This document shows positions 1 to 53,919 of a DNA stretch of 53,919 nucleotides, piece by piece. Position numbers and translations under genes: made by a program. Source of the DNA: a virus. Its lineage: Duplodnaviria > Caudoviricetes. The notes under the pieces were generated by a model. That model was not told the DNA's origin, ran no database searches, and saw only the letters and a list, made by a program, of their open reading frames with translations. The stretch lies in the IMG/VR virus record IMGVR_UViG_3300032285_000220, positions 1 to 53,919 of that record; one strand, 5' to 3'. Position 1 is the first letter of the stretch; each line of letters begins with the position of its first letter.

Positions 1-690
1 GCTCGATACAATCATCAAACTATCGCTCTTGGCTTCAGCTTAACTGAAGAAGCTGTAGAAGATAACTTGTATGACACATTATCAGCTCGTTACACAAAAG
101 CTTTAGCTCGCGCTATGGCTTACACAAAACAAGTTAAAGCAGCTGCAGTATTAAACAATGGCTTCAACACTTCCGGTCAATACAACGGTGGTGATGGCGT
201 TTCATTATTTAACACAGCTCATCCACTTGTTTCTGGCGGTACAAACAGCAACACTCAATCAACTCCAACAGACTTGAACGAAACTTCATTGGAAAATGCA
301 GTTATTCAAATCGCAGCTTGGACTGATGAGCGTGGTCTCTTGATCGCTGCTCAACCACGTAAATTAGTTGTTCCACCAGCATTGCAATTCGTTGCAACTC
401 GCTTGTTAGAAACTGAATTACGTGTGTCAACAGCTGACAATGATATCAATGCAATTAAGAATAATGGTTCTATCCCAGAAGGTTACGCAATTAACCACTT
501 CTTAACAGATAGCAACGCTTACTTCTTAACAACTGATGTTCCTAACGGCATGAAGCACTTTGAACGTACTCCATTGTCTACATCTATGGATGGTGACTTT
601 GATACAGGTAACGTTCGTTACAAAGCTCGTGAACGTTATTCATTCGGTTGGTCAGATCCTCTCGGTATGTGGGGTTCACCAGGTGCTTAA
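1..690 (+). CDS. Major capsid protein, Mu gpT-like (5' truncated by window edge)
   Basis: The frame is open from base 1 (ARYNHQTIALGFSLTEEAVEDNLYD...). Motifs PRKLVVPPALQF and DFDTGNVRYKARERYSFGWSDP are typical of this MCP family. A strong terminator follows. Confidence 0.85.
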   Translation, partial: ARYNHQTIALGFSLTEEAVEDNLYDTLSARYTKALARAMAYTKQVKAAAVLNNGFNTSGQYNGGDGVSLFNTAHPLVSGGTNSNTQSTPTDLNETSLENAVIQIAAWTDERGLLIAAQPRKLVVPPALQFVATRLLETELRVSTADNDINAIKNNGSIPEGYAINHFLTDSNAYFLTTDVPNGMKHFERTPLSTSMDGDFDTGNVRYKARERYSFGWSDPLGMWGSPGA

Positions 691-713
691 TTAGCAACTG
701 GCTACGTACTATT

Positions 714-749
714 AAGAGGGCTTGCTTAAAACGCAGGCCCTTTTTCTTT
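714..749 (+). terminator. Rho-independent terminator after MCP
   Basis: GGGCTTGC (718-725) pairs with GCAGGCCC (733-740), followed by TTTTTCTTT. Confidence 0.8.
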
Positions 750-755
750 ATAAAA

Positions 756-796
756 TATGATATAATGCTTGCAAATAGTATCTATTCAGGTATTAT
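756..796 (+). promoter_or_regulatory. Candidate sigma70-type promoter(s) upstream of the structured RNA
   Basis: Extended -10 TGATATAAT at 758-766; also TTGCAA (769-774)-16 nt-TATTAT (791-796). Confidence 0.45.
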
Positions 797-804
797 TTGG
801 GAAT

Positions 805-877
805 CCGGGTTACCCGGTTTATTAGACTGTCCCGGCAGACGCATAAAAGACTAATGAACCTAACTTTTTATGAAGGA
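805..877 (+). ncRNA. Structured RNA, probably the Mu-gpT-DE motif
   Basis: 10-bp stem 816-825/851-860, inner hairpin 827-838, and two possible pseudoknots (805-809/831-835; 842-848/866-872). Its position just downstream of a gpT-like gene matches the described context of Mu-gpT-DE RNAs. Confidence 0.6.
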
Positions 878-885
878 AAATAATT

Positions 886-1365
886 ATGTCAAGAACCACG
901 TTCTCAGGCCCAGTCAAATCTGGTACTAACCGTTACTCTCCATACTACAATGCAGGTACAACAGTATTAGCTCAAAGTACAGCTTTTGCTTTTACAGCTG
1001 CAGGTACAACAACTAATACACTTTATATACCTAATGCAAGTCAAATTTTAAGCATTACATTTGATACTACAACAGCATTTACAGGTGGTACAGGTGCTGT
1101 TACAGTTGGTAATGTTGCATCAGGTACTCAATATGCTTCATCTACAACAGTTACTTCAGGTGGTCGTACAACTCCAACATTTACAGCTGCTCAATTAACA
1201 GCTATGTTATCAACTCCAGTTGATGTAGCAGCAGTGAATAGCCAACAAGCATGTTCAACTATTGCAGTAACCGCCGTTGCAGGTACAGGCGTAACAGCAG
1301 GTAATTTAGTAGTTACAGTTACATATATTCAATCTGATGATCGTTCAGCATTTGGTCAACAATAA
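886..1365 (+). CDS. Putative capsid decoration/virion structural protein
   Basis: AAGGA RBS; Thr/Ala/Gly-rich beta-type composition; N-terminus MSRTTFSGPVKS; position right after MCP. Confidence 0.55.
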   Translation: MSRTTFSGPVKSGTNRYSPYYNAGTTVLAQSTAFAFTAAGTTTNTLYIPNASQILSITFDTTTAFTGGTGAVTVGNVASGTQYASSTTVTSGGRTTPTFTAAQLTAMLSTPVDVAAVNSQQACSTIAVTAVAGTGVTAGNLVVTVTYIQSDDRSAFGQQ

Positions 1366-1372
1366 TTAGTCT

Positions 1373-1395
1373 AGGGGGGTTCGCCCCCCTTTCTT
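1373..1395 (+). terminator. Rho-independent terminator
   Basis: AGGGGGG-TTCG-CCCCCCT hairpin followed by TTCTT. Confidence 0.75.
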
Positions 1396-1415
1396 AAACA
1401 CAAAGGAGATTAATT

Positions 1416-1925
1416 ATGATGCAATATGATGTAAAACAAGGCCATTTAGATCAAAGCGGCTACTATGTAAAATATCCGGTACGCGTTAAAGGCGTATCAT
1501 TTACAGGTACAGCTTCTGCTGGATATCTAATTCTATTTGATACCTTATCAACCCCAGTATCTGCTTCTGTAACCTATGCTCGTTCTGGTACTACTGTAAC
1601 TGTTACTAAGGTAGCTCACGGTTTAAATACTGGTGATAGTATAGGCATACATTTTGAAGCTGGCACAGGTGGTATAGCTACTGATGGTACATATGTTATT
1701 ACTAAAACAGGCGCAGATACATTTACTTTAACTGATATTAATACAGGTACTATTACAGGCGGTACAGCTATTTATGCACTTGGTAGATGGTTAATGACAT
1801 ATCAATCAACAGCTGGCGATACTTATAATAACGTACCTTTTATTCCAGGTGAAGGTGTTTATGCGCAAAATGGCGTATACGGTTACTTATCTAATGTAGA
1901 CGCAGCACAAATATTCTATGGCTAA
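1416..1925 (+). CDS. Virion structural protein with FCCH-like beta insertion
   Basis: AAGGAG RBS; motif TVTKVAHGLNTGDSI...YVITKTGADTFTL is common in phage structural proteins. Confidence 0.55.
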   Translation: MMQYDVKQGHLDQSGYYVKYPVRVKGVSFTGTASAGYLILFDTLSTPVSASVTYARSGTTVTVTKVAHGLNTGDSIGIHFEAGTGGIATDGTYVITKTGADTFTLTDINTGTITGGTAIYALGRWLMTYQSTAGDTYNNVPFIPGEGVYAQNGVYGYLSNVDAAQIFYG

Positions 1926-2181
1926 TAAGAAAAAAGGTCCTAGCTTAGCAGTTGGACGTGGTGAGAAGCTCCCTGTGTCTAAAGGCGCAGGTCTTACCGC
2001 TAAAGGACGTGCTAAATATAATGCAGCAACAGGATCAAATTTAAAGGCTCCTCAACCACAAGGTGGACCTCGTAAGAAGTCATTTTGTGCAAGGATGTCT
2101 GGAATGCCTGGTCCTATGAAAGATGAAAAAGGTAGACCCACTCGTAAGGCTGCTTCTTTAAAAAGGTGGAATTGTAAATGA
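1918..2181 (+). CDS. Small basic phage protein (DUF6321-like)
   Basis: Lys/Arg-rich; motif RKKSFCARMSG...PTRKAASLKRWNC. Confidence 0.55.
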   Translation: MANKKKGPSLAVGRGEKLPVSKGAGLTAKGRAKYNAATGSNLKAPQPQGGPRKKSFCARMSGMPGPMKDEKGRPTRKAASLKRWNCK

Positions 2182-2369
2182 TAAAACAAATAAATGATGT
2201 TAACGAACATACAAAGCATCTTATTGATGGCGCTTCTATTGCTACTGTTATGGGAACGCTAATGAATTGGTTACCAGCAGTCGCTGCACTATTTTCAATC
2301 GTATGGACAGCTATTCGTATATATGAAACTAAAACTGTTCAAAAATGGTTAAAAAAAGATGCCGAGTAA
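2178..2369 (+). CDS. Small membrane protein (holin-like)
   Basis: Hydrophobic segment(s) IATVMGTLMNWLPAVAALFSIVWTAI with a basic C-terminus; overlaps both neighbours. Confidence 0.55.
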   Translation: MIKQINDVNEHTKHLIDGASIATVMGTLMNWLPAVAALFSIVWTAIRIYETKTVQKWLKKDAE

Positions 2370-2739
2370 ATCAAAAGCACAACATAATTTAATGGCAGCT
2401 GCGGCTCACAACCCAGCATTTGCTAAGAAGGTCGGTGTTCCTGTAAGTGTCGCTCAGGAATTTAACAAAGCGGACAAAGGTAAAAAATTTGGGAGTGGTG
2501 GTATGGCTAAATCAGACATGAAAGAAGATTCAAAAATGGACATGGCTCAAGACAAAGCTATGATTAAATCAGCAATCAAACAGCATGATGACCAATTACA
2601 TGGTGGTAAAAAAACAACTTTAAAATTAGCTAAAGGTGGTTCAGCTTCATCACGTGCTGATGGATGTGCTACTAAAGGTAAAACAAAAGGTACTATTATC
2701 TCCATGTGTGGTGGCGGTATGTATAAAAAAGGTAAATAA
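2359..2739 (+). CDS. Small Lys-rich protein with RADGC-x-TKGKTKG motif
   Basis: Genome-typical codon usage; C-terminal motif shared with 2742-2987. Confidence 0.7.
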   Translation: MPSKSKAQHNLMAAAAHNPAFAKKVGVPVSVAQEFNKADKGKKFGSGGMAKSDMKEDSKMDMAQDKAMIKSAIKQHDDQLHGGKKTTLKLAKGGSASSRADGCATKGKTKGTIISMCGGGMYKKGK

Positions 2740-2741
2740 AT

Positions 2742-2987
2742 ATGGATAAAGACGCTGAAAAAAGATATGAAAATCTAACGCCAAAAGAAAAATATGATTC
2801 AGCTATTGAAGCGGATAAAGCTCCTTGGAATCCATTAAAAGCTGCAAAAGAAATGATAGTAGAAAAGATTTCTCCTAAAAAAGAAGAAATGAAACCTGTT
2901 AAAAAAATGGCTAAAGGTGGCATGACTGCTTCTAAACGTGCTGATGGTTGTTGCACTAAAGGTAAAACTAAAGGAAGGATTGTTTAA
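2742..2987 (+). CDS. Small Lys-rich protein with RADGC-x-TKGKTKG motif
   Basis: Paralogous C-terminus AKGGMTASKRADGCCTKGKTKG. Confidence 0.7.
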   Translation: MDKDAEKRYENLTPKEKYDSAIEADKAPWNPLKAAKEMIVEKISPKKEEMKPVKKMAKGGMTASKRADGCCTKGKTKGRIV

Positions 2988-2989
2988 TC

Positions 2990-3166
2990 ATGGCAGAAAA
3001 ATGGATTCAAAAAGCAATATCAAAACCAGGATCATTAAAAAAATCACTTGGTGTTAAAAAAGGTGAAAAAATTCCAGCTGGTAAATTAGCTAAAGCTGCT
3101 AAATCAAAAGGTAAAATGGGTCAACGAGCTCGTTTAGCTGAAACTTTAAAAGGTCTTAAAAAATAA
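2990..3166 (+). CDS. Small Lys-rich protein, 58 aa (not in ORF track)
   Basis: Translated by hand: MAEKWIQKAISKPGSLKKSLGVKKGEKIPAGKLAKAAKSKGKMGQRARLAETLKGLKK. AAGGA upstream; TAATG coupling to the next gene. Confidence 0.75.
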   Translation: MAEKWIQKAISKPGSLKKSLGVKKGEKIPAGKLAKAAKSKGKMGQRARLAETLKGLKK

Positions 3167-3426
3167 TGAGACCTTCACGTGGTATGGGCGCTATAAAGAA
3201 AACTAAAATTCCTAGTGCTACTGAAAATACTATGCCTAAAGGCAAGGTTAAAGCTCGTCGTGATAACACAGACTTTACTCAGTTTAAAGAAGGTGGACCT
3301 GTAGGACTTTATGCAAATATAAATGCTCGTAAGAAAAAGGGAATATCTAGATCTAAATCAAAATCAACAATAGACCCTAAAGCATATGCAAATATGAAAG
3401 CAGGCTTCCCTAAAGGTAAAAAATAA
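3166..3426 (+). CDS. Small Lys-rich protein
   Basis: TAATG coupling on both sides; motifs RGMGA and GLYANINARKK. Confidence 0.7.
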   Translation: MRPSRGMGAIKKTKIPSATENTMPKGKVKARRDNTDFTQFKEGGPVGLYANINARKKKGISRSKSKSTIDPKAYANMKAGFPKGKK

Positions 3427-4367
3427 TGGTAGATAGAACCTCAGGTGTAAGTACCTTTAATTTAGATTTAAATAATCTAGTTGAAGACGCATTTGAAAGA
3501 TGTGGTCAAGAACTTCGTACAGGTTATGATTTAAGAACCGCAAGGCGCTCCCTTAATATTATGACTGCTGAATGGGCCAATCGTGGTATTAACTTGTGGA
3601 CTGTAGAACCTGGTCAAATTACGTTAAACCAAAATCAAATTATGTATGCATTGCCTACTGATACAGTAGACTTGCTTGATATGGTGACACGTACTCAAAC
3701 CGGTGTAAACCAGCAAGATATTAATATTAATCGTATTAGCGAGTCAACCTATATTACAATACCTAATAAAAATGCTACAGGTCGTCCTATTCAAGTTTGG
3801 ATTAATAGACAAAGTGGTCAGGAAAACCCTACTAATATTCTTTTAAAACAAACTTTAACTGCTACTGCATCAACAGCAGCTAATCCACAAACAATTACTT
3901 TATCAAGTACAGTAGGTTTAGCTCAATTTGGATTTATTAAAATTGGTGAAGAAACAATTCAGTATGGCGGAGTAAGCGGTAATACAATTACAGGATGTAT
4001 TAGAGCAGTTAATAATACAACACTAGCTACCCATGCAATTGATGACAAAATTTATGTACAAAATTTACCTACAGTAAATGTATGGCCTGCTCCAGATCAA
4101 AGTAATTTTTACACGTTTGTGTATTACAGATTAAGACGAATTCAAGACGCAGGTAATGGAGTAACTGTAGAAGATATTCCATTTAGATTTATTCCATGCA
4201 TGGTTGCAGGATTAGCTTATTATTTAAGCCTTAAATTACCAGGTGCTGAAATGAGAATTGAAATGTTAAAAGCCGCATATGAGGAAGCATTTCAGTTAGC
4301 AGCTGATGAAGATAGAGAAAAAGCATCTGTTAGGTTTGTACCTAGAGACTCTTTCTATTATTTTTAG
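3426..4367 (+). CDS. Putative head-tail connector/virion structural protein
   Basis: N-terminus FNLDLNNLVEDAFERCG...ARRSLN...WANRGINLW and C-terminus PFRFIPCMVAGLAYY are typical of podovirus neck proteins; position in the late operon. Confidence 0.55.
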   Translation: MVDRTSGVSTFNLDLNNLVEDAFERCGQELRTGYDLRTARRSLNIMTAEWANRGINLWTVEPGQITLNQNQIMYALPTDTVDLLDMVTRTQTGVNQQDININRISESTYITIPNKNATGRPIQVWINRQSGQENPTNILLKQTLTATASTAANPQTITLSSTVGLAQFGFIKIGEETIQYGGVSGNTITGCIRAVNNTTLATHAIDDKIYVQNLPTVNVWPAPDQSNFYTFVYYRLRRIQDAGNGVTVEDIPFRFIPCMVAGLAYYLSLKLPGAEMRIEMLKAAYEEAFQLAADEDREKASVRFVPRDSFYYF

Positions 4368-4375
4368 GAATTTAA

Positions 4376-4807
4376 ATGCCTATTAAATATGCTAGTGGTA
4401 AAAACTCTATTGCCCAATGCGATAGATGTAATTTTAGATATCCACTAAAACAACTAAGACGCTTAGTAATTAAGACAAAAAATGTTAATATACTGGTATG
4501 TCCTGAATGCTGGGAACCGGATCAGCCACAATTATCACTAGGTTTATACCCAGTTAATGATCCGCAAGCAATACGTAATCCAAGACCTGATAGTCCTAGT
4601 TATTATCAATCAGGTTTAAATGGATTACAAATAACGGAACAAACTGGTCCAGGAGTGGATTCAACAGGTGTTCCAATGGGTGGAAGTAGAATAATTCAAT
4701 GGGGCTGGCAGCCAGTAGGTGGAGCTAGTTTTTTTGATGCAGCATTAACACCAAATTATTTGGTTGCAACAGGCGTAGTAGCAAATGTAACAGTAACAAC
4801 AACATAA
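4376..4807 (+). CDS. Hypothetical protein with N-terminal CxxC...CxxC Zn-ribbon
   Basis: CDRC...VCPECWEPDQPQ; AGGA RBS. Confidence 0.6.
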   Translation: MPIKYASGKNSIAQCDRCNFRYPLKQLRRLVIKTKNVNILVCPECWEPDQPQLSLGLYPVNDPQAIRNPRPDSPSYYQSGLNGLQITEQTGPGVDSTGVPMGGSRIIQWGWQPVGGASFFDAALTPNYLVATGVVANVTVTTT

Positions 4808-4818
4808 GGAGAAATAAC

Positions 4819-5013
4819 ATGGCATTTAGAAAAGCAGCTGACGGTATTACCAAACAAGGTAAAACTAAAGGTAAAAATTTAGGTGATGATGGAGCTAAAG
4901 TTGGTATTCAAACAGGCCCAAAATCAAGTGGTAGCAAAGGTGGTAAAACTAATGCTGACATGAAAAAAATGGGTCGAGGATTAGCTAAAATTGCAGCACA
5001 GAAAAAAGGATAA
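4819..5013 (+). CDS. Small Lys-rich protein (ADG...GKTKG motif)
   Basis: AAGGAG RBS; ADGITKQGKTKG resembles the motif of 2359-2987. Confidence 0.7.
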   Translation: MAFRKAADGITKQGKTKGKNLGDDGAKVGIQTGPKSSGSKGGKTNADMKKMGRGLAKIAAQKKG

Positions 5014-5018
5014 TAATC

Positions 5019-5240
5019 ATGGCAGAATACAAACAACCTATCGTTGTGCCTAATGCTGATATTGAGTTTTCTCAAGATCCAAACAAATTAAAAGCTCAAC
5101 AACTTAATCATGGTACTGGCAGACAACGTGTTAGTGCAGGTGATCCTGGTTCTAAAGCAATTAATAGACATGGTGAAATGAAAATTCGCGGTACAGGTGC
5201 AGCTACAAAAGGTGTTAAAAGTCGCGGTCCGATGGCGTAA
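5019..5240 (+). CDS. Small basic protein (RGTGAATKG motif)
   Basis: AAGGA RBS; basic C-terminus. Confidence 0.65.
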   Translation: MAEYKQPIVVPNADIEFSQDPNKLKAQQLNHGTGRQRVSAGDPGSKAINRHGEMKIRGTGAATKGVKSRGPMA

Positions 5241-5243
5241 TAC

Positions 5244-5879
5244 ATGAATTATTCGCAGCTAGTTACAGAGATACAGAACTATACAGAGAACCAGTTCACG
5301 ACTGATGTAGTAAATACGTTTATTACTCAAGCTGAACAAAGGATCTATAATACAGTTCAATTACCGGCATTACGTAAGAATGTCACAGGCACAACTACAG
5401 CTGGTAATAAGTATCTAGCTATGCCTACTAATTGGTTAGCTACGTTTAGCTTAGCGATTATTAATGGGGCTAATGAGTATACCTATCTTTTAAATAAAGA
5501 TGTAAACTTTATTAGACAGTCTTATCCAGATACGGATTCTGACTTTTATGGAACCCCTGCTTATTATGCAGTGTTTGATCAGAACTCATTTATTATGGGA
5601 CCTACTCCAGACGCTTCATACGCAGTTGAGCTTCATTATTTTTATTATCCTGAGTCTATTACAACTGCAGGTACATCTTGGTTAGGTGATAATTTTAGTT
5701 CTACATTATTATATGGCTCATTATTAGAAGCTTATACTTACATGAAGGGCGAAGCAGATGTAATGGCTAATTATAAAGCTAGATACGATGAAGCTATGGT
5801 TCTATTGAAACAACTTTCAGACGGCAAAGATAGACAAGATGCATATAGGAGTGGGCAGGTTAGATACCCAGTTAAATAA
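5244..5879 (+). CDS. Putative head-tail adaptor (tail tubular protein A-like)
   Basis: MNYSQLVTEIQNYTE...FITQAEQRI; GPTPD...VELHYFY.P; LLYGSLLEA pattern of phage adaptor proteins. Confidence 0.6.
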   Translation: MNYSQLVTEIQNYTENQFTTDVVNTFITQAEQRIYNTVQLPALRKNVTGTTTAGNKYLAMPTNWLATFSLAIINGANEYTYLLNKDVNFIRQSYPDTDSDFYGTPAYYAVFDQNSFIMGPTPDASYAVELHYFYYPESITTAGTSWLGDNFSSTLLYGSLLEAYTYMKGEADVMANYKARYDEAMVLLKQLSDGKDRQDAYRSGQVRYPVK

Positions 5880-6307
5880 TGGCAATAGGACAAACCCAAA
5901 CTACTATATTTAAACTTAATTTGTTAAAGGCACTAGAGAACTTTAATGCTGGTACTCCTTATACATATAAAATAGCGCTTTATACAGCAAATGCTACTTT
6001 AAACGAAACAACAACTGCTTATACTACAGAAGGTGAAATTACTGGTACTGGATATACTGCAGGTGGAAAGACTTTAACAATAACAGGGTTGGGAAGTGAT
6101 ACGACTAACAATACAGCATATGTATCATTTTTAGATGTAACTTGGAACCCTGCAAATTTTACTACTGCTGGAGCTTTGATATATAATAGCACTACAAATG
6201 CGGCTGTCTGTATATTAAATTTTGGTAGTGATAAAACCGCAAAAAGTACATTTACAATAACATTTCCATCAGCAACCTCAACCACTGCTGTATTAAGAAT
6301 TAATTAA
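5879..6307 (+). CDS. Virion structural/tail-associated protein
   Basis: YKIALYT...GTGYTAGG...GALIYNST...LNFGSDKT pattern; TAATG coupling. Confidence 0.6.
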   Translation: MAIGQTQTTIFKLNLLKALENFNAGTPYTYKIALYTANATLNETTTAYTTEGEITGTGYTAGGKTLTITGLGSDTTNNTAYVSFLDVTWNPANFTTAGALIYNSTTNAAVCILNFGSDKTAKSTFTITFPSATSTTAVLRIN

Positions 6308-6317
6308 GGAGTCAATT

Positions 6318-6929
6318 ATGAATCAAAGAGAACAAGGCGGATTTGGCGATCAAGCTACCATTACTTTAAATGCTGGTGCGAATGCTAATGAAACTGTAGG
6401 TATTGAAGGCGTTTACAAAGTTGAATGCCGTGATGCAGCAGGTAATTTAAAATGGGAAGAATCATTTCCTAACCTAGTAAACGCTGGTGGTAAAGAGTTA
6501 ATGTTAAATACATTACTTGTAACTGCTTCAGGTTACACAAGAGTGGGTCCATATTTAGGTTTAATTTCAGGTGCTTCACCAACATTTACAGCTGCTGATA
6601 CAATGACATCACACGCTGGATGGACAGAATTTACTAACTACACAGTAGGTGGTTCAGCAGTACGAGGTACAGCTACATTTAGCTCATCAACTTCATCTGG
6701 CTCAACACCAACTAATGTAACAACATGTGCAGCAGCTGCGATTACTTACACTATTACAGGTGGCGGTGGTACAGTAGGCGGTTGTTTCTTAGTAACAGGT
6801 ACTGGTGCTTCAAGTGCACAATCTAATACTGGTGGTACATTGTATTCTGCAGGTGCATTTACAACAGCTAAAATTACAACAGCTGGCGATACAGTTTCAG
6901 TTACATACTCTACAACTGCAACAAGCTAA
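6318..6929 (+). CDS. Virion structural/tail-associated protein
   Basis: AAGGAG RBS; WEESFPNLVN.GG and GDTVSVTY motifs; Gly/Thr-rich. Confidence 0.6.
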   Translation: MNQREQGGFGDQATITLNAGANANETVGIEGVYKVECRDAAGNLKWEESFPNLVNAGGKELMLNTLLVTASGYTRVGPYLGLISGASPTFTAADTMTSHAGWTEFTNYTVGGSAVRGTATFSSSTSSGSTPTNVTTCAAAAITYTITGGGGTVGGCFLVTGTGASSAQSNTGGTLYSAGAFTTAKITTAGDTVSVTYSTTATS

Positions 6930-6938
6930 GGAGCTTAA

Positions 6939-8066
6939 ATGGCTCTCGTAGTCAAGGATCGGGTACAGGAAAACACCACCACGAGTGGTACGGGTACGCT
7001 TACGCTATCAGGCGCAGTACCTGGGTATCAGACCTTTTCCTCTGCAATAGGTAACGGCAATACTACTTTCTATACTATCTACGATAACGTAGCTCAAAGT
7101 TGGGAAGTAGGTATTGGTACTGTCGGTGCTGGTACTTTAGCTCGTACAACTGTTTTATCTTCTTCTGCTGGTGGTACAACTAAGATTACTTTGGCTGGTA
7201 ATACAGCTTCTGTATTTTGTACATATCCTGCGGAACAATCAGTAAACCTTGACGCTTCAAACAATGTCTCTCCATTAGGTACAATCGCTTCTGGTACTTG
7301 GCAAGGTACAACTGTAGGTGTTGCTTATGGCGGTACAGGAGTTACTGCATCCTCTGGTGCTAACTCTGTAATGTTAAGAGACGCTAATCAAAACGTAGCT
7401 GTTAATAGATTAAATCAAACAAGCAACACAATCACAGCTTCAGGCGGTACTACAACATTAACTGCTGCATCTGCATTTAGCCAAATATTAAATGGCACAG
7501 GTGGGCAAACATTTAGATTACCTGACGCCACTACACTTACCAATACTACAACATTTGAATTTAACAATAATGCTACTGGCACTTTAACAATTGTTGATAA
7601 TGCGAGTGGACCTGTGGGCACAATATCTTCAGGTGGTGCAGCAGCAATTGCTTTATTATCTAATGGTACTGTAGGTGGCACATGGGACGTTCATGCGTAT
7701 ATTCCTGAGAATGTTACTTGGGGTACAAATTCATTAGTTTTAGGTTCAACTGTTATTACAGGCGGAACATGGAATGGAGGTACAATAGGAACTGCTTATG
7801 GAGGTACCGGATTAACCTCTTTCTCTGCAGCTAATTATGCGTTATACTCTACATCATCAAGCACGTTAGTTGCTGGAACTTTACCCATAGCAGCGGGCGG
7901 TACAGGACAAACAACAGCAAATACTGCGTTTAATGCATTAGCACCAAGTCAATCCACGAATAGTGGTAAATATTTAACCACAGATGGCACCAATACTTCA
8001 TGGGCTACTGTAAGTGCAGGTGATCCTACTGGTACTGCATTATTCTTATCAACAATGTTAGGCTAA
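6939..8066 (+). CDS. Tail fibre protein
   Basis: MALVVKDRVQENTTTSGTGTLTL N-terminus; repeated GTW(Q/N)G-x-T(V/I)G-x-AYGGTG and LPIAAGGTG fibre motifs. Confidence 0.7.
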   Translation: MALVVKDRVQENTTTSGTGTLTLSGAVPGYQTFSSAIGNGNTTFYTIYDNVAQSWEVGIGTVGAGTLARTTVLSSSAGGTTKITLAGNTASVFCTYPAEQSVNLDASNNVSPLGTIASGTWQGTTVGVAYGGTGVTASSGANSVMLRDANQNVAVNRLNQTSNTITASGGTTTLTAASAFSQILNGTGGQTFRLPDATTLTNTTTFEFNNNATGTLTIVDNASGPVGTISSGGAAAIALLSNGTVGGTWDVHAYIPENVTWGTNSLVLGSTVITGGTWNGGTIGTAYGGTGLTSFSAANYALYSTSSSTLVAGTLPIAAGGTGQTTANTAFNALAPSQSTNSGKYLTTDGTNTSWATVSAGDPTGTALFLSTMLG

Positions 8067-8069
8067 ATT

Positions 8070-8393
8070 ATGGCATATACCAATACCTCATATGTATCAA
8101 GAAACGTAGGCACATCGCCTGTATCGTTAACTACTGTAGCTTCCGCTACTACTGCTACGCTGACTAGCTTTGTTGTAGCTAATACAACTACTTCTCCTAT
8201 TACTTGTGATGTTTATGTGACTCGTTCAGCATCTAACTACTACATTGTAAAAGGTGCAACAGTACCTGTAGGTGGCTCATTAGAAGTCATGCAAGGTAAT
8301 AGAATTGTTTTAATTGCAAGTGATTCATTAAGTGTAGTAACAAGCACTGCAGCTTCTGCAGATGTAATAGCATCGGTATTATTAGCGACCTAA
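8070..8393 (+). CDS. Small tail-associated beta protein
   Basis: Ser/Thr/Val-rich, 107 aa, tightly packed in the tail operon. Confidence 0.55.
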   Translation: MAYTNTSYVSRNVGTSPVSLTTVASATTATLTSFVVANTTTSPITCDVYVTRSASNYYIVKGATVPVGGSLEVMQGNRIVLIASDSLSVVTSTAASADVIASVLLAT

Positions 8394-8394
8394 T

Positions 8395-9402
8395 ATGGCA
8401 TTCATTGGAAATACAAATATAACCCAAAGTTTTACACCAGCCATTGATTACTTCAGTGGTAATGGTTCTTCTACGGCATTTACTTTATCACGCCCAGTAG
8501 CTTCTGTTGCACAAGTACAAGTTCATATTGATAACGTAGCTCAAAATCCTTCAACAGCTTATACCGTATCTGGCAATACCATAACATTCACAAGTGCACC
8601 ATTAAGTGGCACTAACAATATTTATGTTTACTACACAAGTCCTATTACTCAAGTTATTCAGCCAAGTCAAGGTACTGTAGGAACTTCTCAATTAAATACA
8701 ACAGGAACTGCTTCATCGTCTACGTATCTTCGTGGCGATATGGCTTGGTCTACAATAGATGCATTACCAAGTCAATCTGGGAATAGTGGAAAATATCTAA
8801 CTACTAATGGATCAACAGCTTCATGGGGCAGTACGACAGGCTCAGGTAATGTTGTTTTAGCAACAAGCCCTACATTAGTTACACCCACTATTTCTGGTAA
8901 TGTAACTGGATTAACATCAGCTAGTTTGCCAACAGGCTCTGTATTACAAGTAGTAAGTACAACTAAGTCTGATACTTGGTCAGCATCATTACCAAACTGG
9001 GCAGATATTACTGGTATGTCTTTATCAATTACGCCATCAAGTGCATCAAATAAAATACTCGTCATAGTTAATTTATCATTTATGGTGACTGACGGTGCTG
9101 CTCATGGTTATAGACTAGTAAGAAATTCTACTCCCATCTCTATTGCTGATGCAGCGGGTTCTAGACCTTTGTTTTCTGGTATGGTACAAGATGGTAATAT
9201 TAATACAAGTTTTATATTAAACTCAGCCACAACTTATTTAGATTCGCCAGCAACAACATCTGCTACTACGTATAAATTACAAGCGTTCGCTACATATTCA
9301 GCTGCCATGTTTTATGTAAATTTATCAGCTGCAGATAGAAATGCTTCACAATATGATGGTAGAACTGTATCATCAATTACAGCTATGGAGATAAAAGGAT
9401 AA
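8395..9402 (+). CDS. Tail fibre protein
   Basis: N-terminal domain paralogous to 10987-12507; C-terminal GSVLQVVS...ITPSSASNKILV...LDSPATTSATTYKLQ...SITAMEI receptor-binding-type domain. Confidence 0.7.
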   Translation: MAFIGNTNITQSFTPAIDYFSGNGSSTAFTLSRPVASVAQVQVHIDNVAQNPSTAYTVSGNTITFTSAPLSGTNNIYVYYTSPITQVIQPSQGTVGTSQLNTTGTASSSTYLRGDMAWSTIDALPSQSGNSGKYLTTNGSTASWGSTTGSGNVVLATSPTLVTPTISGNVTGLTSASLPTGSVLQVVSTTKSDTWSASLPNWADITGMSLSITPSSASNKILVIVNLSFMVTDGAAHGYRLVRNSTPISIADAAGSRPLFSGMVQDGNINTSFILNSATTYLDSPATTSATTYKLQAFATYSAAMFYVNLSAADRNASQYDGRTVSSITAMEIKG

Positions 9403-9677
9403 TGAACCATAAAGCTATATATAAACTATATCCACAAGTAGTCATGGTAGATGACACTGCCGGTGCATTTGATAAAGACGGAAATGAAGTTGAAATTGAT
9501 TTAGAGTTAGTAAATGCTTGGATTGATCCGGAGGCATATAAATACAAAAGATCTGCAGAATATCCATCTATTCAAGACCAACTTGATATGCAATATTGGG
9601 ATAAAATAAACGGAACCAATAATTGGGAAGCATTAATTACAGAACTAAAAGAAAAGTATCCAAAAGGAGTTAGATAA
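9402..9677 (+). CDS. Tail fibre assembly chaperone-like protein
   Basis: YKYKRSAEYPSIQDQLDMQYWD...IT.LKEKYPK motif, directly after a fibre gene. Confidence 0.6.
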   Translation: MNHKAIYKLYPQVVMVDDTAGAFDKDGNEVEIDLELVNAWIDPEAYKYKRSAEYPSIQDQLDMQYWDKINGTNNWEALITELKEKYPKGVR

Positions 9678-9959
9678 ATGGCACATTTTGCAAAAGTAGT
9701 AGACGGTAAGGTTACACAGGTCATCGTGGCTGAACCAGAATTTTTTGATACATTCGTAGATTCAAGTCCTGGCACTTGGTTACAAACTTCATATAATACT
9801 CATGGTAATCAACACCCAGAAGATAGACCTTTAAGAGGTAACTATGCTGGTATTGGTTATACATATGATTCAGTGAATGATGTATTCTACGCACCAAAAC
9901 CAAGTGACACAGCAGTGTTAAACGAAACAACATGGTTATGGGAAGAACCTGAGGCTTAA
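9678..9959 (+). CDS. Small tail-associated protein (MAHFAK family)
   Basis: MAHFAKV...WLQTSYN...RGNYAGIGYTYD...FYAPKP; commonly adjacent to Gly-rich fibre genes. Confidence 0.6.
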   Translation: MAHFAKVVDGKVTQVIVAEPEFFDTFVDSSPGTWLQTSYNTHGNQHPEDRPLRGNYAGIGYTYDSVNDVFYAPKPSDTAVLNETTWLWEEPEA

Positions 9960-9961
9960 TA

Positions 9962-10990
9962 ATGCCAATTAGTCAAATCATCACTAACAGTATTGCATCG
10001 GGACAAACAATTACCAACCCAACCATTTCTGGGTATATGAATCTTCCAACTTGGACAACAGCTACACGTCCCTCAAGTCCTGTTGCAGGAACTCAAGGTT
10101 ATAACACAACCACTGGAACCGTAGAATATTATTCAAGTGTAGATAGTGCATGGCATACAGTATCAAATGTATCTACAGGACCTTATTCAGCAGATTATTT
10201 AGTTGTAGCAGGTGGCGGTGCTGGAGGATCTCAAGAATCTGGCGGTGGTGGCGGTGCTGGTGGTCTATTAACAGGTACAGCTACGTTAACTGCAGGAGTA
10301 GTATATACAGCTACAGTAGGTGCTGGAGGTGCTGGATCAAGCAGTGGAGCTGTAAGAAATAATGGGTCAAATTCTGTATTAAGTGGAACAGGAATAACTA
10401 CAGTAACTTGTATTGGTGGTGGAGCTGGTGGTAATCAAAGCAATACTCCTCCTGGAAACTCTGGTGGTTCTGGAGGTGGATGCTCATATGCGTCTGGCGG
10501 GTCAGCTGGTGGATCTGGCACTACAGGACAAGGTTATGCTGGAGGTAGTCATACAGGAAATGCATATGGGTGTGGAGCAGGGGGTGGAGGATCATCATCT
10601 GTAGGTGTGAATGCAACTACAAACTCAGGTGCAAATGGTGGGTCAGGAACTTCATCTTCTATTACTGGTTCAGCAGTATCTTATGCAGGTGGTGGAGGTG
10701 GTGGTTCTAACGGAGGAACGACAGGTGTAGGTACAGGACAAGCTGGCGGTGGTAATGGTGCTTATAATGGAGGAGCACAGGCTGGTTCAGCTACTGCAAA
10801 TAGTGGTTCTGGTGGTGGCGGAGCAGGTTATACACCAACTGCAACATCAGGTTCAGGTGGTTCAGGTGTTGTTATTTTATCAATTCCTACATCAAGATAC
10901 ACAGGTACAACTACAGGTTCACCAACAATTACAACAAGCGGTTCTAATACAATTATTAAATTTACATCTTCTGGAACATATACAGCATGA
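9962..10990 (+). CDS. Glycine-rich tail fibre/receptor-binding protein
   Basis: YLVVAGGGAGG...GGGGGAGG domain; C-terminus GGSGVVILSIPT...KFTSSGTYTA shared with 12671-13525. Confidence 0.7.
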   Translation: MPISQIITNSIASGQTITNPTISGYMNLPTWTTATRPSSPVAGTQGYNTTTGTVEYYSSVDSAWHTVSNVSTGPYSADYLVVAGGGAGGSQESGGGGGAGGLLTGTATLTAGVVYTATVGAGGAGSSSGAVRNNGSNSVLSGTGITTVTCIGGGAGGNQSNTPPGNSGGSGGGCSYASGGSAGGSGTTGQGYAGGSHTGNAYGCGAGGGGSSSVGVNATTNSGANGGSGTSSSITGSAVSYAGGGGGGSNGGTTGVGTGQAGGGNGAYNGGAQAGSATANSGSGGGGAGYTPTATSGSGGSGVVILSIPTSRYTGTTTGSPTITTSGSNTIIKFTSSGTYTA

Positions 10991-12507
10991 GTTATATAGG
11001 TAACAGCCCAATATCACAAGCATTTGTCACAGACCAATTTAGTGGTACTGGGTCTCAAACTGCGTTCACAATGTCAGTGGCTCCGGCTAATACTGCGTCA
11101 TGTATCGTGGCTGTATCTGGTGTTCTTCAAGACCCAAGTACTTACTCAGTATCAGGCACAACCCTAACATTCTCAGTAGCGCCACCAACTGGTACGGGAA
11201 ATATCTCCGTGCGCTATTTAGGCATTCCTGCAACAGGAGTGACCACAACAGCCTATAGAACGGTAACAGAATTCACAGCAACAGCATCACAAACTACATT
11301 CACACCACCTTCATACACAGTTGGCTTCTTAAATGTATATAGAAACGGTGTCTTACTAGGTTCAGCTGATTACACAGCATCAAACGGAACAACAGTAGTA
11401 TTAGCTACAGGATGTATCGTAGGAGACTTAGTCACTACAGAATCATTCTTAGTATCATCAGTGCTTAATGCTATACCTAATACAACAGGATCTATATCAA
11501 GTAGTAACTTACCTGCTGGTTTAACAATTACTACACCAACTTTAACTTCACCAGCTATTACAGGAACACCGACTGTAGGTGGACAAAACCTTACACCATA
11601 TACAATGAAGAATAGGTTTATTAATGGAGGTATGGCTATTTCTCAAAGAAACGGAACTTCAAGTGCTTCATTTTCTGCTGGTGCTATTACATATGGCGTA
11701 GATAGATTCTTTTTATATCCAACTGGAGCAGCGGTTACTGGACAACAAGTTACAGGAACAAATACAGGAACAGGATATGCTTTTAGAATTACTGGTGCAA
11801 CTGGAAATACTGCTTGTAACTTTTCTCAAAGAATTGAAAATTTAAACACATTAGATTTAAATAGTACATCAGTAACTATAAGCTTTAAAGCATATGCCTC
11901 TACATCAATTAGTAATATACAAGTAGCGGCATTTTGTGGCACTTCTGCAAATACTGGATATGGATCAGGAAGCAATGCTTTTTCTTCAATATTTTCTTTA
12001 TCTTCTGGATTAAATACCATATCTCAAACAATTACTTTACCTGCTACAGCATCTAATGGATTTGAATTGGCAATAGGATTTGGTTCTGGTATAGGTAATG
12101 GAGTTACAGTTGATATATCAAATGTTCAACTAGAAGTAGGTTCATACGCAACTCCTTTTGAGTGGAGACCTTATGGTATGGAGTTACAGTTGTGTCAGAG
12201 GTATTTGCCAGCTTTTGGAGGAAATGGTACTGGTGGTGAATATTTTGGATATAGTTACACTACAAATGGTTCTGTTATATTTTTCCCATTTCCAGTATTG
12301 GCAAGAACAGCACCTACATCATTGACTACTACAGGTACCTTTACTGGTTATAATGCTGCTAATTCATCATCGTCAGCTACATTTGGATTTAATACTGCAG
12401 ATTCATTATGTGCATCAGTAATATCCAACTTTACTTCTACATCAGGAACTCCATCAAGAGTTAATTTGGGAGCAGGAAGAGTATTTTTTAATGGATGTGA
12501 ACTATGA
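10987..12507 (+). CDS. Tail fibre protein with carbohydrate-binding-like domain
   Basis: N-terminus paralogous to 8395; KNRFINGGMAISQRN...VQLEVGSYATPFE...ELQLCQRY domain shared with 15146. Confidence 0.7.
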   Translation: MSYIGNSPISQAFVTDQFSGTGSQTAFTMSVAPANTASCIVAVSGVLQDPSTYSVSGTTLTFSVAPPTGTGNISVRYLGIPATGVTTTAYRTVTEFTATASQTTFTPPSYTVGFLNVYRNGVLLGSADYTASNGTTVVLATGCIVGDLVTTESFLVSSVLNAIPNTTGSISSSNLPAGLTITTPTLTSPAITGTPTVGGQNLTPYTMKNRFINGGMAISQRNGTSSASFSAGAITYGVDRFFLYPTGAAVTGQQVTGTNTGTGYAFRITGATGNTACNFSQRIENLNTLDLNSTSVTISFKAYASTSISNIQVAAFCGTSANTGYGSGSNAFSSIFSLSSGLNTISQTITLPATASNGFELAIGFGSGIGNGVTVDISNVQLEVGSYATPFEWRPYGMELQLCQRYLPAFGGNGTGGEYFGYSYTTNGSVIFFPFPVLARTAPTSLTTTGTFTGYNAANSSSSATFGFNTADSLCASVISNFTSTSGTPSRVNLGAGRVFFNGCEL

Positions 12508-12674
12508 TTTATAAACTATACAAAACACTTAATAATCAAGATGCAGCTATTGGTACTAATGAAGATGGCTCAACAGTAAGTTTTTTATTTGACGAAGATA
12601 ACACCGATTACCAACAATATTTAAAATGGTTAGAAGCAGGTAATGAACCTTTACCAGCAGAGGAAACACAATGA
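12504..12674 (+). CDS. Tail fibre assembly chaperone, 56 aa (not in ORF track)
   Basis: Translated by hand: MIYKLYKTLNNQDAAIGTNEDGSTVSFLFDEDNTDYQQYLKWLEAGNEPLPAEETQ. ATGA overlaps on both sides; paralog of 16250-16411. Confidence 0.75.
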   Translation: MIYKLYKTLNNQDAAIGTNEDGSTVSFLFDEDNTDYQQYLKWLEAGNEPLPAEETQ

Positions 12675-13525
12675 CAAGAGCCGTAAACGTATCATCTTTT
12701 ACACCTACATCTTGGACAACAGCAACCCGTCCAGCTTCGCCTAATACGGGGCAGATGGGATATAACACAACAACAAATGCGATGGAGTATTATAATGGGT
12801 CAACTTGGAATGGATTAGGTTCAAACTCATACGCTTATGCAGCTACAGTTTTAACTGTGGGTGGTGGAGGTGGCTCTACTGGTGGTACTGGAGGAGTTAA
12901 TTATGGTGCAGGTGGTGCTGGTGGTGTATTAAGATCATCAAGTATAAACTTAATTTTAGGTACAGTTTATACAGCTACTGTAGGCGCAGGTGGAACAGGT
13001 ACAACTTCTGGAACTCCTCAATCTGGAGGAACATCATCATTTACAGGGGCTACAAGCGCTACAGGTGGTAATGGTGCAGCAAGTTCAAGTTTTGCTGGAG
13101 GCAGTAATGCTGATTATTCTGGAGCAGCTGGACCTGGAGGAACTGCTTCAGGTGGTGGTGCTGGTGCTGGGGCTAATGGATCTAGTTCAACTGGTGGAGC
13201 GGGAGCAGCATCGTCTATTACAGGATCTTCGATAACATATGGAGGCGGCGGTGGTGGTATCATTGGAGGTGCTGGAGGCGCTGGAGGCGCTGGAGGTGGA
13301 GGTGCAGGTAATGGTTCAGGTGCTGGAACGAATGGTACAACGAATTTAGGTGGAGGCGCTGGAGGTTCAGCTTCTGGTACATTTGCAAATGGTGGATCAG
13401 GTGTAGTGATTATTTCTGTCCCAACAGCATCTTATTCAGGCACAACTACAGGAAGCCCAACCGTGACAACATCAGGAAGTAATACTATAATTAAGTTCAC
13501 AAGCTCAGGATCATATACAGCATAA
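12671..13525 (+). CDS. Glycine-rich tail fibre/receptor-binding protein
   Basis: Paralog of 9962-10990 (WTTATRP.SP..G..GYNTTT...EYY; near-identical C-terminal ~35 aa). Confidence 0.7.
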   Translation: MTRAVNVSSFTPTSWTTATRPASPNTGQMGYNTTTNAMEYYNGSTWNGLGSNSYAYAATVLTVGGGGGSTGGTGGVNYGAGGAGGVLRSSSINLILGTVYTATVGAGGTGTTSGTPQSGGTSSFTGATSATGGNGAASSSFAGGSNADYSGAAGPGGTASGGGAGAGANGSSSTGGAGAASSITGSSITYGGGGGGIIGGAGGAGGAGGGGAGNGSGAGTNGTTNLGGGAGGSASGTFANGGSGVVIISVPTASYSGTTTGSPTVTTSGSNTIIKFTSSGSYTA

Positions 13526-13534
13526 GGATAAACT

Positions 13535-13747
13535 ATGGCATTAACTAAAGTACAAGCAGCAATGATAGGTGGAACAGCGGGCACTCAAGCCTTTGCTCCA
13601 GGCGTACCTATTTATGAAAATACTTTATCTATATCTACAAGTTACACAATTTCATCAGGTTCTTCAGCCATGTCTGTAGGTCCTATAACAATTAATTCAG
13701 GTGTGGCAGTGACTGTACCTGCAGGGAGCAAGTGGGCGGTATTATGA
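13535..13747 (+). CDS. Small tail-associated protein
   Basis: AAGGA RBS; YEN...ISTSYTI.SG.SAMSVGPITINSGV.VTVP.GS.W motif. Confidence 0.6.
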   Translation: MALTKVQAAMIGGTAGTQAFAPGVPIYENTLSISTSYTISSGSSAMSVGPITINSGVAVTVPAGSKWAVL

Positions 13748-14301
13748 GTTCAATTACACTTAATGGCGATATTTCAGGACAAGCTATAATTCAGGCTCCA
13801 AGTGTAGCAGGTACTCCTACGCTTACACTTCCTACAACAAGTGGTACTTTTTTAACAACAGCTAATACATTTGCAAATAGTGGTGGGCCTACATTTAGTG
13901 CATATCCAAGTGGTGTTCAGTCAATACCAAATTTAACATGGACTAAATTAGCTTTTCAAGTAGAAGAATGGGATACAGCAAACTGTTTTGATAATACTAC
14001 TAATTATAGATTTACACCTAATGTAGCTGGATATTACCAACTTAATGGTGGAGTTCAATGGTCTGGTGCAACATTTGCTGGTGAGAACGGAATACAATTT
14101 TATAAAAATGGTAGTGGATGGAAAACTACCCAAGATTTAAACGCAGCTGCTTATGGTGTTTCAGGCTCATGTTTAGTTTATTTAAATGGCACAACTGATT
14201 ATGTTGAGATGTATGTTATCCAAGGTTCAGGTGGAGCTAAAAATACCTATGCTGGAACACAATCTACATTTTTCCAAGCAGCAATGATTAGGGGAGCATA
14301 A
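13744..14301 (+). CDS. Tail fibre protein with C1q/TNF-like C-terminal domain
   Basis: PTFSAY...EEWDTANCFDNTTNYRFTPNVAGYYQ...LVYLNGTTDYVEMY. Start taken at the ATG overlapping the previous stop (MSSITLNG). Confidence 0.6.
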   Translation: MSSITLNGDISGQAIIQAPSVAGTPTLTLPTTSGTFLTTANTFANSGGPTFSAYPSGVQSIPNLTWTKLAFQVEEWDTANCFDNTTNYRFTPNVAGYYQLNGGVQWSGATFAGENGIQFYKNGSGWKTTQDLNAAAYGVSGSCLVYLNGTTDYVEMYVIQGSGGAKNTYAGTQSTFFQAAMIRGA

Positions 14302-15146
14302 TGGCATCAACGATTAACGCAACAACAAGTTCAGGCATAGTTACCACAGCGGATAACACAGGTTCATTACAGCTTCAAACAACAGGTACAACTGCGCTTA
14401 CTGTTGATACATCACAGAATGTAAGTATTGGCACATTATCAAGTAATGGAAGATTAACCGTTCAATCTGCAGGAACAAGCACTACTGCAGGAGCAAATAT
14501 AGTTGCAAGATTTCAAACCAATGGATCTGGTTACGATTCTTCTATTCAATTTTCAGACAATGTAGCCAATTCTGCTGTCATAAGTATGACAAGTGGGGCG
14601 TTAAACTTTATATCTAATGGTGTTCAATATGCAAAAATAGACTCTAGTGGTAGAGTGTTAATTAATACTACAAGTACAACTGGTGGTGGTGTTACTGCGG
14701 GATTAATGAATTTAGTATCTTCAGCAGATTTTGGTATCGTATTAAGTATGCCATCTGGCAATTATCAAGCAATGAGATTTGTAGATGGAACTACAGCTGT
14801 TGGTTCTATTAATTTAACAACATCTTCTACAACTTACGGAACTTCATCTGATTACAGATTAAAAGAAAACATTGCACCAATGACAGGTGCATTGGATAAA
14901 GTGGCACAACTTAAACCTGTTATATATACATGGAAAGCAGATAATACTACAGGTCAAGGTTTTATTGCTCATGAACTTCAAGAAATTATACCAGATGCAG
15001 TTGTGGGTGAAAAAGATGCAGTCAATGAAGATGGTTCTATAAGACCACAAAGTATAGATACATCATTCCTAGTAGCAACTCTAACAGCCGCCATTCAAGA
15101 ACTAAAAGCAGAATTAGATGAATTAAAAGCAAAGGTAGGTAAATAA
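14301..15146 (+). CDS. Tail fibre/spike with peptidase S74 intramolecular chaperone
   Basis: TSSDYRLKENI...GFIAHELQEIIPDAVVGEKD...LTAAIQEL plus a C-terminal coiled coil, the S74 autocleavage signature. Confidence 0.85.
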   Translation: MASTINATTSSGIVTTADNTGSLQLQTTGTTALTVDTSQNVSIGTLSSNGRLTVQSAGTSTTAGANIVARFQTNGSGYDSSIQFSDNVANSAVISMTSGALNFISNGVQYAKIDSSGRVLINTTSTTGGGVTAGLMNLVSSADFGIVLSMPSGNYQAMRFVDGTTAVGSINLTTSSTTYGTSSDYRLKENIAPMTGALDKVAQLKPVIYTWKADNTTGQGFIAHELQEIIPDAVVGEKDAVNEDGSIRPQSIDTSFLVATLTAAIQELKAELDELKAKVGK

Positions 15147-16249
15147 TGTCTCTTATCATTGACGGAACCAATGGCGTTACCTTTAACGACTCATCTCTAC
15201 AAGGAGCTGCAGCGTCACCTTATGTGCTAAAGAACCGTATTATAAATGGTGACATGAGGATAGACCAAAGAAATGCTGGTGCATCGACAACTCCTACTTT
15301 AGATCAAACATATACTTTAGATAGATGGGCTGCTGGTTTAAGTGCTGGTTCAAAATATAGCGTGCAACAAAATGCAGGTTCTGTAACGCCTCCATCTGGA
15401 TTTACTAATTATTTAGGTGTAACTTCTTTATCTTCTTATACAGTTGGTGCATCTGATTATTTTTATATTAATCAAAGAATTGAAGGATATAATGTTTCTG
15501 ATTTAGCTTACGGAACTGCATCAGCAAAAACAATAACACTTTCATTTTGGGTTCGTAGCTCTCTTACAGGAACATTTGGTGGTTCTGTTTTTAACGCAAA
15601 TAGTAGTTATACTTATCCATTTACATATACCATATTAGCAGCTAATACATGGGAACAAAAGTCAATAACTATTGCTGGAGATACTGCACGCGCTTTAGCA
15701 ACAACAAATGGTCTTGGTTTTTTAGTTTCATTTGGATTAGGAGCTGGTTCTACTTATAGTGCAACTGCTGGTTCTTGGCAATCAGGGCTTTTTGTTTCAG
15801 CTACAGGTGCAACATCAGTCGTAGGCACTAACGGAGCTACCTTCTACATCACAGGTGTACAACTAGAAATAGGCACATCAGCAACACCGTTTGAACGCAG
15901 ACTTTATAATCAAGAATTGGCTAATTGTCAGAGGTATTATTGGAAAAATATAGTAACAGTAGCAAATGCAGGATTTGGACTTGTGGGGGCTTTTAGCAGT
16001 ACAACAACTTTATATTGCTCTATTCAATACCCTGTTCCAATGAGAACAGCTCCAACTATAACACAATCAGGAACTAGTATAGCAAATGGAGCTGTGGGTT
16101 CTGTGGTAACAAGTATTCCAGGAGCAACTATAGGAGCTAATGGAGCAGTGATTGGATTTACTGCTGGAGCATCATTTACAATAGGACAAGGTGGATATGT
16201 ATATGGACCAACAATTGGTAATTATGTAGATTACACAGCGGAGTTATAA
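15146..16249 (+). CDS. Tail fibre protein with carbohydrate-binding-like domain
   Basis: KNRIINGDMRIDQRN...QRIEG...TLSFWVRS...VQLEIGTSATPFE...CQRYY. Confidence 0.7.
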   Translation: MSLIIDGTNGVTFNDSSLQGAAASPYVLKNRIINGDMRIDQRNAGASTTPTLDQTYTLDRWAAGLSAGSKYSVQQNAGSVTPPSGFTNYLGVTSLSSYTVGASDYFYINQRIEGYNVSDLAYGTASAKTITLSFWVRSSLTGTFGGSVFNANSSYTYPFTYTILAANTWEQKSITIAGDTARALATTNGLGFLVSFGLGAGSTYSATAGSWQSGLFVSATGATSVVGTNGATFYITGVQLEIGTSATPFERRLYNQELANCQRYYWKNIVTVANAGFGLVGAFSSTTTLYCSIQYPVPMRTAPTITQSGTSIANGAVGSVVTSIPGATIGANGAVIGFTAGASFTIGQGGYVYGPTIGNYVDYTAEL

Positions 16250-16411
16250 ATGTATAAACTAATTAAAGACCATCCAATTTTTGGGAGTGCTAATTCTATT
16301 ATTAGGACTACAGATGGTGCATCTATCCCATTTGACCCAGCTAACACAGACTACCAAGCCTACCTAAAATGGGTAAGTGAAGGCAATGAACCTTTACCTG
16401 CGGACGAATAA
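16250..16411 (+). CDS. Tail fibre assembly chaperone, 53 aa (not in ORF track)
   Basis: Translated by hand: MYKLIKDHPIFGSANSIIRTTDGASIPFDPANTDYQAYLKWVSEGNEPLPADE. GGAG RBS; TAATG coupling to the next gene. Confidence 0.75.
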   Translation: MYKLIKDHPIFGSANSIIRTTDGASIPFDPANTDYQAYLKWVSEGNEPLPADE

Positions 16412-17319
16412 TGTTTGGATACGCTGCCTTTGCTCAACCACCTTTTGCATCTCTTGCGGGAACAGCATACAGCCTATCTTTAACTGAAAATATTAATATG
16501 GCTGATACAAGTAGCCAAGTGTGGGCGTTTAACCCATCAATTACTGAGAATGTTGTGATGAACGACATTAATGCTCCAGCAGGTCAGTTCTATGGATTGA
16601 TTAACGAAGTTATTACTATGGCAGATACACCAACTATATCTGCTCAATTTGCAACAAACTTAACTGAAAATTCAGTTTTAAACGACACACCAACTATAGC
16701 AGCAGGATTCGCACAAAGCGTTACTGAAAACTCTAACTTAGCTGATACATCAACTCAGTACTTTGCAGCGTTAGAAGACCGAGTAGAACCATTTACAATG
16801 AACGATGTAAGAAGCATAGCAGCACAGTTCTTAGCTAGTTTAAATGAAAATAGTAACTTAAATGATACACCAAGTATAGCTGCGCAATTTGCACAAAGCG
16901 TAGTAGAAAACGTTAATCTAAATGACGCCAACACAGCATTTGCAGGGTTTGTAGCAAGTCAAGCTGAAAATATAACCATGGCTGATGTAGAAACTATTGT
17001 CTCTATATTCTTGTTTAATATTGTAGAAAACTTTAATCCCGCAGATAGCAACACAGTTAGCACTAATTACAACATATCTATTATTGAAAACTCTAACCCT
17101 CAAGATGTCTATTCTGTAAGAGCAGATTTAAACTTCACTATAGATGAAGTCTTTACAATGTTAGATAAGATTTGCTACAACGGCTGGTTTAAGATTGACG
17201 ATAGTCAAACAGCTTCTTGGTCTGTAGTTGCAGGTCCTGCTACAGCGGGCTGGGTTGATATAAATGATGGGCAAACACCAAGTTGGGGCGCAATTGATAC
17301 CTCGCAATCATGCAGTTAA
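16411..17319 (+). CDS. Virion structural protein with ~12 tandem 20-aa repeats
   Basis: MFGYAAFAQPPFASL N-terminus; repeats carry invariant E and D; Trp-spaced C-terminus. Confidence 0.65.
   Translation: MFGYAAFAQPPFASLAGTAYSLSLTENINMADTSSQVWAFNPSITENVVMNDINAPAGQFYGLINEVITMADTPTISAQFATNLTENSVLNDTPTIAAGFAQSVTENSNLADTSTQYFAALEDRVEPFTMNDVRSIAAQFLASLNENSNLNDTPSIAAQFAQSVVENVNLNDANTAFAGFVASQAENITMADVETIVSIFLFNIVENFNPADSNTVSTNYNISIIENSNPQDVYSVRADLNFTIDEVFTMLDKICYNGWFKIDDSQTASWSVVAGPATAGWVDINDGQTPSWGAIDTSQSCS
16471..17167 (+). repeat. Degenerate 60-nt (20-aa) tandem coding repeat
   Basis: For example ATNLTENSVLNDTPTIAAGF / LASLNENSNLNDTPSIAAQF / AQSVVENVNLNDANTAFAGF. Confidence 0.75.
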
Positions 17320-17354
17320 TGTATAATACGGATAACTAAAATAAAGGATTTATT

Positions 17355-18455
17355 ATGGCAAGTACCTATTCAAACCTCAAGATAGAACTTATTGGTACAG
17401 GTGACCAGTCTGGTACCTGGGGGGTAACTACAAATACAAATTTAGGCACAGCGATTGAAGAAGCGATTACAGGATCAGCTGACGTTACTTTTGCAAGTGC
17501 TGATGTTACTTTAACCCTATCTAATACCAATACTTCTCAAACTGCTCGTAACTTACGTTTAAACTTAGTAGGTACAGTAGGTGCTGCTCAAAACTTAATT
17601 GTTCCTAATATTGAAAAGCAATACATTGTTAATAATACTTTAGGCTACGATATTACAATTAAGAATTCAACTGGCACAGGTGTTGCAGTTCCTGCCGGTA
17701 AATCTATGATTGTATTTAATACAGGTACAAACGTAGTTGAAGTAGTCACAGCTCTAGCAACAGGCACAGTGATTCCAGTAGCTAACGGTGGTACTGGCGT
17801 TACAACATCCACAGGTACAGGCAGCGTTGTACTAAGTGCAAGCCCAACTTTAACAGGCACACCTCTAGCTCCAACAGCAACACCTGGTACTAACACAACT
17901 CAAATTGCAACAACTGCATTCGTACAAAACGTAGCTGGATCTTTAGGAACATTATCTTCACAAAATGCTAACGCTGTAGCTATTACAGGCGGCGCTATAA
18001 ACGGTACTACAGTAGGCACTACTACTGCAGCTGCGGGTGCATTTACTTCATTGTCTGCAAATAGCGTTACATCATTAGGTGAAACAACAACTGTATCAGC
18101 AACTGCTGCAACAGGTACAATTAATTATGACGTTATTACACAAGGTCTTCTCTACTACACATCAAATGCGATTGCTAATTGGACTGTGAATTTTAGAGGA
18201 AATAGCTTAACAACGTTAAATACGTTAATGGCTGTTGGCGAAACAAGAACAGTAACTTTCTTAGTCACACAAGGTTCTGTGGCATACTATAACACTGCAG
18301 TAACTGTAGATGGAGTTTCTGTAACACCTAAATGGCAAGGGGGTTCAGCACCAACTTCAGGCAATACATCAGGTATTGATGTGTATACGTACAGCATTAT
18401 TAAAACAGCATCAGCTACATTTACAGTATTAGCATCACAAACACAGTTTAAATAG
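17355..18455 (+). CDS. Tail fibre/tail structural protein
   Basis: MASTYS.LKIELIGTGDQSGTWG.TTNTNL N-terminus; SPTLTGTP.APTA..GTNTTQIATTAFV fibre motif. Confidence 0.7.
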   Translation: MASTYSNLKIELIGTGDQSGTWGVTTNTNLGTAIEEAITGSADVTFASADVTLTLSNTNTSQTARNLRLNLVGTVGAAQNLIVPNIEKQYIVNNTLGYDITIKNSTGTGVAVPAGKSMIVFNTGTNVVEVVTALATGTVIPVANGGTGVTTSTGTGSVVLSASPTLTGTPLAPTATPGTNTTQIATTAFVQNVAGSLGTLSSQNANAVAITGGAINGTTVGTTTAAAGAFTSLSANSVTSLGETTTVSATAATGTINYDVITQGLLYYTSNAIANWTVNFRGNSLTTLNTLMAVGETRTVTFLVTQGSVAYYNTAVTVDGVSVTPKWQGGSAPTSGNTSGIDVYTYSIIKTASATFTVLASQTQFK

Positions 18456-18464
18456 GACTAGTTA

Positions 18465-20264
18465 ATGCCTTTAAATATAACTACAGGTACGATGTCTGCA
18501 CGTGGTTTTGGGATTGTTACTCGAAACTACTATAATTTATCGTTAACAATTTCATCTAATACAACTAGTTATAATGTAAGAACTGCAGCATTAGCTGCTG
18601 GATGGACAGGTAATAATCCTCTAAATTTAACTTTAACTATTAATTCTGGTGTTACAGTATCAGGTACAGGTAACGGTACTTCTGCAGCTTTATTACTTAC
18701 AAGCTTAGTTCCTAAATCAGTTATTACTATTAACAACAATGGTACTATTGTAGGTAGTGCTGGTTCTGCTGGTTATAAAACTTCTAACTCAGGTGCAGAA
18801 AGTTATCCTGGTAACTACACAGGTTCATTTGTAACTCCTACTTTCCCTAACAACTATGGCGGCACAGGTTATCCAACAGGTCCAGGTGCTGGTGGTTCCT
18901 CTCCTGGTTACAACTATTTCTCAGGCGGTACATCACCTAGTGCTGGATCAGGTACTGCTGGTGGTTCTGCTATTTATCTTGCGTCAAATGTTTATTTAGT
19001 AATTAATAATAGTGCTACAGGTATAGTTACAGGTGGCGGTGGCGGTGCTGGTGGACAAGCAGGTAATAATGCTGGTGGTGGTTCTGGTGGTAATGGCGGA
19101 TATTGTATTGAAGAAACAGGCCCACATCAAGCTGTCATTGCTAATAATATAGCTGGTGGTATTATAGCTTCAGGTGGTGGTGGCTCTCCTGGATGGGGTA
19201 ATAGATATGAAGGTGACGGTGTTGGTGGTCGTCCAGGTAATAACGGAATTATTTATCAATTAAATAATGCTAACTATGGAGCTGTTGGAATATCACCAGG
19301 TTTAGCTACAAATAATACAAGCACAACATTAATTAATACAACAGGTCAATTTACATTATCAACTGCAAGTACTGCGGCATTACTTTTCTTATCAAGTACA
19401 ACATGGGTTGCTCCTCCAGGAATTACATCTATATCAGTAACAGCAGGTGCGGCAGGTGGTGGACAAGGTGGTAATTATTTTGATACAGGTCAAACATTAA
19501 GAATAGGTGCTGCAGGTACAGCGGGTCAAGTTGTAGCAGGTACAGTTGCAGTTACACCAGGTCAAACATATACAATTACTATAGGATCAGGTGGTGGATT
19601 TGGTCGAGATAGTTTTTATAGTGCTGTTGGCGGTGCTGGTGGAGCAGGTTATGCTAGTGGTACTTCAGGTACTGCAAATGGTAATGGTTCAGGTGGTGGC
19701 GGTGGCGGTGCAACTGCATTTATATTAAATACTACTGCATTGGTAGTAGCAGCTGGCGGAGCTGGAGGTACAGCTTCAAATGGAACTGGTGGTGGTGGCG
19801 GAGCTGGTGGAGGTTCTAATGTTATACCTTCCGGAGGTTCAGCAACTTTAGGATCTAATGGTGGCGCGGCTTCATCTATAGCTTCCGTTTATAGTGGATC
19901 ATATTCTAATGGTGGAGGTGCAGGACCGCTACAAACAATTCAAACTGCTATCTCAACAACCTATCCATATTTAGCAGATTCATTAGGTGCTGTTACAGGT
20001 GGGGGTAATGACTGGAACTTCCCTATGATTTTATCTGCAGGCACTCTTTTATGGGCAGCAGGTGGTTCAGGTACATTTGTAGATTCAGCTTATTCAACAC
20101 CATATACTACTTTAAATAGCGGTGGATTCTCTATGGGTAGAACTGTATCTGGTATTAACTTTGCTACAGGTGCTACACAAGGTAACGGCGGATCAAGTTA
20201 TAACTTCTATTTCGGATTCACCTACAATAATGGTGGTAATGGATATCTAACTATTACGTATTAA
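18465..20264 (+). CDS. Glycine-rich tail fibre/receptor-binding protein
   Basis: AGGA RBS; INNNGTIVG.AG, GGGGGAGG and TWVAPPGITSISV...VTPGQTYTITIG.GG domains. Confidence 0.65.
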   Translation: MPLNITTGTMSARGFGIVTRNYYNLSLTISSNTTSYNVRTAALAAGWTGNNPLNLTLTINSGVTVSGTGNGTSAALLLTSLVPKSVITINNNGTIVGSAGSAGYKTSNSGAESYPGNYTGSFVTPTFPNNYGGTGYPTGPGAGGSSPGYNYFSGGTSPSAGSGTAGGSAIYLASNVYLVINNSATGIVTGGGGGAGGQAGNNAGGGSGGNGGYCIEETGPHQAVIANNIAGGIIASGGGGSPGWGNRYEGDGVGGRPGNNGIIYQLNNANYGAVGISPGLATNNTSTTLINTTGQFTLSTASTAALLFLSSTTWVAPPGITSISVTAGAAGGGQGGNYFDTGQTLRIGAAGTAGQVVAGTVAVTPGQTYTITIGSGGGFGRDSFYSAVGGAGGAGYASGTSGTANGNGSGGGGGGATAFILNTTALVVAAGGAGGTASNGTGGGGGAGGGSNVIPSGGSATLGSNGGAASSIASVYSGSYSNGGGAGPLQTIQTAISTTYPYLADSLGAVTGGGNDWNFPMILSAGTLLWAAGGSGTFVDSAYSTPYTTLNSGGFSMGRTVSGINFATGATQGNGGSSYNFYFGFTYNNGGNGYLTITY

Positions 20265-20272
20265 GGATTTAT

Positions 20273-20740
20273 ATGAAAAAATTAATTATATTTTTAGTAG
20301 CTTTGTTTTTGATGGGTTGCACCATGTACACTTGGGCTGACACCACTGTAATTCAAAATAAAGGTATGCCAGTACAAAGTGCTATGGCACCAAGTATGTC
20401 TGCGTTCTCACAAGATGTTTGTGCAGTACCAGTTAGTGGTGCGGGTAACTTTGGTGTTGTATCAGTATCAGGCGGTACAGTTATGCTAGATCAAAACTGC
20501 GTTAAAATTAAGTTAGCAAAAACATTAAATGATTTAGGACTTAAAGTGGCTGCAGTATCTGTGCTATGCCAAGATCCAACTGTGTGGGATGCTATGGAAA
20601 TGAGTGGGTCACCTTGCCCTATGGGTGGTGCTGTAGGTGCTGCTGCTAAGAAAGCTTGGTTCACTAAGTATCCTGAAAGGTTTAAAAAATTATATGGCGA
20701 GGATTATAATATTCCTGCTTTGCCTCCTACTAAGGAATAA
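20273..20740 (+). CDS. Exported/periplasmic protein of unknown function (possible lipoprotein)
   Basis: Signal peptide MKKLIIFLVALFLMGC (lipobox-like LMGC, or SPase I site TWA-D); four further Cys; AAGGA RBS. Confidence 0.65.
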   Translation: MKKLIIFLVALFLMGCTMYTWADTTVIQNKGMPVQSAMAPSMSAFSQDVCAVPVSGAGNFGVVSVSGGTVMLDQNCVKIKLAKTLNDLGLKVAAVSVLCQDPTVWDAMEMSGSPCPMGGAVGAAAKKAWFTKYPERFKKLYGEDYNIPALPPTKE

Positions 20741-21884
20741 TGCATATGCATATTGTTACGCGAATCAGTGGGCGAGTTATGGGCCTGTATTCTCAAGTCT
20801 TGGCGTTACTCAAGGCACTACTATGCAAGCTTGTCAACAACTTGCGTGCCAAATATATCCAGGTATTCCAGAGTGTGGCATGTTTTTACAACCAGCCTGC
20901 TCAAATCAAACTGAGTATCAGTCGCTTAGTTGCCAACCTCATTATTCAGGCGCAGTTAATCAAAGCAGGACTTATACATGTTCTTCACAGAGTTGGGGAC
21001 CTTGGACAACAACTTCTAACAATTGCACACCAGATCCTCCAACGTGTCAAAGCTCTTTTTCAACGAGGACACTAAGTTGCCAACCGCATTTTTCAGGACT
21101 TATATCACAGACAAATACGGTAACGTGTCCAGACCCGTATGGATCTCCTGTAGAAACAGGGTACATAACTACATCAAATTCATGCGCACCCGATCCGGCT
21201 ACGTGCAGTCCATCAGTGCAAACTCAGTCAGTAGCATGTCCAGTGGGTTACAATGGTACAATAATACAAAATCGTTCTTCAAGTTGCTCGGATCCATATG
21301 GTTCGCCAACATGGACATCATGGTCGACAACGTCAGATACTTGCACGATGACAGCGACGAACTTAAACAACCCAACATCGCCAATAAGTCCGATCAGTCC
21401 AACGAATCCGAACTCGGTGATAAGCAAGTCAATGGCGACTGTGGAATCTGTAACGGTACAAGACCTAACTGCTACTGCACCTACCCCATCAACAACAAGT
21501 GTGGATACACCAAAATCAGAAAGTCAATCTGGGACAGCAACGACTTCAACAAGTCAACAGGCAAACGGTACTACGACGACATCGGGTACCGATAAGAAAG
21601 AAAATATAAAAGCCCCAGACGTACCAAAGGGCAAAGATTTAGTACCAGGATTTGGCATAGTAATGTCTATGCAGCTTTTAAACTCAGGCTACAACCTGCA
21701 GCAAGAACAAATGAAAGAATATATTAATTTAATACAGGAACAAGAATATGGACAACAACAAAACATACTCCTTGAATTTATCAGCGCAAATGATACTGGG
21801 AATTCTATTTTCAATACTAGTGCCATTAGGTGGCGCGGTTTACTACGGGATAACCCTCTTCAACGATTTGACCTCGACGATTGA
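20694..21884 (+). CDS. Exported Cys-rich repeat protein
   Basis: Probable start MARIIIFLLCLLLRNNAYA (signal peptide); three ~50-aa 4-Cys repeats; S/T/P-rich linker. Confidence 0.65.
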   Translation: MARIIIFLLCLLLRNNAYAYCYANQWASYGPVFSSLGVTQGTTMQACQQLACQIYPGIPECGMFLQPACSNQTEYQSLSCQPHYSGAVNQSRTYTCSSQSWGPWTTTSNNCTPDPPTCQSSFSTRTLSCQPHFSGLISQTNTVTCPDPYGSPVETGYITTSNSCAPDPATCSPSVQTQSVACPVGYNGTIIQNRSSSCSDPYGSPTWTSWSTTSDTCTMTATNLNNPTSPISPISPTNPNSVISKSMATVESVTVQDLTATAPTPSTTSVDTPKSESQSGTATTSTSQQANGTTTTSGTDKKENIKAPDVPKGKDLVPGFGIVMSMQLLNSGYNLQQEQMKEYINLIQEQEYGQQQNILLEFISANDTGNSIFNTSAIRWRGLLRDNPLQRFDLDD

Positions 21885-22143
21885 GGAAGTAAAAAAGATG
21901 AGCTCAGTTGAGACTCGCATCGTAGTATTAGAAGATAGATCTAAATCAGTAGAACGTCAATTAGTTGATGTGATGATGTCTAACAATAGATCTCTTGAAA
22001 AAGCTAATGAAGCTTATGGTAAAGCCATTGAAGCAAACAGTGTTGCTAAAAGTACTGCAGATAAAGTTGTAGATACCGTAACTAATGTTAAAGACGAAAT
22101 GAAACAATTAAGAAAGGCAATGGTTAATCCATTGAATAACTAA
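21748..22143 (+). CDS. Membrane-anchored coiled-coil protein
   Basis: AGGA RBS; one TM helix (MILGILFSILVPLGGAVYYGI), then heptad-rich helix ending NPLNN; overlaps the previous gene by 137 nt. Confidence 0.65.
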   Translation: MDNNKTYSLNLSAQMILGILFSILVPLGGAVYYGITLFNDLTSTIEEVKKMSSVETRIVVLEDRSKSVERQLVDVMMSNNRSLEKANEAYGKAIEANSVAKSTADKVVDTVTNVKDEMKQLRKAMVNPLNN

Positions 22144-22144
22144 T

Positions 22145-22630
22145 ATGCTATCTATACTATCATCTATATTAGGCTTTGCTACAGCAGGTCTACCTAGCAT
22201 ACTAGGTTTCTTCCAACAAAAGGGGGATCAAAAACATGAAAAAGAAATGGCTCAGTTGCAAATGCAACAACAAATGGCTATGGCTGAGAAAGGTTTTCAA
22301 TCTCAAGAAAAACAAGCTGAAATTGCTTTGGAGGGTACATATGCAGAAACATTTGCTCAAGAACGTCAAGCTTTGTATGAACACGATGCTAAATTGGTGC
22401 ATGATGCTGCACCTTGGGTTAGAACTCTTAATGCCTCTGTCCGTCCTCTTGTTGCTTTCATTTTTGTAGGCTTATTATTATTTGTAGATATTGGCGGTTT
22501 TATTTGGGCAGTTAAAACTGTAGGCTTTAGTGCAGAAGCTATGGATGTAATCTTCTCTAATGATGAAATGGCAATTGTATCATCCATTATTGGATTTTAC
22601 TTTGGCGCTAGAACTTGGGAAAAGAAATAA
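22145..22630 (+). CDS. Putative holin (3-TM type)
   Basis: Hydrophobic N-terminus, ASVRP.V motif, two further TM segments, IIGFYFGAR C-terminus; immediately before the lysozyme. Confidence 0.6.
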   Translation: MLSILSSILGFATAGLPSILGFFQQKGDQKHEKEMAQLQMQQQMAMAEKGFQSQEKQAEIALEGTYAETFAQERQALYEHDAKLVHDAAPWVRTLNASVRPLVAFIFVGLLLFVDIGGFIWAVKTVGFSAEAMDVIFSNDEMAIVSSIIGFYFGARTWEKK

Positions 22631-23080
22631 GTGAATGTATCAAAAGCTGGTATTGCTCTTATCAAACATCATGAAGGCGTTCGTAATAGGCCTTACCGTG
22701 ACTGTATTGGGCTTTGGACTGTGGGTGTTGGTCATCTCATCGGGGATGGTAAATCATTGCCTGAATCTTGGAACAAGACTTTTACAACGGAGGAAGTAGA
22801 TGCAATTCTTAGAACCGATTTACGTCGCTTCGAGCTTGGAGTATCTAAGATGTTACCTAACGTGCCTCTTAGACAGTGTGAGTTCGATTGCCTTGTATCT
22901 TTTGCCTTTAACGTTGGCTTGGGTACATTTCAGCGGTCAACACTCCGTCAGGCGCTTCTTCGCGGGGATAAAACGCAAGCTATGGAATCGTTAGTGAAAT
23001 ATTGCCGTGCAGGTGGTAAAATAGTCAAAGGATTACAAACTCGTCGTTTGGACGAAAAAGCTCTTTTTGAAGGTAAATAA
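22631..23080 (+). CDS. Endolysin, phage lysozyme (GH24)
   Basis: IKHHEG..RPYRD..G.WTVGVGH catalytic E-D-T motif; FDCLVSFAFNVG; GL.TRR..E..LF. Confidence 0.9.
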   Translation: MNVSKAGIALIKHHEGVRNRPYRDCIGLWTVGVGHLIGDGKSLPESWNKTFTTEEVDAILRTDLRRFELGVSKMLPNVPLRQCEFDCLVSFAFNVGLGTFQRSTLRQALLRGDKTQAMESLVKYCRAGGKIVKGLQTRRLDEKALFEGK

Positions 23081-25068
23081 TGCCATTAAGTAAATTAGTA
23101 TTCAAACCAGGTATTAATAAAGATCAGACTAACTATGCATCTGAGGGTGGATGGTATTCAATGCAGTTGGCTAGATTTAGATCAGGCTTTCCTGAAAAGT
23201 TTGGTGGCTGGACTGTATCTAATTTAAATAGATATACGGATTCTGCGCGTGGTATTTTTTCTTGGTCTACAACTGATGGAGCTAATCTTTTAGGGATTGG
23301 TACTAACTCTAGAATTTATGTAGGTGCAGGTACAACACTTTATGACATTACACCTATTCGTACAACTTACACTCACGCCACAACGCCTACTACTGATAAT
23401 TGTATAGGTACTACAAATGGTTCTAAATCTGTAACTGTTACTATTATAGGACATGGTGCTACAGTAGCTACATGGATAGATCTTAGTGGTATTGTAGGTA
23501 CAGGTTCTCCACAAAAAATTGGTGGAATTCCAATTACTGAAATGAATACTTCAGTACAAATTACAGAAGTTATTGATTCAAATTCATTTAAATTTCTTGC
23601 TACCACAACTGCTACATCCACTACAACAGGACAAGGTGGTACAGCAATTACTGCAGTGTTTTATATGAACGCAGGATATCCAGTTACAACAGCTGGTTAT
23701 GGTTGGGGTACATCAACTTGGGGTCGATCAACTTGGGGTTCAGGATCTACTATTCCTATCTTTGCACCTGTACGATTAGTGTTTATGGATAAGTTTAATA
23801 ATGATTTATTATTCAATACTCAATATGATACTGTATCAGGAGTTGGGGGAGATATTTATTACTGGGTATATAATACTTCATTCAGTTATAAAGCTGTATT
23901 ATTAAGTTCATTACCCGGTGCAGTAGCTGTACCTCAAAAAGTTCAAAAGATTTTATTTGCACCTCAAGGATATTTATTTGCTTTTGGTTGCACTAATTAT
24001 GATCCAACCGCACCTGCACCTGATTACTTAGGATCATACGACCCATTACTTATTCGTTGGTCTAATGTTGATCCAGATATTGGTCCTGAACCTGAAAACT
24101 GGGAACCTACTCTTCTTAATACTGCAGGATTTTTAAGATTACAATCGGGTTCAAGAATTGTTACTGCAATTAATACACGACAAGAAACACTTGTATTTAC
24201 TAACTTATCTCTTACTTCTATTCAATTTTTAGGTACAAACGAAGTATTTGGGTTACAAGAATTATCACATAACATTTCTATCATTGGTCCAAATGCAGTG
24301 GTAGGTTCTAATAATATTACTTATTGGATGGGGCGTGATAGATTCTATACATACTCTGGTCGTGTAGATACTTTACCTTGTACATTACGTCAATATATAT
24401 TTACTGATCTTAACTATACACAAAGTGCGCTTATTTTTTCAGGTATCAATAATAAATTTACAGAAGTTATTTGGTTCTATCCTTCAGAAAACTCTAGTGA
24501 AATTAATCGTTATGTTGTATTTAATTACCTTGAAAACATTTGGTATTATGGTCAACTAGAAAGAACTGCATGGATTGATTCTGGCGTATTTAATAACCCT
24601 GTTGGATTAGATAATGGCTGGGTATACCAACATGAAAATGGTACTGATGATGGACAACCATTAGGCGCACCTCCATTACCTATTACATCTTATATTCAAT
24701 CTGCTGATGTTGATATTGATGACGGAGATAAATACATGTTATTACGTCGTGTTATTCCCGATGTTAACTTTGTGGGTTCTGAAACAGCTAATCCTGTAAC
24801 GGGTGCTGCAATAGTACCACAAGCTACTATTACTGTAGGCGTACGTAATTTTCCAGGAGCTTCAGTATCAACTACGAATGAAGAAGGTCAAACAACCGCT
24901 GCTGATGTAGTTACTGCTACAGCAACAATTGACCAATATACAAACCAAGTATTTATTCGTGCAAGAGGTCGTCAAATGAGTTTTAAAATTTCATCTGATA
25001 CAATAGGTACTCAATGGCAACTAGGTTTACCAAGAGTTGATGCAAGACCCGATGGAACGAGAAACTAA
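23080..25068 (+). CDS. Tail tubular protein B / P22 gp10-like DNA-stabilisation protein
   Basis: MPL.KL.FKPGINK...RFRSG.PEK.GGW N-terminus; beta-propeller-like IRWS, YWMG, EVIWFYPS segments; RARGRQM C-terminus. Confidence 0.6.
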   Translation: MPLSKLVFKPGINKDQTNYASEGGWYSMQLARFRSGFPEKFGGWTVSNLNRYTDSARGIFSWSTTDGANLLGIGTNSRIYVGAGTTLYDITPIRTTYTHATTPTTDNCIGTTNGSKSVTVTIIGHGATVATWIDLSGIVGTGSPQKIGGIPITEMNTSVQITEVIDSNSFKFLATTTATSTTTGQGGTAITAVFYMNAGYPVTTAGYGWGTSTWGRSTWGSGSTIPIFAPVRLVFMDKFNNDLLFNTQYDTVSGVGGDIYYWVYNTSFSYKAVLLSSLPGAVAVPQKVQKILFAPQGYLFAFGCTNYDPTAPAPDYLGSYDPLLIRWSNVDPDIGPEPENWEPTLLNTAGFLRLQSGSRIVTAINTRQETLVFTNLSLTSIQFLGTNEVFGLQELSHNISIIGPNAVVGSNNITYWMGRDRFYTYSGRVDTLPCTLRQYIFTDLNYTQSALIFSGINNKFTEVIWFYPSENSSEINRYVVFNYLENIWYYGQLERTAWIDSGVFNNPVGLDNGWVYQHENGTDDGQPLGAPPLPITSYIQSADVDIDDGDKYMLLRRVIPDVNFVGSETANPVTGAAIVPQATITVGVRNFPGASVSTTNEEGQTTAADVVTATATIDQYTNQVFIRARGRQMSFKISSDTIGTQWQLGLPRVDARPDGTRN

Positions 25069-25739
25069 TGTCTAATAATAATATTGCAAATGTAAAAGCG
25101 CCTAAAGCTCCTAACTTACCTATTCCAACAATTTCATATAGCCAAACATATTTTGAAGTTTTAACTAATGTACTTCGTTTATATTTTAATCAGCTTGATA
25201 AGTACACAGCAGCTTTAACCACCCCTGATATTGGATATTATTTAAATCAACCTTATGGGGGTTTTTCTGATAATACAACACAAACTATAGCAGTTATTAA
25301 TACAGCTCAAGCTATAACATTTAATACAACTGATATTAGTGATGGGCCGCAGTTTACTGGAGGTCAACCTGATATTTATATTGATCCCGTGCATACATCT
25401 AGAATAGTTATTCTATATCCTGGTGTTTATAACTTTCAATTTTCTTTGCAGATAGAAAGTACTAATGCAAGTGCTAAGACTGTATATGTATGGCCTCGTC
25501 TAAATGGTATAAATCCAGGCGTAAGTAATTCTGCAACAAAAATAACTTTATCAGGTAGTAATAGTTTTCAAGTATTAGCTTGGAACTTTGTTTTAGAAAC
25601 ATTTGTATCAGGTGAATATTTTGAGTTGTTATGGGCAGCCGATAGTCTTAATGTACGATTAGTAGCTGATCCTGCACCCGCTGCTTATTGCCCTGCAATT
25701 CCATCAGCAATTTTAACGGTAACACACGCATCTGCGTAA
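25068..25739 (+). CDS. Tail-associated structural protein
   Basis: APNLP...LRLYFNQLD N-terminus; C-terminal jelly-roll-like GVYNFQFSLQ...AWNFV...PAIPSAILTV. Confidence 0.55.
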   Translation: MSNNNIANVKAPKAPNLPIPTISYSQTYFEVLTNVLRLYFNQLDKYTAALTTPDIGYYLNQPYGGFSDNTTQTIAVINTAQAITFNTTDISDGPQFTGGQPDIYIDPVHTSRIVILYPGVYNFQFSLQIESTNASAKTVYVWPRLNGINPGVSNSATKITLSGSNSFQVLAWNFVLETFVSGEYFELLWAADSLNVRLVADPAPAAYCPAIPSAILTVTHASA

Positions 25740-25779
25740 GATTTATGATATTATTAGACAAAATTAAGGACTTTTCTTT

Positions 25780-27465
25780 ATGGCATATCAATCACCCCAA
25801 GGTTTAGCATCATTAGGTCGCAATGGCGACTCAATGCTTGTTCACATGAGCCCTTCAGAAGTAGCTGGACTTCAAGGTTTAGCTATGGCACAGGGTGGTT
25901 CATTAACTGTAAACCCACATACAGGTCTTCCAGAAGCATTTAGTTTAGGTGGTTTCTTTAAATCATTACTCCCTACAGTAGTAGGTGGCATTGCTTCTAT
26001 GATTCCTGGGTTACAATTTGCCTCATATCCTATGCTTACAGGTATTTTAGCTGGTTCTGCTACAGGGGCTTTAACAAACAAAAATAAATTATTAGGTGCT
26101 GTAACTGGTGGCTTAGGTGGTTATAGCGGTGCTGGTATCATGAATGCAGCTAAAGCTGCAGGTGCTGCAATGCCAGGTGCTACTGAAGCTGCTAACATAG
26201 CTTCTAATACTCCATATCAAGGTGGTTGGGTAAATCCTGAAACTGCTACAGGTGCTGGTTTTGGAGGTTCTGCAACTACAGGTGCTGACTTAGCTCAAAA
26301 TAATGCTATTCTAAATAATGCTACCTCTTCAGGTATGGTTAATTCAGGTATTTCTGGAGCCTCTGCAGGTACTGATATTGAAAAAGCATTGGCTCAAGGT
26401 AGACCGATTGGTATGGCTAATATTAATAACTATACTGCTTCAGTTAAACCAGATATTACTTTTGGTCAAAATATGTCACAAGCAGGTCAAGGTGCTCTAG
26501 GCGCTGTTACAGGTAATCAAGCTGCATTAGACGCATATACTAAAGCTATTGGTGCTGAGTCTGCTATGGGTGCTTTAGGTAAAACAGCATTACCATTTGC
26601 AGGTGCAGCTGTTACAGGTGGTTTAGAACCATCTGATTTATATGGTACACCTGTTCAAACATCATCTAAAGAAGAAAAATATGATCCTTATTCAAGATTA
26701 AATCTAGGTAATGACACAGGCCTTCGTTTAGTTGCTAAAGGTGGAGAAATTAAATCATACGCTTTAGGTGGTCCTGTAGGTAATCCATCAGTAGCAGGGG
26801 GTTTATCTGATTTATACAACAGACCTGAGGGCCAAACACTAGAAAACATTTCACAAGATGGTTATGGTATTGGCAGATTAAACACATTAGCTGAACAAGA
26901 ATCTTTACAGAATGCCAAAACATTAGGATATGCAGAAGGTGGTATAGCTGATTTACAATTAAAAGACCCATCTGCAACACCAGAACAAGGAGTTACCCCT
27001 GAAGCATCAGTAATGAATGAAGCTGTTAAAACACAAGCACATGAAAATGAAATGAATAAGCTAGGTCTTAATGCTTTAGGTGCTAATATGCCTACTAATA
27101 ATTATGCGCCTGGTTCATTAGCTACTATTGCTAACGCTATGAAAAATCAACCTGTAGCTCCTGAAGCAGCTTTTGTACAAAATTTAACAGCGGCTAGAAC
27201 GGGTTATGCTAGAGGCGGTTATTTAGATGGCGCTGGTGATGGCATGAGTGATTCAATTCCTGCTACAATAGAAGGTAAACAACCTGCTCGTTTAGCAGAT
27301 GGTGAGTTTGTAATCCCTGCAGATGTAGTAAGTCATATTGGTAATGGCTCTACTAAAGCAGGCTCAAAACGTTTATACTCTATGTTAGACAGAGTTAGAA
27401 AAGCAAGAACTGGTCATACTAAACAAGGTAAACAAATTAAACCTGAAAAATACATGCCTGCATGA
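25780..27465 (+). CDS. Internal virion/ejection protein
   Basis: GRNGDSMLVHMSP.EV..L...GGSLTVNP.TGLPEA N-terminus; Gly/Ala hydrophobic helices; C-terminal GAGDGMSDSIPA...LADGEFV domain. Confidence 0.6.
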   Translation: MAYQSPQGLASLGRNGDSMLVHMSPSEVAGLQGLAMAQGGSLTVNPHTGLPEAFSLGGFFKSLLPTVVGGIASMIPGLQFASYPMLTGILAGSATGALTNKNKLLGAVTGGLGGYSGAGIMNAAKAAGAAMPGATEAANIASNTPYQGGWVNPETATGAGFGGSATTGADLAQNNAILNNATSSGMVNSGISGASAGTDIEKALAQGRPIGMANINNYTASVKPDITFGQNMSQAGQGALGAVTGNQAALDAYTKAIGAESAMGALGKTALPFAGAAVTGGLEPSDLYGTPVQTSSKEEKYDPYSRLNLGNDTGLRLVAKGGEIKSYALGGPVGNPSVAGGLSDLYNRPEGQTLENISQDGYGIGRLNTLAEQESLQNAKTLGYAEGGIADLQLKDPSATPEQGVTPEASVMNEAVKTQAHENEMNKLGLNALGANMPTNNYAPGSLATIANAMKNQPVAPEAAFVQNLTAARTGYARGGYLDGAGDGMSDSIPATIEGKQPARLADGEFVIPADVVSHIGNGSTKAGSKRLYSMLDRVRKARTGHTKQGKQIKPEKYMPA

Positions 27466-27875
27466 ATACAGTTAAAGTAGTAGCACCAAACTTTATATAT
27501 GATGTTTGGAATGATGTTGAAAGTTATTTAAACGCTTCAATTAACGTAAGCGGTGGTGACTTTACATTAGACCAATTAAAATTTAGTTTGGGAAGGGGCG
27601 AACAAACGCTTTTAGTTTCAGTTAATGAACAAAATAAAATTAACGGAGCTATGACCGTAGAGTTTACTAATCTCCCTAATGACAGAGTTATGTTTATAAC
27701 TGCATTAGGTGGTAATGGAATTGTGAATGATGAAACGTTTAGCCAAGTAGAATCATGGGCTAAATCGCAAGGTGCTACCAAAGCAAGCGCATGGGCACAA
27801 GAAACTCAAGCAAGACTTTATAAAATAAAAGCAAACTTTAATACCGTTAGAATGGTTGTGGAGAAAGACTTATGA
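27462..27875 (+). CDS. Hypothetical protein (possible GNAT-like fold)
   Basis: Sits between ejection genes; FITALGG...VESWAKSQGATK pattern. The fold call is weak. Confidence 0.45.
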   Translation: MNTVKVVAPNFIYDVWNDVESYLNASINVSGGDFTLDQLKFSLGRGEQTLLVSVNEQNKINGAMTVEFTNLPNDRVMFITALGGNGIVNDETFSQVESWAKSQGATKASAWAQETQARLYKIKANFNTVRMVVEKDL

Positions 27876-28978
27876 AATTAATTAACTTATTTAATTGGGT
27901 GACTTCTTTAGTAGAGTCATTCACATTTTATGGTGGTGGTAACTCTGGTGGCGGAGGTGGTAATACTACATCTACTTCTTACTCTACTAACTTACCTGAA
28001 TATGCTAAGCCATACTATGAAGAGTTAATGAAGCAATCTGCGAAGCAGGTTTATACTACAGATTCTTCAGGTACAGTAACAGGTGTTCAACCTATGACCA
28101 CTTATTCAGGTGAACGTGTAGCAGGCTTTACTCCAGGTCAAACTGCTCTACAAGCTGAAACAATGGGTTTAAAAACGCCAGGTGAATTTGGTGCGTCTTC
28201 CGCAGGGTTAACCGCAGGACAATCTATGGGTTATGGTGCAGGGGCTGCTGGTTTGGGTCAAGCTTTTGGTTATACTCCTACAACATATACTGCAGGTACT
28301 TTTGGTGCTCCAGCGGCAGCGGCTTATATGTCTCCATATCAAACAGCAGTTACAGATATTGCGGTTCGTGAAGCTGAAAGAAAAGCAGCATTAGATAAAT
28401 CTGCTGGTGCTTTAGGGGCTATTGGTCGAGGTACCTTTGGCGGTGCTCGTCAAGCATTATTACAAGCTGAACAAGGTCGTAATGCTATGCAAACAATTGG
28501 TGACATTAGAGCTAAAGGTCAAGAATCAGCATTTCAAAATGCTCAAGCACAATTTGAACGAGATCGTGCAGCTCAAATGCAAGCAGCTCAATTATCACAA
28601 CAAGGTCAACAATATGCAGCTGGTTTAGGTAAAGATGTAGGTCTTGCTGGTTTAGCTGCTGGTATTGATACTTCAGGTAAACTTGGTGCTCTAGGTACTG
28701 CACAACAAACTGCTAACCTAGAACGATTAAAAGCTCAAGCTGCTACTGAAGGTGAAAAACAAGCACTACAACAACAAATTGATGATATGAAATATCAACA
28801 ATTCCAGGAAGCTCAAAACTATCCTAAGTCACAAGTTGAGTGGCTCAGTAATATTCTTCGTGGTAATGCAGGTGCTTTGGGTTCAACTCAGGTACAATAT
28901 ACTCCACAACCAAGTACAGCATCACAGATAGCCAGCTTAGGTTTATCTGGTCTTGCTCTTTCTAAAGCTTTATCATAG
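27872..28978 (+). CDS. Internal virion/ejection protein
   Basis: GGGGG..T...NLPEYAKPY; YMSPYQ.AV; G.FGGARQA; Gln/Ala-rich helices. Confidence 0.6.
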   Translation: MKLINLFNWVTSLVESFTFYGGGNSGGGGGNTTSTSYSTNLPEYAKPYYEELMKQSAKQVYTTDSSGTVTGVQPMTTYSGERVAGFTPGQTALQAETMGLKTPGEFGASSAGLTAGQSMGYGAGAAGLGQAFGYTPTTYTAGTFGAPAAAAYMSPYQTAVTDIAVREAERKAALDKSAGALGAIGRGTFGGARQALLQAEQGRNAMQTIGDIRAKGQESAFQNAQAQFERDRAAQMQAAQLSQQGQQYAAGLGKDVGLAGLAAGIDTSGKLGALGTAQQTANLERLKAQAATEGEKQALQQQIDDMKYQQFQEAQNYPKSQVEWLSNILRGNAGALGSTQVQYTPQPSTASQIASLGLSGLALSKALS

Positions 28979-28987
28979 GATAGATAT

Positions 28988-30322
28988 ATGTATAGTAAAT
29001 CTCATGTAGGTGGCATTGATTTAAATAGAGCTCTCAATGATTTAGTTCAAGCAGGACTAAGAGATCCTAATATACTTTTAAAGTATAGTCAAAATCCTCC
29101 ACCAGAATATGGTGCTAACGGTAAAATGTTAGTTAGCTTAGCAGCTAATGCTGTTGCTCGTGATAAACAAGCCGCTAAAACTATGCAGCCTACTCCTACT
29201 AAAACTGTTGCAGAACAAGTTAATAATAAATTAGCTGCTGCTACTCAACCGCAAGGTATTGCTGGTTTAACTAATCAAGCTCCTCCTACAGAAGCAGGTA
29301 TTAATACTCCACCAGCGGAACCAGCACCTCAATCTATGGATGGTGGCGTTGCTTCATTACCTGTTGATGAAGGTATGTATAATGAACAAAATTATGTAGG
29401 TGGTGGTATTGTTTCATTTGCTAAAGCTGGTCGTGTAGAAGCACCCGAAGATTATAATTACAAATATGGTTATGAATCTTATTATGATCAACCAACAGCA
29501 GCTTTAATGGAAGTACCTACAGTTCCTACTGATGAAGATTTAAAAACACAAACCCTTGCTCTTAAAAAAGGTTTTGTAGATCCTAATTTTTATGGCACTC
29601 AAGAAAAAACATTAGCTGATCAAACAGCACAAGATGTTGCTGAATCTAAAAAAATGGGTCAAGCAGATATTTATATGGCTTTAGCTGAAGGCTTTGGTAC
29701 TACTCCTGGTGGTTTATTAAAAGGCGCCACTGCAGCGGGAATTAAAGCACGCCCTGCTATTATGGAAATGAATAAAAACATTCTAGCTGCTAAACGTTCA
29801 AACCGTGATGCTATTAATAAACTTAATCAAGCTAAATATGCTGAATCTGTGGGTGACTTTAAAACAGCTATGGAACTTAGACAATCTGCTCAAAAAGATG
29901 CTTTTGAAGCTAAGAAAACTAATGCTACTCTTGAAACACAAATTGGAGTTGCACGTGCTAAAAATAAAGGTACTAAAGGTACTGATTTAGCAAAACTTAG
30001 ACGTGATATTGATAAACTAGCAGTAGAAGATTTTGAAAAGACTCATGGTGTAGGTTCATTTAATACTTTATTTATGAAGAATAAAGCTAAGTACTTAGAT
30101 GAATTTAATGCTCTTCGTAGACAACACGAAGACTATATACTTGGTGGTATTTCTGCTGATCCTACCAAAGAACAAACTAAGTTTAATGCTACTCAACCTT
30201 TAAGAGCTGCATCCAATAAAGGTAAAATAGTAAAAGCACCTAACGGTAAATCCTATAGACAAGTGGGCCCTAATCAATATGAACCTTTAGGTTCAGAGGA
30301 CGAAGAAGACGACAATGGCTAA
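28988..30322 (+). CDS. Internal virion/ejection protein
   Basis: AGGA RBS; helical, QGIAGL and GGIVSFA motifs; position before the giant gene. Confidence 0.55.
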   Translation: MYSKSHVGGIDLNRALNDLVQAGLRDPNILLKYSQNPPPEYGANGKMLVSLAANAVARDKQAAKTMQPTPTKTVAEQVNNKLAAATQPQGIAGLTNQAPPTEAGINTPPAEPAPQSMDGGVASLPVDEGMYNEQNYVGGGIVSFAKAGRVEAPEDYNYKYGYESYYDQPTAALMEVPTVPTDEDLKTQTLALKKGFVDPNFYGTQEKTLADQTAQDVAESKKMGQADIYMALAEGFGTTPGGLLKGATAAGIKARPAIMEMNKNILAAKRSNRDAINKLNQAKYAESVGDFKTAMELRQSAQKDAFEAKKTNATLETQIGVARAKNKGTKGTDLAKLRRDIDKLAVEDFEKTHGVGSFNTLFMKNKAKYLDEFNALRRQHEDYILGGISADPTKEQTKFNATQPLRAASNKGKIVKAPNGKSYRQVGPNQYEPLGSEDEEDDNG

Positions 30323-33300
30323 ATATTACACTGCTGAAGAGCTAGGGCTCAATCAAAGCAGTGAAGATCAAGAACCTGTTTCAAACAAGAAATATTTTAC
30401 TGCTGAAGAAATAGGCCTTACTCCTCAAAAAGAAGAAAAGCCTAAAGAAACTAAAAAGTTTTTAACAGCTGAAGATATTGGGTTACCTCCTGAAGAAGCT
30501 CCAAAAGAAACTACTAAAGAAGAATTAACACCTCCTACAAAACCTTCTGGTTGGACTAGAAGACTTCTTGGTGATCAAGCAGTTACATTAGCACAAGGTG
30601 CTGTTGGCCTTAGACAAATGATATCTGGAGTAGAAGATTTAATTAGCTTAGGTTATATTGGTAAAGCTAAAGATACTCTTCGTGATTTTTATAAAAGTCA
30701 TGGACTTCCTGTTCCCCCATCTGATGAAGATATTAGAACATCATTAGAAAATCTTAAATCTCCTCAACGATTATATAAAACTCAAGAAGCTGATATTGCA
30801 GCTCAAGAAGCGGCTAAAGGTAAGCCTTGGTATAAAGCGGTTCCAGCTGCTACATTAGAGTATGCTAAACGTCCTGAAGCAGCTCTTGATGTTGTAGAAC
30901 AATCTCTTCCATCTATGATTGGTAGTGAAGTTGCTATTGGTCGTAATTTATTACCTAAAGTATTTCCTAAATTAGGTGCTGTAAGTCGAAGCGCTATTTC
31001 TGAAGGTTCTGCTCAAGCTACATCAATGGCAGAACAAACACGTTTACAAAATGAAGATAAAGCTTTAACTCTTAAACAAGAAGCTGCATCTATTATAAGT
31101 GGTGTATTAACAGGAACTATGGGAGCTTTTGGGGGTAAGATTGCTCAAAAGTTAGGTTTAACTGATATTGATACTGTAATTGTAGGAGCTACAAGTAAAA
31201 CAGCTACAGCTGCAGAAAAGCAGGCAGCAAAAAGTGTATTAGCTCAAACTATTAAATCATCACTTGCTGAATCAACTTTAGAAGAACTTCCTCAATCTAT
31301 GCAAGAGCAAATTGCTCAAAACTATGCTACTGGTCGTCCATGGGATGAAGGCGTTGCAGAGGCTGGTGCAAAGGGACTTATTGCAGGTTTAGTAACTGCA
31401 GCTCCAATAACGGCTTACACTCAACATAAAGAAAATCAAGATATATATCAAAAGCAACGAGATGAACTTCATAAACAAACATTAGAAGAACAACAGAAAA
31501 AAGCTAATCCTACTCGCGATGCACAAATTAAAACTATATTTAAAGATTTAGATGAACAAGCAAAACAAACATTAGCGGAAAAACAAGCTGAAGCTGATAA
31601 ATTAAAATCAGCTCAACAAGCCCAAGTAGTTAACGAAGCTCAAGATTTGGAAAGTATGCCCGCTCCAGATCAAGGTATACTCACTGATACTACGTTAACT
31701 TCGTGGGGACTCAACAAAAACAGTAAAGCATATAAACAGTTAATTGGTAAAGACGTATCTACACCAGATGGCCGAAAGCTAATGGAGGATGCATTAGATG
31801 CACATACTGGTAAACTAAACGAACAAGCTGTAAGCACCTTTACAAATATTTTAGATCAGAAAGCTGAGGCAGCAAATGCAGGACTTGACACTGGAACAAC
31901 TACAATTAGCGATGCAATATCTGGAGGACAAAAATATGGAACTCCCGGAGGAACTCAAGGACGTTTCGGACCTACAACTAATATCAGTGGAAGTGTTGCT
32001 GGACTCACTCAAACTGGAGAAGAAACAAGCGACGATACATTAGCCGCTGAAGCAGAATCTAAATTATCTACAATCCCTGGATTCAAACGATTCTCTATTA
32101 AAAAAGCTGATGGCACAATATCTGAAGGTTGGACAAGAGATAATGCTACGGATATAGATGAACAGAAAGATGAAGAAGAAGCTAATGCTAATGAAGTTTT
32201 AAAAACTGAAGAAGACCTAGCACCTGACTTTAAAGTCACTCCTCAAAAAGTTAAAGCTGAAGAAGCTCCTGAAGTACCAACACAACAAAAGATAGGTAAA
32301 CAGTTAAAATCTCTTGATCCATCTAATCCTCTTATAGAAGGCCTATTAAATAATCAAGCTTCTGATGTAGAAATGGAAGAAGCTCAAAAAGCTATTAATG
32401 ATATTATTGCAGAACGTAAAGCTAAAAAAGTAGATCTTACTAAACCTTCAGAAATTGAAAGAGAAGAGTTTAATGTTGAAGATACTGATCTTGGTACCAA
32501 TCGTGAACTACAGCCTGAAGTAGTAGCATCAACAGCTAAAGCTAAAACATTAGGTCAAGCACTTAATATTATTCAAAATGAACATAGTGATAAAACAAGC
32601 GATGCTGAAAAGTCTATTATCAAAAAACTATTAAATATACCTAATCTAGTTCATACCAAATATCAAACAAAAACACTTAACAAATTTAAAAATACTAGAA
32701 TAGGTGGTACTTTTAATAGCCTTTTAAACAAAGTAACCTTAGATACTCAGTTTGGTAATGTTAAAGCGTTAATTCATGAAGCGGTACACTCAGCTACTGT
32801 TGCCGCCTTACGTAAAGCAGTCTATACAACACATCATGTAAACAAAAAGCTTAAGCAGGCTGGCATGAGTCCAGAAGATTATACTACTTCAGAACATGTA
32901 GGTAGAACTGAAGCTGGTAAACGTATGGTTAAAATATACAATGCTGCTTTGCAGAACTGGATGCAAAACGATAAAATTCTTAAACCGTATGGACTAAAAG
33001 ATATATTTGAGTTTACATCAGAAGCGTTATCTAATCCTGAGTTCCAAAAGTTTTTAGCAGATATACCTAGTGTTGAAGGTGGTAAAGCACAAATATCATC
33101 ACTATGGACAGACTTTGTAGAAGCAGTTAAGAAGCTTCTTAACCTAGGTGATATATCTAATACACTTCTAAATGATGTATTATCAGTTGCCCCTGAATTA
33201 ATGGAAGGTCCTAAAAAAGGTATTTTTGATAGGATTAGGGATGAAGCTTCGACAGCTGAATCCTTTGTCTATGAACAAAGAACTCAAGAAGAGATGGATC

Positions 33301-36041
33301 AACTACACGCTAGAACAGGTCAAACACGTAGACCTCGTCCTCCTAAACAAACTAAATTACAAAAGTTTGCAGCAGCTCCAATACAATCTACAGGTCAAGC
33401 AATCACTAACTTTAGAAAATGGGCATTCTCATTTGACTTTGCTGTAAATAAAAAGATACTTGATGCTATGAGAAAAGCGGGTGTTAGTATGACTGAACTA
33501 GCTAAAGCTCATATTGCATTAGAAATCTCACAAGCTTTACATGTTTCTGATATGGGAGATGCTTTCTTAGAAAGAGGTAATATAAGATTTGATCCTAGAA
33601 TATTTAAATTTTTAATTACTAACTCTAGATCTAGTATGAAAAATATTAGAGATAGAATTGATAAGTTAGCTAAGCAAAAGGGTATTGATCCTATAAAAAT
33701 GTTTGAGTATGCAAGCTCTGCATTTATTGCTAAACGTTCATTAGGTTTAAATCAACATAACGATAATCTTAAAACAGTCGTATTAAATCTTTTAAATAAA
33801 GGTAAACGTGCTGAAGCTGATGCTAGATTAAAAAGAGATTTTAAACTTGTTCATATGACTGATGCTGAAATAGAAGCAGGTTTAGAAATATTAAATGAAT
33901 ACCCTGAACTTAACGATGTCTTTGATATGTGGAATGATGTTCGTGCTAAGGTATTAAACTTTGCTAAAGACATGGGTTTATATGATACTTCAGGTGTAGA
34001 GCAACTATTAGAAATTATGGACTATGTTCCATTTAATCGTGTGTTTGAAGATGCAGAAGGCGAACGTCAAGTTGGTGGTAGAAAAGAATATACAAGAGGT
34101 TTACTTGATGCTGCCAGAGATCCTAAGTTTAAAGGTAGCTATAGAGAAATCAATAATGTGTTTGATAACATGGACAATTGGGTTAAATACATTATTAAAA
34201 AAGGTATTAATAATCACGCAGCTAAAACAAAGATTGATTTTTACAAACAATATATACCTGATGATATTAAAAAGACTACAGGTCAAAAACGTGGTCCTAA
34301 AGCTAATCCTAACTCAGTGCAGATTTGGGAAAATGTAATGGTTAATGGTGAGGAGAGAAATGTTCTTAACCGTTATGACTTCCAAGGTTTTGATGCAAAA
34401 GATATGGTTGATGGGTTTACAGGATTAGAACCTGCACTTATTAATGGCTTAAGAGATTATAGTGGTTATACGCATTGGTTAAGACAAAACATTGTTCTTT
34501 ATCCTTTATTCTCTCTATCACAAGTTTGTCAGGATACTCTTTCTGCTTTAACTTTATCAGGCGTTAAATATCCTATTATGCTGCCTTTACAAGTTATTAA
34601 AGAAATAGCTTTATCTCCTGTTGGATTAAGTCAAGCACGTAAAAGACTAAAAGAAGCTGTTATTGTAGGCGCACATGACTATTCAAAAGAATATGATCGC
34701 ATAGATAAATTAGCATCTGAAGATGGTAAGAAATACAAAACATGGAGAGCTATTAAGAAAGCTGCGCTATCACCTTTTACTGCTTTAGCTATGGGTTCTG
34801 ATAACGTTATTAGACAAGCTATCTATGCACAAACTATGTTAGAAACAAACAACGAAGCTTTAGCTATGCATAGAGCTGCAGAAATTATTAACTTTAGAAG
34901 AACAGGTTCAGGTCAAATAATTAACATTATGAGACAACTAGTTCCTTTCGTAGGTGCTAACTTACAAGCATTACATGTGTCTGGTGCTACTGTATTTGGT
35001 GAAGGTATTACTCCTGATACTAGATGGAACAACTTTAAACGTTTTGTATTAAATGGTTCTCAAGTCATGATTTTAACTTTGTTGTATTGTGCAATGATGA
35101 GTGACGATGATGACTATAAAAAACTAGATCCTGCGGAAAGAGATGGTTTCTTTATACTACCTGGTGGTTATAAGATTCCAATAAGAACTGACTTTAGTGG
35201 TTTATTCTTTAAAACATTTGCTGAACATTTATATCAAAGATTTATTGAACGTAGTGAAGATTCTAAAAAAATGAATAAAGCATTACAAGCAGGGTTAATT
35301 AAAGCTTTATCTATTCCTTCTGCTATGCCTGCTGTAACTAAACCTGCAGTAGAAGCAACTTTAAATTATAACTTCTATACTAAGAGACCTCTTATTGGTC
35401 AAAGTCAAGAAGGACTTGAACCTGAACTACAATATAGCCCAAAACATACTACTCAATTAGCTATGTTATTAGGTGAAAATTCAGGAGTATCTCCTCTTGT
35501 TTATGATAATGCTATCAGAGAATTATTAGGTTCTACTTCAGCAGTAATTAACTTTTTTACAGAAAATATGATTGCTGACATGAGAGGTGAAACTTTACCA
35601 GAGAAAACATTAAGAGAAAAATTATTAATGCTTCCTAACTTTAATTCATTTTTAGTTAAACAATATGGCACTCGTGAAATGAATGATTTATATGAATTAA
35701 ATGATGAAGTTAATAAAGCTTATCAATCATATAAGAAGTTTGAAAAACTAGCTGTTGATGAAAAAGGTCAAAAAGAATTTGAAGAATATATTAAATCAAA
35801 ACAAAATCTACTTGATTTACAACCATTAATGCAGGACATTTCACAACAATTAAAAATATTAAGAGATTATGAAAACCAAGTTATCACTGATAGTGCTATT
35901 AAAGGTCCTGAAAAACGTAAGATATTAAACGATATTGAAGAGCAAAGACGTGATATGTTGAAATATGAAGTTGATAGAGAAGATCAATCTAAAACTAGAA
36001 ATATTCAACAGTTAAGAGAACAAGCAGGATTTAACGAATAA
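30315..36041 (+). CDS. Large polyvalent/internal virion protein with zincin-like HExxH domain and LPD38-like C-terminus
   Basis: 1908 aa; ALIHEAVHSAT...EFTSEALSNPEFQ; C-terminal INFRRTG...LVPF...DDDYKKL...ERD.FFILP...EATLNYNFYTKRPL pattern. Confidence 0.7.
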   Translation: MAKYYTAEELGLNQSSEDQEPVSNKKYFTAEEIGLTPQKEEKPKETKKFLTAEDIGLPPEEAPKETTKEELTPPTKPSGWTRRLLGDQAVTLAQGAVGLRQMISGVEDLISLGYIGKAKDTLRDFYKSHGLPVPPSDEDIRTSLENLKSPQRLYKTQEADIAAQEAAKGKPWYKAVPAATLEYAKRPEAALDVVEQSLPSMIGSEVAIGRNLLPKVFPKLGAVSRSAISEGSAQATSMAEQTRLQNEDKALTLKQEAASIISGVLTGTMGAFGGKIAQKLGLTDIDTVIVGATSKTATAAEKQAAKSVLAQTIKSSLAESTLEELPQSMQEQIAQNYATGRPWDEGVAEAGAKGLIAGLVTAAPITAYTQHKENQDIYQKQRDELHKQTLEEQQKKANPTRDAQIKTIFKDLDEQAKQTLAEKQAEADKLKSAQQAQVVNEAQDLESMPAPDQGILTDTTLTSWGLNKNSKAYKQLIGKDVSTPDGRKLMEDALDAHTGKLNEQAVSTFTNILDQKAEAANAGLDTGTTTISDAISGGQKYGTPGGTQGRFGPTTNISGSVAGLTQTGEETSDDTLAAEAESKLSTIPGFKRFSIKKADGTISEGWTRDNATDIDEQKDEEEANANEVLKTEEDLAPDFKVTPQKVKAEEAPEVPTQQKIGKQLKSLDPSNPLIEGLLNNQASDVEMEEAQKAINDIIAERKAKKVDLTKPSEIEREEFNVEDTDLGTNRELQPEVVASTAKAKTLGQALNIIQNEHSDKTSDAEKSIIKKLLNIPNLVHTKYQTKTLNKFKNTRIGGTFNSLLNKVTLDTQFGNVKALIHEAVHSATVAALRKAVYTTHHVNKKLKQAGMSPEDYTTSEHVGRTEAGKRMVKIYNAALQNWMQNDKILKPYGLKDIFEFTSEALSNPEFQKFLADIPSVEGGKAQISSLWTDFVEAVKKLLNLGDISNTLLNDVLSVAPELMEGPKKGIFDRIRDEASTAESFVYEQRTQEEMDQLHARTGQTRRPRPPKQTKLQKFAAAPIQSTGQAITNFRKWAFSFDFAVNKKILDAMRKAGVSMTELAKAHIALEISQALHVSDMGDAFLERGNIRFDPRIFKFLITNSRSSMKNIRDRIDKLAKQKGIDPIKMFEYASSAFIAKRSLGLNQHNDNLKTVVLNLLNKGKRAEADARLKRDFKLVHMTDAEIEAGLEILNEYPELNDVFDMWNDVRAKVLNFAKDMGLYDTSGVEQLLEIMDYVPFNRVFEDAEGERQVGGRKEYTRGLLDAARDPKFKGSYREINNVFDNMDNWVKYIIKKGINNHAAKTKIDFYKQYIPDDIKKTTGQKRGPKANPNSVQIWENVMVNGEERNVLNRYDFQGFDAKDMVDGFTGLEPALINGLRDYSGYTHWLRQNIVLYPLFSLSQVCQDTLSALTLSGVKYPIMLPLQVIKEIALSPVGLSQARKRLKEAVIVGAHDYSKEYDRIDKLASEDGKKYKTWRAIKKAALSPFTALAMGSDNVIRQAIYAQTMLETNNEALAMHRAAEIINFRRTGSGQIINIMRQLVPFVGANLQALHVSGATVFGEGITPDTRWNNFKRFVLNGSQVMILTLLYCAMMSDDDDYKKLDPAERDGFFILPGGYKIPIRTDFSGLFFKTFAEHLYQRFIERSEDSKKMNKALQAGLIKALSIPSAMPAVTKPAVEATLNYNFYTKRPLIGQSQEGLEPELQYSPKHTTQLAMLLGENSGVSPLVYDNAIRELLGSTSAVINFFTENMIADMRGETLPEKTLREKLLMLPNFNSFLVKQYGTREMNDLYELNDEVNKAYQSYKKFEKLAVDEKGQKEFEEYIKSKQNLLDLQPLMQDISQQLKILRDYENQVITDSAIKGPEKRKILNDIEEQRRDMLKYEVDREDQSKTRNIQQLREQAGFNE
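31876..32043 (+). CDS. Overprinted 55-aa acidic helical protein nested (+1 frame) in the large gene
   Basis: GAGG RBS at 31866-31869; MQDLTLEQLQLAMQYLEDKNMELPEELKDVSDLQLISVEVLLDSLKLEKKQATIH. The host frame here is a low-complexity Gly/Thr linker with atypical codons. Confidence 0.6.
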   Translation: MQDLTLEQLQLAMQYLEDKNMELPEELKDVSDLQLISVEVLLDSLKLEKKQATIH

Positions 36042-36281
36042 TTATAGTCGCCAGACTCGAATACCTTTAACACCATCTTCAATAACAACTTTGTGAACGA
36101 ACTGAAACTCTAGTCGTTCACTTTCTTTTTGGATAGCTTTAATAGCTGCCTCTGTATCAATAGCAGGTATAAAGATAGATGAGCCTGGTACAAACGCAGG
36201 CCAATCAATCTGATAATTTACGCCGTTAGTTAACACTTCGTGGTATATCCAATGGTAAGTCGTTAGTCTTAATTCCTTCAA
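36042..36281 (-). CDS. Hypothetical protein (start uncertain, possibly GTG at 36236)
   Basis: IDWPAFVPGSSIFIP...EDGVKGIRVWRL; overlaps the primase stop. Confidence 0.6.
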   Translation of the reverse strand: MKELRLTTYHWIYHEVLTNGVNYQIDWPAFVPGSSIFIPAIDTEAAIKAIQKESERLEFQFVHKVVIEDGVKGIRVWRL

Positions 36282-39072
36282 AGGTAGAGTTATCTATCCA
36301 AATGCAGCGAACACCTGAACCGCTAATATCTAATCCTTTATGTAACACTTTAGAATCTCCTGATTTATACTTCAATACCTTATTATCTTTAAGCTTTTTA
36401 ATAAAATCCTCATAGTCTACGTTACCGAGGTCTTTTAAATATGAACGCATTATACCGCAAGGAATATAAATTGTATTAGTATCAGGCTCAATTCTGACTC
36501 GTAACTCATTGATTGGTTTCAATAAAGGAGCTTCTTGTAATCCTGTTCTTGCGTCTATAACACTGTTGATGACTAATGTATTTTTTAAGTTTTCATGTAA
36601 GAAGGTAGTCAATGTTTCCATAGCATCAAAATCACGAGCCTTAAGTTCTACTTTAGATTTATCTAATTCTAATTTAATAGCTTGTTTAACAGGTTCTAGG
36701 TTTATGTTATGGATACCTAACTGTTTAGCAATCTGTGCGCCTAAGAACACTGCAGCTAACGTAGCTGAATATTTGCGGTCTTCACCAGATATATTCCATG
36801 CCCTATCAATCTTCTCTTGAGTTTCTTTTAAAGCTATCTTAACTGCTTCAAGATTAGATATAACCCATTGAGCATAGATTTCACCTGCATGTCCATAGTT
36901 ATCAAACAATCTACCAAAGTAATCATCAGCTTCTTTTTTAGTTAAACTTGTATCTTTATCAATACGTAATTGTAAGAAACGAGCCATCTCACCTGAAGCT
37001 TTAGCATTTGATGAGAACATAACTGTTCTAAAATCTGTATTAGAAGAAACAACGCAAATTAGATTAAAGACTGTATCGTTTTGTCTTTCTTTATTTGTGC
37101 CACCACTACCCATACGATTTCTACCACGACCTGTAGACATGAATTTTAAAAACTCATGTAGTTGGTCAGGTGTTACTTTAGTAAACTCATCCACTGCTGC
37201 TGGTAAGTTATTCATATAACCCATACGATTAATAACAGAGTTTCCTGTATCACCCCATACTTGAATAAGTTTAGCTGATAGTTCAGGATTACCATATACG
37301 CTAGTCATGGCTTGTAATACTGTTGATTTGCCTTGACCTGACTCAGGATTATATAAGTTGATGACTGCTGATTTTTCTTTTGTTTTAAAAAATGGCATGA
37401 GTAATGAACCAAATGCACAAAAAAAACCAAATGCACGCAACTCCATACCAGGTCTTTCATAAACTGATATAGCCTTTTTCCATTCCTCATATGAACCTTT
37501 CTTTTGTAATGCTGGGTTCACATCATTTAAATCTTCAGATACAGGAACATACTTAATACCAAAGGCACTAATCTCACGATTACCTATAACAACTTTATTA
37601 TATATAGCATTCCAACCATATTGTTTATACATAGGTGTGGATGGTTTTTGTTTTTGATCAGCATCTACAACAGCTATGATGTAATCAATAACGTTATCTA
37701 ACTTCTTACCATTTCTAACAATACCTTTAGCAACTAAAATTTTTCTAGCTTCATCACGAGATAGTAGTTGAGTTAAAGGCGCAATAAATTCTTGGACACC
37801 TTCATGAGGTAAATGTAATTTAAACCAAGCACAGAAACCAATAGCATGATCATTTAATATTTCAACAAGATAGAAATCATAGTCATATACCATGATAGCT
37901 TCTTCATCTTCATCAGCTACAGTTTTATAAACGCCACCATTTTTTCCTCTAAAATAAGGGAATGGATAGTCAGGAATATGATAGGTTACCTCTTGACCTA
38001 GTTCTTCTGATTTAGCTTTAACAACATTATCTGCCCCTTTAGAACGTAGAATAACTCTACCTAATTCTATAGGAGATGTAATCTTACCTTTATGTTTACA
38101 TCCATCACAACCTTCAGAACGTAAGCCTTCAAATTGCCTACAAGTATGGGGTCCTGGAATAGCACTAGCTTTAGCTTCTGTTTTAGCATAGTCATAATCA
38201 GGATGATGTTTAGATATATTATGTATAGCAGCTTCAGAGTCTTCACAGTATGCTGCAATAGATAAACCTGATCTCCATAGAGGTTCTTCTACTGTTGCTT
38301 GTTTAGTCATAATATGAACTAGTTGAGCGCAGCCATCATCTTTACGGCAACGTTCAATAATCTTCATAAATTTAGATGAGTTGTTTCCTAGTATAGCTTT
38401 AGTAGCTTCATCTAATGGGCGTTTGGCTCTAGGTTTATCTGTAAGATGAATAGGAATAAGACTTGCTAATTCATCAAAAGGTGTAGGTGTGCCAACATTA
38501 AGCACAGTCACATCTTCAGGTTTAGCAATATCTTTATAGTTTTTTGTGCCAGGAACTCTTAAGATACGAGCCATATCAGCAGTGCAAGCACCATCAGCTT
38601 TAAGTCCATGTTTAGCACATAAGAACTTTAAGCCTTCAGCAACAGGTTGCCATATAGCTTTATCTACAGGTTCAGTAAAAGGCCAATAACAATGAATGCC
38701 TCTACCTGAATCTACAATAGTGGGTGCAGGAAGTTGTGTTGTATCTGTGAAAGAACGTAACGCTACTAACGCTGCGTCTTTAGTTTCATAGTCTTTCCAT
38801 TTGCGCTTCTTTGTATCAAAGCCACAGTCTATATCAAGCCATAGAATACGTTGTTCTTTAGCATTTGTTTTCTTGCGTTCTGTTGGTTCAATATATGTTG
38901 AACATGCAAAGTAAACATCTTGTTTATCTACTAGTAATTTATTTACTACTTCAATTGCTTCGTCTATGGAATTTATAAACTTAGGAACTACTACATTTTG
39001 TTGGTCTTTACCGAGGATACAATAATATCCTTGATCAGGCCATACTTGTTGTAAAAATTCTTTTGTTTGCAT
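36226..39072 (-). CDS. DNA primase-helicase (RepB/AEP-like primase plus DUF927 helicase)
   Basis: WLDIDCG, VDSGRGIHCYW and ARILRVPGT primase motifs; C-x8-C-x2-C cluster; Walker A ESGQGKST and Walker B AAVDE. Confidence 0.85.
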   Translation of the reverse strand: MQTKEFLQQVWPDQGYYCILGKDQQNVVVPKFINSIDEAIEVVNKLLVDKQDVYFACSTYIEPTERKKTNAKEQRILWLDIDCGFDTKKRKWKDYETKDAALVALRSFTDTTQLPAPTIVDSGRGIHCYWPFTEPVDKAIWQPVAEGLKFLCAKHGLKADGACTADMARILRVPGTKNYKDIAKPEDVTVLNVGTPTPFDELASLIPIHLTDKPRAKRPLDEATKAILGNNSSKFMKIIERCRKDDGCAQLVHIMTKQATVEEPLWRSGLSIAAYCEDSEAAIHNISKHHPDYDYAKTEAKASAIPGPHTCRQFEGLRSEGCDGCKHKGKITSPIELGRVILRSKGADNVVKAKSEELGQEVTYHIPDYPFPYFRGKNGGVYKTVADEDEEAIMVYDYDFYLVEILNDHAIGFCAWFKLHLPHEGVQEFIAPLTQLLSRDEARKILVAKGIVRNGKKLDNVIDYIIAVVDADQKQKPSTPMYKQYGWNAIYNKVVIGNREISAFGIKYVPVSEDLNDVNPALQKKGSYEEWKKAISVYERPGMELRAFGFFCAFGSLLMPFFKTKEKSAVINLYNPESGQGKSTVLQAMTSVYGNPELSAKLIQVWGDTGNSVINRMGYMNNLPAAVDEFTKVTPDQLHEFLKFMSTGRGRNRMGSGGTNKERQNDTVFNLICVVSSNTDFRTVMFSSNAKASGEMARFLQLRIDKDTSLTKKEADDYFGRLFDNYGHAGEIYAQWVISNLEAVKIALKETQEKIDRAWNISGEDRKYSATLAAVFLGAQIAKQLGIHNINLEPVKQAIKLELDKSKVELKARDFDAMETLTTFLHENLKNTLVINSVIDARTGLQEAPLLKPINELRVRIEPDTNTIYIPCGIMRSYLKDLGNVDYEDFIKKLKDNKVLKYKSGDSKVLHKGLDISGSGVRCIWIDNSTFEGIKTNDLPLDIPRSVN

Positions 39073-39098
39073 TTTTCTCTCAAAATGTTGTGCTGCTT

Positions 39099-39131
39099 AA
39101 AATAGGTGGGGCATTATTTAGCTTTGCCCCA
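39099..39131 (-). terminator. Possible weak terminator/hairpin before the primase gene
   Basis: TGGGGCA (39107-39113) / TGCCCCA (39125-39131) stem; CCTATTTT follows on the - strand. Confidence 0.35.
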
Positions 39132-39137
39132 AAGCTT

Positions 39138-39365
39138 TTACTTGTTAAGATTAACAATCAATTCTTTAATCTTTTGGTCAAGTTTTCTAGATGGTTTTGC
39201 TTTACCCGAAAACCAATCATACACCGTTTGCCTCGAAACGTTAAGCGCTTTCGCTACTTGACTAGCAGGGTATTTTAGTGATATGCAGACCGCACCTAAT
39301 AATGTCCCTGTAGTCTCTTTAGCTTTAGCATTAGCTTCGATTACTACTTGGGAGTAACCACGCAT
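39138..39365 (-). CDS. XRE/Cro-like HTH protein
   Basis: ASQVAKALNVSRQTVYDWFSGKAKP helix-turn-helix. Confidence 0.8.
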   Translation of the reverse strand: MRGYSQVVIEANAKAKETTGTLLGAVCISLKYPASQVAKALNVSRQTVYDWFSGKAKPSRKLDQKIKELIVNLNK

Positions 39366-39367
39366 GA

Positions 39368-40279
39368 TTACGCCCAATCTGATACTAGATCATCTAAACT
39401 TACATCACCTTGATCTGCTTTAGGTGCTGGTTTAGGTGGAGGCGGTGCCACAGGTTTTTCTGCTGCACGAACTGTTGGTTCAGGAATTTCATCAATCACT
39501 TCAAGTGGTTTAGGACGTTGAATAGGTTGTTGTTTCTTTTGTTCAAACTCTTCACCATCTTCATCTTTGTTAATGTTTACTGATAATGTAATAGCACGTT
39601 TAGCTTCTTCTGAAGTTGACTTCGTGGCACATACTCCATACTCTTCATCATTAAGAATACGAATAGCTTTGAAACCAATCTTAGTGCTTGATGAATCTTC
39701 ATCAAAAGATACGCGTGATACAACAGACATTAAGTTTTGACCATTAGCACGAACGTAATCTGTATATTCATGTAATGGTTTACAATCTTTTGTGCCATTA
39801 CCAAAGATAGATTGAGCAGGTAAAGTCATTTGATAAACATCACCATTCATATCATCAGCACGAACTACAGCAATACGTCTACTAAAGCGACATGCTTTTG
39901 TTCCATTAGCGCCAGAACCTTTAATGTTTTGTGGGCATGACAAGCATGATGTAGCTTGTGGTTCTTGAACTGTTGGGTCTGGTGCTTGACTATCAGATGT
40001 CCAACATGTTGGAGGTGGCATCTTTTCACCAGGCACATATGCTTTAGAGAAATACATTCTGTGAACGTGTGGTGATGCATTAACAATAACTACATCGAGT
40101 GCGTCTTGATTTGACTTCTCAACTTCTTTACCGTTAACCATTAATCTAAATTTACCACCACGTATAGAAATACGTTTAGCAGTCGTTGAACTACCTGTGA
40201 TGTTAGCTGTAAAGCCATCATCTCTACGTGAAGTTGTTGCTACTGCGGTGCTACCAAATACGTCTAATTCGTTACTCAT
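39368..40279 (-). CDS. Putative ssDNA-binding/replication protein
   Basis: RISIRGGKFR, PPTCWTSD, CLSCPQNIKGS...ACRFSRRIAV; Pro-rich linker and acidic/aromatic tail (DDLVSDWA); AGGAGG RBS. Confidence 0.55.
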   Translation of the reverse strand: MSNELDVFGSTAVATTSRRDDGFTANITGSSTTAKRISIRGGKFRLMVNGKEVEKSNQDALDVVIVNASPHVHRMYFSKAYVPGEKMPPPTCWTSDSQAPDPTVQEPQATSCLSCPQNIKGSGANGTKACRFSRRIAVVRADDMNGDVYQMTLPAQSIFGNGTKDCKPLHEYTDYVRANGQNLMSVVSRVSFDEDSSSTKIGFKAIRILNDEEYGVCATKSTSEEAKRAITLSVNINKDEDGEEFEQKKQQPIQRPKPLEVIDEIPEPTVRAAEKPVAPPPPKPAPKADQGDVSLDDLVSDWA

Positions 40280-40680
40280 ACTTCCTCCTTAGTTCTACTT
40301 TTAGTTATTCTTACTGTGTATTCACTTGTTGCTTGTAAACCTGGCGGTGCTTTGTCAGGATTCTGCTCTAAGTATTCTTTAATTGCTGATTGCACTAATC
40401 TTTTTTCAAAAAACTCAGGCAATTTATTTTCTAATATAAAGTCATACATACTAGGCCAATCGCTTGACCAATATCTAGTCTTTAATGTTCTTGATAGTGT
40501 TCCAACTTTAGTTTTCAAACTAGTTACGTTAAGTGTCCTACATGCTTCATTAAGTGCAAGATCAATCTTATCTTTTTGCACTTTAATATTTGTGATTTCA
40601 TTTTCTAACTCCTCAATCTTATCTCTCATGTTGACAGATGCCTGCATGAGTTTTTCTATCTTATTATCATCTAATTCCAT
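40276..40680 (-). CDS. Conserved phage replication-module protein
   Basis: AGGAG RBS before MELDD; coiled-coil N-terminus; DW..MYDFI.EN...FEKR...PPGL motif. Confidence 0.6.
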   Translation of the reverse strand: MELDDNKIEKLMQASVNMRDKIEELENEITNIKVQKDKIDLALNEACRTLNVTSLKTKVGTLSRTLKTRYWSSDWPSMYDFILENKLPEFFEKRLVQSAIKEYLEQNPDKAPPGLQATSEYTVRITKSRTKEEV

Positions 40681-40709
40681 ATTCTCTCCTTTCAAATCTT
40701 AAGGATAAC

Positions 40710-40737
40710 AGTATAACATACTTATTTACAATGTCAA
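40710..40737 (-). promoter_or_regulatory. Sigma70-type promoter
   Basis: On - strand TTGACA-16 nt-TATACT, with TG upstream of the -10. Confidence 0.7.
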
Positions 40738-41228
40738 CTTACTTTTCTTATTTCGTATAAATCTTTTCCATGGGTAGCTAATACCCATAGAGCAAAATTT
40801 ATGAGTTCTTTTGGGGTAGCACTACTTTTCATAGTATTAGCTTTGTTGCTTATTATGTGTATATTTCCCTGTATATAACCTTTAGTATTATCCATTCTGT
40901 CTATTGATGGTGAGTTAGTAGTAGGCCCTGTTTTACCTCCTTCTATACTTTCTTTTATAATAGGTATTCCTAATATAGGACAGACTAAAGGTATAACTAT
41001 ATCAGTAGGACTTATATCAAACTCAAGATTATTCTTTTTAGCTCTATGTCTAGTAGAATATATAATGGCTTTTTCGGGACTATTAGCTACTAACTTTCTT
41101 CTACTCGCTGCTTTTAATCCAGGGTGTTTTTTATGCCATGCATTTTGATAGGCATTATATTTAGCTCTATTTTTATCACGCCATTTTTTACAGTATTCTC
41201 TTTGTTCTTCTAATGATTTAAACCCCAT
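40734..41228 (-). CDS. HNH-like endonuclease
   Basis: CPILG...SPSIDRMDNTKGY..GNIHIISNKANTMK; GAGGAG RBS before MGFKS. Confidence 0.75.
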   Translation of the reverse strand: MGFKSLEEQREYCKKWRDKNRAKYNAYQNAWHKKHPGLKAASRRKLVANSPEKAIIYSTRHRAKKNNLEFDISPTDIVIPLVCPILGIPIIKESIEGGKTGPTTNSPSIDRMDNTKGYIQGNIHIISNKANTMKSSATPKELINFALWVLATHGKDLYEIRKVS

Positions 41229-42780
41229 CTGCAAACTCCTCTTTATACAGATCAACTAGTTTAGTATGCGTGTCGATTTTTCCCTGCAACATTTTATAAA
41301 TTTTTTGTTCAACGGGGGAACCTTGTAGGTGGACTACGGTCATCTTGTTTTTTTGTCCCGCCCTATCAACACGAGCGCAACATTGAATATATGTTTCAAC
41401 AGACATCACGGGTGACCAAAACACAACGACATTTGCTGCGTGGAGGGTAACGCCATGTGATGCAGCTTGAGGTTGGATCACCAATACTTGGGGGTCTTTC
41501 TTTTCTTGGAAATTTTTAAATATCTCTGAACGATTATTCATAGATACATCTCCATGTATTGCAGCGCATGTAATATGGTCTTTGTTTAACTCTCCCATAA
41601 TTTTTTCAATACTATGTCTGAATGGGCAAAAGATGAGAACTTTGTGGCTGGCTTCTTCTATGATTTCTTTAAGAGCAGTCATGCGGTTAGATATATCAAA
41701 CTCAATAATCTCTTGTGTATCTGAATAGATAGCACCTGCACTTACTTGTAGTAATTTAGTGAGCATAACCCCTGCATTGACCACAGTAATCTCTTCACCT
41801 GAAGCTTCCATATACATATCTTTTTTAAGCTTCTTATAATACTTATCTTGTTGTGGTGTGAGAGGAACTTCTCGAGTGGTATATAGAACGTCAGGTAAAT
41901 CCAAACATTCATCTTTGGTATATCGAATGGCAGGCTGTAATGTTTTAAATACAATATCCTGTGCATTAAATCTAGGCACCCAGGTGAACTGACTGACTTT
42001 TTGCATTACCATGTCCTTAAATGTTCCTGCATATTTCGGAACGGATGCGGGGTTCACAAGTCGAGCCAGTCCATATGCGTCAGCTGGTGATTGAGCAGCG
42101 GGTGTTCCTGTCATAAGCCATAACCATGTCTGAGGGGTAAGCACACGATTTAATGACTTCCAGCGACGTGTCGTGACAGTCTTGACATAGTTAGCCTCAT
42201 CGACAACTATTAAATCAAAACCGCCAGATTTAATTTCTTTCTCTACAATTTCTATGCCGTCATAGTTAATTATAACTACGTCTGTATTTTCTGCAAATAC
42301 TTTTTTTCTTTTCTCAGCACTACCATGAGCAATACCTACTGATCTATGCATAGCAGTTTTAAAGAAGTCTGTTTGCCATGCTGCTTGCATAATAGATAGA
42401 GGACATACTACAAGCATGCGTCTTATTTTACCTTGATTCATTAAGTAATCAGCTGCCCATATAACAGCAGATGTTTTACCCGTGCCTGCTTCACTTAAAC
42501 AATAAGCACGTCTATGTGCTGATAAGAATTCAGCTGTTGTTTTTTGATGATCAAACGGTTTATGAATACCTGGAAAGTTGTAGTCACGTGTTATAGGTGA
42601 CGGGGGGTTTTTAACTTTCATGTCTGATAATGTAAGCACTTCATCTAATCCCCAATTCACAGCAATTTGGGTTACACCATTATCATAAGATTTAAGAACC
42701 TTACTCTTAGGTATCTTATCTAAAATTAATTCAGGGCGTTTTGTATTTACAATCAACGCTTTATCTTTATATACTTCCAA
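41218..42780 (-). CDS. SNF2-family helicase
   Basis: EAGTGKT, VVDEA, MTGTP, Q..ARVDR.GQ motifs; TTG start with AGGAG RBS. Confidence 0.9.
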   Translation of the reverse strand: MEVYKDKALIVNTKRPELILDKIPKSKVLKSYDNGVTQIAVNWGLDEVLTLSDMKVKNPPSPITRDYNFPGIHKPFDHQKTTAEFLSAHRRAYCLSEAGTGKTSAVIWAADYLMNQGKIRRMLVVCPLSIMQAAWQTDFFKTAMHRSVGIAHGSAEKRKKVFAENTDVVIINYDGIEIVEKEIKSGGFDLIVVDEANYVKTVTTRRWKSLNRVLTPQTWLWLMTGTPAAQSPADAYGLARLVNPASVPKYAGTFKDMVMQKVSQFTWVPRFNAQDIVFKTLQPAIRYTKDECLDLPDVLYTTREVPLTPQQDKYYKKLKKDMYMEASGEEITVVNAGVMLTKLLQVSAGAIYSDTQEIIEFDISNRMTALKEIIEEASHKVLIFCPFRHSIEKIMGELNKDHITCAAIHGDVSMNNRSEIFKNFQEKKDPQVLVIQPQAASHGVTLHAANVVVFWSPVMSVETYIQCCARVDRAGQKNKMTVVHLQGSPVEQKIYKMLQGKIDTHTKLVDLYKEEFADGV

Positions 42781-42797
42781 TGCAATCTCCTAGTGAT

Positions 42798-42837
42798 AAA
42801 AATAGACGCGCCACCGAGAGAGGTAGTGACGCGCCTA
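42798..42837 (-). terminator. Terminator-like hairpin in the helicase leader
   Basis: - strand TAGGCGCGTCAC...GTGGCGCGTCTA (12 bp with G-U pairs) followed by TTTTT. Confidence 0.65.
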
Positions 42838-42920
42838 CACTGCTAACACACAAAGTTTTTTATTATCATGAGGTCTCTGTTGTTAGCTGACGTGGTTTTG
42901 CCGCACTCACGCCTAGCGGT
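42798..42920 (-). ncRNA. Candidate cis-regulatory structured RNA
   Basis: Hairpin 42901-42919 with a loop pseudoknot to 42889-42894; stem 42842-42848/42881-42887; terminator hairpin downstream. Confidence 0.4.
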
Positions 42921-42926
42921 GATCTG

Positions 42927-43244
42927 TTACGTTTTATTCTTCTTACCTTCTTTAGCTTCTTTAGCTTTAATCTTTTTACTTGGAACATTTCTCTTTAAAG
43001 AATGATCGCTGTTTCTATCGTATGAGTCATTAAGATTTGCATCTACAACACGCATATTACTTGGAACATTCTTACCACCTTTACTTAAAGGAACGATATG
43101 ATCTACTGCCATTCCATCACCCTTATGAACTTTACCAGCTTTTAGCATCATTCGTCTAGCTTTATTTCTAGCTACACGTTTAGCTATTTGGTCAGGTTGT
43201 GACTTATATTCATTCTCTTTTTTATAATCTCTTTTAGTTGCCAT
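42927..43244 (-). CDS. HNH endonuclease-like small basic protein
   Basis: VDHIVPLSKGGKN...NMRVV...N; start at MATKRDY coupled to the upstream stop. Confidence 0.75.
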   Translation of the reverse strand: MATKRDYKKENEYKSQPDQIAKRVARNKARRMMLKAGKVHKGDGMAVDHIVPLSKGGKNVPSNMRVVDANLNDSYDRNSDHSLKRNVPSKKIKAKEAKEGKKNKT

Positions 43245-43918
43245 TATTTTCCCCAATGTGAACATGATTGAACAGGGCAGAACTTCCTACATGCGAAGTT
43301 AGGGCTTGCATTGAAAACCCCTGTCTGATGGGCAGTGTCTATCCTATGCGTTATTTTACCCCATTCAGCAAACATTTCATCTACTTTGTCAACACTATAA
43401 TCTTCCTTTAATATCTCTTTACTTACCAAGAATACCAATCCAGACTTGACTTTTTGCATATCTGGGAAGTGTTTAAATATAGCTACACTAAACAACGATA
43501 GCTGTCTCGTATCGGCATACTGACTTGATTTGCCTGTTTTATAATCGATCAAGGTAGCTAACTTAGTCTCAGGGTTGATAACAAGTAAGTCAACAACACC
43601 ACGCCACCATACATTCGGTGCAAAGAAATCACAGGGTTGTAAGTCTTTAGTTAAGCCTAGCTTATACTCACAATATTTATCACCTGGAATTGCTATTAGC
43701 TTATCAAGCGTTGGCTTAAACATATCAAACTTCTCAGGCAGTGGAGTTGCGTTCTTAACGTATAACTCACAAGCTTTGTGAACTTCGTTGCCATAAAGGA
43801 AATGTTCTGTATTCGGGTCTTGCTTAATATCTTTAGCTACATACAGGTGATAATATTGCTTAGGACATTTCTCAAATGTAGTAGCACTTGAGTAAGACCA
43901 CGTTTTAAGTTCAGCCAT
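43244..43918 (-). CDS. PD-(D/E)XK (RecB/Cas4-like) exonuclease
   Basis: WSYS...FEKCP; G..VH; RGVVDL...IDYKTG; QL.LF; C-terminal C..CP...C Fe-S-type cysteines. Confidence 0.85.
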   Translation of the reverse strand: MAELKTWSYSSATTFEKCPKQYYHLYVAKDIKQDPNTEHFLYGNEVHKACELYVKNATPLPEKFDMFKPTLDKLIAIPGDKYCEYKLGLTKDLQPCDFFAPNVWWRGVVDLLVINPETKLATLIDYKTGKSSQYADTRQLSLFSVAIFKHFPDMQKVKSGLVFLVSKEILKEDYSVDKVDEMFAEWGKITHRIDTAHQTGVFNASPNFACRKFCPVQSCSHWGK

Positions 43919-44093
43919 TTGTTTTCCTATGTAATTCTTTCATGATCTTTGCACGTTTCTTGCCTGTTGGTTCTGTCTTAGCAAGGGCTTCTTCTAACTG
44001 TTTGATTGTGTATGCTTTGTATTTAGGTCTATCATTATGGGTAAGCATAGGTTTATTATGCCGTCTACTTTTGTGTATCTGTTGTGTCGCCAT
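43911..44093 (-). CDS. Hypothetical basic protein
   Basis: 60-aa ORF overlapping both neighbours in the operon. Confidence 0.55.
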   Translation of the reverse strand: MATQQIHKSRRHNKPMLTHNDRPKYKAYTIKQLEEALAKTEPTGKKRAKIMKELHRKTNG

Positions 44094-44301
44094 CTTCTAC
44101 CCTTTCTACTTCACCTGTTGATTTATTAAGTTCGTATGTGTAGTGTAATCCATCGTTACCATTCTGACCTACTATATCAATACGAGATTCTTCTTTCTTT
44201 TTCTTACCAAAAATACGTTCAAAGTTTTCTTCAAACTGTTTACTGTTAGGTTTAGATTGTAACCAATCACCTGTGACATCATTTTGTGCAGTCTTTTTCA
44301 T
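44065..44301 (-). CDS. Hypothetical protein
   Basis: NDVTGD.LQSK...FEENFERIF and RIDIVGQNGNDGLHY motifs; TAATG coupling to polA. Confidence 0.6.
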   Translation of the reverse strand: MKKTAQNDVTGDWLQSKPNSKQFEENFERIFGKKKKEESRIDIVGQNGNDGLHYTYELNKSTGEVERVEDGDTTDTQK

Positions 44302-46127
44302 TATTTAGCATCCATGTAGTTATCACCAACACCTACTTCACAACCAAGTGGTAAGTCACTACACCAATTAGGTGCCGTAGTCATACACTTCTCAACGTAG
44401 GCTTTACATTCATCTACTTCGTTATCTTTACACAACATCACAAGTTCGTCATGGACTGTCATTACGACAGGATACCTTTTCGCTACTTGGATTAATTGTT
44501 CTGCAATTATATCACGAGCAAGGGATTGTATACAACGTTGAAATGTTTTAGATGGGTGTATATATTCAGGGATTAAAGTTCTTCCCATTAACTTATCATA
44601 TGCCCATGACTCACCTGTATCTGTCTTTAGTTTCCTTAAGTTAGGTAAGCCTAACAACATACCATTAGGTTTCATCATGCCTTCATAAGGGACACTAGAT
44701 ACTATCCCACCATTACCCATTGTATAGTGTTGACCTGCTCTTACTGACTCAAGCATAGTTCCTGCATCTTGCCATGCCTCAACCAATTCGGGATTAGCTT
44801 TACGATATGCATACACGATGTTCTTAACTTCTTGTATATCTTTTTCAACTCCACCTTGTTTTAAGATTGAGTGCATCTTGTTAGCACCTACACCATAAAT
44901 ACCTGATAAGTTTACTACCTTAAATATAAAGCGTAAGTCTTTAGATACTTCATCATAAGGTGTTCCTGTAATGTCTGCGGCAGATTGTTTATATAAATCA
45001 ATACCATCTTTAATCTGTTGTATCTTGCCATGTGATTGTGCAAACCAATAGGCTAACCTTAATTCAATATTACTAAGGTCTGAGGCTACTAATTTATAAC
45101 CTTTTGGCGCACATATAGCTCGTCTTAGCTCTGATGTTCTTGGTAAGTTTTGTAAGTTAATACCATCTACACCACTCCATCTATGAGATACCACTGCACC
45201 TGCATACTTCAATGGCACAGGTAGCTTACCTCTGTTGGCTATTTGAATAAAGTTCTCTGTTCTTGTTTCTTCAATTGTCGACTTGTTGCCGATACGCGCA
45301 GCCGCCAAAGCTTGAACGTATGGATTATCATGTTCCAATAGTTCTTTAAATCCTTCATCTGTTTTGGCAAACGCATAAGCTTCCTTTCCTGTAGTAGCAC
45401 TTATCTTTGTGGGGGGAGTAACCCCTTGTTCGATGAGGAGTTCTGCGAACTTAGGATTACTCATTAATAACTCTTTGTCTACTGAGACTGATGCTAGTAG
45501 CTTTTCTTTAGCTTCTTTAACTTCGTGGAGGTGACGTAGTAATAAACCTTTATTTAGTTCTAGCTTAGGTTCTGTAAACATACGGATAGTTAAATCAATA
45601 AGCTTCATCTCAGGTGCAGTAAACTTATCTTTTAACTCGGTGAATAATTCGTAGGTAAGTTCTACGTCATTAATACAATACTGACCATACTTAGCTAAGT
45701 CATTATGGGTAAAGTCTAATCGTCTTTTACCTAAGGCATCTAAAACTTCTGTGCCTTTCTCACCTAACTGATATAGTTGTGATAGGTTAGCTAATGATAC
45801 TGACTCTTTTAAACCATGTAGGATTTGAGCCATACTCATAGTATCGAATAAACCTAATGGGTGTATATCAAATATCCATGATAGGATTGCCGCATCAAAC
45901 CTCATGTTATGTCCTAACACAAAGTGTTCATGCATATTATATGAGTCTAGGAAAGCTTTGGTCTCAGCGTGTGTTCCTGTAAACCATTTAGTCACACCCT
46001 TATCTTTGACTGCTACACCTATAACTTCAAACTTTTCATCTCGTATATATTGCTCGGTAGTAAACTTCTTTAACCCATACTCTTTATCGTAGTATGTTTC
46101 AAAGTCAATCGTGATTAAGTTAGGCAT
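44301..46127 (-). CDS. polA: DNA polymerase, family A (3'-5' exonuclease plus polymerase)
   Basis: Exo I DFETYY, HNMRFD, YCINDV; NLQNLP; motif A DLSNIELR; motif B R...KVVNLSGIYG; motif C VHDE. Start at MPNLITID with AAGGA RBS. Confidence 0.9.
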   Translation of the reverse strand: MPNLITIDFETYYDKEYGLKKFTTEQYIRDEKFEVIGVAVKDKGVTKWFTGTHAETKAFLDSYNMHEHFVLGHNMRFDAAILSWIFDIHPLGLFDTMSMAQILHGLKESVSLANLSQLYQLGEKGTEVLDALGKRRLDFTHNDLAKYGQYCINDVELTYELFTELKDKFTAPEMKLIDLTIRMFTEPKLELNKGLLLRHLHEVKEAKEKLLASVSVDKELLMSNPKFAELLIEQGVTPPTKISATTGKEAYAFAKTDEGFKELLEHDNPYVQALAAARIGNKSTIEETRTENFIQIANRGKLPVPLKYAGAVVSHRWSGVDGINLQNLPRTSELRRAICAPKGYKLVASDLSNIELRLAYWFAQSHGKIQQIKDGIDLYKQSAADITGTPYDEVSKDLRFIFKVVNLSGIYGVGANKMHSILKQGGVEKDIQEVKNIVYAYRKANPELVEAWQDAGTMLESVRAGQHYTMGNGGIVSSVPYEGMMKPNGMLLGLPNLRKLKTDTGESWAYDKLMGRTLIPEYIHPSKTFQRCIQSLARDIIAEQLIQVAKRYPVVMTVHDELVMLCKDNEVDECKAYVEKCMTTAPNWCSDLPLGCEVGVGDNYMDAK

Positions 46128-46299
46128 TAGTTTCCTTTTCCTTTTCAAGTAAGCCTGCACCAAAAGCCATACCTAATTCATACCCCATTCTCCATGCTAT
46201 ATACATTTTCTCATCATCATATTTTAAAGATGCATAAGTAGGGCTTTGTAAAAAGAATCTCTCATACCATAATGTAAATGCTTCTTTATTTTCTATCAT
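46120..46299 (-). CDS. Hypothetical protein, 59 aa (not in ORF track)
   Basis: Translated by hand: MIENKEAFTLWYERFFLQSPTYASLKYDDEKMYIAWRMGYELGMAFGAGLLEKEKETNA. Fills the gap with overlaps on both sides. Confidence 0.6.
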   Translation of the reverse strand: MIENKEAFTLWYERFFLQSPTYASLKYDDEKMYIAWRMGYELGMAFGAGLLEKEKETNA

Positions 46300-46490
46300 T
46301 TCCCCCTCACTCTAGCTTTAACTGCATGCTCATAGATAGCCGCGATGTCAATTATCTCTTCTGATTTTAATCCTTTGGGTCTGATTTTAATAACACCATG
46401 ATGTATGGTTACGATAAGGTTGCGTTCACCACGATCAAAAGTCGTAGCAGACGTCTCCCTAATAGTGGGCTTCGTTGACTTTGTTGCCAT
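46296..46490 (-). CDS. Hypothetical protein
   Basis: AAGGAG RBS; 64 aa. Confidence 0.6.
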   Translation of the reverse strand: MATKSTKPTIRETSATTFDRGERNLIVTIHHGVIKIRPKGLKSEEIIDIAAIYEHAVKARVRGK

Positions 46491-46501
46491 ATCTCTCTCC
46501 T

Positions 46502-46699
46502 TTATTTGCGTCTATTGACGTGATAGTCCCAATCGTCAGCACAATCTTTGTCGCACCAACGTCTTGAGTCATTAAGTTTCGAGCCACAATTTAAACAGTG
46601 ACCAGTCCCTTCTAAATACTTAATACCTTCCATTTCCTTACGGCGAATGGCGTCTTCAAGTTCTATTCTATCCTGCGTTTTATCTGCATCATCTGACAT
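46502..46699 (-). CDS. TraR/DksA-like C4 Zn-finger protein
   Basis: N-terminus MSDDAD resembles F TraR MSDEAD; CLNC...WCDKDC. Confidence 0.6.
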   Translation of the reverse strand: MSDDADKTQDRIELEDAIRRKEMEGIKYLEGTGHCLNCGSKLNDSRRWCDKDCADDWDYHVNRRK

Positions 46700-46838
46700 A
46701 TTTAAGCTTTTGTAATACCAATCGAATTATGAATAAGTCTATCACTAAAGAAAAGACATAAGGTGCGTCTTCCTCTAGAAATTTAAGTTCTAAGCCTACC
46801 ATAACTCCTGATATTAACGCAAGCTGAAATATCCACAT
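46689..46838 (-). CDS. Small hydrophobic protein, 49 aa (not in ORF track)
   Basis: Translated by hand: MWIFQLALISGVMVGLELKFLEEDAPYVFSLVIDLFIIRLVLQKLKYVR. TAATG coupling. Confidence 0.55.
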   Translation of the reverse strand: MWIFQLALISGVMVGLELKFLEEDAPYVFSLVIDLFIIRLVLQKLKYVR

Positions 46839-47149
46839 TATTTAGATTTCACAGTCTGTTTCTCTACAAAAGATACTAACTCATTAACATACCATTGAGC
46901 CTTTTTCAAGTCCATTAATGTTGACTCTTTTAATCCTGCTCTTGACAAATACTTAATAGCAGTAAGACGTAAGTGTCCCGCAAACTCTTCAGGTGTTGAC
47001 TTAGCCTCCATATAGTCTATTGTTTCGATACCCCCGTGTGTGTAGTGTGGTGGATTATTAACCATATCTTTCATGTCTTCTCCTGCTCCTGTAAATTTGA
47101 CTGCATTTGAACCTGTGTAACTAGCTAAAATTGTTTTCATTCTTGTCAT
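46838..47149 (-). CDS. DUF3310/SaV-like protein
   Basis: DMVNNPPHYTHGGIETIDY...AIKYLSRAG.K....DLKKAQWY. Confidence 0.8.
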   Translation of the reverse strand: MTRMKTILASYTGSNAVKFTGAGEDMKDMVNNPPHYTHGGIETIDYMEAKSTPEEFAGHLRLTAIKYLSRAGLKESTLMDLKKAQWYVNELVSFVEKQTVKSK

Positions 47150-47442
47150 ACTAAATCCAAATTCCTTTCTACTATTTCTAAATCGTTTTCGTTGACTACC
47201 CAAGCATGCCCACTATTGTTTCGTATAGCTTCAAGGTTTCTATGTTGCAATTCAGTAGGGCGATTGTTTCCTGCCTTACATTCTATAGCTACAAATTTAC
47301 CTCTAACACACGCAACAATATCAGGCACACCTATACTTGTGTAAGCACCTGCAATAGGAAAGAAGTAATAAACATTTCTTTCTTTTAACATCTTAACTAC
47401 TTGTTGCTTAACCCACTTTTCTTTTACAGGTGCTTTTTTCAT
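47146..47442 (-). CDS. VRR-NUC domain nuclease (possible Holliday junction resolvase)
   Basis: E..V...GVPDIV....G.FVAIECKA....PTELQ. Confidence 0.85.
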   Translation of the reverse strand: MKKAPVKEKWVKQQVVKMLKERNVYYFFPIAGAYTSIGVPDIVACVRGKFVAIECKAGNNRPTELQHRNLEAIRNNSGHAWVVNENDLEIVERNLDLV

Positions 47443-47747
47443 CTAGGTATCTCCATGATTAATTGCATGGCTCTTGCTTTCTTATTGTGGTATTCCATAT
47501 TCTTTTTAGTAAGAATTCTAAAGTCCATCTTAGAGTTCATGAGTGCTTGTATATTATTCATAGCCTCTTTATACTCTAGATACACTTCGTCTGTATCATC
47601 TTCTGCAATTACATAGAATTGACCATCTCTAATGCCAACATTCTTTATATATTTACCTACATCTACGAGTTTAAGGATAGCCATTTTCTCCTTATCCTCT
47701 TTAGATATATCGGGTGAGTTCTCATGCATCGCATGATATACTTTCAT
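47439..47747 (-). CDS. Hypothetical protein
   Basis: GGAG RBS; ATGA overlaps. Confidence 0.6.
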   Translation of the reverse strand: MKVYHAMHENSPDISKEDKEKMAILKLVDVGKYIKNVGIRDGQFYVIAEDDTDEVYLEYKEAMNNIQALMNSKMDFRILTKKNMEYHNKKARAMQLIMEIPR

Positions 47748-48586
47748 ATGGTCTCCATAATTTGATTTACTTTGTTTAATACTACTGCTCTAGCACCTTG
47801 ACTTTCTCTCAAATCATCAGCTGTTACCCCTACTAGCAATCGTTCTAATTCTTGTCTTGCATTCTCTAGTTTAGGGTCGTTTGTTACATTAAGCTTAGTT
47901 AATAGATTTGTCAACTCTAATGCATTATCTACTAGACTATCTCTAAATATTTTCTTCTCCTCACCACCTAACCTATCAATCATATGTTCTAGGGTGTTAT
48001 GTAACCTAGACCATGCGTCTGACATAGCCATCTCAACACGACCTTCGTATGCTTTCTGATACTCTTGTTGCATCTCATTACGAATATCATCTGCGATGTC
48101 AACACGGAAGTCATTTGTTTCAGGCACAGGCATAATAGTATATCTCAAGTTAAACTTGTTTGCAATCTTATCAGCATCGGGATACTCTGTTCTATCAAAT
48201 AACTTACCTAATTTGAAAGCCATACCTTGAATGATATTAGGATACTCTTGTATAAACGTATTGATACGTGATTTAAACTCCGCCTCATACACACCAAGCT
48301 GATGTTTGTAATCAAAGAAGTTAGTCATAGGTAATAACCTTGTGCCTGTATCTGACCAAGGCAAAGTTTGCCTACCATGCCACTCTCGTATCTCACTCGC
48401 CAACTTAGTAATCTTGTCTAATTGGTCTGAACCTGCAAGGATATGTTTGTTATAGTTACCTGCCTTGATGGTTGTGTTTTTGTTTATATCAATTTCTTTG
48501 GACACATTTCTATCTAGTTTCCTAGCTGTCCATACTGATATGTTTAAGTCTATTAAGACTGCACTGCTTGCTATACTAATACTCAT
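47744..48586 (-). CDS. Conserved phage protein (DUF3150-like)
   Basis: AAGGAG RBS before MSISIASSAVLIDLNISVWTARKLD; TLPWSD.G.RLLP; LNVTNDP.L. Typically linked to MoxR/vWA genes. Confidence 0.55.
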   Translation of the reverse strand: MSISIASSAVLIDLNISVWTARKLDRNVSKEIDINKNTTIKAGNYNKHILAGSDQLDKITKLASEIREWHGRQTLPWSDTGTRLLPMTNFFDYKHQLGVYEAEFKSRINTFIQEYPNIIQGMAFKLGKLFDRTEYPDADKIANKFNLRYTIMPVPETNDFRVDIADDIRNEMQQEYQKAYEGRVEMAMSDAWSRLHNTLEHMIDRLGGEEKKIFRDSLVDNALELTNLLTKLNVTNDPKLENARQELERLLVGVTADDLRESQGARAVVLNKVNQIMETI

Positions 48587-48596
48587 GTTGTTCTCC

Positions 48597-49124
48597 TTAA
48601 TAACTGTCTGCAAAATCTACAAAATCAACTTCCATTACACCTAATGTTCTATTTTGTAATTTAGTTAAAAACTCATCAAGTTCACCACTAATAAAGTTCT
48701 GTTGAACCATGACCTCTTTTAGTTGTTTTACATAATGCTTGTCATAAGCGTATGTTCTGAGTTCCCCTGTGGGTTCTTGCTTTGTTGCTTTTTCAATATC
48801 TGCTTCAATATGTTTTTGGTTATACGCATCGGCGTTAATTTTTGCTAACGACGCAACGCCTAATAATCTTTCAAAGAAAGGATGACCGTTGGGAATGTCG
48901 CTCCAGTTTGTCCACCAATTACCATATCTAAAGTGAGGCATGGGGTATTTCTTTAACAACCATTTAGCTACAATAGTTGTAGCTGAGTGGGTTCTTGGTA
49001 TGTTGCCATTACGTAAATATTTAATAATGTTTTTGATTTGCCTATCACTAAACAAATTAAAATCCATTTCTAATTTTACTGATTTTGTGTATTGTTGTAT
49101 CTCTTGTCTTAAGTATGTTGCCAC
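48597..49124 (-). CDS. Hypothetical protein (probable GTG start at 49124)
   Basis: GAGGAG lies 7 nt upstream of GTG; the listed ATG overlaps the RBS. Confidence 0.6.
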   Translation of the reverse strand: MATYLRQEIQQYTKSVKLEMDFNLFSDRQIKNIIKYLRNGNIPRTHSATTIVAKWLLKKYPMPHFRYGNWWTNWSDIPNGHPFFERLLGVASLAKINADAYNQKHIEADIEKATKQEPTGELRTYAYDKHYVKQLKEVMVQQNFISGELDEFLTKLQNRTLGVMEVDFVDFADSY

Positions 49125-49145
49125 TTTATTTCTCCTCATTTAAAT

Positions 49146-49177
49146 GCGACAAGCGTATAACAATATACGATTGTCGC
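49146..49177. repeat. 32-nt palindromic element, copy A
   Basis: GCGACA-AGC-GTATA-ACAA-TATAC-GAT-TGTCGC. Confidence 0.85.
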
Positions 49178-49184
49178 TTGGTTA

Positions 49185-50342
49185 TTAATCAATATGAATT
49201 GTCTTACCATGTGGTGATGTGATATGTTTGGTTGTGATAGCCCATAAGGTAGGATAATCCCAATTACCACCAAAGTCATTCTCTACATAACCATCTGTCA
49301 ATATAATGATAGCTTCGGGTTGAATGCGTTTATCTTTGATATAATCATTGACGCACCCAACTGTCGTGCCACCACCCCCTGCAGGTTTTGTTGTTTGAAC
49401 CAATGAGTGATAATCACCTTGATTGTATGTCTCATGTCCTGCAACACAGGTATCCCAATACAACAACTCTATACTTGATGGGGATACATCATCACATATA
49501 GCTACAACTTCTGTTAAGAACTCGTTGAGTTCCTTGTCACCAATAGAACCTGATGTGTCTATACCTACAACAATCTGTCCTATTGATTCACCAATCATGC
49601 TAGGCATATAGATGTCATGCCCAATGAAACGCTTGTGTGGTCGTTTCCATGATGTCTTATCTTTGTTCTTACATGTAGCCGTTACAAAGTCACGCAACTG
49701 CTCACGCCAATTAACCTTAGGTTCAAGTATTTCGTTGACACTTCGGTTCTTATTACCTTGCATCTTACCTCGTATGATTTCACCTTGTCGTAAGGCTTGG
49801 TCTATCTGCTTGGCTACTTCTTTCTTTTCCTCGTCAGATAAACTATCAGCACCTTCCCAATCATGTGAGTCATGTCCTTCACCTTGACCTTGACCACCAT
49901 TCTTTTCAGCATCTTTCATAATCTCATCAAAGATTTGTTTAGTAGTCATACCTTTATACTTCAAGTCAAAGAGAGCCGAGTCGGGTCGCTTGGTAACTTC
50001 ACCTTGTTCATCAGCTTCATGTATCGCATAGTTCACAACATAGTCAGCCGCCATGTTAGCTACCATAGGATTAATCTTCCATAGTTTCTTCCATAGGTTC
50101 ATATGTTGATATGCCTTGTGTAATGCCTCATGCAACACGACAAAGTTTAACTCCTTATCATCTAGTGTTTTGATGAAGTCTGTATTGTAGATAACATCAC
50201 GACCATTGGTGCAAGCCGTAGGTATATCCTCGTTAAACATCACCTTGCCCACCGATAACACACCTGCAAACATACAGAATTGTTTGCTACGCATTATCGC
50301 TATGTGGGACTTCGTGACTCTTTGTTCACTTGTTAGTGCCAT
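49185..50342 (-). CDS. Metallopeptidase-vWA protein (DUF2201-like)
   Basis: TACTNG...FVVLHEALH (HExxH), N.AADY..N; MIDAS DTSGS, GGGT, ILTDG. Confidence 0.85.
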   Translation of the reverse strand: MALTSEQRVTKSHIAIMRSKQFCMFAGVLSVGKVMFNEDIPTACTNGRDVIYNTDFIKTLDDKELNFVVLHEALHKAYQHMNLWKKLWKINPMVANMAADYVVNYAIHEADEQGEVTKRPDSALFDLKYKGMTTKQIFDEIMKDAEKNGGQGQGEGHDSHDWEGADSLSDEEKKEVAKQIDQALRQGEIIRGKMQGNKNRSVNEILEPKVNWREQLRDFVTATCKNKDKTSWKRPHKRFIGHDIYMPSMIGESIGQIVVGIDTSGSIGDKELNEFLTEVVAICDDVSPSSIELLYWDTCVAGHETYNQGDYHSLVQTTKPAGGGGTTVGCVNDYIKDKRIQPEAIIILTDGYVENDFGGNWDYPTLWAITTKHITSPHGKTIHID

Positions 50343-50350
50343 ATATCCTC

Positions 50351-51397
50351 CTAGAAGTATTGGTTATTCTTAACTGCCCAATCAATGAATGACTTGTTCT
50401 GAGCCGCGACTGCCTTACGAGATGATGCCATGATGTTTACTGCAAACAAGGCTTGTATCTCCATAGGTAATCGTTGTAAGTATGTAAGCCACGCATCCAT
50501 ATGTTGCTCTGTGATTGTCATTAGTTCTCGCATGACTAGAATTACACGAGCCGCAGGGTCGCTTGGTAAGTTAGCTTTCTCAGGTTCTTTGTAAATACTT
50601 TCTTTAGTCGGTAAGCCATCAGCTAGACTAAAGTATGCTGACATATCACGAGCCGCTGACTCACCCAATGTGCCTGTGAGTGCAACCATAGTGGTATCTT
50701 CACCTAGTGTTGTTCTGTTCTTAACGATATGTGATGCCTTCTCTAATGAACGAGGGGATACGAAAGCCTCTTGTTGTTTGCGTGGATTGTAGATATACAT
50801 GTTCTCTTTCTGTGCTTCATCTGTATAACACGCTAGTGCATGAGGGAATTGTTTAACCCATGCTACAACCTCTGGTGCTATGTTGTTATCAATAGCCCAA
50901 CTAATCCATTCATCATCATTCGGATTACGCACAATGACTGCCGTCAATCTATTCTTGGCATGTGCTTTCATGGTATCGCCAACACCATCTGTTGTTAGAT
51001 TACCTGTTGAATACACGATAGAGTCGGGGTGAAACTTAACTGCACCTAATCGTCTCTCTAACATGACAGGCAATAACATATTCTTAACAGGCTCACTAGC
51101 TTTAGTTATCTCGTCTAGCATAATGATGACAGGCTTGTTATCATGGATAGCAAAGCGTTCATTCGGATAGAATGTTGTTGTCTTGCTCTCATGGTTCATA
51201 GCAGGCATAGCTAAGTCGCCTAAGTCTAAGTCTGCACAATCTATATACACAGGTGTGTGTTCTGGAAATCGTTTAGCTAACGACTTCAATATAGATGATT
51301 TACCAATGCCAGGTTGACCTTTGAGGTGAACCGTAACATCTTTACCTACTGTTGCAATTAATTCCTCTGCTTGTTTCAAACTTATTTCTTGTTGCAT
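50351..51397 (-). CDS. MoxR-like AAA+ ATPase
   Basis: Walker A GQPGIGKS, Walker B IIMLDE, TGN sensor, NR and SPRS motifs; adjacent to a vWA gene. Confidence 0.85.
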   Translation of the reverse strand: MQQEISLKQAEELIATVGKDVTVHLKGQPGIGKSSILKSLAKRFPEHTPVYIDCADLDLGDLAMPAMNHESKTTTFYPNERFAIHDNKPVIIMLDEITKASEPVKNMLLPVMLERRLGAVKFHPDSIVYSTGNLTTDGVGDTMKAHAKNRLTAVIVRNPNDDEWISWAIDNNIAPEVVAWVKQFPHALACYTDEAQKENMYIYNPRKQQEAFVSPRSLEKASHIVKNRTTLGEDTTMVALTGTLGESAARDMSAYFSLADGLPTKESIYKEPEKANLPSDPAARVILVMRELMTITEQHMDAWLTYLQRLPMEIQALFAVNIMASSRKAVAAQNKSFIDWAVKNNQYF

Positions 51398-51419
51398 GAT
51401 ACTCTCTCCTTAATGTTAA

Positions 51420-51451
51420 GCGACATTGGTATATTTCTATACACTTGTCGC
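51420..51451. repeat. 32-nt palindromic element, copy B
   Basis: GCGACA-TTG-GTATA-TTTC-TATAC-ACT-TGTCGC; overlaps the stop of 51437-52309. Confidence 0.75.
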
Positions 51452-52309
51452 AGGTTGAACTTCTACTAAAACTTGTGGGTTCTCTAACTTAATATTTTTA
51501 TCTAACCATCTTTTAATCATACCTATGTTGCAACGATAGCTATATCTACTATTACCTGTTGCACTAGCCCCAAGCCATATACTGCGTGAGCATTGTCTTA
51601 ACGCATAGTAATAGGATAGATATGTTTTATCTTCATCGGCAAATAAGTTAAGCATGCCTTCAATACCTTTAAATTGAGTTAATTCATTTACTTGTTTACT
51701 CAATGCTTCATCATGCTCTACACCTTCGTTGTTACTTAACTTCAACATGGTGTCTGCATACTTTAAGAACTTCTTATATGGTAGTCGCAACTCACGCATC
51801 TGCCTTGCATCAAACCTATACTTCACAGGTTTCTCAAACTGCTCGGGATACATTGGCTTGTTGTCATATGTTATGGCATACCAATCCCTTGCATTGATGT
51901 GATAGTCGTTTCTATCTAAACCAACAATACATTCAATCTGATTGTTCTTAACTAATGGACTTCGTGTAAATGGTGCAGGCACATATTTCTTATGGTCAAA
52001 CTCGTATATATACACACCACCTATATAGCTTAAAAAGTATTGCGTTGACCTTGATGGATAAGCACCTAGTGTTATCTCTTTGTGTGTAGGATAAAACCTT
52101 ACCAAGTCTGTGTCATAATAACCTGCGACATATACTTCAATGCCGTCTTGTATTTCTTGACGCAACCATTTCTCTTTCTCATATCTATCACCTAATCTAC
52201 GCACAGATTGGTTCTCACCTCTTACTGCTGTTCTGCTTTCAAATATATCTTTAGCATGTTTATAATCACTAATGCGTGGCATGTTATAAACATTAATATG
52301 AAATCCCAT
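51437..52309 (-). CDS. Hypothetical early protein
   Basis: 290-aa ORF with GGAG RBS; no recognisable motif. Confidence 0.7.
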   Translation of the reverse strand: MGFHINVYNMPRISDYKHAKDIFESRTAVRGENQSVRRLGDRYEKEKWLRQEIQDGIEVYVAGYYDTDLVRFYPTHKEITLGAYPSRSTQYFLSYIGGVYIYEFDHKKYVPAPFTRSPLVKNNQIECIVGLDRNDYHINARDWYAITYDNKPMYPEQFEKPVKYRFDARQMRELRLPYKKFLKYADTMLKLSNNEGVEHDEALSKQVNELTQFKGIEGMLNLFADEDKTYLSYYYALRQCSRSIWLGASATGNSRYSYRCNIGMIKRWLDKNIKLENPQVLVEVQPATSV

Positions 52310-52310
52310 G

Positions 52311-52652
52311 TTATTCTCCCTCTTTCATGTCATAACCTCTGTTCATCCAACTTACAAACTTCATGTTCTCAAGCCAATCTTGTAGGCTAGGTATCCACCC
52401 ACCACAATCCTCTTTAACATGTTGTTCACCTATTAATCGTGTTGGAACTTCACGACCATCACTATTCACAATGAATAATCCGAATTGTCTTTCACATTCA
52501 AAGATACCTTGTGCATGATGTCGTATGGCTCTGTGTCTTGCGTCAGCAAAACATTCTTTGGTTGCATCAAACCAATCGTGTATTGGTTGATAGTCAGCTT
52601 CAACACCACCCCATTTCTTTACAGATGTTTTAGAATGATAATGTGTATTCAT
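52311..52652 (-). CDS. DUF6915-like His-rich protein
   Basis: H..HSKTSVKKWGG...DY..IHDWFD.TK....D.RHRA.RHH..GIFECE..FG...EQHV.ED. Confidence 0.65.
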   Translation of the reverse strand: MNTHYHSKTSVKKWGGVEADYQPIHDWFDATKECFADARHRAIRHHAQGIFECERQFGLFIVNSDGREVPTRLIGEQHVKEDCGGWIPSLQDWLENMKFVSWMNRGYDMKEGE

Positions 52653-53080
52653 TATTCTTCCTCCTCATCATTCAAATCATATTCATAATCTTCAGTCGTT
52701 CTGTGGTTGATACCCACATTTAACTTAATACTTGGAGGGGTATCTCTAAAGTCAATCGTTAGATTACCTTGACCTCCGTCATTGTTATACCAATCAAGCC
52801 CTGTGTTATCTAATGCACGACTGCATAAATCTTCTAATACATCTGCTAGCTTGGTTGGTTTTGACTCTGCTTGTTGACCACCATAAGTTAGTGATGTCCA
52901 CGCAATCATATCGTCTGGTATTTCAATATAATTGCCATCATTACCAGAGATATAAACACCATCAACTTGTCCATCATCACCACCCCCTTGAAACTCTACA
53001 ACTACTAGCTTTGCACCTAGCAGATTTAACTGCGTCAGTAGCGTTGTTTTTTCTTGCTCGTTTGCAAATATATTTTTCAC
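52652..53080 (-). CDS. DUF6878-like acidic protein (probable GTG start at 53080)
   Basis: V.F.GGGDDGQV...DWYNNDGGQG.L.ID motif; GAGGAG 7 nt upstream of GTG. Confidence 0.6.
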   Translation of the reverse strand: MKNIFANEQEKTTLLTQLNLLGAKLVVVEFQGGGDDGQVDGVYISGNDGNYIEIPDDMIAWTSLTYGGQQAESKPTKLADVLEDLCSRALDNTGLDWYNNDGGQGNLTIDFRDTPPSIKLNVGINHRTTEDYEYDLNDEEEE

Positions 53081-53105
53081 GATAGTTCTCCTCATTAAAA
53101 AATAA

Positions 53106-53137
53106 ACGACAAGAGTATAAAGTTATACGATTGTCGC
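53106..53137. repeat. 32-nt palindromic element, copy C
   Basis: ACGACA-AGA-GTATA-AAGT-TATAC-GAT-TGTCGC, followed by TTGGTT as in copy A. Confidence 0.85.
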
Positions 53138-53174
53138 TTGGTTGATAAAACACTTCTTCATTTCCTACAAACAT

Positions 53175-53203
53175 ATTATAGCATGATTACTTTACATTGT
53201 CAA
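53175..53203 (-). promoter_or_regulatory. Consensus sigma70 promoter (early)
   Basis: - strand TTGACA-17 nt-TATAAT with TGn extension. Confidence 0.85.
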
Positions 53204-53221
53204 GTCATTGTCCAAAATTTT

Positions 53222-53422
53222 TTACTTACTTTTATGTGATGAATTAAGCCCTTTCAATAGTTCTAAATCAGTCACAACAATATAGTTTGACTTCGGCATA
53301 GGCACAATACAATGTTTATAATTGAGTGCATGTTTCTCACCACAACTTAAACAAGTCTTATAACCTAACTGATACCTAGCGTCAGCTATATCATCACCAC
53401 AATCAACGCATGAATAACTCAT
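53222..53422 (-). CDS. DksA/TraR-type C4 Zn-finger protein
   Basis: CVDCGDDIADAR...TCLSC; start MSYSC by ATGA overlap. Confidence 0.65.
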   Translation of the reverse strand: MSYSCVDCGDDIADARYQLGYKTCLSCGEKHALNYKHCIVPMPKSNYIVVTDLELLKGLNSSHKSK

Positions 53423-53682
53423 GGCAACTCTTTCCAAAATAAAAACGCAACATACGCAAACATCATGGCGTAAATTGTCCATGTCATGTATGTTTCTTCG
53501 CTACGGTCATTTTCCGACTGTGTCGTATATGTCCCGCCCCAAGCGTCTCTTGCTGAACGAGGTGTAGGTAGTTCAAACCTGTCTGGTCTAAAGAATACAT
53601 AACCTTGTTTTGCGTTACGCGCAAATTTTCTGTGTTGCCATGTCTCAAATTTGCGTATTGATTTCTTTTGTTCTTTGTTCAT
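53419..53682 (-). CDS. Hypothetical protein with C-terminal TM helix
   Basis: AGGAG RBS before MNKEQ; WTIYAMMFAYVAFLFW. Confidence 0.6.
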   Translation of the reverse strand: MNKEQKKSIRKFETWQHRKFARNAKQGYVFFRPDRFELPTPRSARDAWGGTYTTQSENDRSEETYMTWTIYAMMFAYVAFLFWKELP

Positions 53683-53860
53683 GTTCTCTCCTGTTAAGTT
53701 TAATAAGTCCTTGTTGTTCAAGGTATTTCAATCTGTGCCAATTAGTAATCAAAGCCACACATAGTTCTTTCTGTGTGATAGACGGATTACTCCGTAGTAT
53801 TTCGTTAACTTTGTGGGCTACCTTCCAATCATCTAACTTGGTATACATTAGAATAAACAT
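53645..53860 (-). CDS. Small winged-HTH-like protein
   Basis: ILRSNPSITQKELC...RLKYLEQQGLIKL pattern; start uncertain. Confidence 0.5.
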   Translation of the reverse strand: MFILMYTKLDDWKVAHKVNEILRSNPSITQKELCVALITNWHRLKYLEQQGLIKLNRREHEQRTKEINTQI

Positions 53861-53919
53861 TCCCCCACTAATGCATATACATCTTCCTTAACTTCTTTAA
53901 TTACTTCTAGCTTGATGAC

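Follow-up and report, generated by a model that had tools for sequence, protein, structure and literature searches.

Two-component spanins, such as Rz/Rz1 of lambda and PseT.3/PseT.2 of T4, are encoded in the lysis cassette by genes that overlap in different frames, and associate a type II inner-membrane partner bearing a periplasmic coiled coil with a lipoprotein partner, their products carrying periplasmic cysteines. The o-spanin gene is embedded in the i-spanin gene, overlaps its 3' end or lies directly after it. Unimolecular spanins, exemplified by T1 gp11, span the envelope as a single lysis protein that carries a lipobox at its N-terminus and a membrane helix at its C-terminus. To our knowledge, a cationic peptide is the only alternative to spanins described so far. 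This peptide, the 'disruptin' gp28 of the spanin-less phage phiKT, breaks the outer membrane, according to the accessible part of its description (bioRxiv 10.1101/515445). A recognizable spanin is missing from 91 of 677 phages of Gram-negative hosts, about one in seven, as given in the accessible text of Kongari et al. (2018; PMC6139136).

Here we describe three overlapping genes, P1, P2 and P3, which precede a holin-family gene and a lysozyme gene, are shared by many phages from freshwater and marine habitats, and may encode a spanin-like device. Searches of the accessible literature on pelagiphages and spanins, HTVC023P, CRP-810, spanin-less lysis and three-component spanins yielded no account of these genes.

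Organization of the P1-P2-P3 cassette

The window is the whole 53,919-nucleotide stretch of viral DNA that was analysed. An earlier note, made from its letters alone, had singled out three overlapping ORFs as an uncharacterized exported/membrane module. They lie where it placed them on the + strand (20273-20740, 20694-21884 and 21748-22143), with overlaps of 47 and 137 nt as claimed. The features of the locus are as follows.

20273..20740, + strand: P1, 155-aa exported protein; the lipobox L-M-G-C (Cys16) of its signal region precedes a conserved four-Cys domain of ~100 aa
20694..20740, + strand: P1/P2 overlap of 47 nt in two reading frames; same arrangement in related loci
20694..21884, + strand: P2, 396-aa exported protein; signal peptide (aa 1-19), then the following modules
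P2 aa 20-68: variable Cys-rich N-terminal module
20898..21359, + strand: three four-Cys repeats of ~50 aa in P2 (aa 69-222; aa 69-117, 118-170 and 171-222)
21360..21647, + strand: S/T/P-rich stalk of P2, 96 aa (aa 223-318); 47% S+T+P, predicted disordered, pLDDT 28-49
21648..21881, + strand: conserved C-terminal region of P2 (aa 319-396); D-N-P-L motif near its end
21748..21884, + strand: P2/P3 overlap of 137 nt, encoding the tail of P2 together with the N-terminus of P3 and its membrane helix
21748..22143, + strand: P3, bitopic membrane protein of 131 aa; one membrane helix, coiled coil, C-terminal N-P-L
21790-21861, + strand: membrane helix of P3 (about aa 15-38)
22126-22134, + strand: invariant C-terminal N-P-L of P3
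22145..22630, + strand: putative holin of 161 aa, GTA_holin_3TM relative (context, outside the trio)
22631..23080, + strand: endolysin (phage lysozyme) of 149 aa; PF00959, E = 9e-34; phrog_7 endolysin, E = 7.6e-44 (context, outside the trio)

The holin-family gene begins 1 nt past the P3 stop codon and the lysozyme gene abuts it, in agreement with the earlier description of a trio running directly into holin and lysozyme. Taken alone, the window holin protein scores below the curated cut-off of PF11351 (GTA_holin_3TM; E = 0.011, 16.6 versus 24.8 bits). It is 31% identical (E = 2e-24) to a protein of phage Mosig that exceeds this cut-off (25.8 versus 24.8 bits). A P2/P3 overlap of 134-143 nt is preserved in three related loci (L001, L003 and L014). 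The trio, the holin-family gene and the lysozyme gene form a single densely packed late cassette, preceded by a long run of tail-fibre genes and followed by a virion protein gene (phrog_3287, E = 1.3e-56). Scans for promoters and terminators gave signals no higher than in shuffled sequences.

Features of the encoded proteins

The signal region of P1 is basic and hydrophobic and carries the lipobox L-M-G-C with Thr at position +2; further cysteines occupy positions 50, 76, 99 and 115. The earlier portrayal of P1 as a lipobox protein with four cysteines holds for the window but not for the family: a clean lipobox, in several forms, is found in 64 of 119 close relatives, whereas a signal-peptidase-I site replaces it in the other 55 and in nearly all distant ones. 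Pelagiphage forms have no lipobox, and some distant P1-like proteins combine signal-peptidase-I-type signals with a C-terminal hydrophobic tail. Judged from these predicted signals, being a lipoprotein is not a trait of the P1 family. The only significant match of any of the three proteins in Pfam, PHROGs and NCBIfam is that of P1 to phrog_20531, a family of unknown function (E = 3.3e-11); a match to Cor (phrog_1119, E = 0.023) is confined to residues 1-19, the signal peptide. The AlphaFold2 model of P1 (pLDDT 79) consists of a beta-hairpin and five helices. Foldseek found no PDB structure at E <= 0.001, a wide VIA-align search gave a best Z of 3.1 and no meaningful fold match, and BFVD and the ESM Atlas returned uncharacterized viral relatives and unnamed viral clusters only.

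P2 most likely starts at the ATG at 20694, where an identical public-collection protein (P0005) is also called. In its signal peptide, the n-region M-A-R precedes a hydrophobic core of 10 residues and the cleavage site A-Y-A; the mature protein contains 16 cysteines. The three Cys repeats and the S/T/P stalk reported earlier are real: any two repeats share 20-23 identical positions of 53 (z = 8.7-13.5), a score reached by 0 of 500 shuffles, and AlphaFold2 models them as small beta modules (pLDDT about 85-95). The C-terminal region has invariant columns (G319-F320-G321, W380 and Q390) and is modelled at low confidence (pLDDT 42-62) as a long helix spanning residues 323-384. Relatives contain two to seven repeats and several alternative N-terminal modules. 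The resemblance to type IV pilus tip adhesins suggested in the earlier note is not supported by the sequence and whole-model fold searches. P2 has no Pfam match at E <= 0.1 and nothing in the ESM Atlas, and its best match among PDB sequences is the CCP region of MASP-1 (E = 0.2), with no pilus protein. Searches with the whole model returned propeller-like noise in Foldseek (rmsd above 30) and, in VIA-align, matches of the long helix only (Z 5.5), which fill the list such that the repeats were barely probed.

P3 is a single-TM coiled-coil protein as first described, with one hydrophobic segment followed by a helical region of heptad pattern. An N-in orientation is suggested by basic residues preceding the helix in 'type II' relatives, and this topology (N-terminal membrane helix, the rest periplasmic, coiled coil) fits that of an i-spanin. 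Insertions of 7 and 11 residues in the coil preserve its periodicity, which was counted in favour of a lysis function; one 5-residue insertion lies directly after the membrane helix. Profile comparisons link P3 to pelagiphage and 'type II' P3-like families. Rz-like PHROGs were matched weakly by the window protein (E = 0.021) and by its relatives in L001 (E = 0.0067) and L006 (E = 0.012), and were not matched by pelagiphage forms.

No known family thus covers P1, P2 and P3, and PDB sequence searches with the three proteins yielded nothing below E = 0.18. Curli type VIII secretion (CsgG/CsgF/CsgA) was considered and rejected. The curli secretion cluster described in HTVC023P-type pelagiphages is, in the accessible part of its description, a different gene set (PMC9599517), and none of the three proteins matched the Csg families of Pfam.

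A six-frame lipobox scan of the window was passed by P1 and by a 25-aa antisense ORF inside another gene only, which makes P1 the sole credible lipoprotein ORF, with none embedded in P3 or following it. This bears out the earlier statement that the window encodes no canonical Rz/Rz1 pair. Of 15 loci searched around their P3-like genes, only L006 and CRP-810 contained lipobox ORFs, that of L006 being P1 itself. The anti-correlation with spanins proposed as a check could not be shown, given that two phages with the same holin family and no trio (L063 and L064) present no canonical spanin either.

Distribution of the trio

As the earlier note anticipated, the three genes co-occur in other phages. 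In a close set of 24 related loci (L001, L003-L025), P1 was found 23 times, P3 23 times, the holin 21 times and the lysozyme 20 times, every absence being due to the locus DNA ending before the gene. Conservation is jointly high for P1, P3 and the holin. P1 and P3 are separated by a P2-type gene, encoding a signal peptide, a head, a linker of low complexity and a conserved tail, at each of the 24 close loci and in 7 of the 10 phages examined. It varies much faster, with 46-58% identity in 17 loci where P3 is 81-95% identical. The type of P2 head does not track the gene upstream of P1, and no co-variation with the upstream fibre gene was seen: one fibre C-terminus is found with heads A (L007), B (L009) and B' (L019 and L020), and head B is paired with five different upstream genes.

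At E <= 0.001, the P1 domain is represented by 803 clusters (50% identity), and 487 and 298 relatives were found for P2 and P3, respectively. Distant versions occur in cultured SAR11 phages; in these, the P1 domain is followed by a long exported protein, whose linker is of low complexity, and then by a TM/coiled-coil protein that ends in NPL. All three sub-families share a constant P1 domain and a constant N-P-L end of P3, whereas the tail of P2 and the coil of P3 vary in concert. These distant versions usually adjoin a holin or an endolysin, the class of which varies. At L029, the trio is followed by an SprT-like gene, a GTA_holin_3TM gene (E = 6.6e-20) and a Peptidase_M15_3 gene; in HTVC023P, gp45, gp46 and gp48 are followed by an M15 peptidase; HTVC033P carries an Amidase_2 gene (E = 9e-20) four genes upstream; in Mosig, the GTA_holin_3TM gene lies immediately upstream of the P1-like gene; and at L032 and L045 the P2 analogue is separated from the P3-like gene by a holin-like one. 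The trio of HTVC202P and Baldr adjoins a terminase gene, with no endolysin annotated in the stretch examined. Two Roseobacter phages have P1 and P3 with another, shorter gene in the middle that shows no evident signal peptide. In GenBank, the P2 analogue of HTVC033P is named carbohydrate-binding protein; gp25 of HTVC202P weakly matches CBM_4_9 (E = 0.02).

Clues to the host of the window phage are scarce: the window contains no tRNA, and no WhiB or other host marker was found among 39 further proteins. One relative of P1 is assigned to a MAG labelled actinobacterial, and the MAG labels of P1-bearing contigs, which are untrustworthy, span many phyla.

A putative three-component lysis device

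Three functions had been put forward in the earlier note for the trio: an outer-membrane lysis device, superinfection exclusion or receptor masking, and a surface adhesin. We tentatively favour the first, a plausible and still insecure reading in which the three proteins would form a periplasm-spanning, spanin-like device acting at the final step of lysis, because the linkage of the trio to holin and endolysin genes extends to very different phages. This reading presupposes a host with an outer membrane. P3 would be anchored in the inner membrane and extend a coiled coil of ~95 aa, ending in N-P-L, into the periplasm. P2 would be exported by Sec and disulfide-bonded, with a variable head, a flexible stalk of ~95 aa and a conserved helical tail. 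P1 would be a Sec-exported two-disulfide domain, lipid-anchored in the window phage, probably to the outer membrane. The low-complexity linkers of P1 and P2 are long enough that they could span the periplasm. The three proteins would assemble into a complex that connects inner and outer membrane through the cell wall; within it, the tail of P2 may bind the coiled coil of P3, and the constant N-P-L end of P3 may be bound by the P1 domain. A complex prediction with P3 aa 38-131 and P2 aa 300-396 scored 0.00 against a mark of 0.32, a result that counts neither way on binding. Once the lysozyme has cut the wall, the complex would breach or detach the outer membrane, the trio thereby standing in for the Rz/Rz1 pair absent from the window phage.

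Several observations weigh against a lysis function. P1 relatives share no constant outer-membrane anchor, and the order lipoprotein, large exported protein, membrane protein matches none of the three known spanin architectures. P3-family members match Rz-like PHROGs only weakly (E = 0.007-0.02), and the swapping heads of P2 are more suggestive of host recognition than of fusion. L063 and L064, with the holin family and neither trio nor canonical spanin, give no sign of an anti-correlation between trio and spanins. Finally, the trio of HTVC202P and Baldr lies beside the terminase gene, and the MAG labels of P1 relatives include an actinobacterial one.

The broader proposition that the trio represents a third class of outer-membrane-breaking system, made of three parts, independent of a lipid anchor, and the main solution in SAR11 phages and many freshwater phages without Rz/Rz1, is more doubtful. 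P3 would then carry the long-stalked P2 through the conserved helical tail of the latter, the swappable disulfide-rich or lectin-like head of P2 would grip a host-specific glycan of the outer membrane or cell wall, and the constant two-disulfide domain of P1 would lock onto the invariant N-P-L end of P3.

Alternative functions

The modular, fast-varying head of P2 invites another explanation, namely that the trio displays a sticky, disulfide-rich or lectin-like head at the envelope for superinfection exclusion, receptor masking or cell-surface adhesion, so as to block incoming phages, keep progeny off debris or aggregate cells. The position of the trio after a long tail-fibre gene run, the carbohydrate-binding name of the HTVC033P analogue and the CBM_4_9 match of HTVC202P gp25 agree with such a role, which we nevertheless regard as unlikely: P2 heads assort independently of the gene upstream of P1, linkage to holin and endolysin is tighter than to fibres, the likeness of P1 to Cor stops at the signal peptide, and P2 has no evident route across the outer membrane.

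Control of lysis timing, with the exported proteins acting on the holin from the periplasm as T4 RI does, as an antiholin or a lysis-inhibition sensor, seems improbable. Known antiholins need far less than three exported proteins equipped with long stalks and swappable heads, HTVC202P and Baldr have the trio with no adjacent GTA-type holin, and L063 and L064 have the holin family and no trio. These points outweigh, in our view, the 1-nt distance to the holin, the holin-like gene lodged between the P2 analogue and the P3-like gene at L032 and L045, and the joint high conservation of P1, P3 and holin.

P1 and P3 could also constitute an ordinary two-component spanin of unusual gene order, with P2 as an unrelated passenger gene. 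The window proteins do present the membrane signals of a spanin pair, P1 being a lipoprotein with Thr at +2 and P3 a type II membrane protein, and the two roseophages dispense with a P2-type middle gene. This explanation appears distinctly improbable in view of the regular presence of a P2-type gene between P1 and P3 (7 of 10 phages and 24 of 24 close loci), of its overlap with both neighbours in the window, and of the lipobox missing from 55 of 119 close P1 relatives and from pelagiphages.

That the three proteins are mere tail or fibre accessories of the virion, as their setting between tail-fibre genes and the phrog_3287 virion protein gene might suggest, is hardly credible: tailed-phage virions assemble in the cytoplasm, whereas all three proteins bear export or membrane signals (cleavable Sec signals on P1 and P2), the 16 cysteines of P2 are even in number and distributed repeat-wise, which points to periplasmic folding, no structural PHROG was matched beyond a weak coiled-coil match, and the trio lies away from tail genes in other phages.

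The spanin-like device thus fares better than the exclusion, masking and adhesin options of the earlier note, and the trio stands as a concrete and widespread candidate for the outer-membrane step in phages with no recognizable spanin; it occurs in cultured phages of SAR11, the most abundant marine bacterium. Should the trio be lytic, it would account for the release of progeny in these phages, provide annotation pipelines with three new lysis families, and imply that bridging of the envelope can depend on a variable binding head instead of a lipid anchor. Should it prove to be a surface or exclusion device, it would still constitute an unstudied and very common late function of abundant aquatic phages.

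Comparison with known systems

The trio resembles two-component spanins in its location in the lysis cassette, in its genes overlapping in different frames, in the periplasmic cysteines of its products, and in comprising a P3 akin to the type II coiled-coil partner and, in the window, a P1 akin to the lipoprotein partner. It differs from them in having three genes instead of two, with the lipoprotein gene first and a 1.2-kb gene separating it from the membrane-protein gene, such that P1 occupies none of the positions of an o-spanin gene. Moreover, the lipobox of P1 is not conserved in its family, P1 is a folded two-disulfide domain and not a short proline-rich chain, and no member of the trio significantly matches a spanin family (E = 0.007-0.02). 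Compared with T1 gp11, no trio protein unites a lipobox with a C-terminal membrane helix: the window P1 has the former only and P2 and P3 have no lipobox, although some distant P1-like proteins do join an N-terminal export signal to a C-terminal hydrophobic tail.

Similarly to TonB and TolA proteins, P2 has a long low-complexity stalk that parts two functional ends. It has a cleaved signal peptide instead of an N-terminal anchor and no TonB or TolA domain of Pfam, and the name 'tonB' given in GenBank to the P2 homologue of MW202481.1 rests on linker composition only. The receptor-blocking lipoproteins Cor and T5 Llp are, like P1, encoded by a small lipoprotein gene following tail-fibre genes; P1 resembles Cor in the signal peptide alone, and differs in being accompanied by P2 and P3 and tied to lysis genes. 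Finally, if lytic, the trio would join phiKT gp28 as an alternative outer-membrane step in a phage devoid of spanins, carried out by three large exported or membrane proteins instead of a single small cationic peptide.

Organization of the trio and its genome

The three genes that an earlier note had described as an exported or membrane module are all real, at the positions it assigned to them, and the overlaps of 47 and 137 nt between them were confirmed.

20273-20740, + strand: P1, signal-bearing protein with lipobox
20694-21884, + strand: P2, exported protein with Cys repeats and stalk
21748-22143, + strand: P3, membrane coiled-coil protein
22145-22630, + strand: putative holin, 161 aa
22631-23080, + strand: lysozyme

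P1 contains the proposed lipobox (L-M-G-C) and four further Cys. The best start of P2 is the ATG at 20694, which is also the start of an identical 396-aa protein in a public collection. The predicted signal peptide of P2 was borne out as short and cleavable, and the mature part holds 16 Cys. Its three repeats of ~50 aa resemble each other beyond chance (z = 8.7-13.5, a score reached by none of 500 shuffles) and, as the note had also proposed, a stalk is present (96 aa, S+T+P = 47%); the C-terminal region beyond it is conserved in an alignment of relatives, and an AF2 model gives this tail a ~60-residue helix with low confidence. P3 has, as anticipated, a single membrane helix; the rest of the protein is helical with a heptad pattern, its longer insertions measure 7 and 11 residues, and the C-terminal N-P-L is invariant. 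The periplasmic parts have even Cys numbers, and the linkers of P1 and P2 are long and flexible.

P3 ends 1 nt before the gene of the 161-aa membrane protein, which abuts that of a phage lysozyme (PF00959, E = 9e-34). The 161-aa protein scores under the Pfam cut-off for GTA_holin_3TM, and is called a putative holin because it is 31% identical (E = 2e-24) to a protein of the pelagiphage Mosig that passes this cut-off.

The window is the entire IMG/VR viral record (53,919 bases; estimated completeness 85%). On the + strand, positions 1-36041 encode tail-fibre, virion and ejection proteins; the genes in the remainder lie on the - strand and serve replication (DNA polymerase, helicase, primase). 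A virion protein 3' of the lysis genes shares 29-32% identity with HTVC023P-type pelagiphages, Roseobacter phages and phage DSL-LC04, which places the window distantly near these phages. Upstream of the cassette, 8395-20264 holds an unusually long series of tail-fibre-like genes: at least five ORFs match tail-fibre PHROGs at E <= 1e-5 and two more do so weakly. One of these two encodes a 599-aa protein that is rich in glycine and gives a weak hit to Gly_rich_2. The + strand block ends with a 1908-aa ORF (30315-36041), in which PHROG matches are limited to the N-terminal 460 aa (phrog_30335, unknown function, E = 2.6e-31). A small DUF6321 protein is encoded at 1918-2181 (E = 1.6e-23); the C-terminal motif of small basic proteins adjoining the trio in CRP-207, CRP-810 and HTVC202P seems, by eye, to resemble its own. 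A tRNA search of the window found none, and no host marker was found among the window proteins scanned. The MAG labels of related contigs are mutually inconsistent as a host clue, and where the distant module occurs in cultured phages, the hosts are the Gram-negative SAR11 and Roseobacter, which is no proof for the freshwater clade of the window.

Conservation among close relatives

The close set comprised 24 loci, 23 from an IMG/VR scan with P2 and the GenBank phage MW202481.1, compared with the window proteins. The co-occurrence of the trio holds in this set: P1 and P3 were each found in 23 of 24 loci, the holin in 21 and the lysozyme in 20, and every absence is a locus ending before the expected start of the gene. 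Seventeen loci combine a P3 of 81-95% identity with a P2 of only 46-58%, because the N-terminal module of P2 exists in several unrelated versions, its Cys repeats number from about 2 to 7 and its stalk drifts. What is conserved in P2 is its signal peptide, a short stretch behind the repeats and the final ~85 residues. The P2/P3 overlap is retained (134-143 nt) even where P3 is 27-31% identical, and both frames are coding, since each keeps its protein features.

Two related loci, L001 (7524-7862) and L029 (5557-5895), carry between P3 and the holin an SprT-like metalloprotease gene (E = 5.2e-8 and 3.2e-4, respectively) that the window lacks. A small tail-anchored helical protein is encoded upstream of P1 in L001 (5592-5768); its counterpart in L022 (3418-3999) is in frame with P1, where the membrane helix would act as the P1 signal.

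The P1 domain family

Within the trio, the mature domain of P1 is found most widely, with 1604 relatives in a word-indexed search and 803 clusters at 50% identity with E <= 0.001. In a typical member, the signal peptide is followed by a linker that is rich in N/T/S and can reach about 200 aa, then by a four-Cys domain of ~100 aa and a charged tail. Of the 119 close relatives whose N-terminus is complete, 64 show clean lipoboxes, in several forms, and the remaining 55 show signal-peptidase-I sites; because of the latter, the family is, as judged from these predicted sites, not a lipoprotein family, and no outer-membrane anchor is constant across it. None of the 27 longer relatives scanned has an informative extra Pfam domain; two contain fragments of unrelated cytoplasmic enzymes and look like mis-called or fused ORFs. 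The AF2 model of P1 (pLDDT 79, core > 90) shows a beta-hairpin followed by five helices. Against solved structures, Foldseek gave no match at E <= 0.001, and the highest Z from VIA-align was 3.1; in BFVD the model matches uncharacterised viral proteins only.

P1-domain proteins with distinctive tails
L038 4812-5369: type II
L039 4719-5399: type II
L041 4809-5426: type II
L045 2274-3443: type II
L046 4857-5459: type II
L059 4501-5100: type II
L053 4317-5408: chromosomal, Pro/Ala-rich tail
L055 3939-5408: chromosomal, Pro/Ala-rich tail
L056 4113-5414: chromosomal, Pro/Ala-rich tail

The type II proteins lack a lipobox and end in a Gly-rich hydrophobic tail, which we propose to be an alternative anchor or sorting signal. 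The chromosomal proteins come from Hyphomonadaceae and Caulobacteraceae MAGs, where their genes neighbour those for GST, M20 peptidase, alcohol dehydrogenase and racemase, without P2 or P3; they may represent the cellular source of the domain.

Distant versions of the module

Searching with P1 (tblastn) returned 13 phage records representing 12 phages, ten of which were inspected (AP013540.1 and MW202675.1 were left out). In nine of the ten, with one to five genes intervening, a P1-like gene precedes a gene for a membrane-helix/coiled-coil protein that has N-P-L at its C-terminus; in Ralstonia phage RSP15 the P1-like domain stands alone. Seven (MW202481.1, HTVC023P, HTVC202P, HTVC033P, HTVC115P, Baldr and the myovirus Mosig) encode between the two a protein of 350-611 aa that shares the layout of P2: its N-terminus carries a hydrophobic signal, a head follows, and a low-complexity linker, either acidic or rich in S/T, leads to a conserved tail. 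The HTVC115P protein, called from GTG, has an N-terminus without evident signal, and one small ORF precedes the P2-built gene of Baldr. In the roseophages CRP-810 and CRP-207 the middle gene is shorter, and no signal peptide is evident in its product. Scanning species-representative genomes added 28 P1-bearing loci, 12 of which were inspected: eight have a P1-like gene, an exported protein of 300-750 aa and a P3-like gene in succession, one has P1 and a 749-aa protein without a P3-like gene in range, and three, from Caulobacterales MAGs, have chromosomal P1-domain proteins amid housekeeping genes.

Pairwise BLAST found no link between the three P3 sub-families. Profile comparison joins them (probability 93-96%, E = 2.5e-7 to 2.5e-9), in single comparisons whose scores are inflated by membrane helices and coiled coils; they are treated here as one probable family mainly because they share a G-G-x-x-[FY] motif behind the helix and all end in the invariant N-P-L.

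A literature search, supplementary material aside, found no paper treating the trio genes. The names 'tonB', 'OmpA family' and 'lysozyme' given to family members in GenBank are without Pfam support.

GenBank names without Pfam support
CRP-810 gp51 (L026 4710-5132): 'lysozyme'; P3-like membrane coiled-coil protein
CRP-207 gp73 (L061 3292-3873): 'putative lysozyme'; P3-like membrane coiled-coil protein
CRP-810 gp53 (L026 3324-4079): 'OmpA family protein'
L001 6153-7259: 'transport protein tonB'

Association with lysis genes

Lysis genes accompany the module in several distant arrangements. In L029 the trio and the SprT-like gene are followed by GTA_holin_3TM (E = 6.6e-20) and M15 peptidase (E = 3.6e-17) genes. 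An M15 peptidase lies immediately 3' of the P3-like gene in HTVC023P. In HTVC033P an Amidase_2 endolysin is encoded four genes upstream, and in Mosig a GTA_holin_3TM gene lies immediately upstream of the P1-like gene. A holin-like gene separates the P2 analogue from the P3-like gene in L032 and L045, with a weak GH19-like gene afterwards in L032, and another, weakly called, lies 3' of the P3-like gene in CRP-207. HTVC202P and Baldr are exceptions, with a terminase gene after the trio and no endolysin annotated in the stretch fetched. Other genes 3' of P3-like genes include a Lipase_3 gene in L039 (8675-9382, E = 3.5e-23) and a tail-anchored DUF7201 coiled-coil gene in Mosig (L057 4318-4746) and L052 (7613-8104).

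Proposed function and comparison with spanins

We tentatively favor, at somewhat below even odds, a complex that breaches or detaches the outer membrane at the end of lysis. P3 would be anchored in the inner membrane, N-terminus inside, and its coil would pair with the P2 tail; these two regions vary in concert from one sub-family to the next. The P1 domain, which is constant, may bind the N-P-L end of P3, which is constant too, and the outer membrane would be reached by the P2 head or by the P1 lipid. The action on the outer membrane would come after the endolysin has opened the wall.

A superinfection-exclusion or surface-adhesion device is rather unlikely, and a receptor-linked role is weakened by the independence of P2 head type from the adjoining fibre gene. 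That the trio regulates lysis timing is improbable, and a plain P1/P3 spanin carrying P2 as a passenger is less probable again, while a role as virion parts can hardly be entertained.

The view that the window has no canonical spanin pair stands: a lipobox filter over its whole length passes P1 and a 25-aa antisense ORF only. Near the P3-like genes of 15 loci, lipobox ORFs were found only in L006, where the ORF is P1 itself, and in CRP-810, and P3-family members match Rz-like PHROGs only weakly (E = 0.007-0.02). The survey by Kongari et al. (2018; PMC6139136) lists 91 of 677 as 'no spanin found', and under the criteria that it sets out, phages with this type of trio would mostly be placed in that class.

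Follow-up and report, generated by a model that had tools for sequence, protein, structure and literature searches.

A conserved small gene very probably nested out of frame in the linker of a giant phage virion-protein gene

Introduction

In bacteriophage lambda the gene Rz1 is embedded inside Rz, and in phiX174 gene B lies within A and gene E within D, an arrangement of very small genomes under size pressure. The two-component spanin genes of phages are described in PMC6139136 as adopting embedded, overlapped and separated architectures, and overlapping genes of viruses are reviewed in PMC8227390. Genes-within-genes were also reported for the Rpn toxin-antitoxin systems, where a small protein arises within a larger gene and the larger protein is its proposed target; in that case the small product, RpnS, starts internally in the same frame and shares its sequence with the large protein (bioRxiv 10.1101/2023.05.02.539157). 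Polyvalent proteins with zincin-like metallopeptidase and LPD38 domains were described by Iyer et al. 2017 (PMC5512222), and the main-text description of these proteins contains no nested small gene, the word "overlapping" having 0 occurrences. In the papers searched, no description of a gene nested in a polyvalent-protein gene was found.

Here we analyzed a stretch of 53,919 nucleotides from a virus of the Caudoviricetes (IMG/VR record IMGVR_UViG_3300032285_000220), hereafter the window, in which a candidate gene of 55 codons lies inside a gene of 1908 codons. All features given below are on the plus strand. At the level of sequence the arrangement resembles that of Rz1 in Rz, with a complete small same-strand gene in the +1 frame of a longer gene and a ribosome-binding site of its own. 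Similar to the spanin pairs, relatives carrying the two genes separately are found, here the three records L088, L089 and L090. However, Rz is a lysis gene whereas the outer gene here is that of a giant virion protein, and, in contrast to Rz1/Rz, the outer frame is unconstrained over the overlap. An o-spanin (Rz1-like) identity of the small protein was ruled out, as it contains no Cys, and thus no lipobox, and no hydrophobic N-terminal signal. As with the phiX174 genes, one DNA stretch would be read in two frames into two unrelated proteins, but the present genome is at least 54 kb, the overlap is located in a spacer, and the small gene also exists free-standing. The arrangement also differs from that of RpnS: here the small protein comes from another frame and bears no relation to the large one.

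The giant gene and its linker

The gene that hosts the nested frame (30315-36041) is the final gene of the structural and ejection module, and it was annotated as encoding a polyvalent/internal virion protein on the basis of an LPD38 domain, its PHROG match (phrog_30335) and its neighbours. The Pfam LPD38 domain covers residues 1598-1765 (35106-35609) with an E-value of 4e-14 and 53.6 bits against a cut-off of 27. A zincin-like metallopeptidase block is located at 32487-33374, with the motif HEAVH at 32775-32789 and an invariant Glu downstream of it; alignment of this block from 18 giant proteins revealed that H97, E98, H101 and E175 are invariant. The block matches PDB 9sfn_G, an "Internal virion protein", with an E-value of 2e-9. 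With LPD38, the HExxH block and its position at the end of the virion/ejection module, the putative product fits the class of polyvalent proteins.

Across the nested gene the host frame encodes a Gly/Thr-rich linker, residues 521-577 (31875-32045). Gly and Thr each make up 21% of the residues over the overlap, compared with 6% and 6% in the remaining gene. The earlier note on this DNA had claimed, in addition to this linker, that the codons GGA, ACT, CTC and CCC are used here unlike in the rest of the gene. The linker and the preference for GGA were confirmed, the latter accounting for all Gly codons in the overlap (12/12) against 15/104 elsewhere in the gene (Fisher p = 2.5e-9). The share of ACT among Thr codons turned out to be ordinary (7/12 in the overlap versus 62/115 elsewhere), and the counts of CTC (1/3) and CCC (1/2) are too small for judgement.

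The nested frame and its start signals

The nested gene extends from 31876 to 32043, stop included, in the +1 frame of the giant gene. Its ATG (31876-31878) is preceded at a spacing of six bases by the Shine-Dalgarno-like motif GAGG (31866-31869), and its TAG stop (32041-32043) immediately follows the codon for a conserved C-terminal His. The start motif, start, stop, frame and 55-residue product given in the earlier note were all reproduced exactly. The predicted product has a mass of 6.4 kDa, is acidic (pI 4.3) and lacks Cys; two helices are predicted at residues 6-17 and 32-54, and the AlphaFold2 model has a mean pLDDT of 86.3.

The length of this frame by itself is not above chance, and the excess signal is comparative. 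When the host gene was shuffled synonymously 500 times, 84% of the shuffles yielded at least one +1 ORF of at least 55 codons, and 6 same-strand alternative-frame ORFs of at least 55 codons occur in 24,087 nt of the window (16 genes). The host gene itself contains two longer +1 ATG-initiated ORFs of 104 and 68 codons, which served as a control: these have 2-7 stops in 13-14 more distant homologues, whereas the nested ORF has 0 stops in 16/16 homologues in the same comparison.

Start signals of the relatives were also compared. An SD-like motif precedes 45 of the 47 unique small-gene start contexts, against a background of 11% when every ATG or GTG codon in the +1 frame of 21 host genes is counted. 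In one sub-clade the GAGG/ATG pair is replaced by AAGGAG/GTG, the SD and the start codon changing together. We infer that the small gene is translated from the late mRNA of the giant gene, with its own Shine-Dalgarno site and start codon serving for initiation. If ribosomes instead entered the +1 frame by a programmed frameshift while translating the giant gene, they would make a truncated N-terminal product with a 55-residue alternative tail; the location of the ORF, on the same strand as a long translated gene and in its +1 frame, would suit this. Several observations argue against it. Both the SD and the start codon are kept and change in concert, and the +1 frame is closed by a stop just upstream of the ORF, at 31852-31854 in the window and 3-15 codons upstream of the small-gene start in relatives. 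Moreover, the small gene also stands alone in relatives, and no conserved RNA structure was found, with compensatory change in 0 of 26 predicted pairs. We regard such a frameshift route as highly improbable.

Occurrence in relatives

The small gene was found in 65 records, nested in 62 and free-standing in the remaining 3, all relatives being uncultured metagenomic contigs. The ORFs that enclose the nested copies, in each case with the copy in their +1 frame, reach about 2460 codons, and SD motif, start and stop are present in 62/62 copies seen, a count to be read with the bias towards intact copies that arises because many loci were retrieved using the peptide itself. In the near clade the ORF, start and stop are retained in 23/23 records, with the stop position unchanged in 23/23. 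In the far clade the small gene is present in 22/22 loci, the GC content of which ranges from 42 to 59%. One record (L091) has ATA at the position of the ATG in its two closest relatives. Breaks of the frame in close homologues, named beforehand as the observation that would speak against the gene, were seen in none of the homologues examined.

Loci found only through the C-terminal domain of the giant protein offset the retrieval bias for the near and middle clades only; among 36 such loci, 26 carry the small gene. In all 10 loci lacking it, the giant ORF is cut at its 5' end, and the small gene is present in 20/20 of these host-found loci in which the 5' end of the giant gene lies inside the locus. 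The small proteins share 76-98% identity where the giant proteins share 27-48%.

Searches outside the metagenomic contigs were negative. Among cultured phages (50,697 records), tblastn with the family sequences P0002, P0016 and P0015 gave no credible match, and the family profile had no match in three giant genes examined, those of Planktothrix phage Pag-Yong1, Vibrio phage D274 and Pseudomonas phage F116. No relative was found in bacterial and archaeal genomes with the small-protein alignment A3 or the sequence P0016, and a locus scan with the family sequence P0010 returned no locus. Standard gene callers assign one product per DNA stretch, and the family is therefore invisible in annotated phage genomes. 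Public metagenome proteins nonetheless yield 157 clusters by the family profile, at E ≤ 1e-3 among 1.84 billion representatives, and these are mostly proteins of 50-70 residues.

Selection on the two frames

Over the overlap, the +1 frame has a dN/dS of 0.21 (bootstrap 0.14-0.29) and the host frame one of 1.46 (bootstrap 0.79-3.2), both being pairwise values computed without a tree and with the fastest site class near saturation. The host-found loci gave similar values, 0.22 (+1) and 1.59 (host) for 12 sequences and 0.30 and 1.08 for 6 sequences. At sites nonsynonymous in the host frame and synonymous in the +1 frame p is 0.537, compared with 0.076 at sites synonymous in the host frame and nonsynonymous in the +1 frame. 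The same bias is visible by codon position of the +1 frame, with 29, 10 and 41 variable columns (56 each) and, in the far clade, pairwise differences of 0.348, 0.201 and 0.466. Along the 5.7-kb giant gene, divergence at host third positions drops to a trough of 0.01-0.10 only in scan windows starting at 31881-31971. The synonymous-constraint analysis that the earlier note had suggested thus places the trough within the nested ORF, together with a +1 dN/dS of about 0.2-0.3. In addition, length differences among family members are whole codons in the peptide alignment.

As judged by these sequence comparisons, the host linker evolves without detectable constraint of its own and selection acts on the small protein. 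The expectation that the host frame is here an unconstrained Gly/Thr linker with codons dictated by the other frame is borne out by the dN/dS values and the GGA bias. The reading of the overlap bases by the giant protein would then be a freely drifting Gly/Thr spacer, and the product of the other frame an acidic two-helix protein of about 6 kDa ending in a conserved (L/V/I)-(H/Q). The small protein is kept in relatives whereas the linker sequence of the giant protein drifts, and we therefore regard 31876-32043 as very probably a real protein-coding gene that occupies the linker region of the giant gene in a different frame.

It could be argued that the ORF is untranslated and conserved as a nucleic-acid element or by chance, as chance alone can be expected to supply a frame this long in a single genome. 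We consider this barely credible: substitutions track the +1 codon positions, the family differs in length by whole codons, the +1 frame is under the constraint given above, and homologues exist free-standing. The absence of compensatory change in the 26 predicted RNA pairs also led us to reject an explanation by RNA structure.

The case is clear and statistically strong: the inner small gene is constrained while the giant outer gene merely reads through, which is the reverse of the usual picture of overprinting. It suggests that a search for hidden genes in the low-complexity linkers of other giant phage proteins would be worthwhile.

Free-standing copies and origin

Three related phages (L088, L089 and L090) carry the small gene free-standing, with strong SD sites and within the same ejection-protein module. 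In L088 the small gene begins 18 nt after the stop of the giant gene, and in L089 and L090 it directly follows the ejection-protein homologue. These copies retain the C-terminal I/V-His without an overlapping frame. In a tree of 37 peptides the resolution is too low to place either the nested or the free-standing state first. The earlier note had described the small gene as overprinted. That it is a separate gene in the +1 frame is supported, whereas its de novo birth inside the giant gene is not. Free-standing copies exist and it is the giant frame that lacks constraint, which makes de novo birth no more likely than the capture of a small gene that already existed, or a read-through across such a gene.

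Possible functions of the small protein

In 65/65 records the small gene is found inside or adjoining the ejection/giant-gene module. Since it stays with this module whether nested or free-standing, we infer that its product could quite possibly work in partnership with the ejection proteins and the giant internal protein of that module, a reading we hold tentatively. It might act as an assembly or packaging chaperone, or be co-packaged as a subunit of the giant protein, and nesting would guarantee co-expression from one message. On the other side, no single giant-protein block co-occurs with the small gene across all clades, and the family has no match that hints at an activity. If the small protein is a partner of giant ejected proteins, it would offer a handle on their virion assembly or control.

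A broader version, in which the small protein is a near-universal subunit of many giant polyvalent systems in uncultured aquatic phages and serves the folding, packaging or release of the giant protein, is possible but doubtful. The small protein is traceable across clades where block profiles no longer detect the giant proteins. If this version is true, the gene has moved between free-standing and swallowed-by-giant-ORF states, and part of the giant "linker" would therefore exist only as another gene read in the wrong frame.

The module-partner reading has also to be weighed against that of an independent effector, for example an acidic inhibitor of the mimic type that counters a host defence, or a factor in host takeover, for which the linker would be a mere expression site; in one variant the small protein enters the cell carried with the giant protein. 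The small protein is strongly acidic, small and without a family match, it accompanies giant genes that share no block detectable by six profiles, and polyvalent proteins are proposed as conflict effectors in PMC5512222. However, the presence of the gene in the module in 65/65 records suggests a functional tie to the module, and conservation as high as that given above, compared with that of the giant proteins, is unusual for a conflict protein. An independent effector thus appears rather unlikely.

The earlier note had proposed an inhibitor or chaperone of the adjacent metallopeptidase. As a built-in inhibitor or pro-peptide-like guard of the zincin-like peptidase, the small protein would occupy the active site with its C-terminal Leu/Ile-His (or Gln), mimicking a product, until packaging or ejection of the giant protein. 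The HExxH and downstream Glu are invariant in the 18 aligned giant proteins, and the peptidase block lies 250-550 residues downstream of the nested gene in most hosts. The giant protein of L088, which has the free-standing copy, shows BLASTP-detectable similarity to that of the window in the peptidase block only. Moreover, His or Gln ends 139 of the 143 short family members examined, and PMC5512222 proposes that such peptidases process polyvalent proteins. On the other side, seven host genes with the nested gene and a complete downstream part (L038, L043, L044, L082, L083, L094 and L095) contain neither HExxH nor a match to the peptidase profile, and L083 and L084 encode an identical small protein with a peptidase in L084 only. 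These seven genes weaken the inhibitor idea, and we regard a guard function as improbable.

The C-terminal residue was also considered as a turnover signal. SulA is a precedent for recognition by Lon through a C-terminal His, and the small protein could accordingly serve as a substrate of, or a decoy for, Lon or another host protease. Of the 143 short members examined, 108 end in His, 31 in Gln, 3 in Asn and 1 in Pro; the terminal His or Gln is preceded by L, V or I, and the terminal residue is retained in the free-standing copies. However, His alternates freely with Gln, and a role of the terminal residue mainly in turnover is quite improbable. Among the readings discussed, a partnership with the ejection/giant-protein module is the one we tentatively retain.

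Family and domain matches of the small protein

No match to the small protein was found in Pfam and NCBIfam, and the best hits in PHROG (E-value 0.085) and in PDB sequence profiles (E-value 0.28) are not significant. Foldseek against the PDB gave a best E-value of 1.9; rows suggesting a homeodomain-like fold (TM 0.40-0.46) are weak and were not credited. The ESM Atlas has no entry for P0002 or P0024. A search with alignment A4 found no fused forms among longer proteins. The 133-residue representative P0015 has an HTH_Tnp_1_2 domain joined to the small-protein domain.

The nested ORF and its giant host gene

Re-reading of the full IMG/VR virus record (53,919 bases, estimated completeness 85%) revealed a 55-codon ORF on the plus strand that starts with an ATG at 31876, ends with a TAG at 32041-32043 and follows a Shine-Dalgarno (SD)-like GAGG at 31866-31869. 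It lies in the +1 frame of a plus-strand giant ORF of 1908 codons (30315-36041), and the signals, length and frame given in the earlier note are all exact. The giant gene is the last of a module with a virion structural protein and a DNA-ejection-protein homologue. In its product, Pfam LPD38 scores above the cut-off (E = 4e-14), phrog_30335 matches, and the HExxH block (window 32487-33374) matches the solved 'Internal virion protein' PDB 9sfn chain G (E = 2e-9), an entry for which a literature search found no paper mentioning it. These matches and the position in the module place the host protein, at the sequence level, among the polyvalent or internal virion proteins as Iyer et al. 2017 (PMC5512222) use the term.

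In the overlap, the host-frame protein contains 21% Gly and 21% Thr, compared with 6% each elsewhere, and all 12 Gly codons are GGA, compared with 15 of 104 in the rest of the gene (p = 2.5e-9). The remark that the host frame turns here into a Gly/Thr linker with an unusual GGA usage was thus correct; both the composition and the codon bias follow from the peptide in the other frame, which is rich in Leu, Glu, Gln and Asp.

On the window genome alone the nested ORF is unremarkable. The giant gene contains two longer plus-strand +1 ORFs, of 68 codons (33241-33447) and 104 codons (34024-34338), and 84% of 500 synonymous shuffles of the gene yield a +1 ATG-ORF of at least 55 codons. The two longer ORFs are interrupted by 2-7 stops in 13-14 more distant homologues and show no synonymous-site trough along the whole-gene codon alignment, so they were rejected as genes and regarded as chance ORFs. 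The nested frame has 0 stops in 16/16 homologues, and the interruption in close homologues that the earlier note had named as counter-evidence was therefore not found.

Conservation among relatives

Searching IMG/VR with the host-frame protein sequence that surrounds the site yielded three relatives (41-55% identity in that stretch), and in each of them the +1 ORF is kept, its start and stop unchanged. Peptide pattern scans added 22 loci (16 unique sequences), each with a 55-codon ORF nested in a giant ORF. To counter ascertainment bias, 36 loci were collected with a block from the giant protein's C-terminal part, which lies 2.9 kb past the nested ORF. The peptide profile matches 26 of them (E = 4e-32 to 9e-18; next best match there E = 0.77), and in all 10 loci without a match the giant ORF is cut at its 5' end. 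The nested gene is present in 20/20 of these giant-found loci that contain the 5' end, confirming the recurrence in homologous giant genes that had been suggested as a check. Each of the 26 copies uses the +1 frame and has a terminal His; some of the peptides are just 29-42% identical to that of the window and differ from it in length by whole codons in the alignment.

A stretch of about 60 residues just upstream of the nested gene (window 31632-31874, host residues ~440-520) is among the better conserved parts of the N-terminal half of the giant protein. Its profile detects the giants of loci L064, L065 and L091; profiles of the middle and C-terminal blocks (residues 1020-1900) give no match in L064 and L065. 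This hints that the block and the nested gene may travel together. In L032, the giant gene downstream of an intact nested gene is found in two frames (1776-3800 and 3742-6603), which could reflect a frameshift, a sequencing error or a truly split gene.

Selection on the two frames

Identity to the window's giant protein is 27-48% in 14 of 15 relatives (80% in L005); for the peptides it is 76-98%. Variable columns at +1 codon positions 1, 2 and 3 number 29, 10 and 41, so the host third positions are the least variable. Along the whole-gene codon alignment, third positions of the host frame mostly diverge by ~0.4-0.6; values as low as 0.01-0.10 occur only in windows starting at 31881-31971, where synonymous-codon identity is 0.93-1.00. 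The synonymous-constraint analysis proposed earlier thus yields a trough confined to the nested ORF. The two-frame difference count gave p = 0.537 for host-nonsynonymous/+1-synonymous sites, 0.076 for host-synonymous/+1-nonsynonymous sites and 0.110 for sites nonsynonymous in both.

As pairwise estimates that ignore the tree, with the fastest site class near saturation, dN/dS values are 0.21 for the +1 frame (bootstrap 0.14-0.29) and 1.46 for the host frame in the overlap (0.79-3.2). Host-ascertained loci only gave 0.22 and 1.59 (12 sequences), and the host-ascertained middle clade 0.30 and 1.08 (6 sequences). In the far clade, whose 22 loci were retrieved with the peptide itself through the metagenome representative P0016, differences at the three +1-frame positions are 0.348, 0.201 and 0.466. 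RNA structure as an explanation was unsupported, with a consensus energy of -9.3 kcal/mol over 208 columns and 0/26 pairs compensated.

An SD-like 4-5-mer stands 6-16 bases ahead of the chosen start in 45 of 47 unique contexts, against a background of 11% (265/2368) before +1-frame ATG/GTG in 21 giant genes. In the two exceptions, L052 and L053, the start taken is a TTG, and an ATG six codons upstream is preceded by AAAGGAG. One sub-clade has AAGGAG and GTG in place of GAGG and ATG, and AAGGAG dominates in the high-GC clade. L091 (~5960-6000) has ATA at the position of the ATG in its two closest relatives, L092 and L093; a possible alternative start is a TTG eight codons downstream. Comparison across relatives shows the nested ORF to behave as a protein-coding gene that has start signals of its own and is selected at the amino-acid level, and the giant gene to read the same DNA as an apparently unconstrained spacer.

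The small protein and its family

The predicted nested product (6.4 kDa, pI 4.3) is acidic and has no Cys. The AlphaFold2 model from a 15-sequence alignment (mean pLDDT 86.3, pTM 0.63) consists of helices 6-17 and 32-54 joined by a Pro-containing loop. Residues M1, Q8, L11, P24, E26, L42, E48 and H55 are invariant in the small-protein alignment. No credible match was found in Pfam, PHROG, NCBIfam, PDB sequences or Foldseek-PDB.

Run over 1.84 billion representative proteins, a 15-peptide profile detected 157 representatives at E <= 1e-3 and 8 at E <= 1e-10. Of these family members, 143 have at most 160 residues, most of them 50-70; they end in His (108), Gln (31), Asn (3) or Pro (1), usually preceded by L, V or I. 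In all 22 loci of P0016 (42-59% GC) the small gene sits in the +1 frame of a giant ORF, with giant ORF lengths reaching 2300 codons. Five further nested copies, and three that are free-standing, were reached through other representatives. In L088, a free-standing gene of 62 codons lies 18 nt past the stop of the giant gene, behind TAGGAGG, and is followed by the primase-helicase gene that is also the neighbour in the window (28% identity, E = 2e-106). L089 and L090 have it immediately after a gene homologous to that of the window's ejection protein (50-51% identity), abutting the following ORF of the module. Tallied by contig name, with four metagenome records duplicating IMG/VR records merged, 65 records carry the small gene, 62 nested and 3 free-standing. 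Those that are free-standing retain the terminal Ile/Val-His; the residue is therefore a property of the protein itself, not a by-product of the overlap. Searches among cultured-phage records found no cultured relatives, and searches of bacterial and archaeal genomes no prophage copies. The only fused form seen is the metagenome representative P0015 (133 aa), with HTH_Tnp_1_2 (Pfam E = 9.8e-9) joined to the small-protein domain (residues 82-133).

Possible function

Nested or free-standing, the small gene always lies within the ejection and giant-gene module and never outside it, which leads us to prefer, tentatively, a partner of this module, either a chaperone for assembly or packaging or a subunit that is co-packaged. 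The protein would be translated from the late mRNA of the module, and nesting would tie its synthesis to that of the giant protein. The earlier idea of an inhibitor or chaperone of the HExxH metallopeptidase in the giant protein loses ground, because both HExxH and a peptidase-profile match are missing from seven giant genes that contain the nested gene and are complete downstream; the small protein of one of them, L083, is identical to that of the peptidase-bearing L084. Nor does any block of the window's giant protein accompany the small gene everywhere, as judged from six near-clade block profiles, which have no match in the giants of L063, L066, L076, L082, L088 and L094. By contrast, the peptide profile built from the near and middle clades detects the far-clade peptide P0016 (E = 2.2e-9, in a far larger library), a comparison only indicative because the two kinds of profile differ in depth.

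Origin and precedent

'Overprinted', in the sense of birth inside the giant gene, is only one possible origin. The inner frame is constrained, the product resembles an ordinary folded mini-protein and free-standing copies exist; thus a giant ORF reading across a pre-existing small gene, or capturing it into a spacer, is at least as likely. In a 37-peptide tree the three free-standing copies group with nested L091-L093 (support 92/99, not starred), and this tree is too weak for ordering nested and free-standing events.

The arrangement is of the known embedded-gene kind, as Rz1 in Rz (spanin architectures are treated in PMC6139136); unlike Rz1, the nested product here is not a spanin. A literature search found no paper describing nested genes in polyvalent-protein genes, and the main text of PMC5512222 has 0 occurrences of 'overlapping'. 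Elsewhere in the window, several overlapping plus-strand ORFs (20637-21884, 20740-21075, 21023-21595 and 21748-22143) occupy 20273-22143 within the tail-gene region.

Follow-up and report, generated by a model that had tools for sequence, protein, structure and literature searches.

Palindromic control sites with phage-specific arms in the early region of a water phage and its relatives

Three palindromic repeats in the window, the whole 53,919-nucleotide stretch of phage DNA analysed here, belong to a family of palindromic control sites in which the arm sequence is particular to each phage. Across related phages the arm type varies with one protein, the product of the first early gene, for which the name EP200 was coined in this analysis. 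The repeats are best read as cis-acting operator or roadblock sites in duplex DNA, with EP200 as the proposed trans-acting factor and a stoperator-like logic. A probability of roughly 0.42 is given to this reading.

The consensus GCGACA-N3-GTATA-N4-TATAC-N3-TGTCGC is present without mismatch at 49146-49177 (copy A) and 51420-51451 (copy B), and with one mismatch at 53106-53137 (copy C). These are the three positions given by an earlier sequence-only reading. A pattern search of the window on both strands, allowing up to three mismatches, returned three matches. None is expected by chance: the mean in 100 dinucleotide-preserving shuffles is 0.00, and no shuffle reaches three. A covariance model made from the relatives was applied, with filters off, to all 53,919 bases and finds just the same three repeats, with minus-strand scores of 35.5, 35.2, and 29.4 bits; the best unrelated match in the window has 12.8 bits (E = 3.4). 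The search of the rest of the genome that had been proposed leaves these three sites alone in the 53.9-kb record. Three copies is a lower bound, because the record stops approximately 780 nt upstream of copy C and G006, the nearest relative of the same type for which more sequence exists, has five. The Rfam 15 covariance models, used at gathering score on both strands of the whole window, gave no match.

All three copies are oriented with the genes on the minus strand. Each is preceded on that strand by AACC (49183-49180, 51456-51453, and 53143-53140) and followed 8 to 12 nt later by a GAGGAG or AAGGAG Shine-Dalgarno sequence, as had been noticed from the sequence. Copy C and its AACC flank (53106..53143) have the arms GCGACA/GTATA and a 3' outer arm of TGTCGT. 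A consensus sigma-70 promoter (53175..53203, minus strand; TTGACA-17-TATAAT with a TG, 12 of 12 matches) places this copy in the transcript leader at about +29 to +62, in the 5' leader of a DUF6878 gene. Copy C is followed by TTTATTTTTT and then by the start of that gene (53078..53093, minus strand; GAGGAG at 53093-53088, GTG at 53080). Copy B and its flank (51420..51456) lie upstream of a gene for an N4 gp24-like ATPase, which starts at 51395..51411 on the minus strand (AAGGAG at 51411-51406, ATG at 51397). The overlap of copy B with a coding end was also seen correctly; the copy covers the last codons of ORF 51437-52309. Copy A and its flank (49146..49183) sit in a 60-nt gap between a DUF2201/VWA gene (stop codon at 49187-49185) and a 175-aa gene, the start of which is at 49122..49137 on the minus strand (GAGGAG at 49137-49132, GTG at 49124).

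The same kind of site is present in 62 related loci, with 124 model matches, 109 of which are on the gene strand. The remaining 15, on the opposite strand, are likewise palindromic sites of this sort, and most of them are scored on the gene strand too. Complete or long relatives have 4 to 10 copies each, every one within an early region of 10-14 kb. Searches of whole records gave 10 sites in G004 (2068-13821 of 66,066 bp) and six in G001 (at 849 and 57042-65046 of 66,018 bp), with no match to the reversed-pattern controls. The 83 unique copies of 14 genomes are located in leaders, at promoters, and between cistrons.

Within a genome, the copies have common arm blocks and differ in their spacers and centres, which is the pattern of fixed arms and variable N3 and N4 first noted in the window. 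Both arms change from one genome to another, even where the ATPases are 90-99% identical, and at least 15 arm types were found. Each half of the site consists of two conserved blocks, the outer 4-7 bp and the inner 4-6 bp long, with a free spacer of 2-4 bp between them. The centre is free and 4-6 bp long, and the whole element is 28-34 bp, with even and odd lengths depending on the type. Spacing within an arm type is constant in all copies but one, an extra copy in G009 with its inner arms one base further apart. Covariation, the other check suggested earlier, was examined in the related loci: 94.8% of the cells are paired, versus 67.8% in shuffles, and both-sided changes are present in 9 of 9 pairs. 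Conservation in the relatives with changes in both arms, and the tracking of one early protein, support the earlier view of a dedicated early-operon regulatory system rather than chance.

EP200 is an orphan, all-alpha, basic, and fast-evolving protein of 190-250 aa. Its gene is placed just past the cut-off end of the window record. The protein is present in all 15 relatives with enough upstream sequence and in nine further metagenome loci. The gene is monocistronic and is in every case accompanied by a consensus promoter and a terminator of its own. In 12 of 16 records (15 genomes and L087) the leader of the gene contains the genome's own palindrome. In G003 and G004 a palindrome is at or upstream of the promoter -35: the G003 copy overlaps the -35, and well-kept copies lie 10-15 nt upstream of it in G004, L186, and L190. 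A second copy is found within the 5' coding region of EP200 in G004, and likewise in L190. In G014 and G009 the EP200 leader showed no type copy.

Among 25 ortholog clusters with members in 10 or more of the 24 genomes compared, EP200 is the sole one that separates by palindrome type. Its identity is at least 57% between genomes of the same type (6 pairs) and at most 45% between types (184 pairs), an association that rests on six same-type pairs and on a gene physically linked to one copy. The other 24 early clusters have cross-type identities of up to 82-100%.

A symmetric homodimer is predicted for EP200, with a score of 0.77 versus 0.00 for the best of three controls. Among 30 proteins solved as one-chain pairs, 20 reached this mark; among 23 solved as single chains, one did. 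Contact agreement in the dimer runs is at least 86%, with a partner pLDDT of at least 84.

An EP200 dimer would bind the palindromes as double-stranded DNA. At the first set of sites, located at its own promoter or leader, binding would lead to autoregulation. Sites of the second set follow the other strong host-type early promoters, at about +30 to +65, and those of the third fall in the short gaps between cistrons. At both of these, the bound sites may work either as operators or by halting host RNA polymerase as a roadblock, and EP200 would in this way shut down or meter early transcription. The symmetry of the predicted dimer and of the inverted-repeat sites would fit DNA: a two-fold dimer suits an inverted repeat in a duplex but has no such match in one hairpin stem with its two arms.

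Base pairing in itself is not preserved in the palindromes. The arm cells of the 83 copies comprise 696 Watson-Crick pairs, 20 G-U pairs on the sense strand, 6 A-C pairs, and 48 other mismatches, so that 48 of the 74 non-Watson-Crick cells are outright mismatches. Three of five copies of the GTTCYG type have C-A at one arm position. Spacer complementarity is found at 61 of 195 positions (0.31, with 0.32 expected); the spacer is closed fully in 14 of 78 copies and not at all in 37.

Several observations count against the reading as DNA sites. A recognisable DNA-binding domain is absent from EP200 and no helix-turn-helix was found; the predicted bundle of long helices differs from a classical helix-turn-helix. 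A Pfam search with two EP200 members returned nothing above cut-off, a PHROGs search with 15 members nothing below E = 0.001, and Foldseek against the PDB and BFVD no match at E <= 0.001. A homologous dimer must accommodate the length range of 28-34 bp among types, as well as the wider inner arms of the extra G009 copy. The sense-strand excess of G-U over A-C in the arm cells (20 versus 6) counts against DNA sites as well, as does the small number of same-type pairs behind the EP200 association, together with the linkage of EP200 to one copy. The surroundings of the copies also have a direction, a property not required of a symmetric DNA site. AACC is upstream of 35 of the 83 copies, versus one with the mirror GGTT downstream. 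A T-run (at least five T in the next 7 nt) is downstream of 19, versus one with the mirror A-run upstream. A Shine-Dalgarno sequence and start codon follow within 45 nt of 66 of the 83 copies, and in 46 of these 66 (hand count) the Shine-Dalgarno sequence begins 6-12 nt past the arm.

The same directional features favour a second, less probable reading that is still a serious rival, in which the module works on RNA. Hairpins in the early mRNA, each with an outer helix, an internal loop, an inner helix, and a loop, would be bound by EP200 or by another type-specific phage protein. EP200 would be autoregulated via the hairpin in its own leader. From its place in leaders and 6-12 nt before Shine-Dalgarno sequences, the complex would repress or enhance translation of the following cistron, or it would modify termination at the copies with a U-run, with the logic of lambda N/nut or T4 RegA. 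As expected, all 83 copies fold into the two-helix hairpin, and the mean energies per type range from -5.9 to -14 kcal/mol. The three window copies have values of -17.6, -12.6, and -13.2 kcal/mol; relative to shuffles, their z-scores are -5.9, -3.6, and -6.2. Compensatory changes are present within genomes: the outer pair in G005 is G-C, C-G, or A-U among copies, and site 4331 of G004 has CGGCT/AGCCG. The sense-strand excess of G-U over A-C and the variation of element length by type are consistent with RNA, as is a basic, all-alpha EP200 that lacks a detected helix-turn-helix. In the EP200 leader there is also another 5' stem-loop, a generic one whose G-U pairs are on the sense strand, and RNA structure therefore matters in this leader.

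Against RNA, the conservation of arms and not of loops is the reverse of most protein-hairpin recognition. The spacers are neutral in pairing, most deviating arm cells break it, and one position is commonly C-A. No sense transcript is evident for the copies upstream of the EP200 -35 (G004, L186, and L190) or overlapping it (G003), and one hairpin would offer the predicted symmetric homodimer no target of matching symmetry. Merging orthologous or duplicated copies reduces the G-U excess to roughly 15 versus 7-9 (a rough estimate), and a strand-biased C-to-T change could account for it. The sequence-only reading had argued for RNA over DNA from copy C, and the TGTCGT arm does give a G-U pair on the minus strand; given the 48 other mismatches, the shrinking excess, and the C-A position, this argument generalises poorly. 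The GAAA at the centre of copy B had been taken as a tetraloop in favour of RNA and carries no weight, because centres and spacers vary freely in the relatives. The DNA-operator and phage RNA-binding-protein options that had been listed both survive, with DNA ranked first.

Lambda N is the first early gene product, with a cognate hairpin in its own leader, a terminator after the gene, and further cognate sites in the other early transcript. Both protein and site are highly divergent and type-specific. The order of promoter, hairpin, first gene, and terminator at EP200 resembles lambda pL-nutL-N-tL1, and here too the type-specific hairpin is in the leader of the first early gene. The boxB hairpin has 15 nt, is recognised through its loop, and occurs once per operon, and N is a small disordered arginine-rich peptide. 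In contrast, the loops here are free, the arms are conserved, and there are 4-10 sites, some upstream of a promoter. A GNRA-like conserved loop with an upstream boxA was not found; loops vary, and the sole linear flank is AACC at 35 of 83 copies. T4 RegA is an early phage protein that acts on several early cistrons and its own, much as is envisaged here. RegA sites are unstructured sequences at start codons, and we know of no type diversification of RegA.

The T-runs suggest weak intrinsic terminators or attenuators, possibly modulated by a factor, that would grade transcription through the early operon. This is improbable. A T-run follows 19 of the 83 copies, and copy C is followed by its TTTATTTTTT; the run is missing in 64, copies A and B among them. 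The stems are AT-rich with mismatches, not G+C-rich and followed directly by a U-tract, and termination alone leaves type-specific arms unexplained. A terminator-like scan of 36000-53919 did not include the three window copies among its terminators.

The early RNase III sites of T7 are internal-loop hairpins that separate early cistrons and lie shortly before the following ribosome-binding site, and the placement here is similar. Host-dependent processing or stability elements, either RNase III-type or protective 5' hairpins with no phage specificity factor, would also agree with the stable RNA folds. T7 sites are read by a host enzyme through their shape, with no per-phage specificity or partner protein, whereas the arms here are type-specific and track EP200. 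Structure that is kept while sequence drifts from copy to copy was not found; arms are alike within a genome and switch together between genomes. An enzyme that reads shape leaves this pattern unexplained, along with the exclusive co-variation of EP200 and the copies upstream of the promoter. The stems are just 9-14 bp, and Rfam is without a match. Among RNA sequencing runs, none was found to contain this stretch. Processing by host RNase III, as proposed from the sequence, is quite improbable.

Least probable are DNA signals for recombination or mobility, such as cassette boundaries, miniature mobile palindromes, or hairpin promoters for an N4-type virion polymerase. Promoter-stem-loop cassettes of T4 have been proposed as exchangeable gene cassettes. 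For gene content swapping at the sites, which had been suggested for checking, a single recombinant offers an example. In G012 the segment bounded by the ribosome-binding site that follows copy C and the stop codon that precedes copy A matches G006 at 98-99% identity; the sequence around it and the remaining copies belong to another type. The breakpoints adjoin copies C and A, in keeping with the proposed cassette-delimiting sites, but sites of different type share no homology through which to recombine. For mobility, the flanks (AACC versus TAAC or none) show no target-site duplication, and the differing loops of the copies argue against copy-and-paste.

The early promoters of N4 are three hairpins with a stem of 5-7 bp and a 3-nt loop, and they require a giant virion polymerase. 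In the window, likewise, three hairpin-forming repeats with a common orientation lie where the early region begins, and the phage shares N4 gp24/gp25-like genes, including the ATPase. Unlike in N4, the early genes are driven by consensus sigma-70 promoters. These precede EP200 and copy C, and the elements have 28-34 nt and two helices in place of a short hairpin serving as sole early promoter. PF00940, for phage RNA polymerase, matched none of five records and was likewise silent in the control genomes. The 1908-aa virion protein matches LPD38 only and groups with polyvalent proteins. A phage RNA polymerase was thus not detected, though a very diverged one may have escaped these searches.

The reading as duplex-DNA sites has a precedent in the operator/stoperator sites of mycobacteriophages. 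These lie in promoters and short intergenic spaces, the repressor and motif diverge between subclusters, and the sites are proposed to stop both initiation and elongation (PMC9283540, PMC6550527). As described there for Cluster A phages (L5, Bxb1, and TipsytheTRex), many copies of one motif occur here, both at early promoters and in the short gaps between genes of the operon. In both systems the motif diverges together with a protein of the phage, the repressor there and the candidate EP200 here, the only cluster of the 25 to do so and by correlation only. Stoperators are asymmetric 13-mers, spread genome-wide in temperate phages and bound by a monomer with a helix-turn-helix and a second domain. 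The sites here are four-block inverted repeats of 28-34 bp confined to 10-14 kb, and EP200 is an unrelated orphan, predicted to dimerise, that differs from an L5 gp71-type repressor. Neither an asymmetric 13-mer nor a monomeric helix-turn-helix repressor homologous to L5 gp71 was found. Relatives were sought in 185,579 species genomes and none was found; nothing points to lysogeny. By this comparison, the palindrome system is an analogue of the stoperators and not a member. Arm type and EP200 change together, a correlation that looks like a private code of regulator and site in an apparently lytic water phage.

Three copies of a 32-nucleotide palindrome are present in the window: copy A at 49146-49177, copy B at 51420-51451, and copy C at 53106-53137, in agreement with the sequence-only reading. 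The pattern GCGACA-N3-GTATA-N4-TATAC-N3-TGTCGC, searched on both strands with up to three mismatches, matches only these sites in the window, and no match is expected by chance (100 dinucleotide-preserving shuffles). A covariance model built from related phages and applied unfiltered to all 53,919 bases returned the same three sites and no others. Read on the minus strand, each has AACC on its 5' side and, 8-12 nucleotides beyond its 3' end, GAGGAG or AAGGAG ahead of a gene (starts at 49124, 51397, and 53080). The overlap of copy B with a coding end was also borne out (ORF 51437-52309). A perfect sigma-70 promoter occupies 53203-53175, and copy C is located approximately 36 nucleotides past its -10. 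Between 36 and 54 kb the minus strand has just one other strong promoter, also of sigma-70 type, at 40710-40737 (TTGACA-16-TATACT with a TG), and it has no family palindrome nearby.

As RNA, the three copies fold with values of -12.6 to -17.6 kcal/mol and z-scores of -3.6 to -6.2. They match no Rfam family, and megablast of window positions 48000-53919 against the phage collection returned no match. The count of three is a truncated one, because a related genome of the same type (G006) has five copies, two of which are upstream of the point where the window ends. A generic two-helix hairpin scan of the window was too noisy for use, with 95 candidates on one strand and 93 on the other. A terminator scan located a 14-pair hairpin at 48960-48990 (plus strand), opposite a 175-aa gene, that is unrelated to the palindrome family.

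The window record has an estimated completeness of 85%. Its plus strand carries head, tail-fiber, and ejection genes and a virion-associated polyvalent protein of 1908 aa (30315-36041). Residues 1598-1765 of this protein form an LPD38 domain. The protein also weakly matches an "internal virion protein" chain (E = 0.002) and showed no polymerase signature. The minus strand carries the early and replication genes, namely DUF6878, DUF6915, a 290-aa protein, an AAA ATPase, a DUF2201/VWA protein, a DUF3150-like protein, PolA, a helicase, and a DUF927 primase-helicase. The closest cultured relatives of the ATPase, at approximately 25% identity, are N4-like phages in which it is annotated "N4 gp24-like". 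The ATPase (50351-51397, minus strand) and the DUF2201 metallopeptidase/VWA protein (49185-50342, minus strand) are homologues of the N4 gp24 region, and the pair shows approximately 25% identity to 439 phage records. No other N4 hallmark was recognizable in the window record. A search of five records for a T7-type RNA polymerase gave no match, and the control genomes gave no match either. Among genomes representing 185,579 prokaryote species, one per species, no relative was found save one 27% partial match, so nothing points to a prophage state.

Relatives were gathered using the ATPase, giving 62 loci from viral contigs at 62-98% identity and later 80 metagenome loci. Most carry an element of the same architecture just 5' of the ATPase start, with other arms in which both sides have changed. 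The covariance model produced 124 matches in the 62 loci, 109 of them on the gene strand. The 15 opposite-strand matches are palindromes of this kind too, and most were also scored on the gene strand. Paired cells amount to 94.8%, against 67.8% in shuffles, in an alignment that was fitted to the model and hence biased towards structure. In this model-fitted alignment all nine pairs changed on both sides, with a covariation score of 0.650 against 0.162.

A strand-symmetric, context-blind palindrome scan followed by a per-genome consensus search yielded 83 unique copies in 14 genomes, with 3-10 per genome. The survey left out G008, which repeats G001, and G015, for which the family finder returned nothing. 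Each of the 14 genomes has a single set of four arm blocks that is alike in all of its copies. Spacing within a genome is constant in all copies seen but one (in G009), and variation between copies falls in the 2-4 nucleotide spacers and the 4-6 nucleotide center. At least 15 arm types (outer block/inner block) exist in all. The window, G006, and G007 share GCGACA/GTATA. Other genomes carry GTGACA/TTATA, GTTCYG/GCAC, GACA/CTTACC, GGAA/GCACG, GAAC/TGGCT, GAAC/TGGGAT, CAC/TTCAC, GRGACA/GTATCA, GTGACA/TGCGTA, TGTGAA/CTCAC, GAACA/CTTACT, and GTCAC/TCAT. These differences are found among phages whose ATPases are 84-99% identical.

The palindromes occur only in the early region. The general model is usable in three records, and there every match is inside this region. 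The first covariance model was insensitive to some types, with 0 matches in G001 and G004, and type-specific patterns were used there. A whole-record search of G004 found 10 sites, all at 2068-13821 of 66,066 bp. In G001 (66,018 bp) six sites were found, at 849 and 57042-65046, a stretch that is contiguous across the record ends. The reversed-pattern control was 0 in both genomes. Isolated half-sites with up to one mismatch number 25 outside full palindromes against 10 in the reversed control, but are not clearly enriched because most of the 25 come from low-information patterns.

The early region of the relatives opens with a monocistronic unit for EP200, an orphan all-alpha protein whose gene is beyond the end of the window. 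The unit was found in 15 of 15 relatives with enough upstream sequence, and the gene is present in nine more metagenome loci. The order of the unit is a G-rich stretch, a consensus promoter (TTGACAttgtc-17-TATAAT), a generic 5' stem-loop, the palindrome of that genome, a ribosome-binding site, the EP200 gene (190-250 aa), and a strong terminator. Of 16 printed records (15 genomes and locus L087), 12 have a palindrome of the genome's own type in the EP200 leader. The leaders of G014 and G009 showed no type copy. G003 instead has the palindrome overlapping the -35 of the EP200 promoter. In G004 it is 12 nucleotides upstream of the -35, and a second copy lies within the gene (L085:2211-2239), where it encodes E-L-L-G-I-S-A-K-S-S at EP200 codons 7-17. 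Locus L186 also has the upstream copy. Locus L190 has both, with different inner arms, and its coding-region copy (L190:3008-3036) encodes E-Q-M-G-L-T-P-K-S-S at the same codons. The inner arms of the two coding-region copies differ in step with type.

Several other features of this unit were observed. The generic stem-loop at the extreme 5' end of the leader (ATGAATTGA...TCAATTCAT and variants) lies 25-35 nucleotides past the EP200 -10, for example in L090 and L088 (both minus strand). Its arm changes keep pairing and, in examples inspected by eye, its wobbles are sense-strand G-U. This is probably a stem-loop at the 5' terminus of the mRNA. The G-tract-rich stretch just 5' of the promoter, for example GGGGTATAGGGGGGTAGTAGGGGTT, is present in nearly all genomes and is unusual for DNA of approximately 37% G+C. 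A conserved AAGTTAACTTCGTGGCTACAT motif 3' of the EP200 terminator, with approximately 700 non-coding nucleotides past it, is located at L080:3905-4660 in G002 and L085:3000-3900 in G004. The non-coding stretch is packed with short direct repeats, which in G004 include TACCATCTGTATA approximately four times and GTAATTTT approximately six times. It may serve as an origin of replication or hold an array of regulatory sites.

EP200 belongs to no Pfam or PHROG family. Its confidently predicted fold (pLDDT 84) starts with four long helices and continues with helices rich in lysine and glutamate. Foldseek returned no significant structural neighbor in PDB or BFVD. Nothing was significant against PDB sequence profiles, where the top hit was an HU-like chain (E = 0.28). 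The protein atlas gave unnamed viral clusters only; the closest named entry, DUF3102 at 0.83, is at most a lead. Going by Pfam, PHROGs, PDB, BFVD, and the protein atlas, none of which supplied a family or an annotation, the EP200 system appears to be undescribed. Single EP200 queries for more relatives returned only 2, 4, and 1 loci.

EP200 is the most divergent of the shared early proteins and follows the arm type. Among 25 ortholog clusters from 24 genomes, each cluster present in at least 10, EP200 alone separates by palindrome type. Its identity is at least 57% in same-type pairs (six pairs) and at most 45% in cross-type pairs (184 pairs), whereas the remaining 24 clusters each reach 82-100% identity across types. 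Neither of two other variable genes tracks type, the one for 175-190 aa that follows copy A or the one for approximately 290 aa that precedes copy B. EP200 is predicted to form a symmetric homodimer, with a score of 0.77 against 0.00 for the best of three controls. Of 30 proteins solved as one-chain pairs, 20 reached the homodimer mark, compared with 1 of 23 proteins solved as single chains. Prediction runs agree in at least 86% of contacts, with a partner pLDDT of at least 84.

Two natural recombinants illustrate how arm type and EP200 go together. In G012, the block that starts at the ribosome-binding site following copy C and ends at the stop codon preceding copy A is 98-99% identical to G006. 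Copy B inside this block is of the donor's GCGACA type, all other copies in G012 are of the TGTGAA type, and the EP200 proteins of the two genomes share 25% identity. The recombinant block (L106 against L100, both reversed) is closely bounded by copies C and A. In the other case, several early proteins of G009 and G010 are 97-100% identical. One orthologous site has the same flanks, outer arm, and AAAA center in both genomes, and its inner arm is GTATCA in one and TGCGTA in the other.

The form of the site, the mechanism of binding, and the direction of its effect are all inferred from these patterns. The palindromes are read here as DNA operators or roadblocks, in which a dimer of EP200 would bind duplex DNA, with a probability of about 0.42. 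RNA hairpins bound by the same module are the main alternative and somewhat less probable, and other readings share what is left. The context of the copies is directional in a way that favors RNA hairpins. AACC is upstream of 35 of the 83 copies (mirror position, 1 of 83), a T-run is downstream of 19 (mirror position, 1 of 83), and a Shine-Dalgarno sequence and start codon follow 66, usually 6-12 nucleotides away. The variation of element length between types and the lack of a classical DNA-binding motif in EP200 also suit RNA. In the lambda N/nut layout, the nearest RNA-level analogue, recognition centers on a conserved loop. Here the four inverted blocks are conserved in sequence and the would-be loops are free, and the fixed spacing within a type (one G009 copy excepted) counts for duplex DNA.

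Substitutions in the arms point in both directions. Sense-strand G-U outnumbers A-C by 20 to 6, as RNA would predict, although several of these are one ancestral change in orthologous or duplicated copies, and a few compensatory changes exist among copies within one genome. Plain mismatches, however, make up 48 of the 74 non-Watson-Crick arm cells, and one arm position of the GTTCYG type is C-A in most copies. An earlier count of 18 G-U to 19 A-C was confounded by a conserved flanking C...A and was replaced by the arm-position count. The spacers are complementary at 61 of 195 positions, against 0.32 expected from base composition, and are fully closed in 14 of 78 copies and not closed at all in 37. 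Because this matches the composition expectation, whether the "internal loop" is open or closed is irrelevant. For the same reason, an apparent avoidance of pairing by the spacers (129 observed against 152.8 +/- 7.0 in a within-genome left/right shuffle) was rejected as a copy-lineage artefact. Two further points argue for DNA operators or roadblocks: four lineages have well-kept copies that are at the EP200 promoter or upstream of it, and the predicted symmetric dimer suits an inverted repeat in duplex DNA and not a single hairpin stem.

Among the options in the sequence-only reading were processing sites analogous to T7 early RNase III sites. T7 RNase III sites, T4 RegA, T4 promoter-stem-loop cassettes, and N4 hairpin promoters each resemble the palindromes in one feature and appear to fall short as analogues in type specificity or in an enzyme that would be required. 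The nearest analogue in logic is the repressor of Cluster A mycobacteriophages. It has more than 20 13-mer sites in promoters (operators) and short intergenic spaces (stoperators), which halt initiation and elongation, and repressors and motifs diverge between subclusters (PMC9283540, PMC6550527). The palindromes are not members of the stoperator family: they are inverted repeats located only in the early region, EP200 is unrelated and predicted to be dimeric, and the phage here is without sign of lysogeny.

The sequence comparisons suggest that the palindromes are the visible part of a fast-diversifying protein-and-site specificity system in a widespread aquatic phage group, with EP200 as the putative binding protein. 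A fuller reading, doubtful as a whole, is that a lytic podophage group of freshwater and marine metagenomes has a private, fast-diversifying regulator-and-site code. EP200, as an orphan dimer with a new nucleic-acid-binding fold, would recognize 4-10 four-block palindromes across the early operon. At least 15 specificities would coexist among phages whose neighboring genes are 90-99% identical, which would imply diversifying selection from conflict between co-infecting relatives. Once the early genes of a resident phage are expressed, its EP200 would silence the early operon of later arrivals of the same type. This would be heteroimmunity without lysogeny, from which relatives would escape by a joint switch of protein and sites.

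If true, the contrast of type-specific arms and EP200 with near-identical flanking genes would be a clean system for the spread of specificity switches in mosaic phage populations, and would let one ask whether lytic phages shut out superinfectors of their own type. The orphan EP200 family would gain a function. With site variants already mapped, nature would supply 15 or more orthogonal protein-site pairs that could be tested directly as orthogonal regulators. The logic of a repressor with dispersed sites, so far that of temperate mycobacteriophages, would also apply in a phage group that is lytic, uncultured, and widespread in the environment, and whose protein is unrelated and site architecture different.
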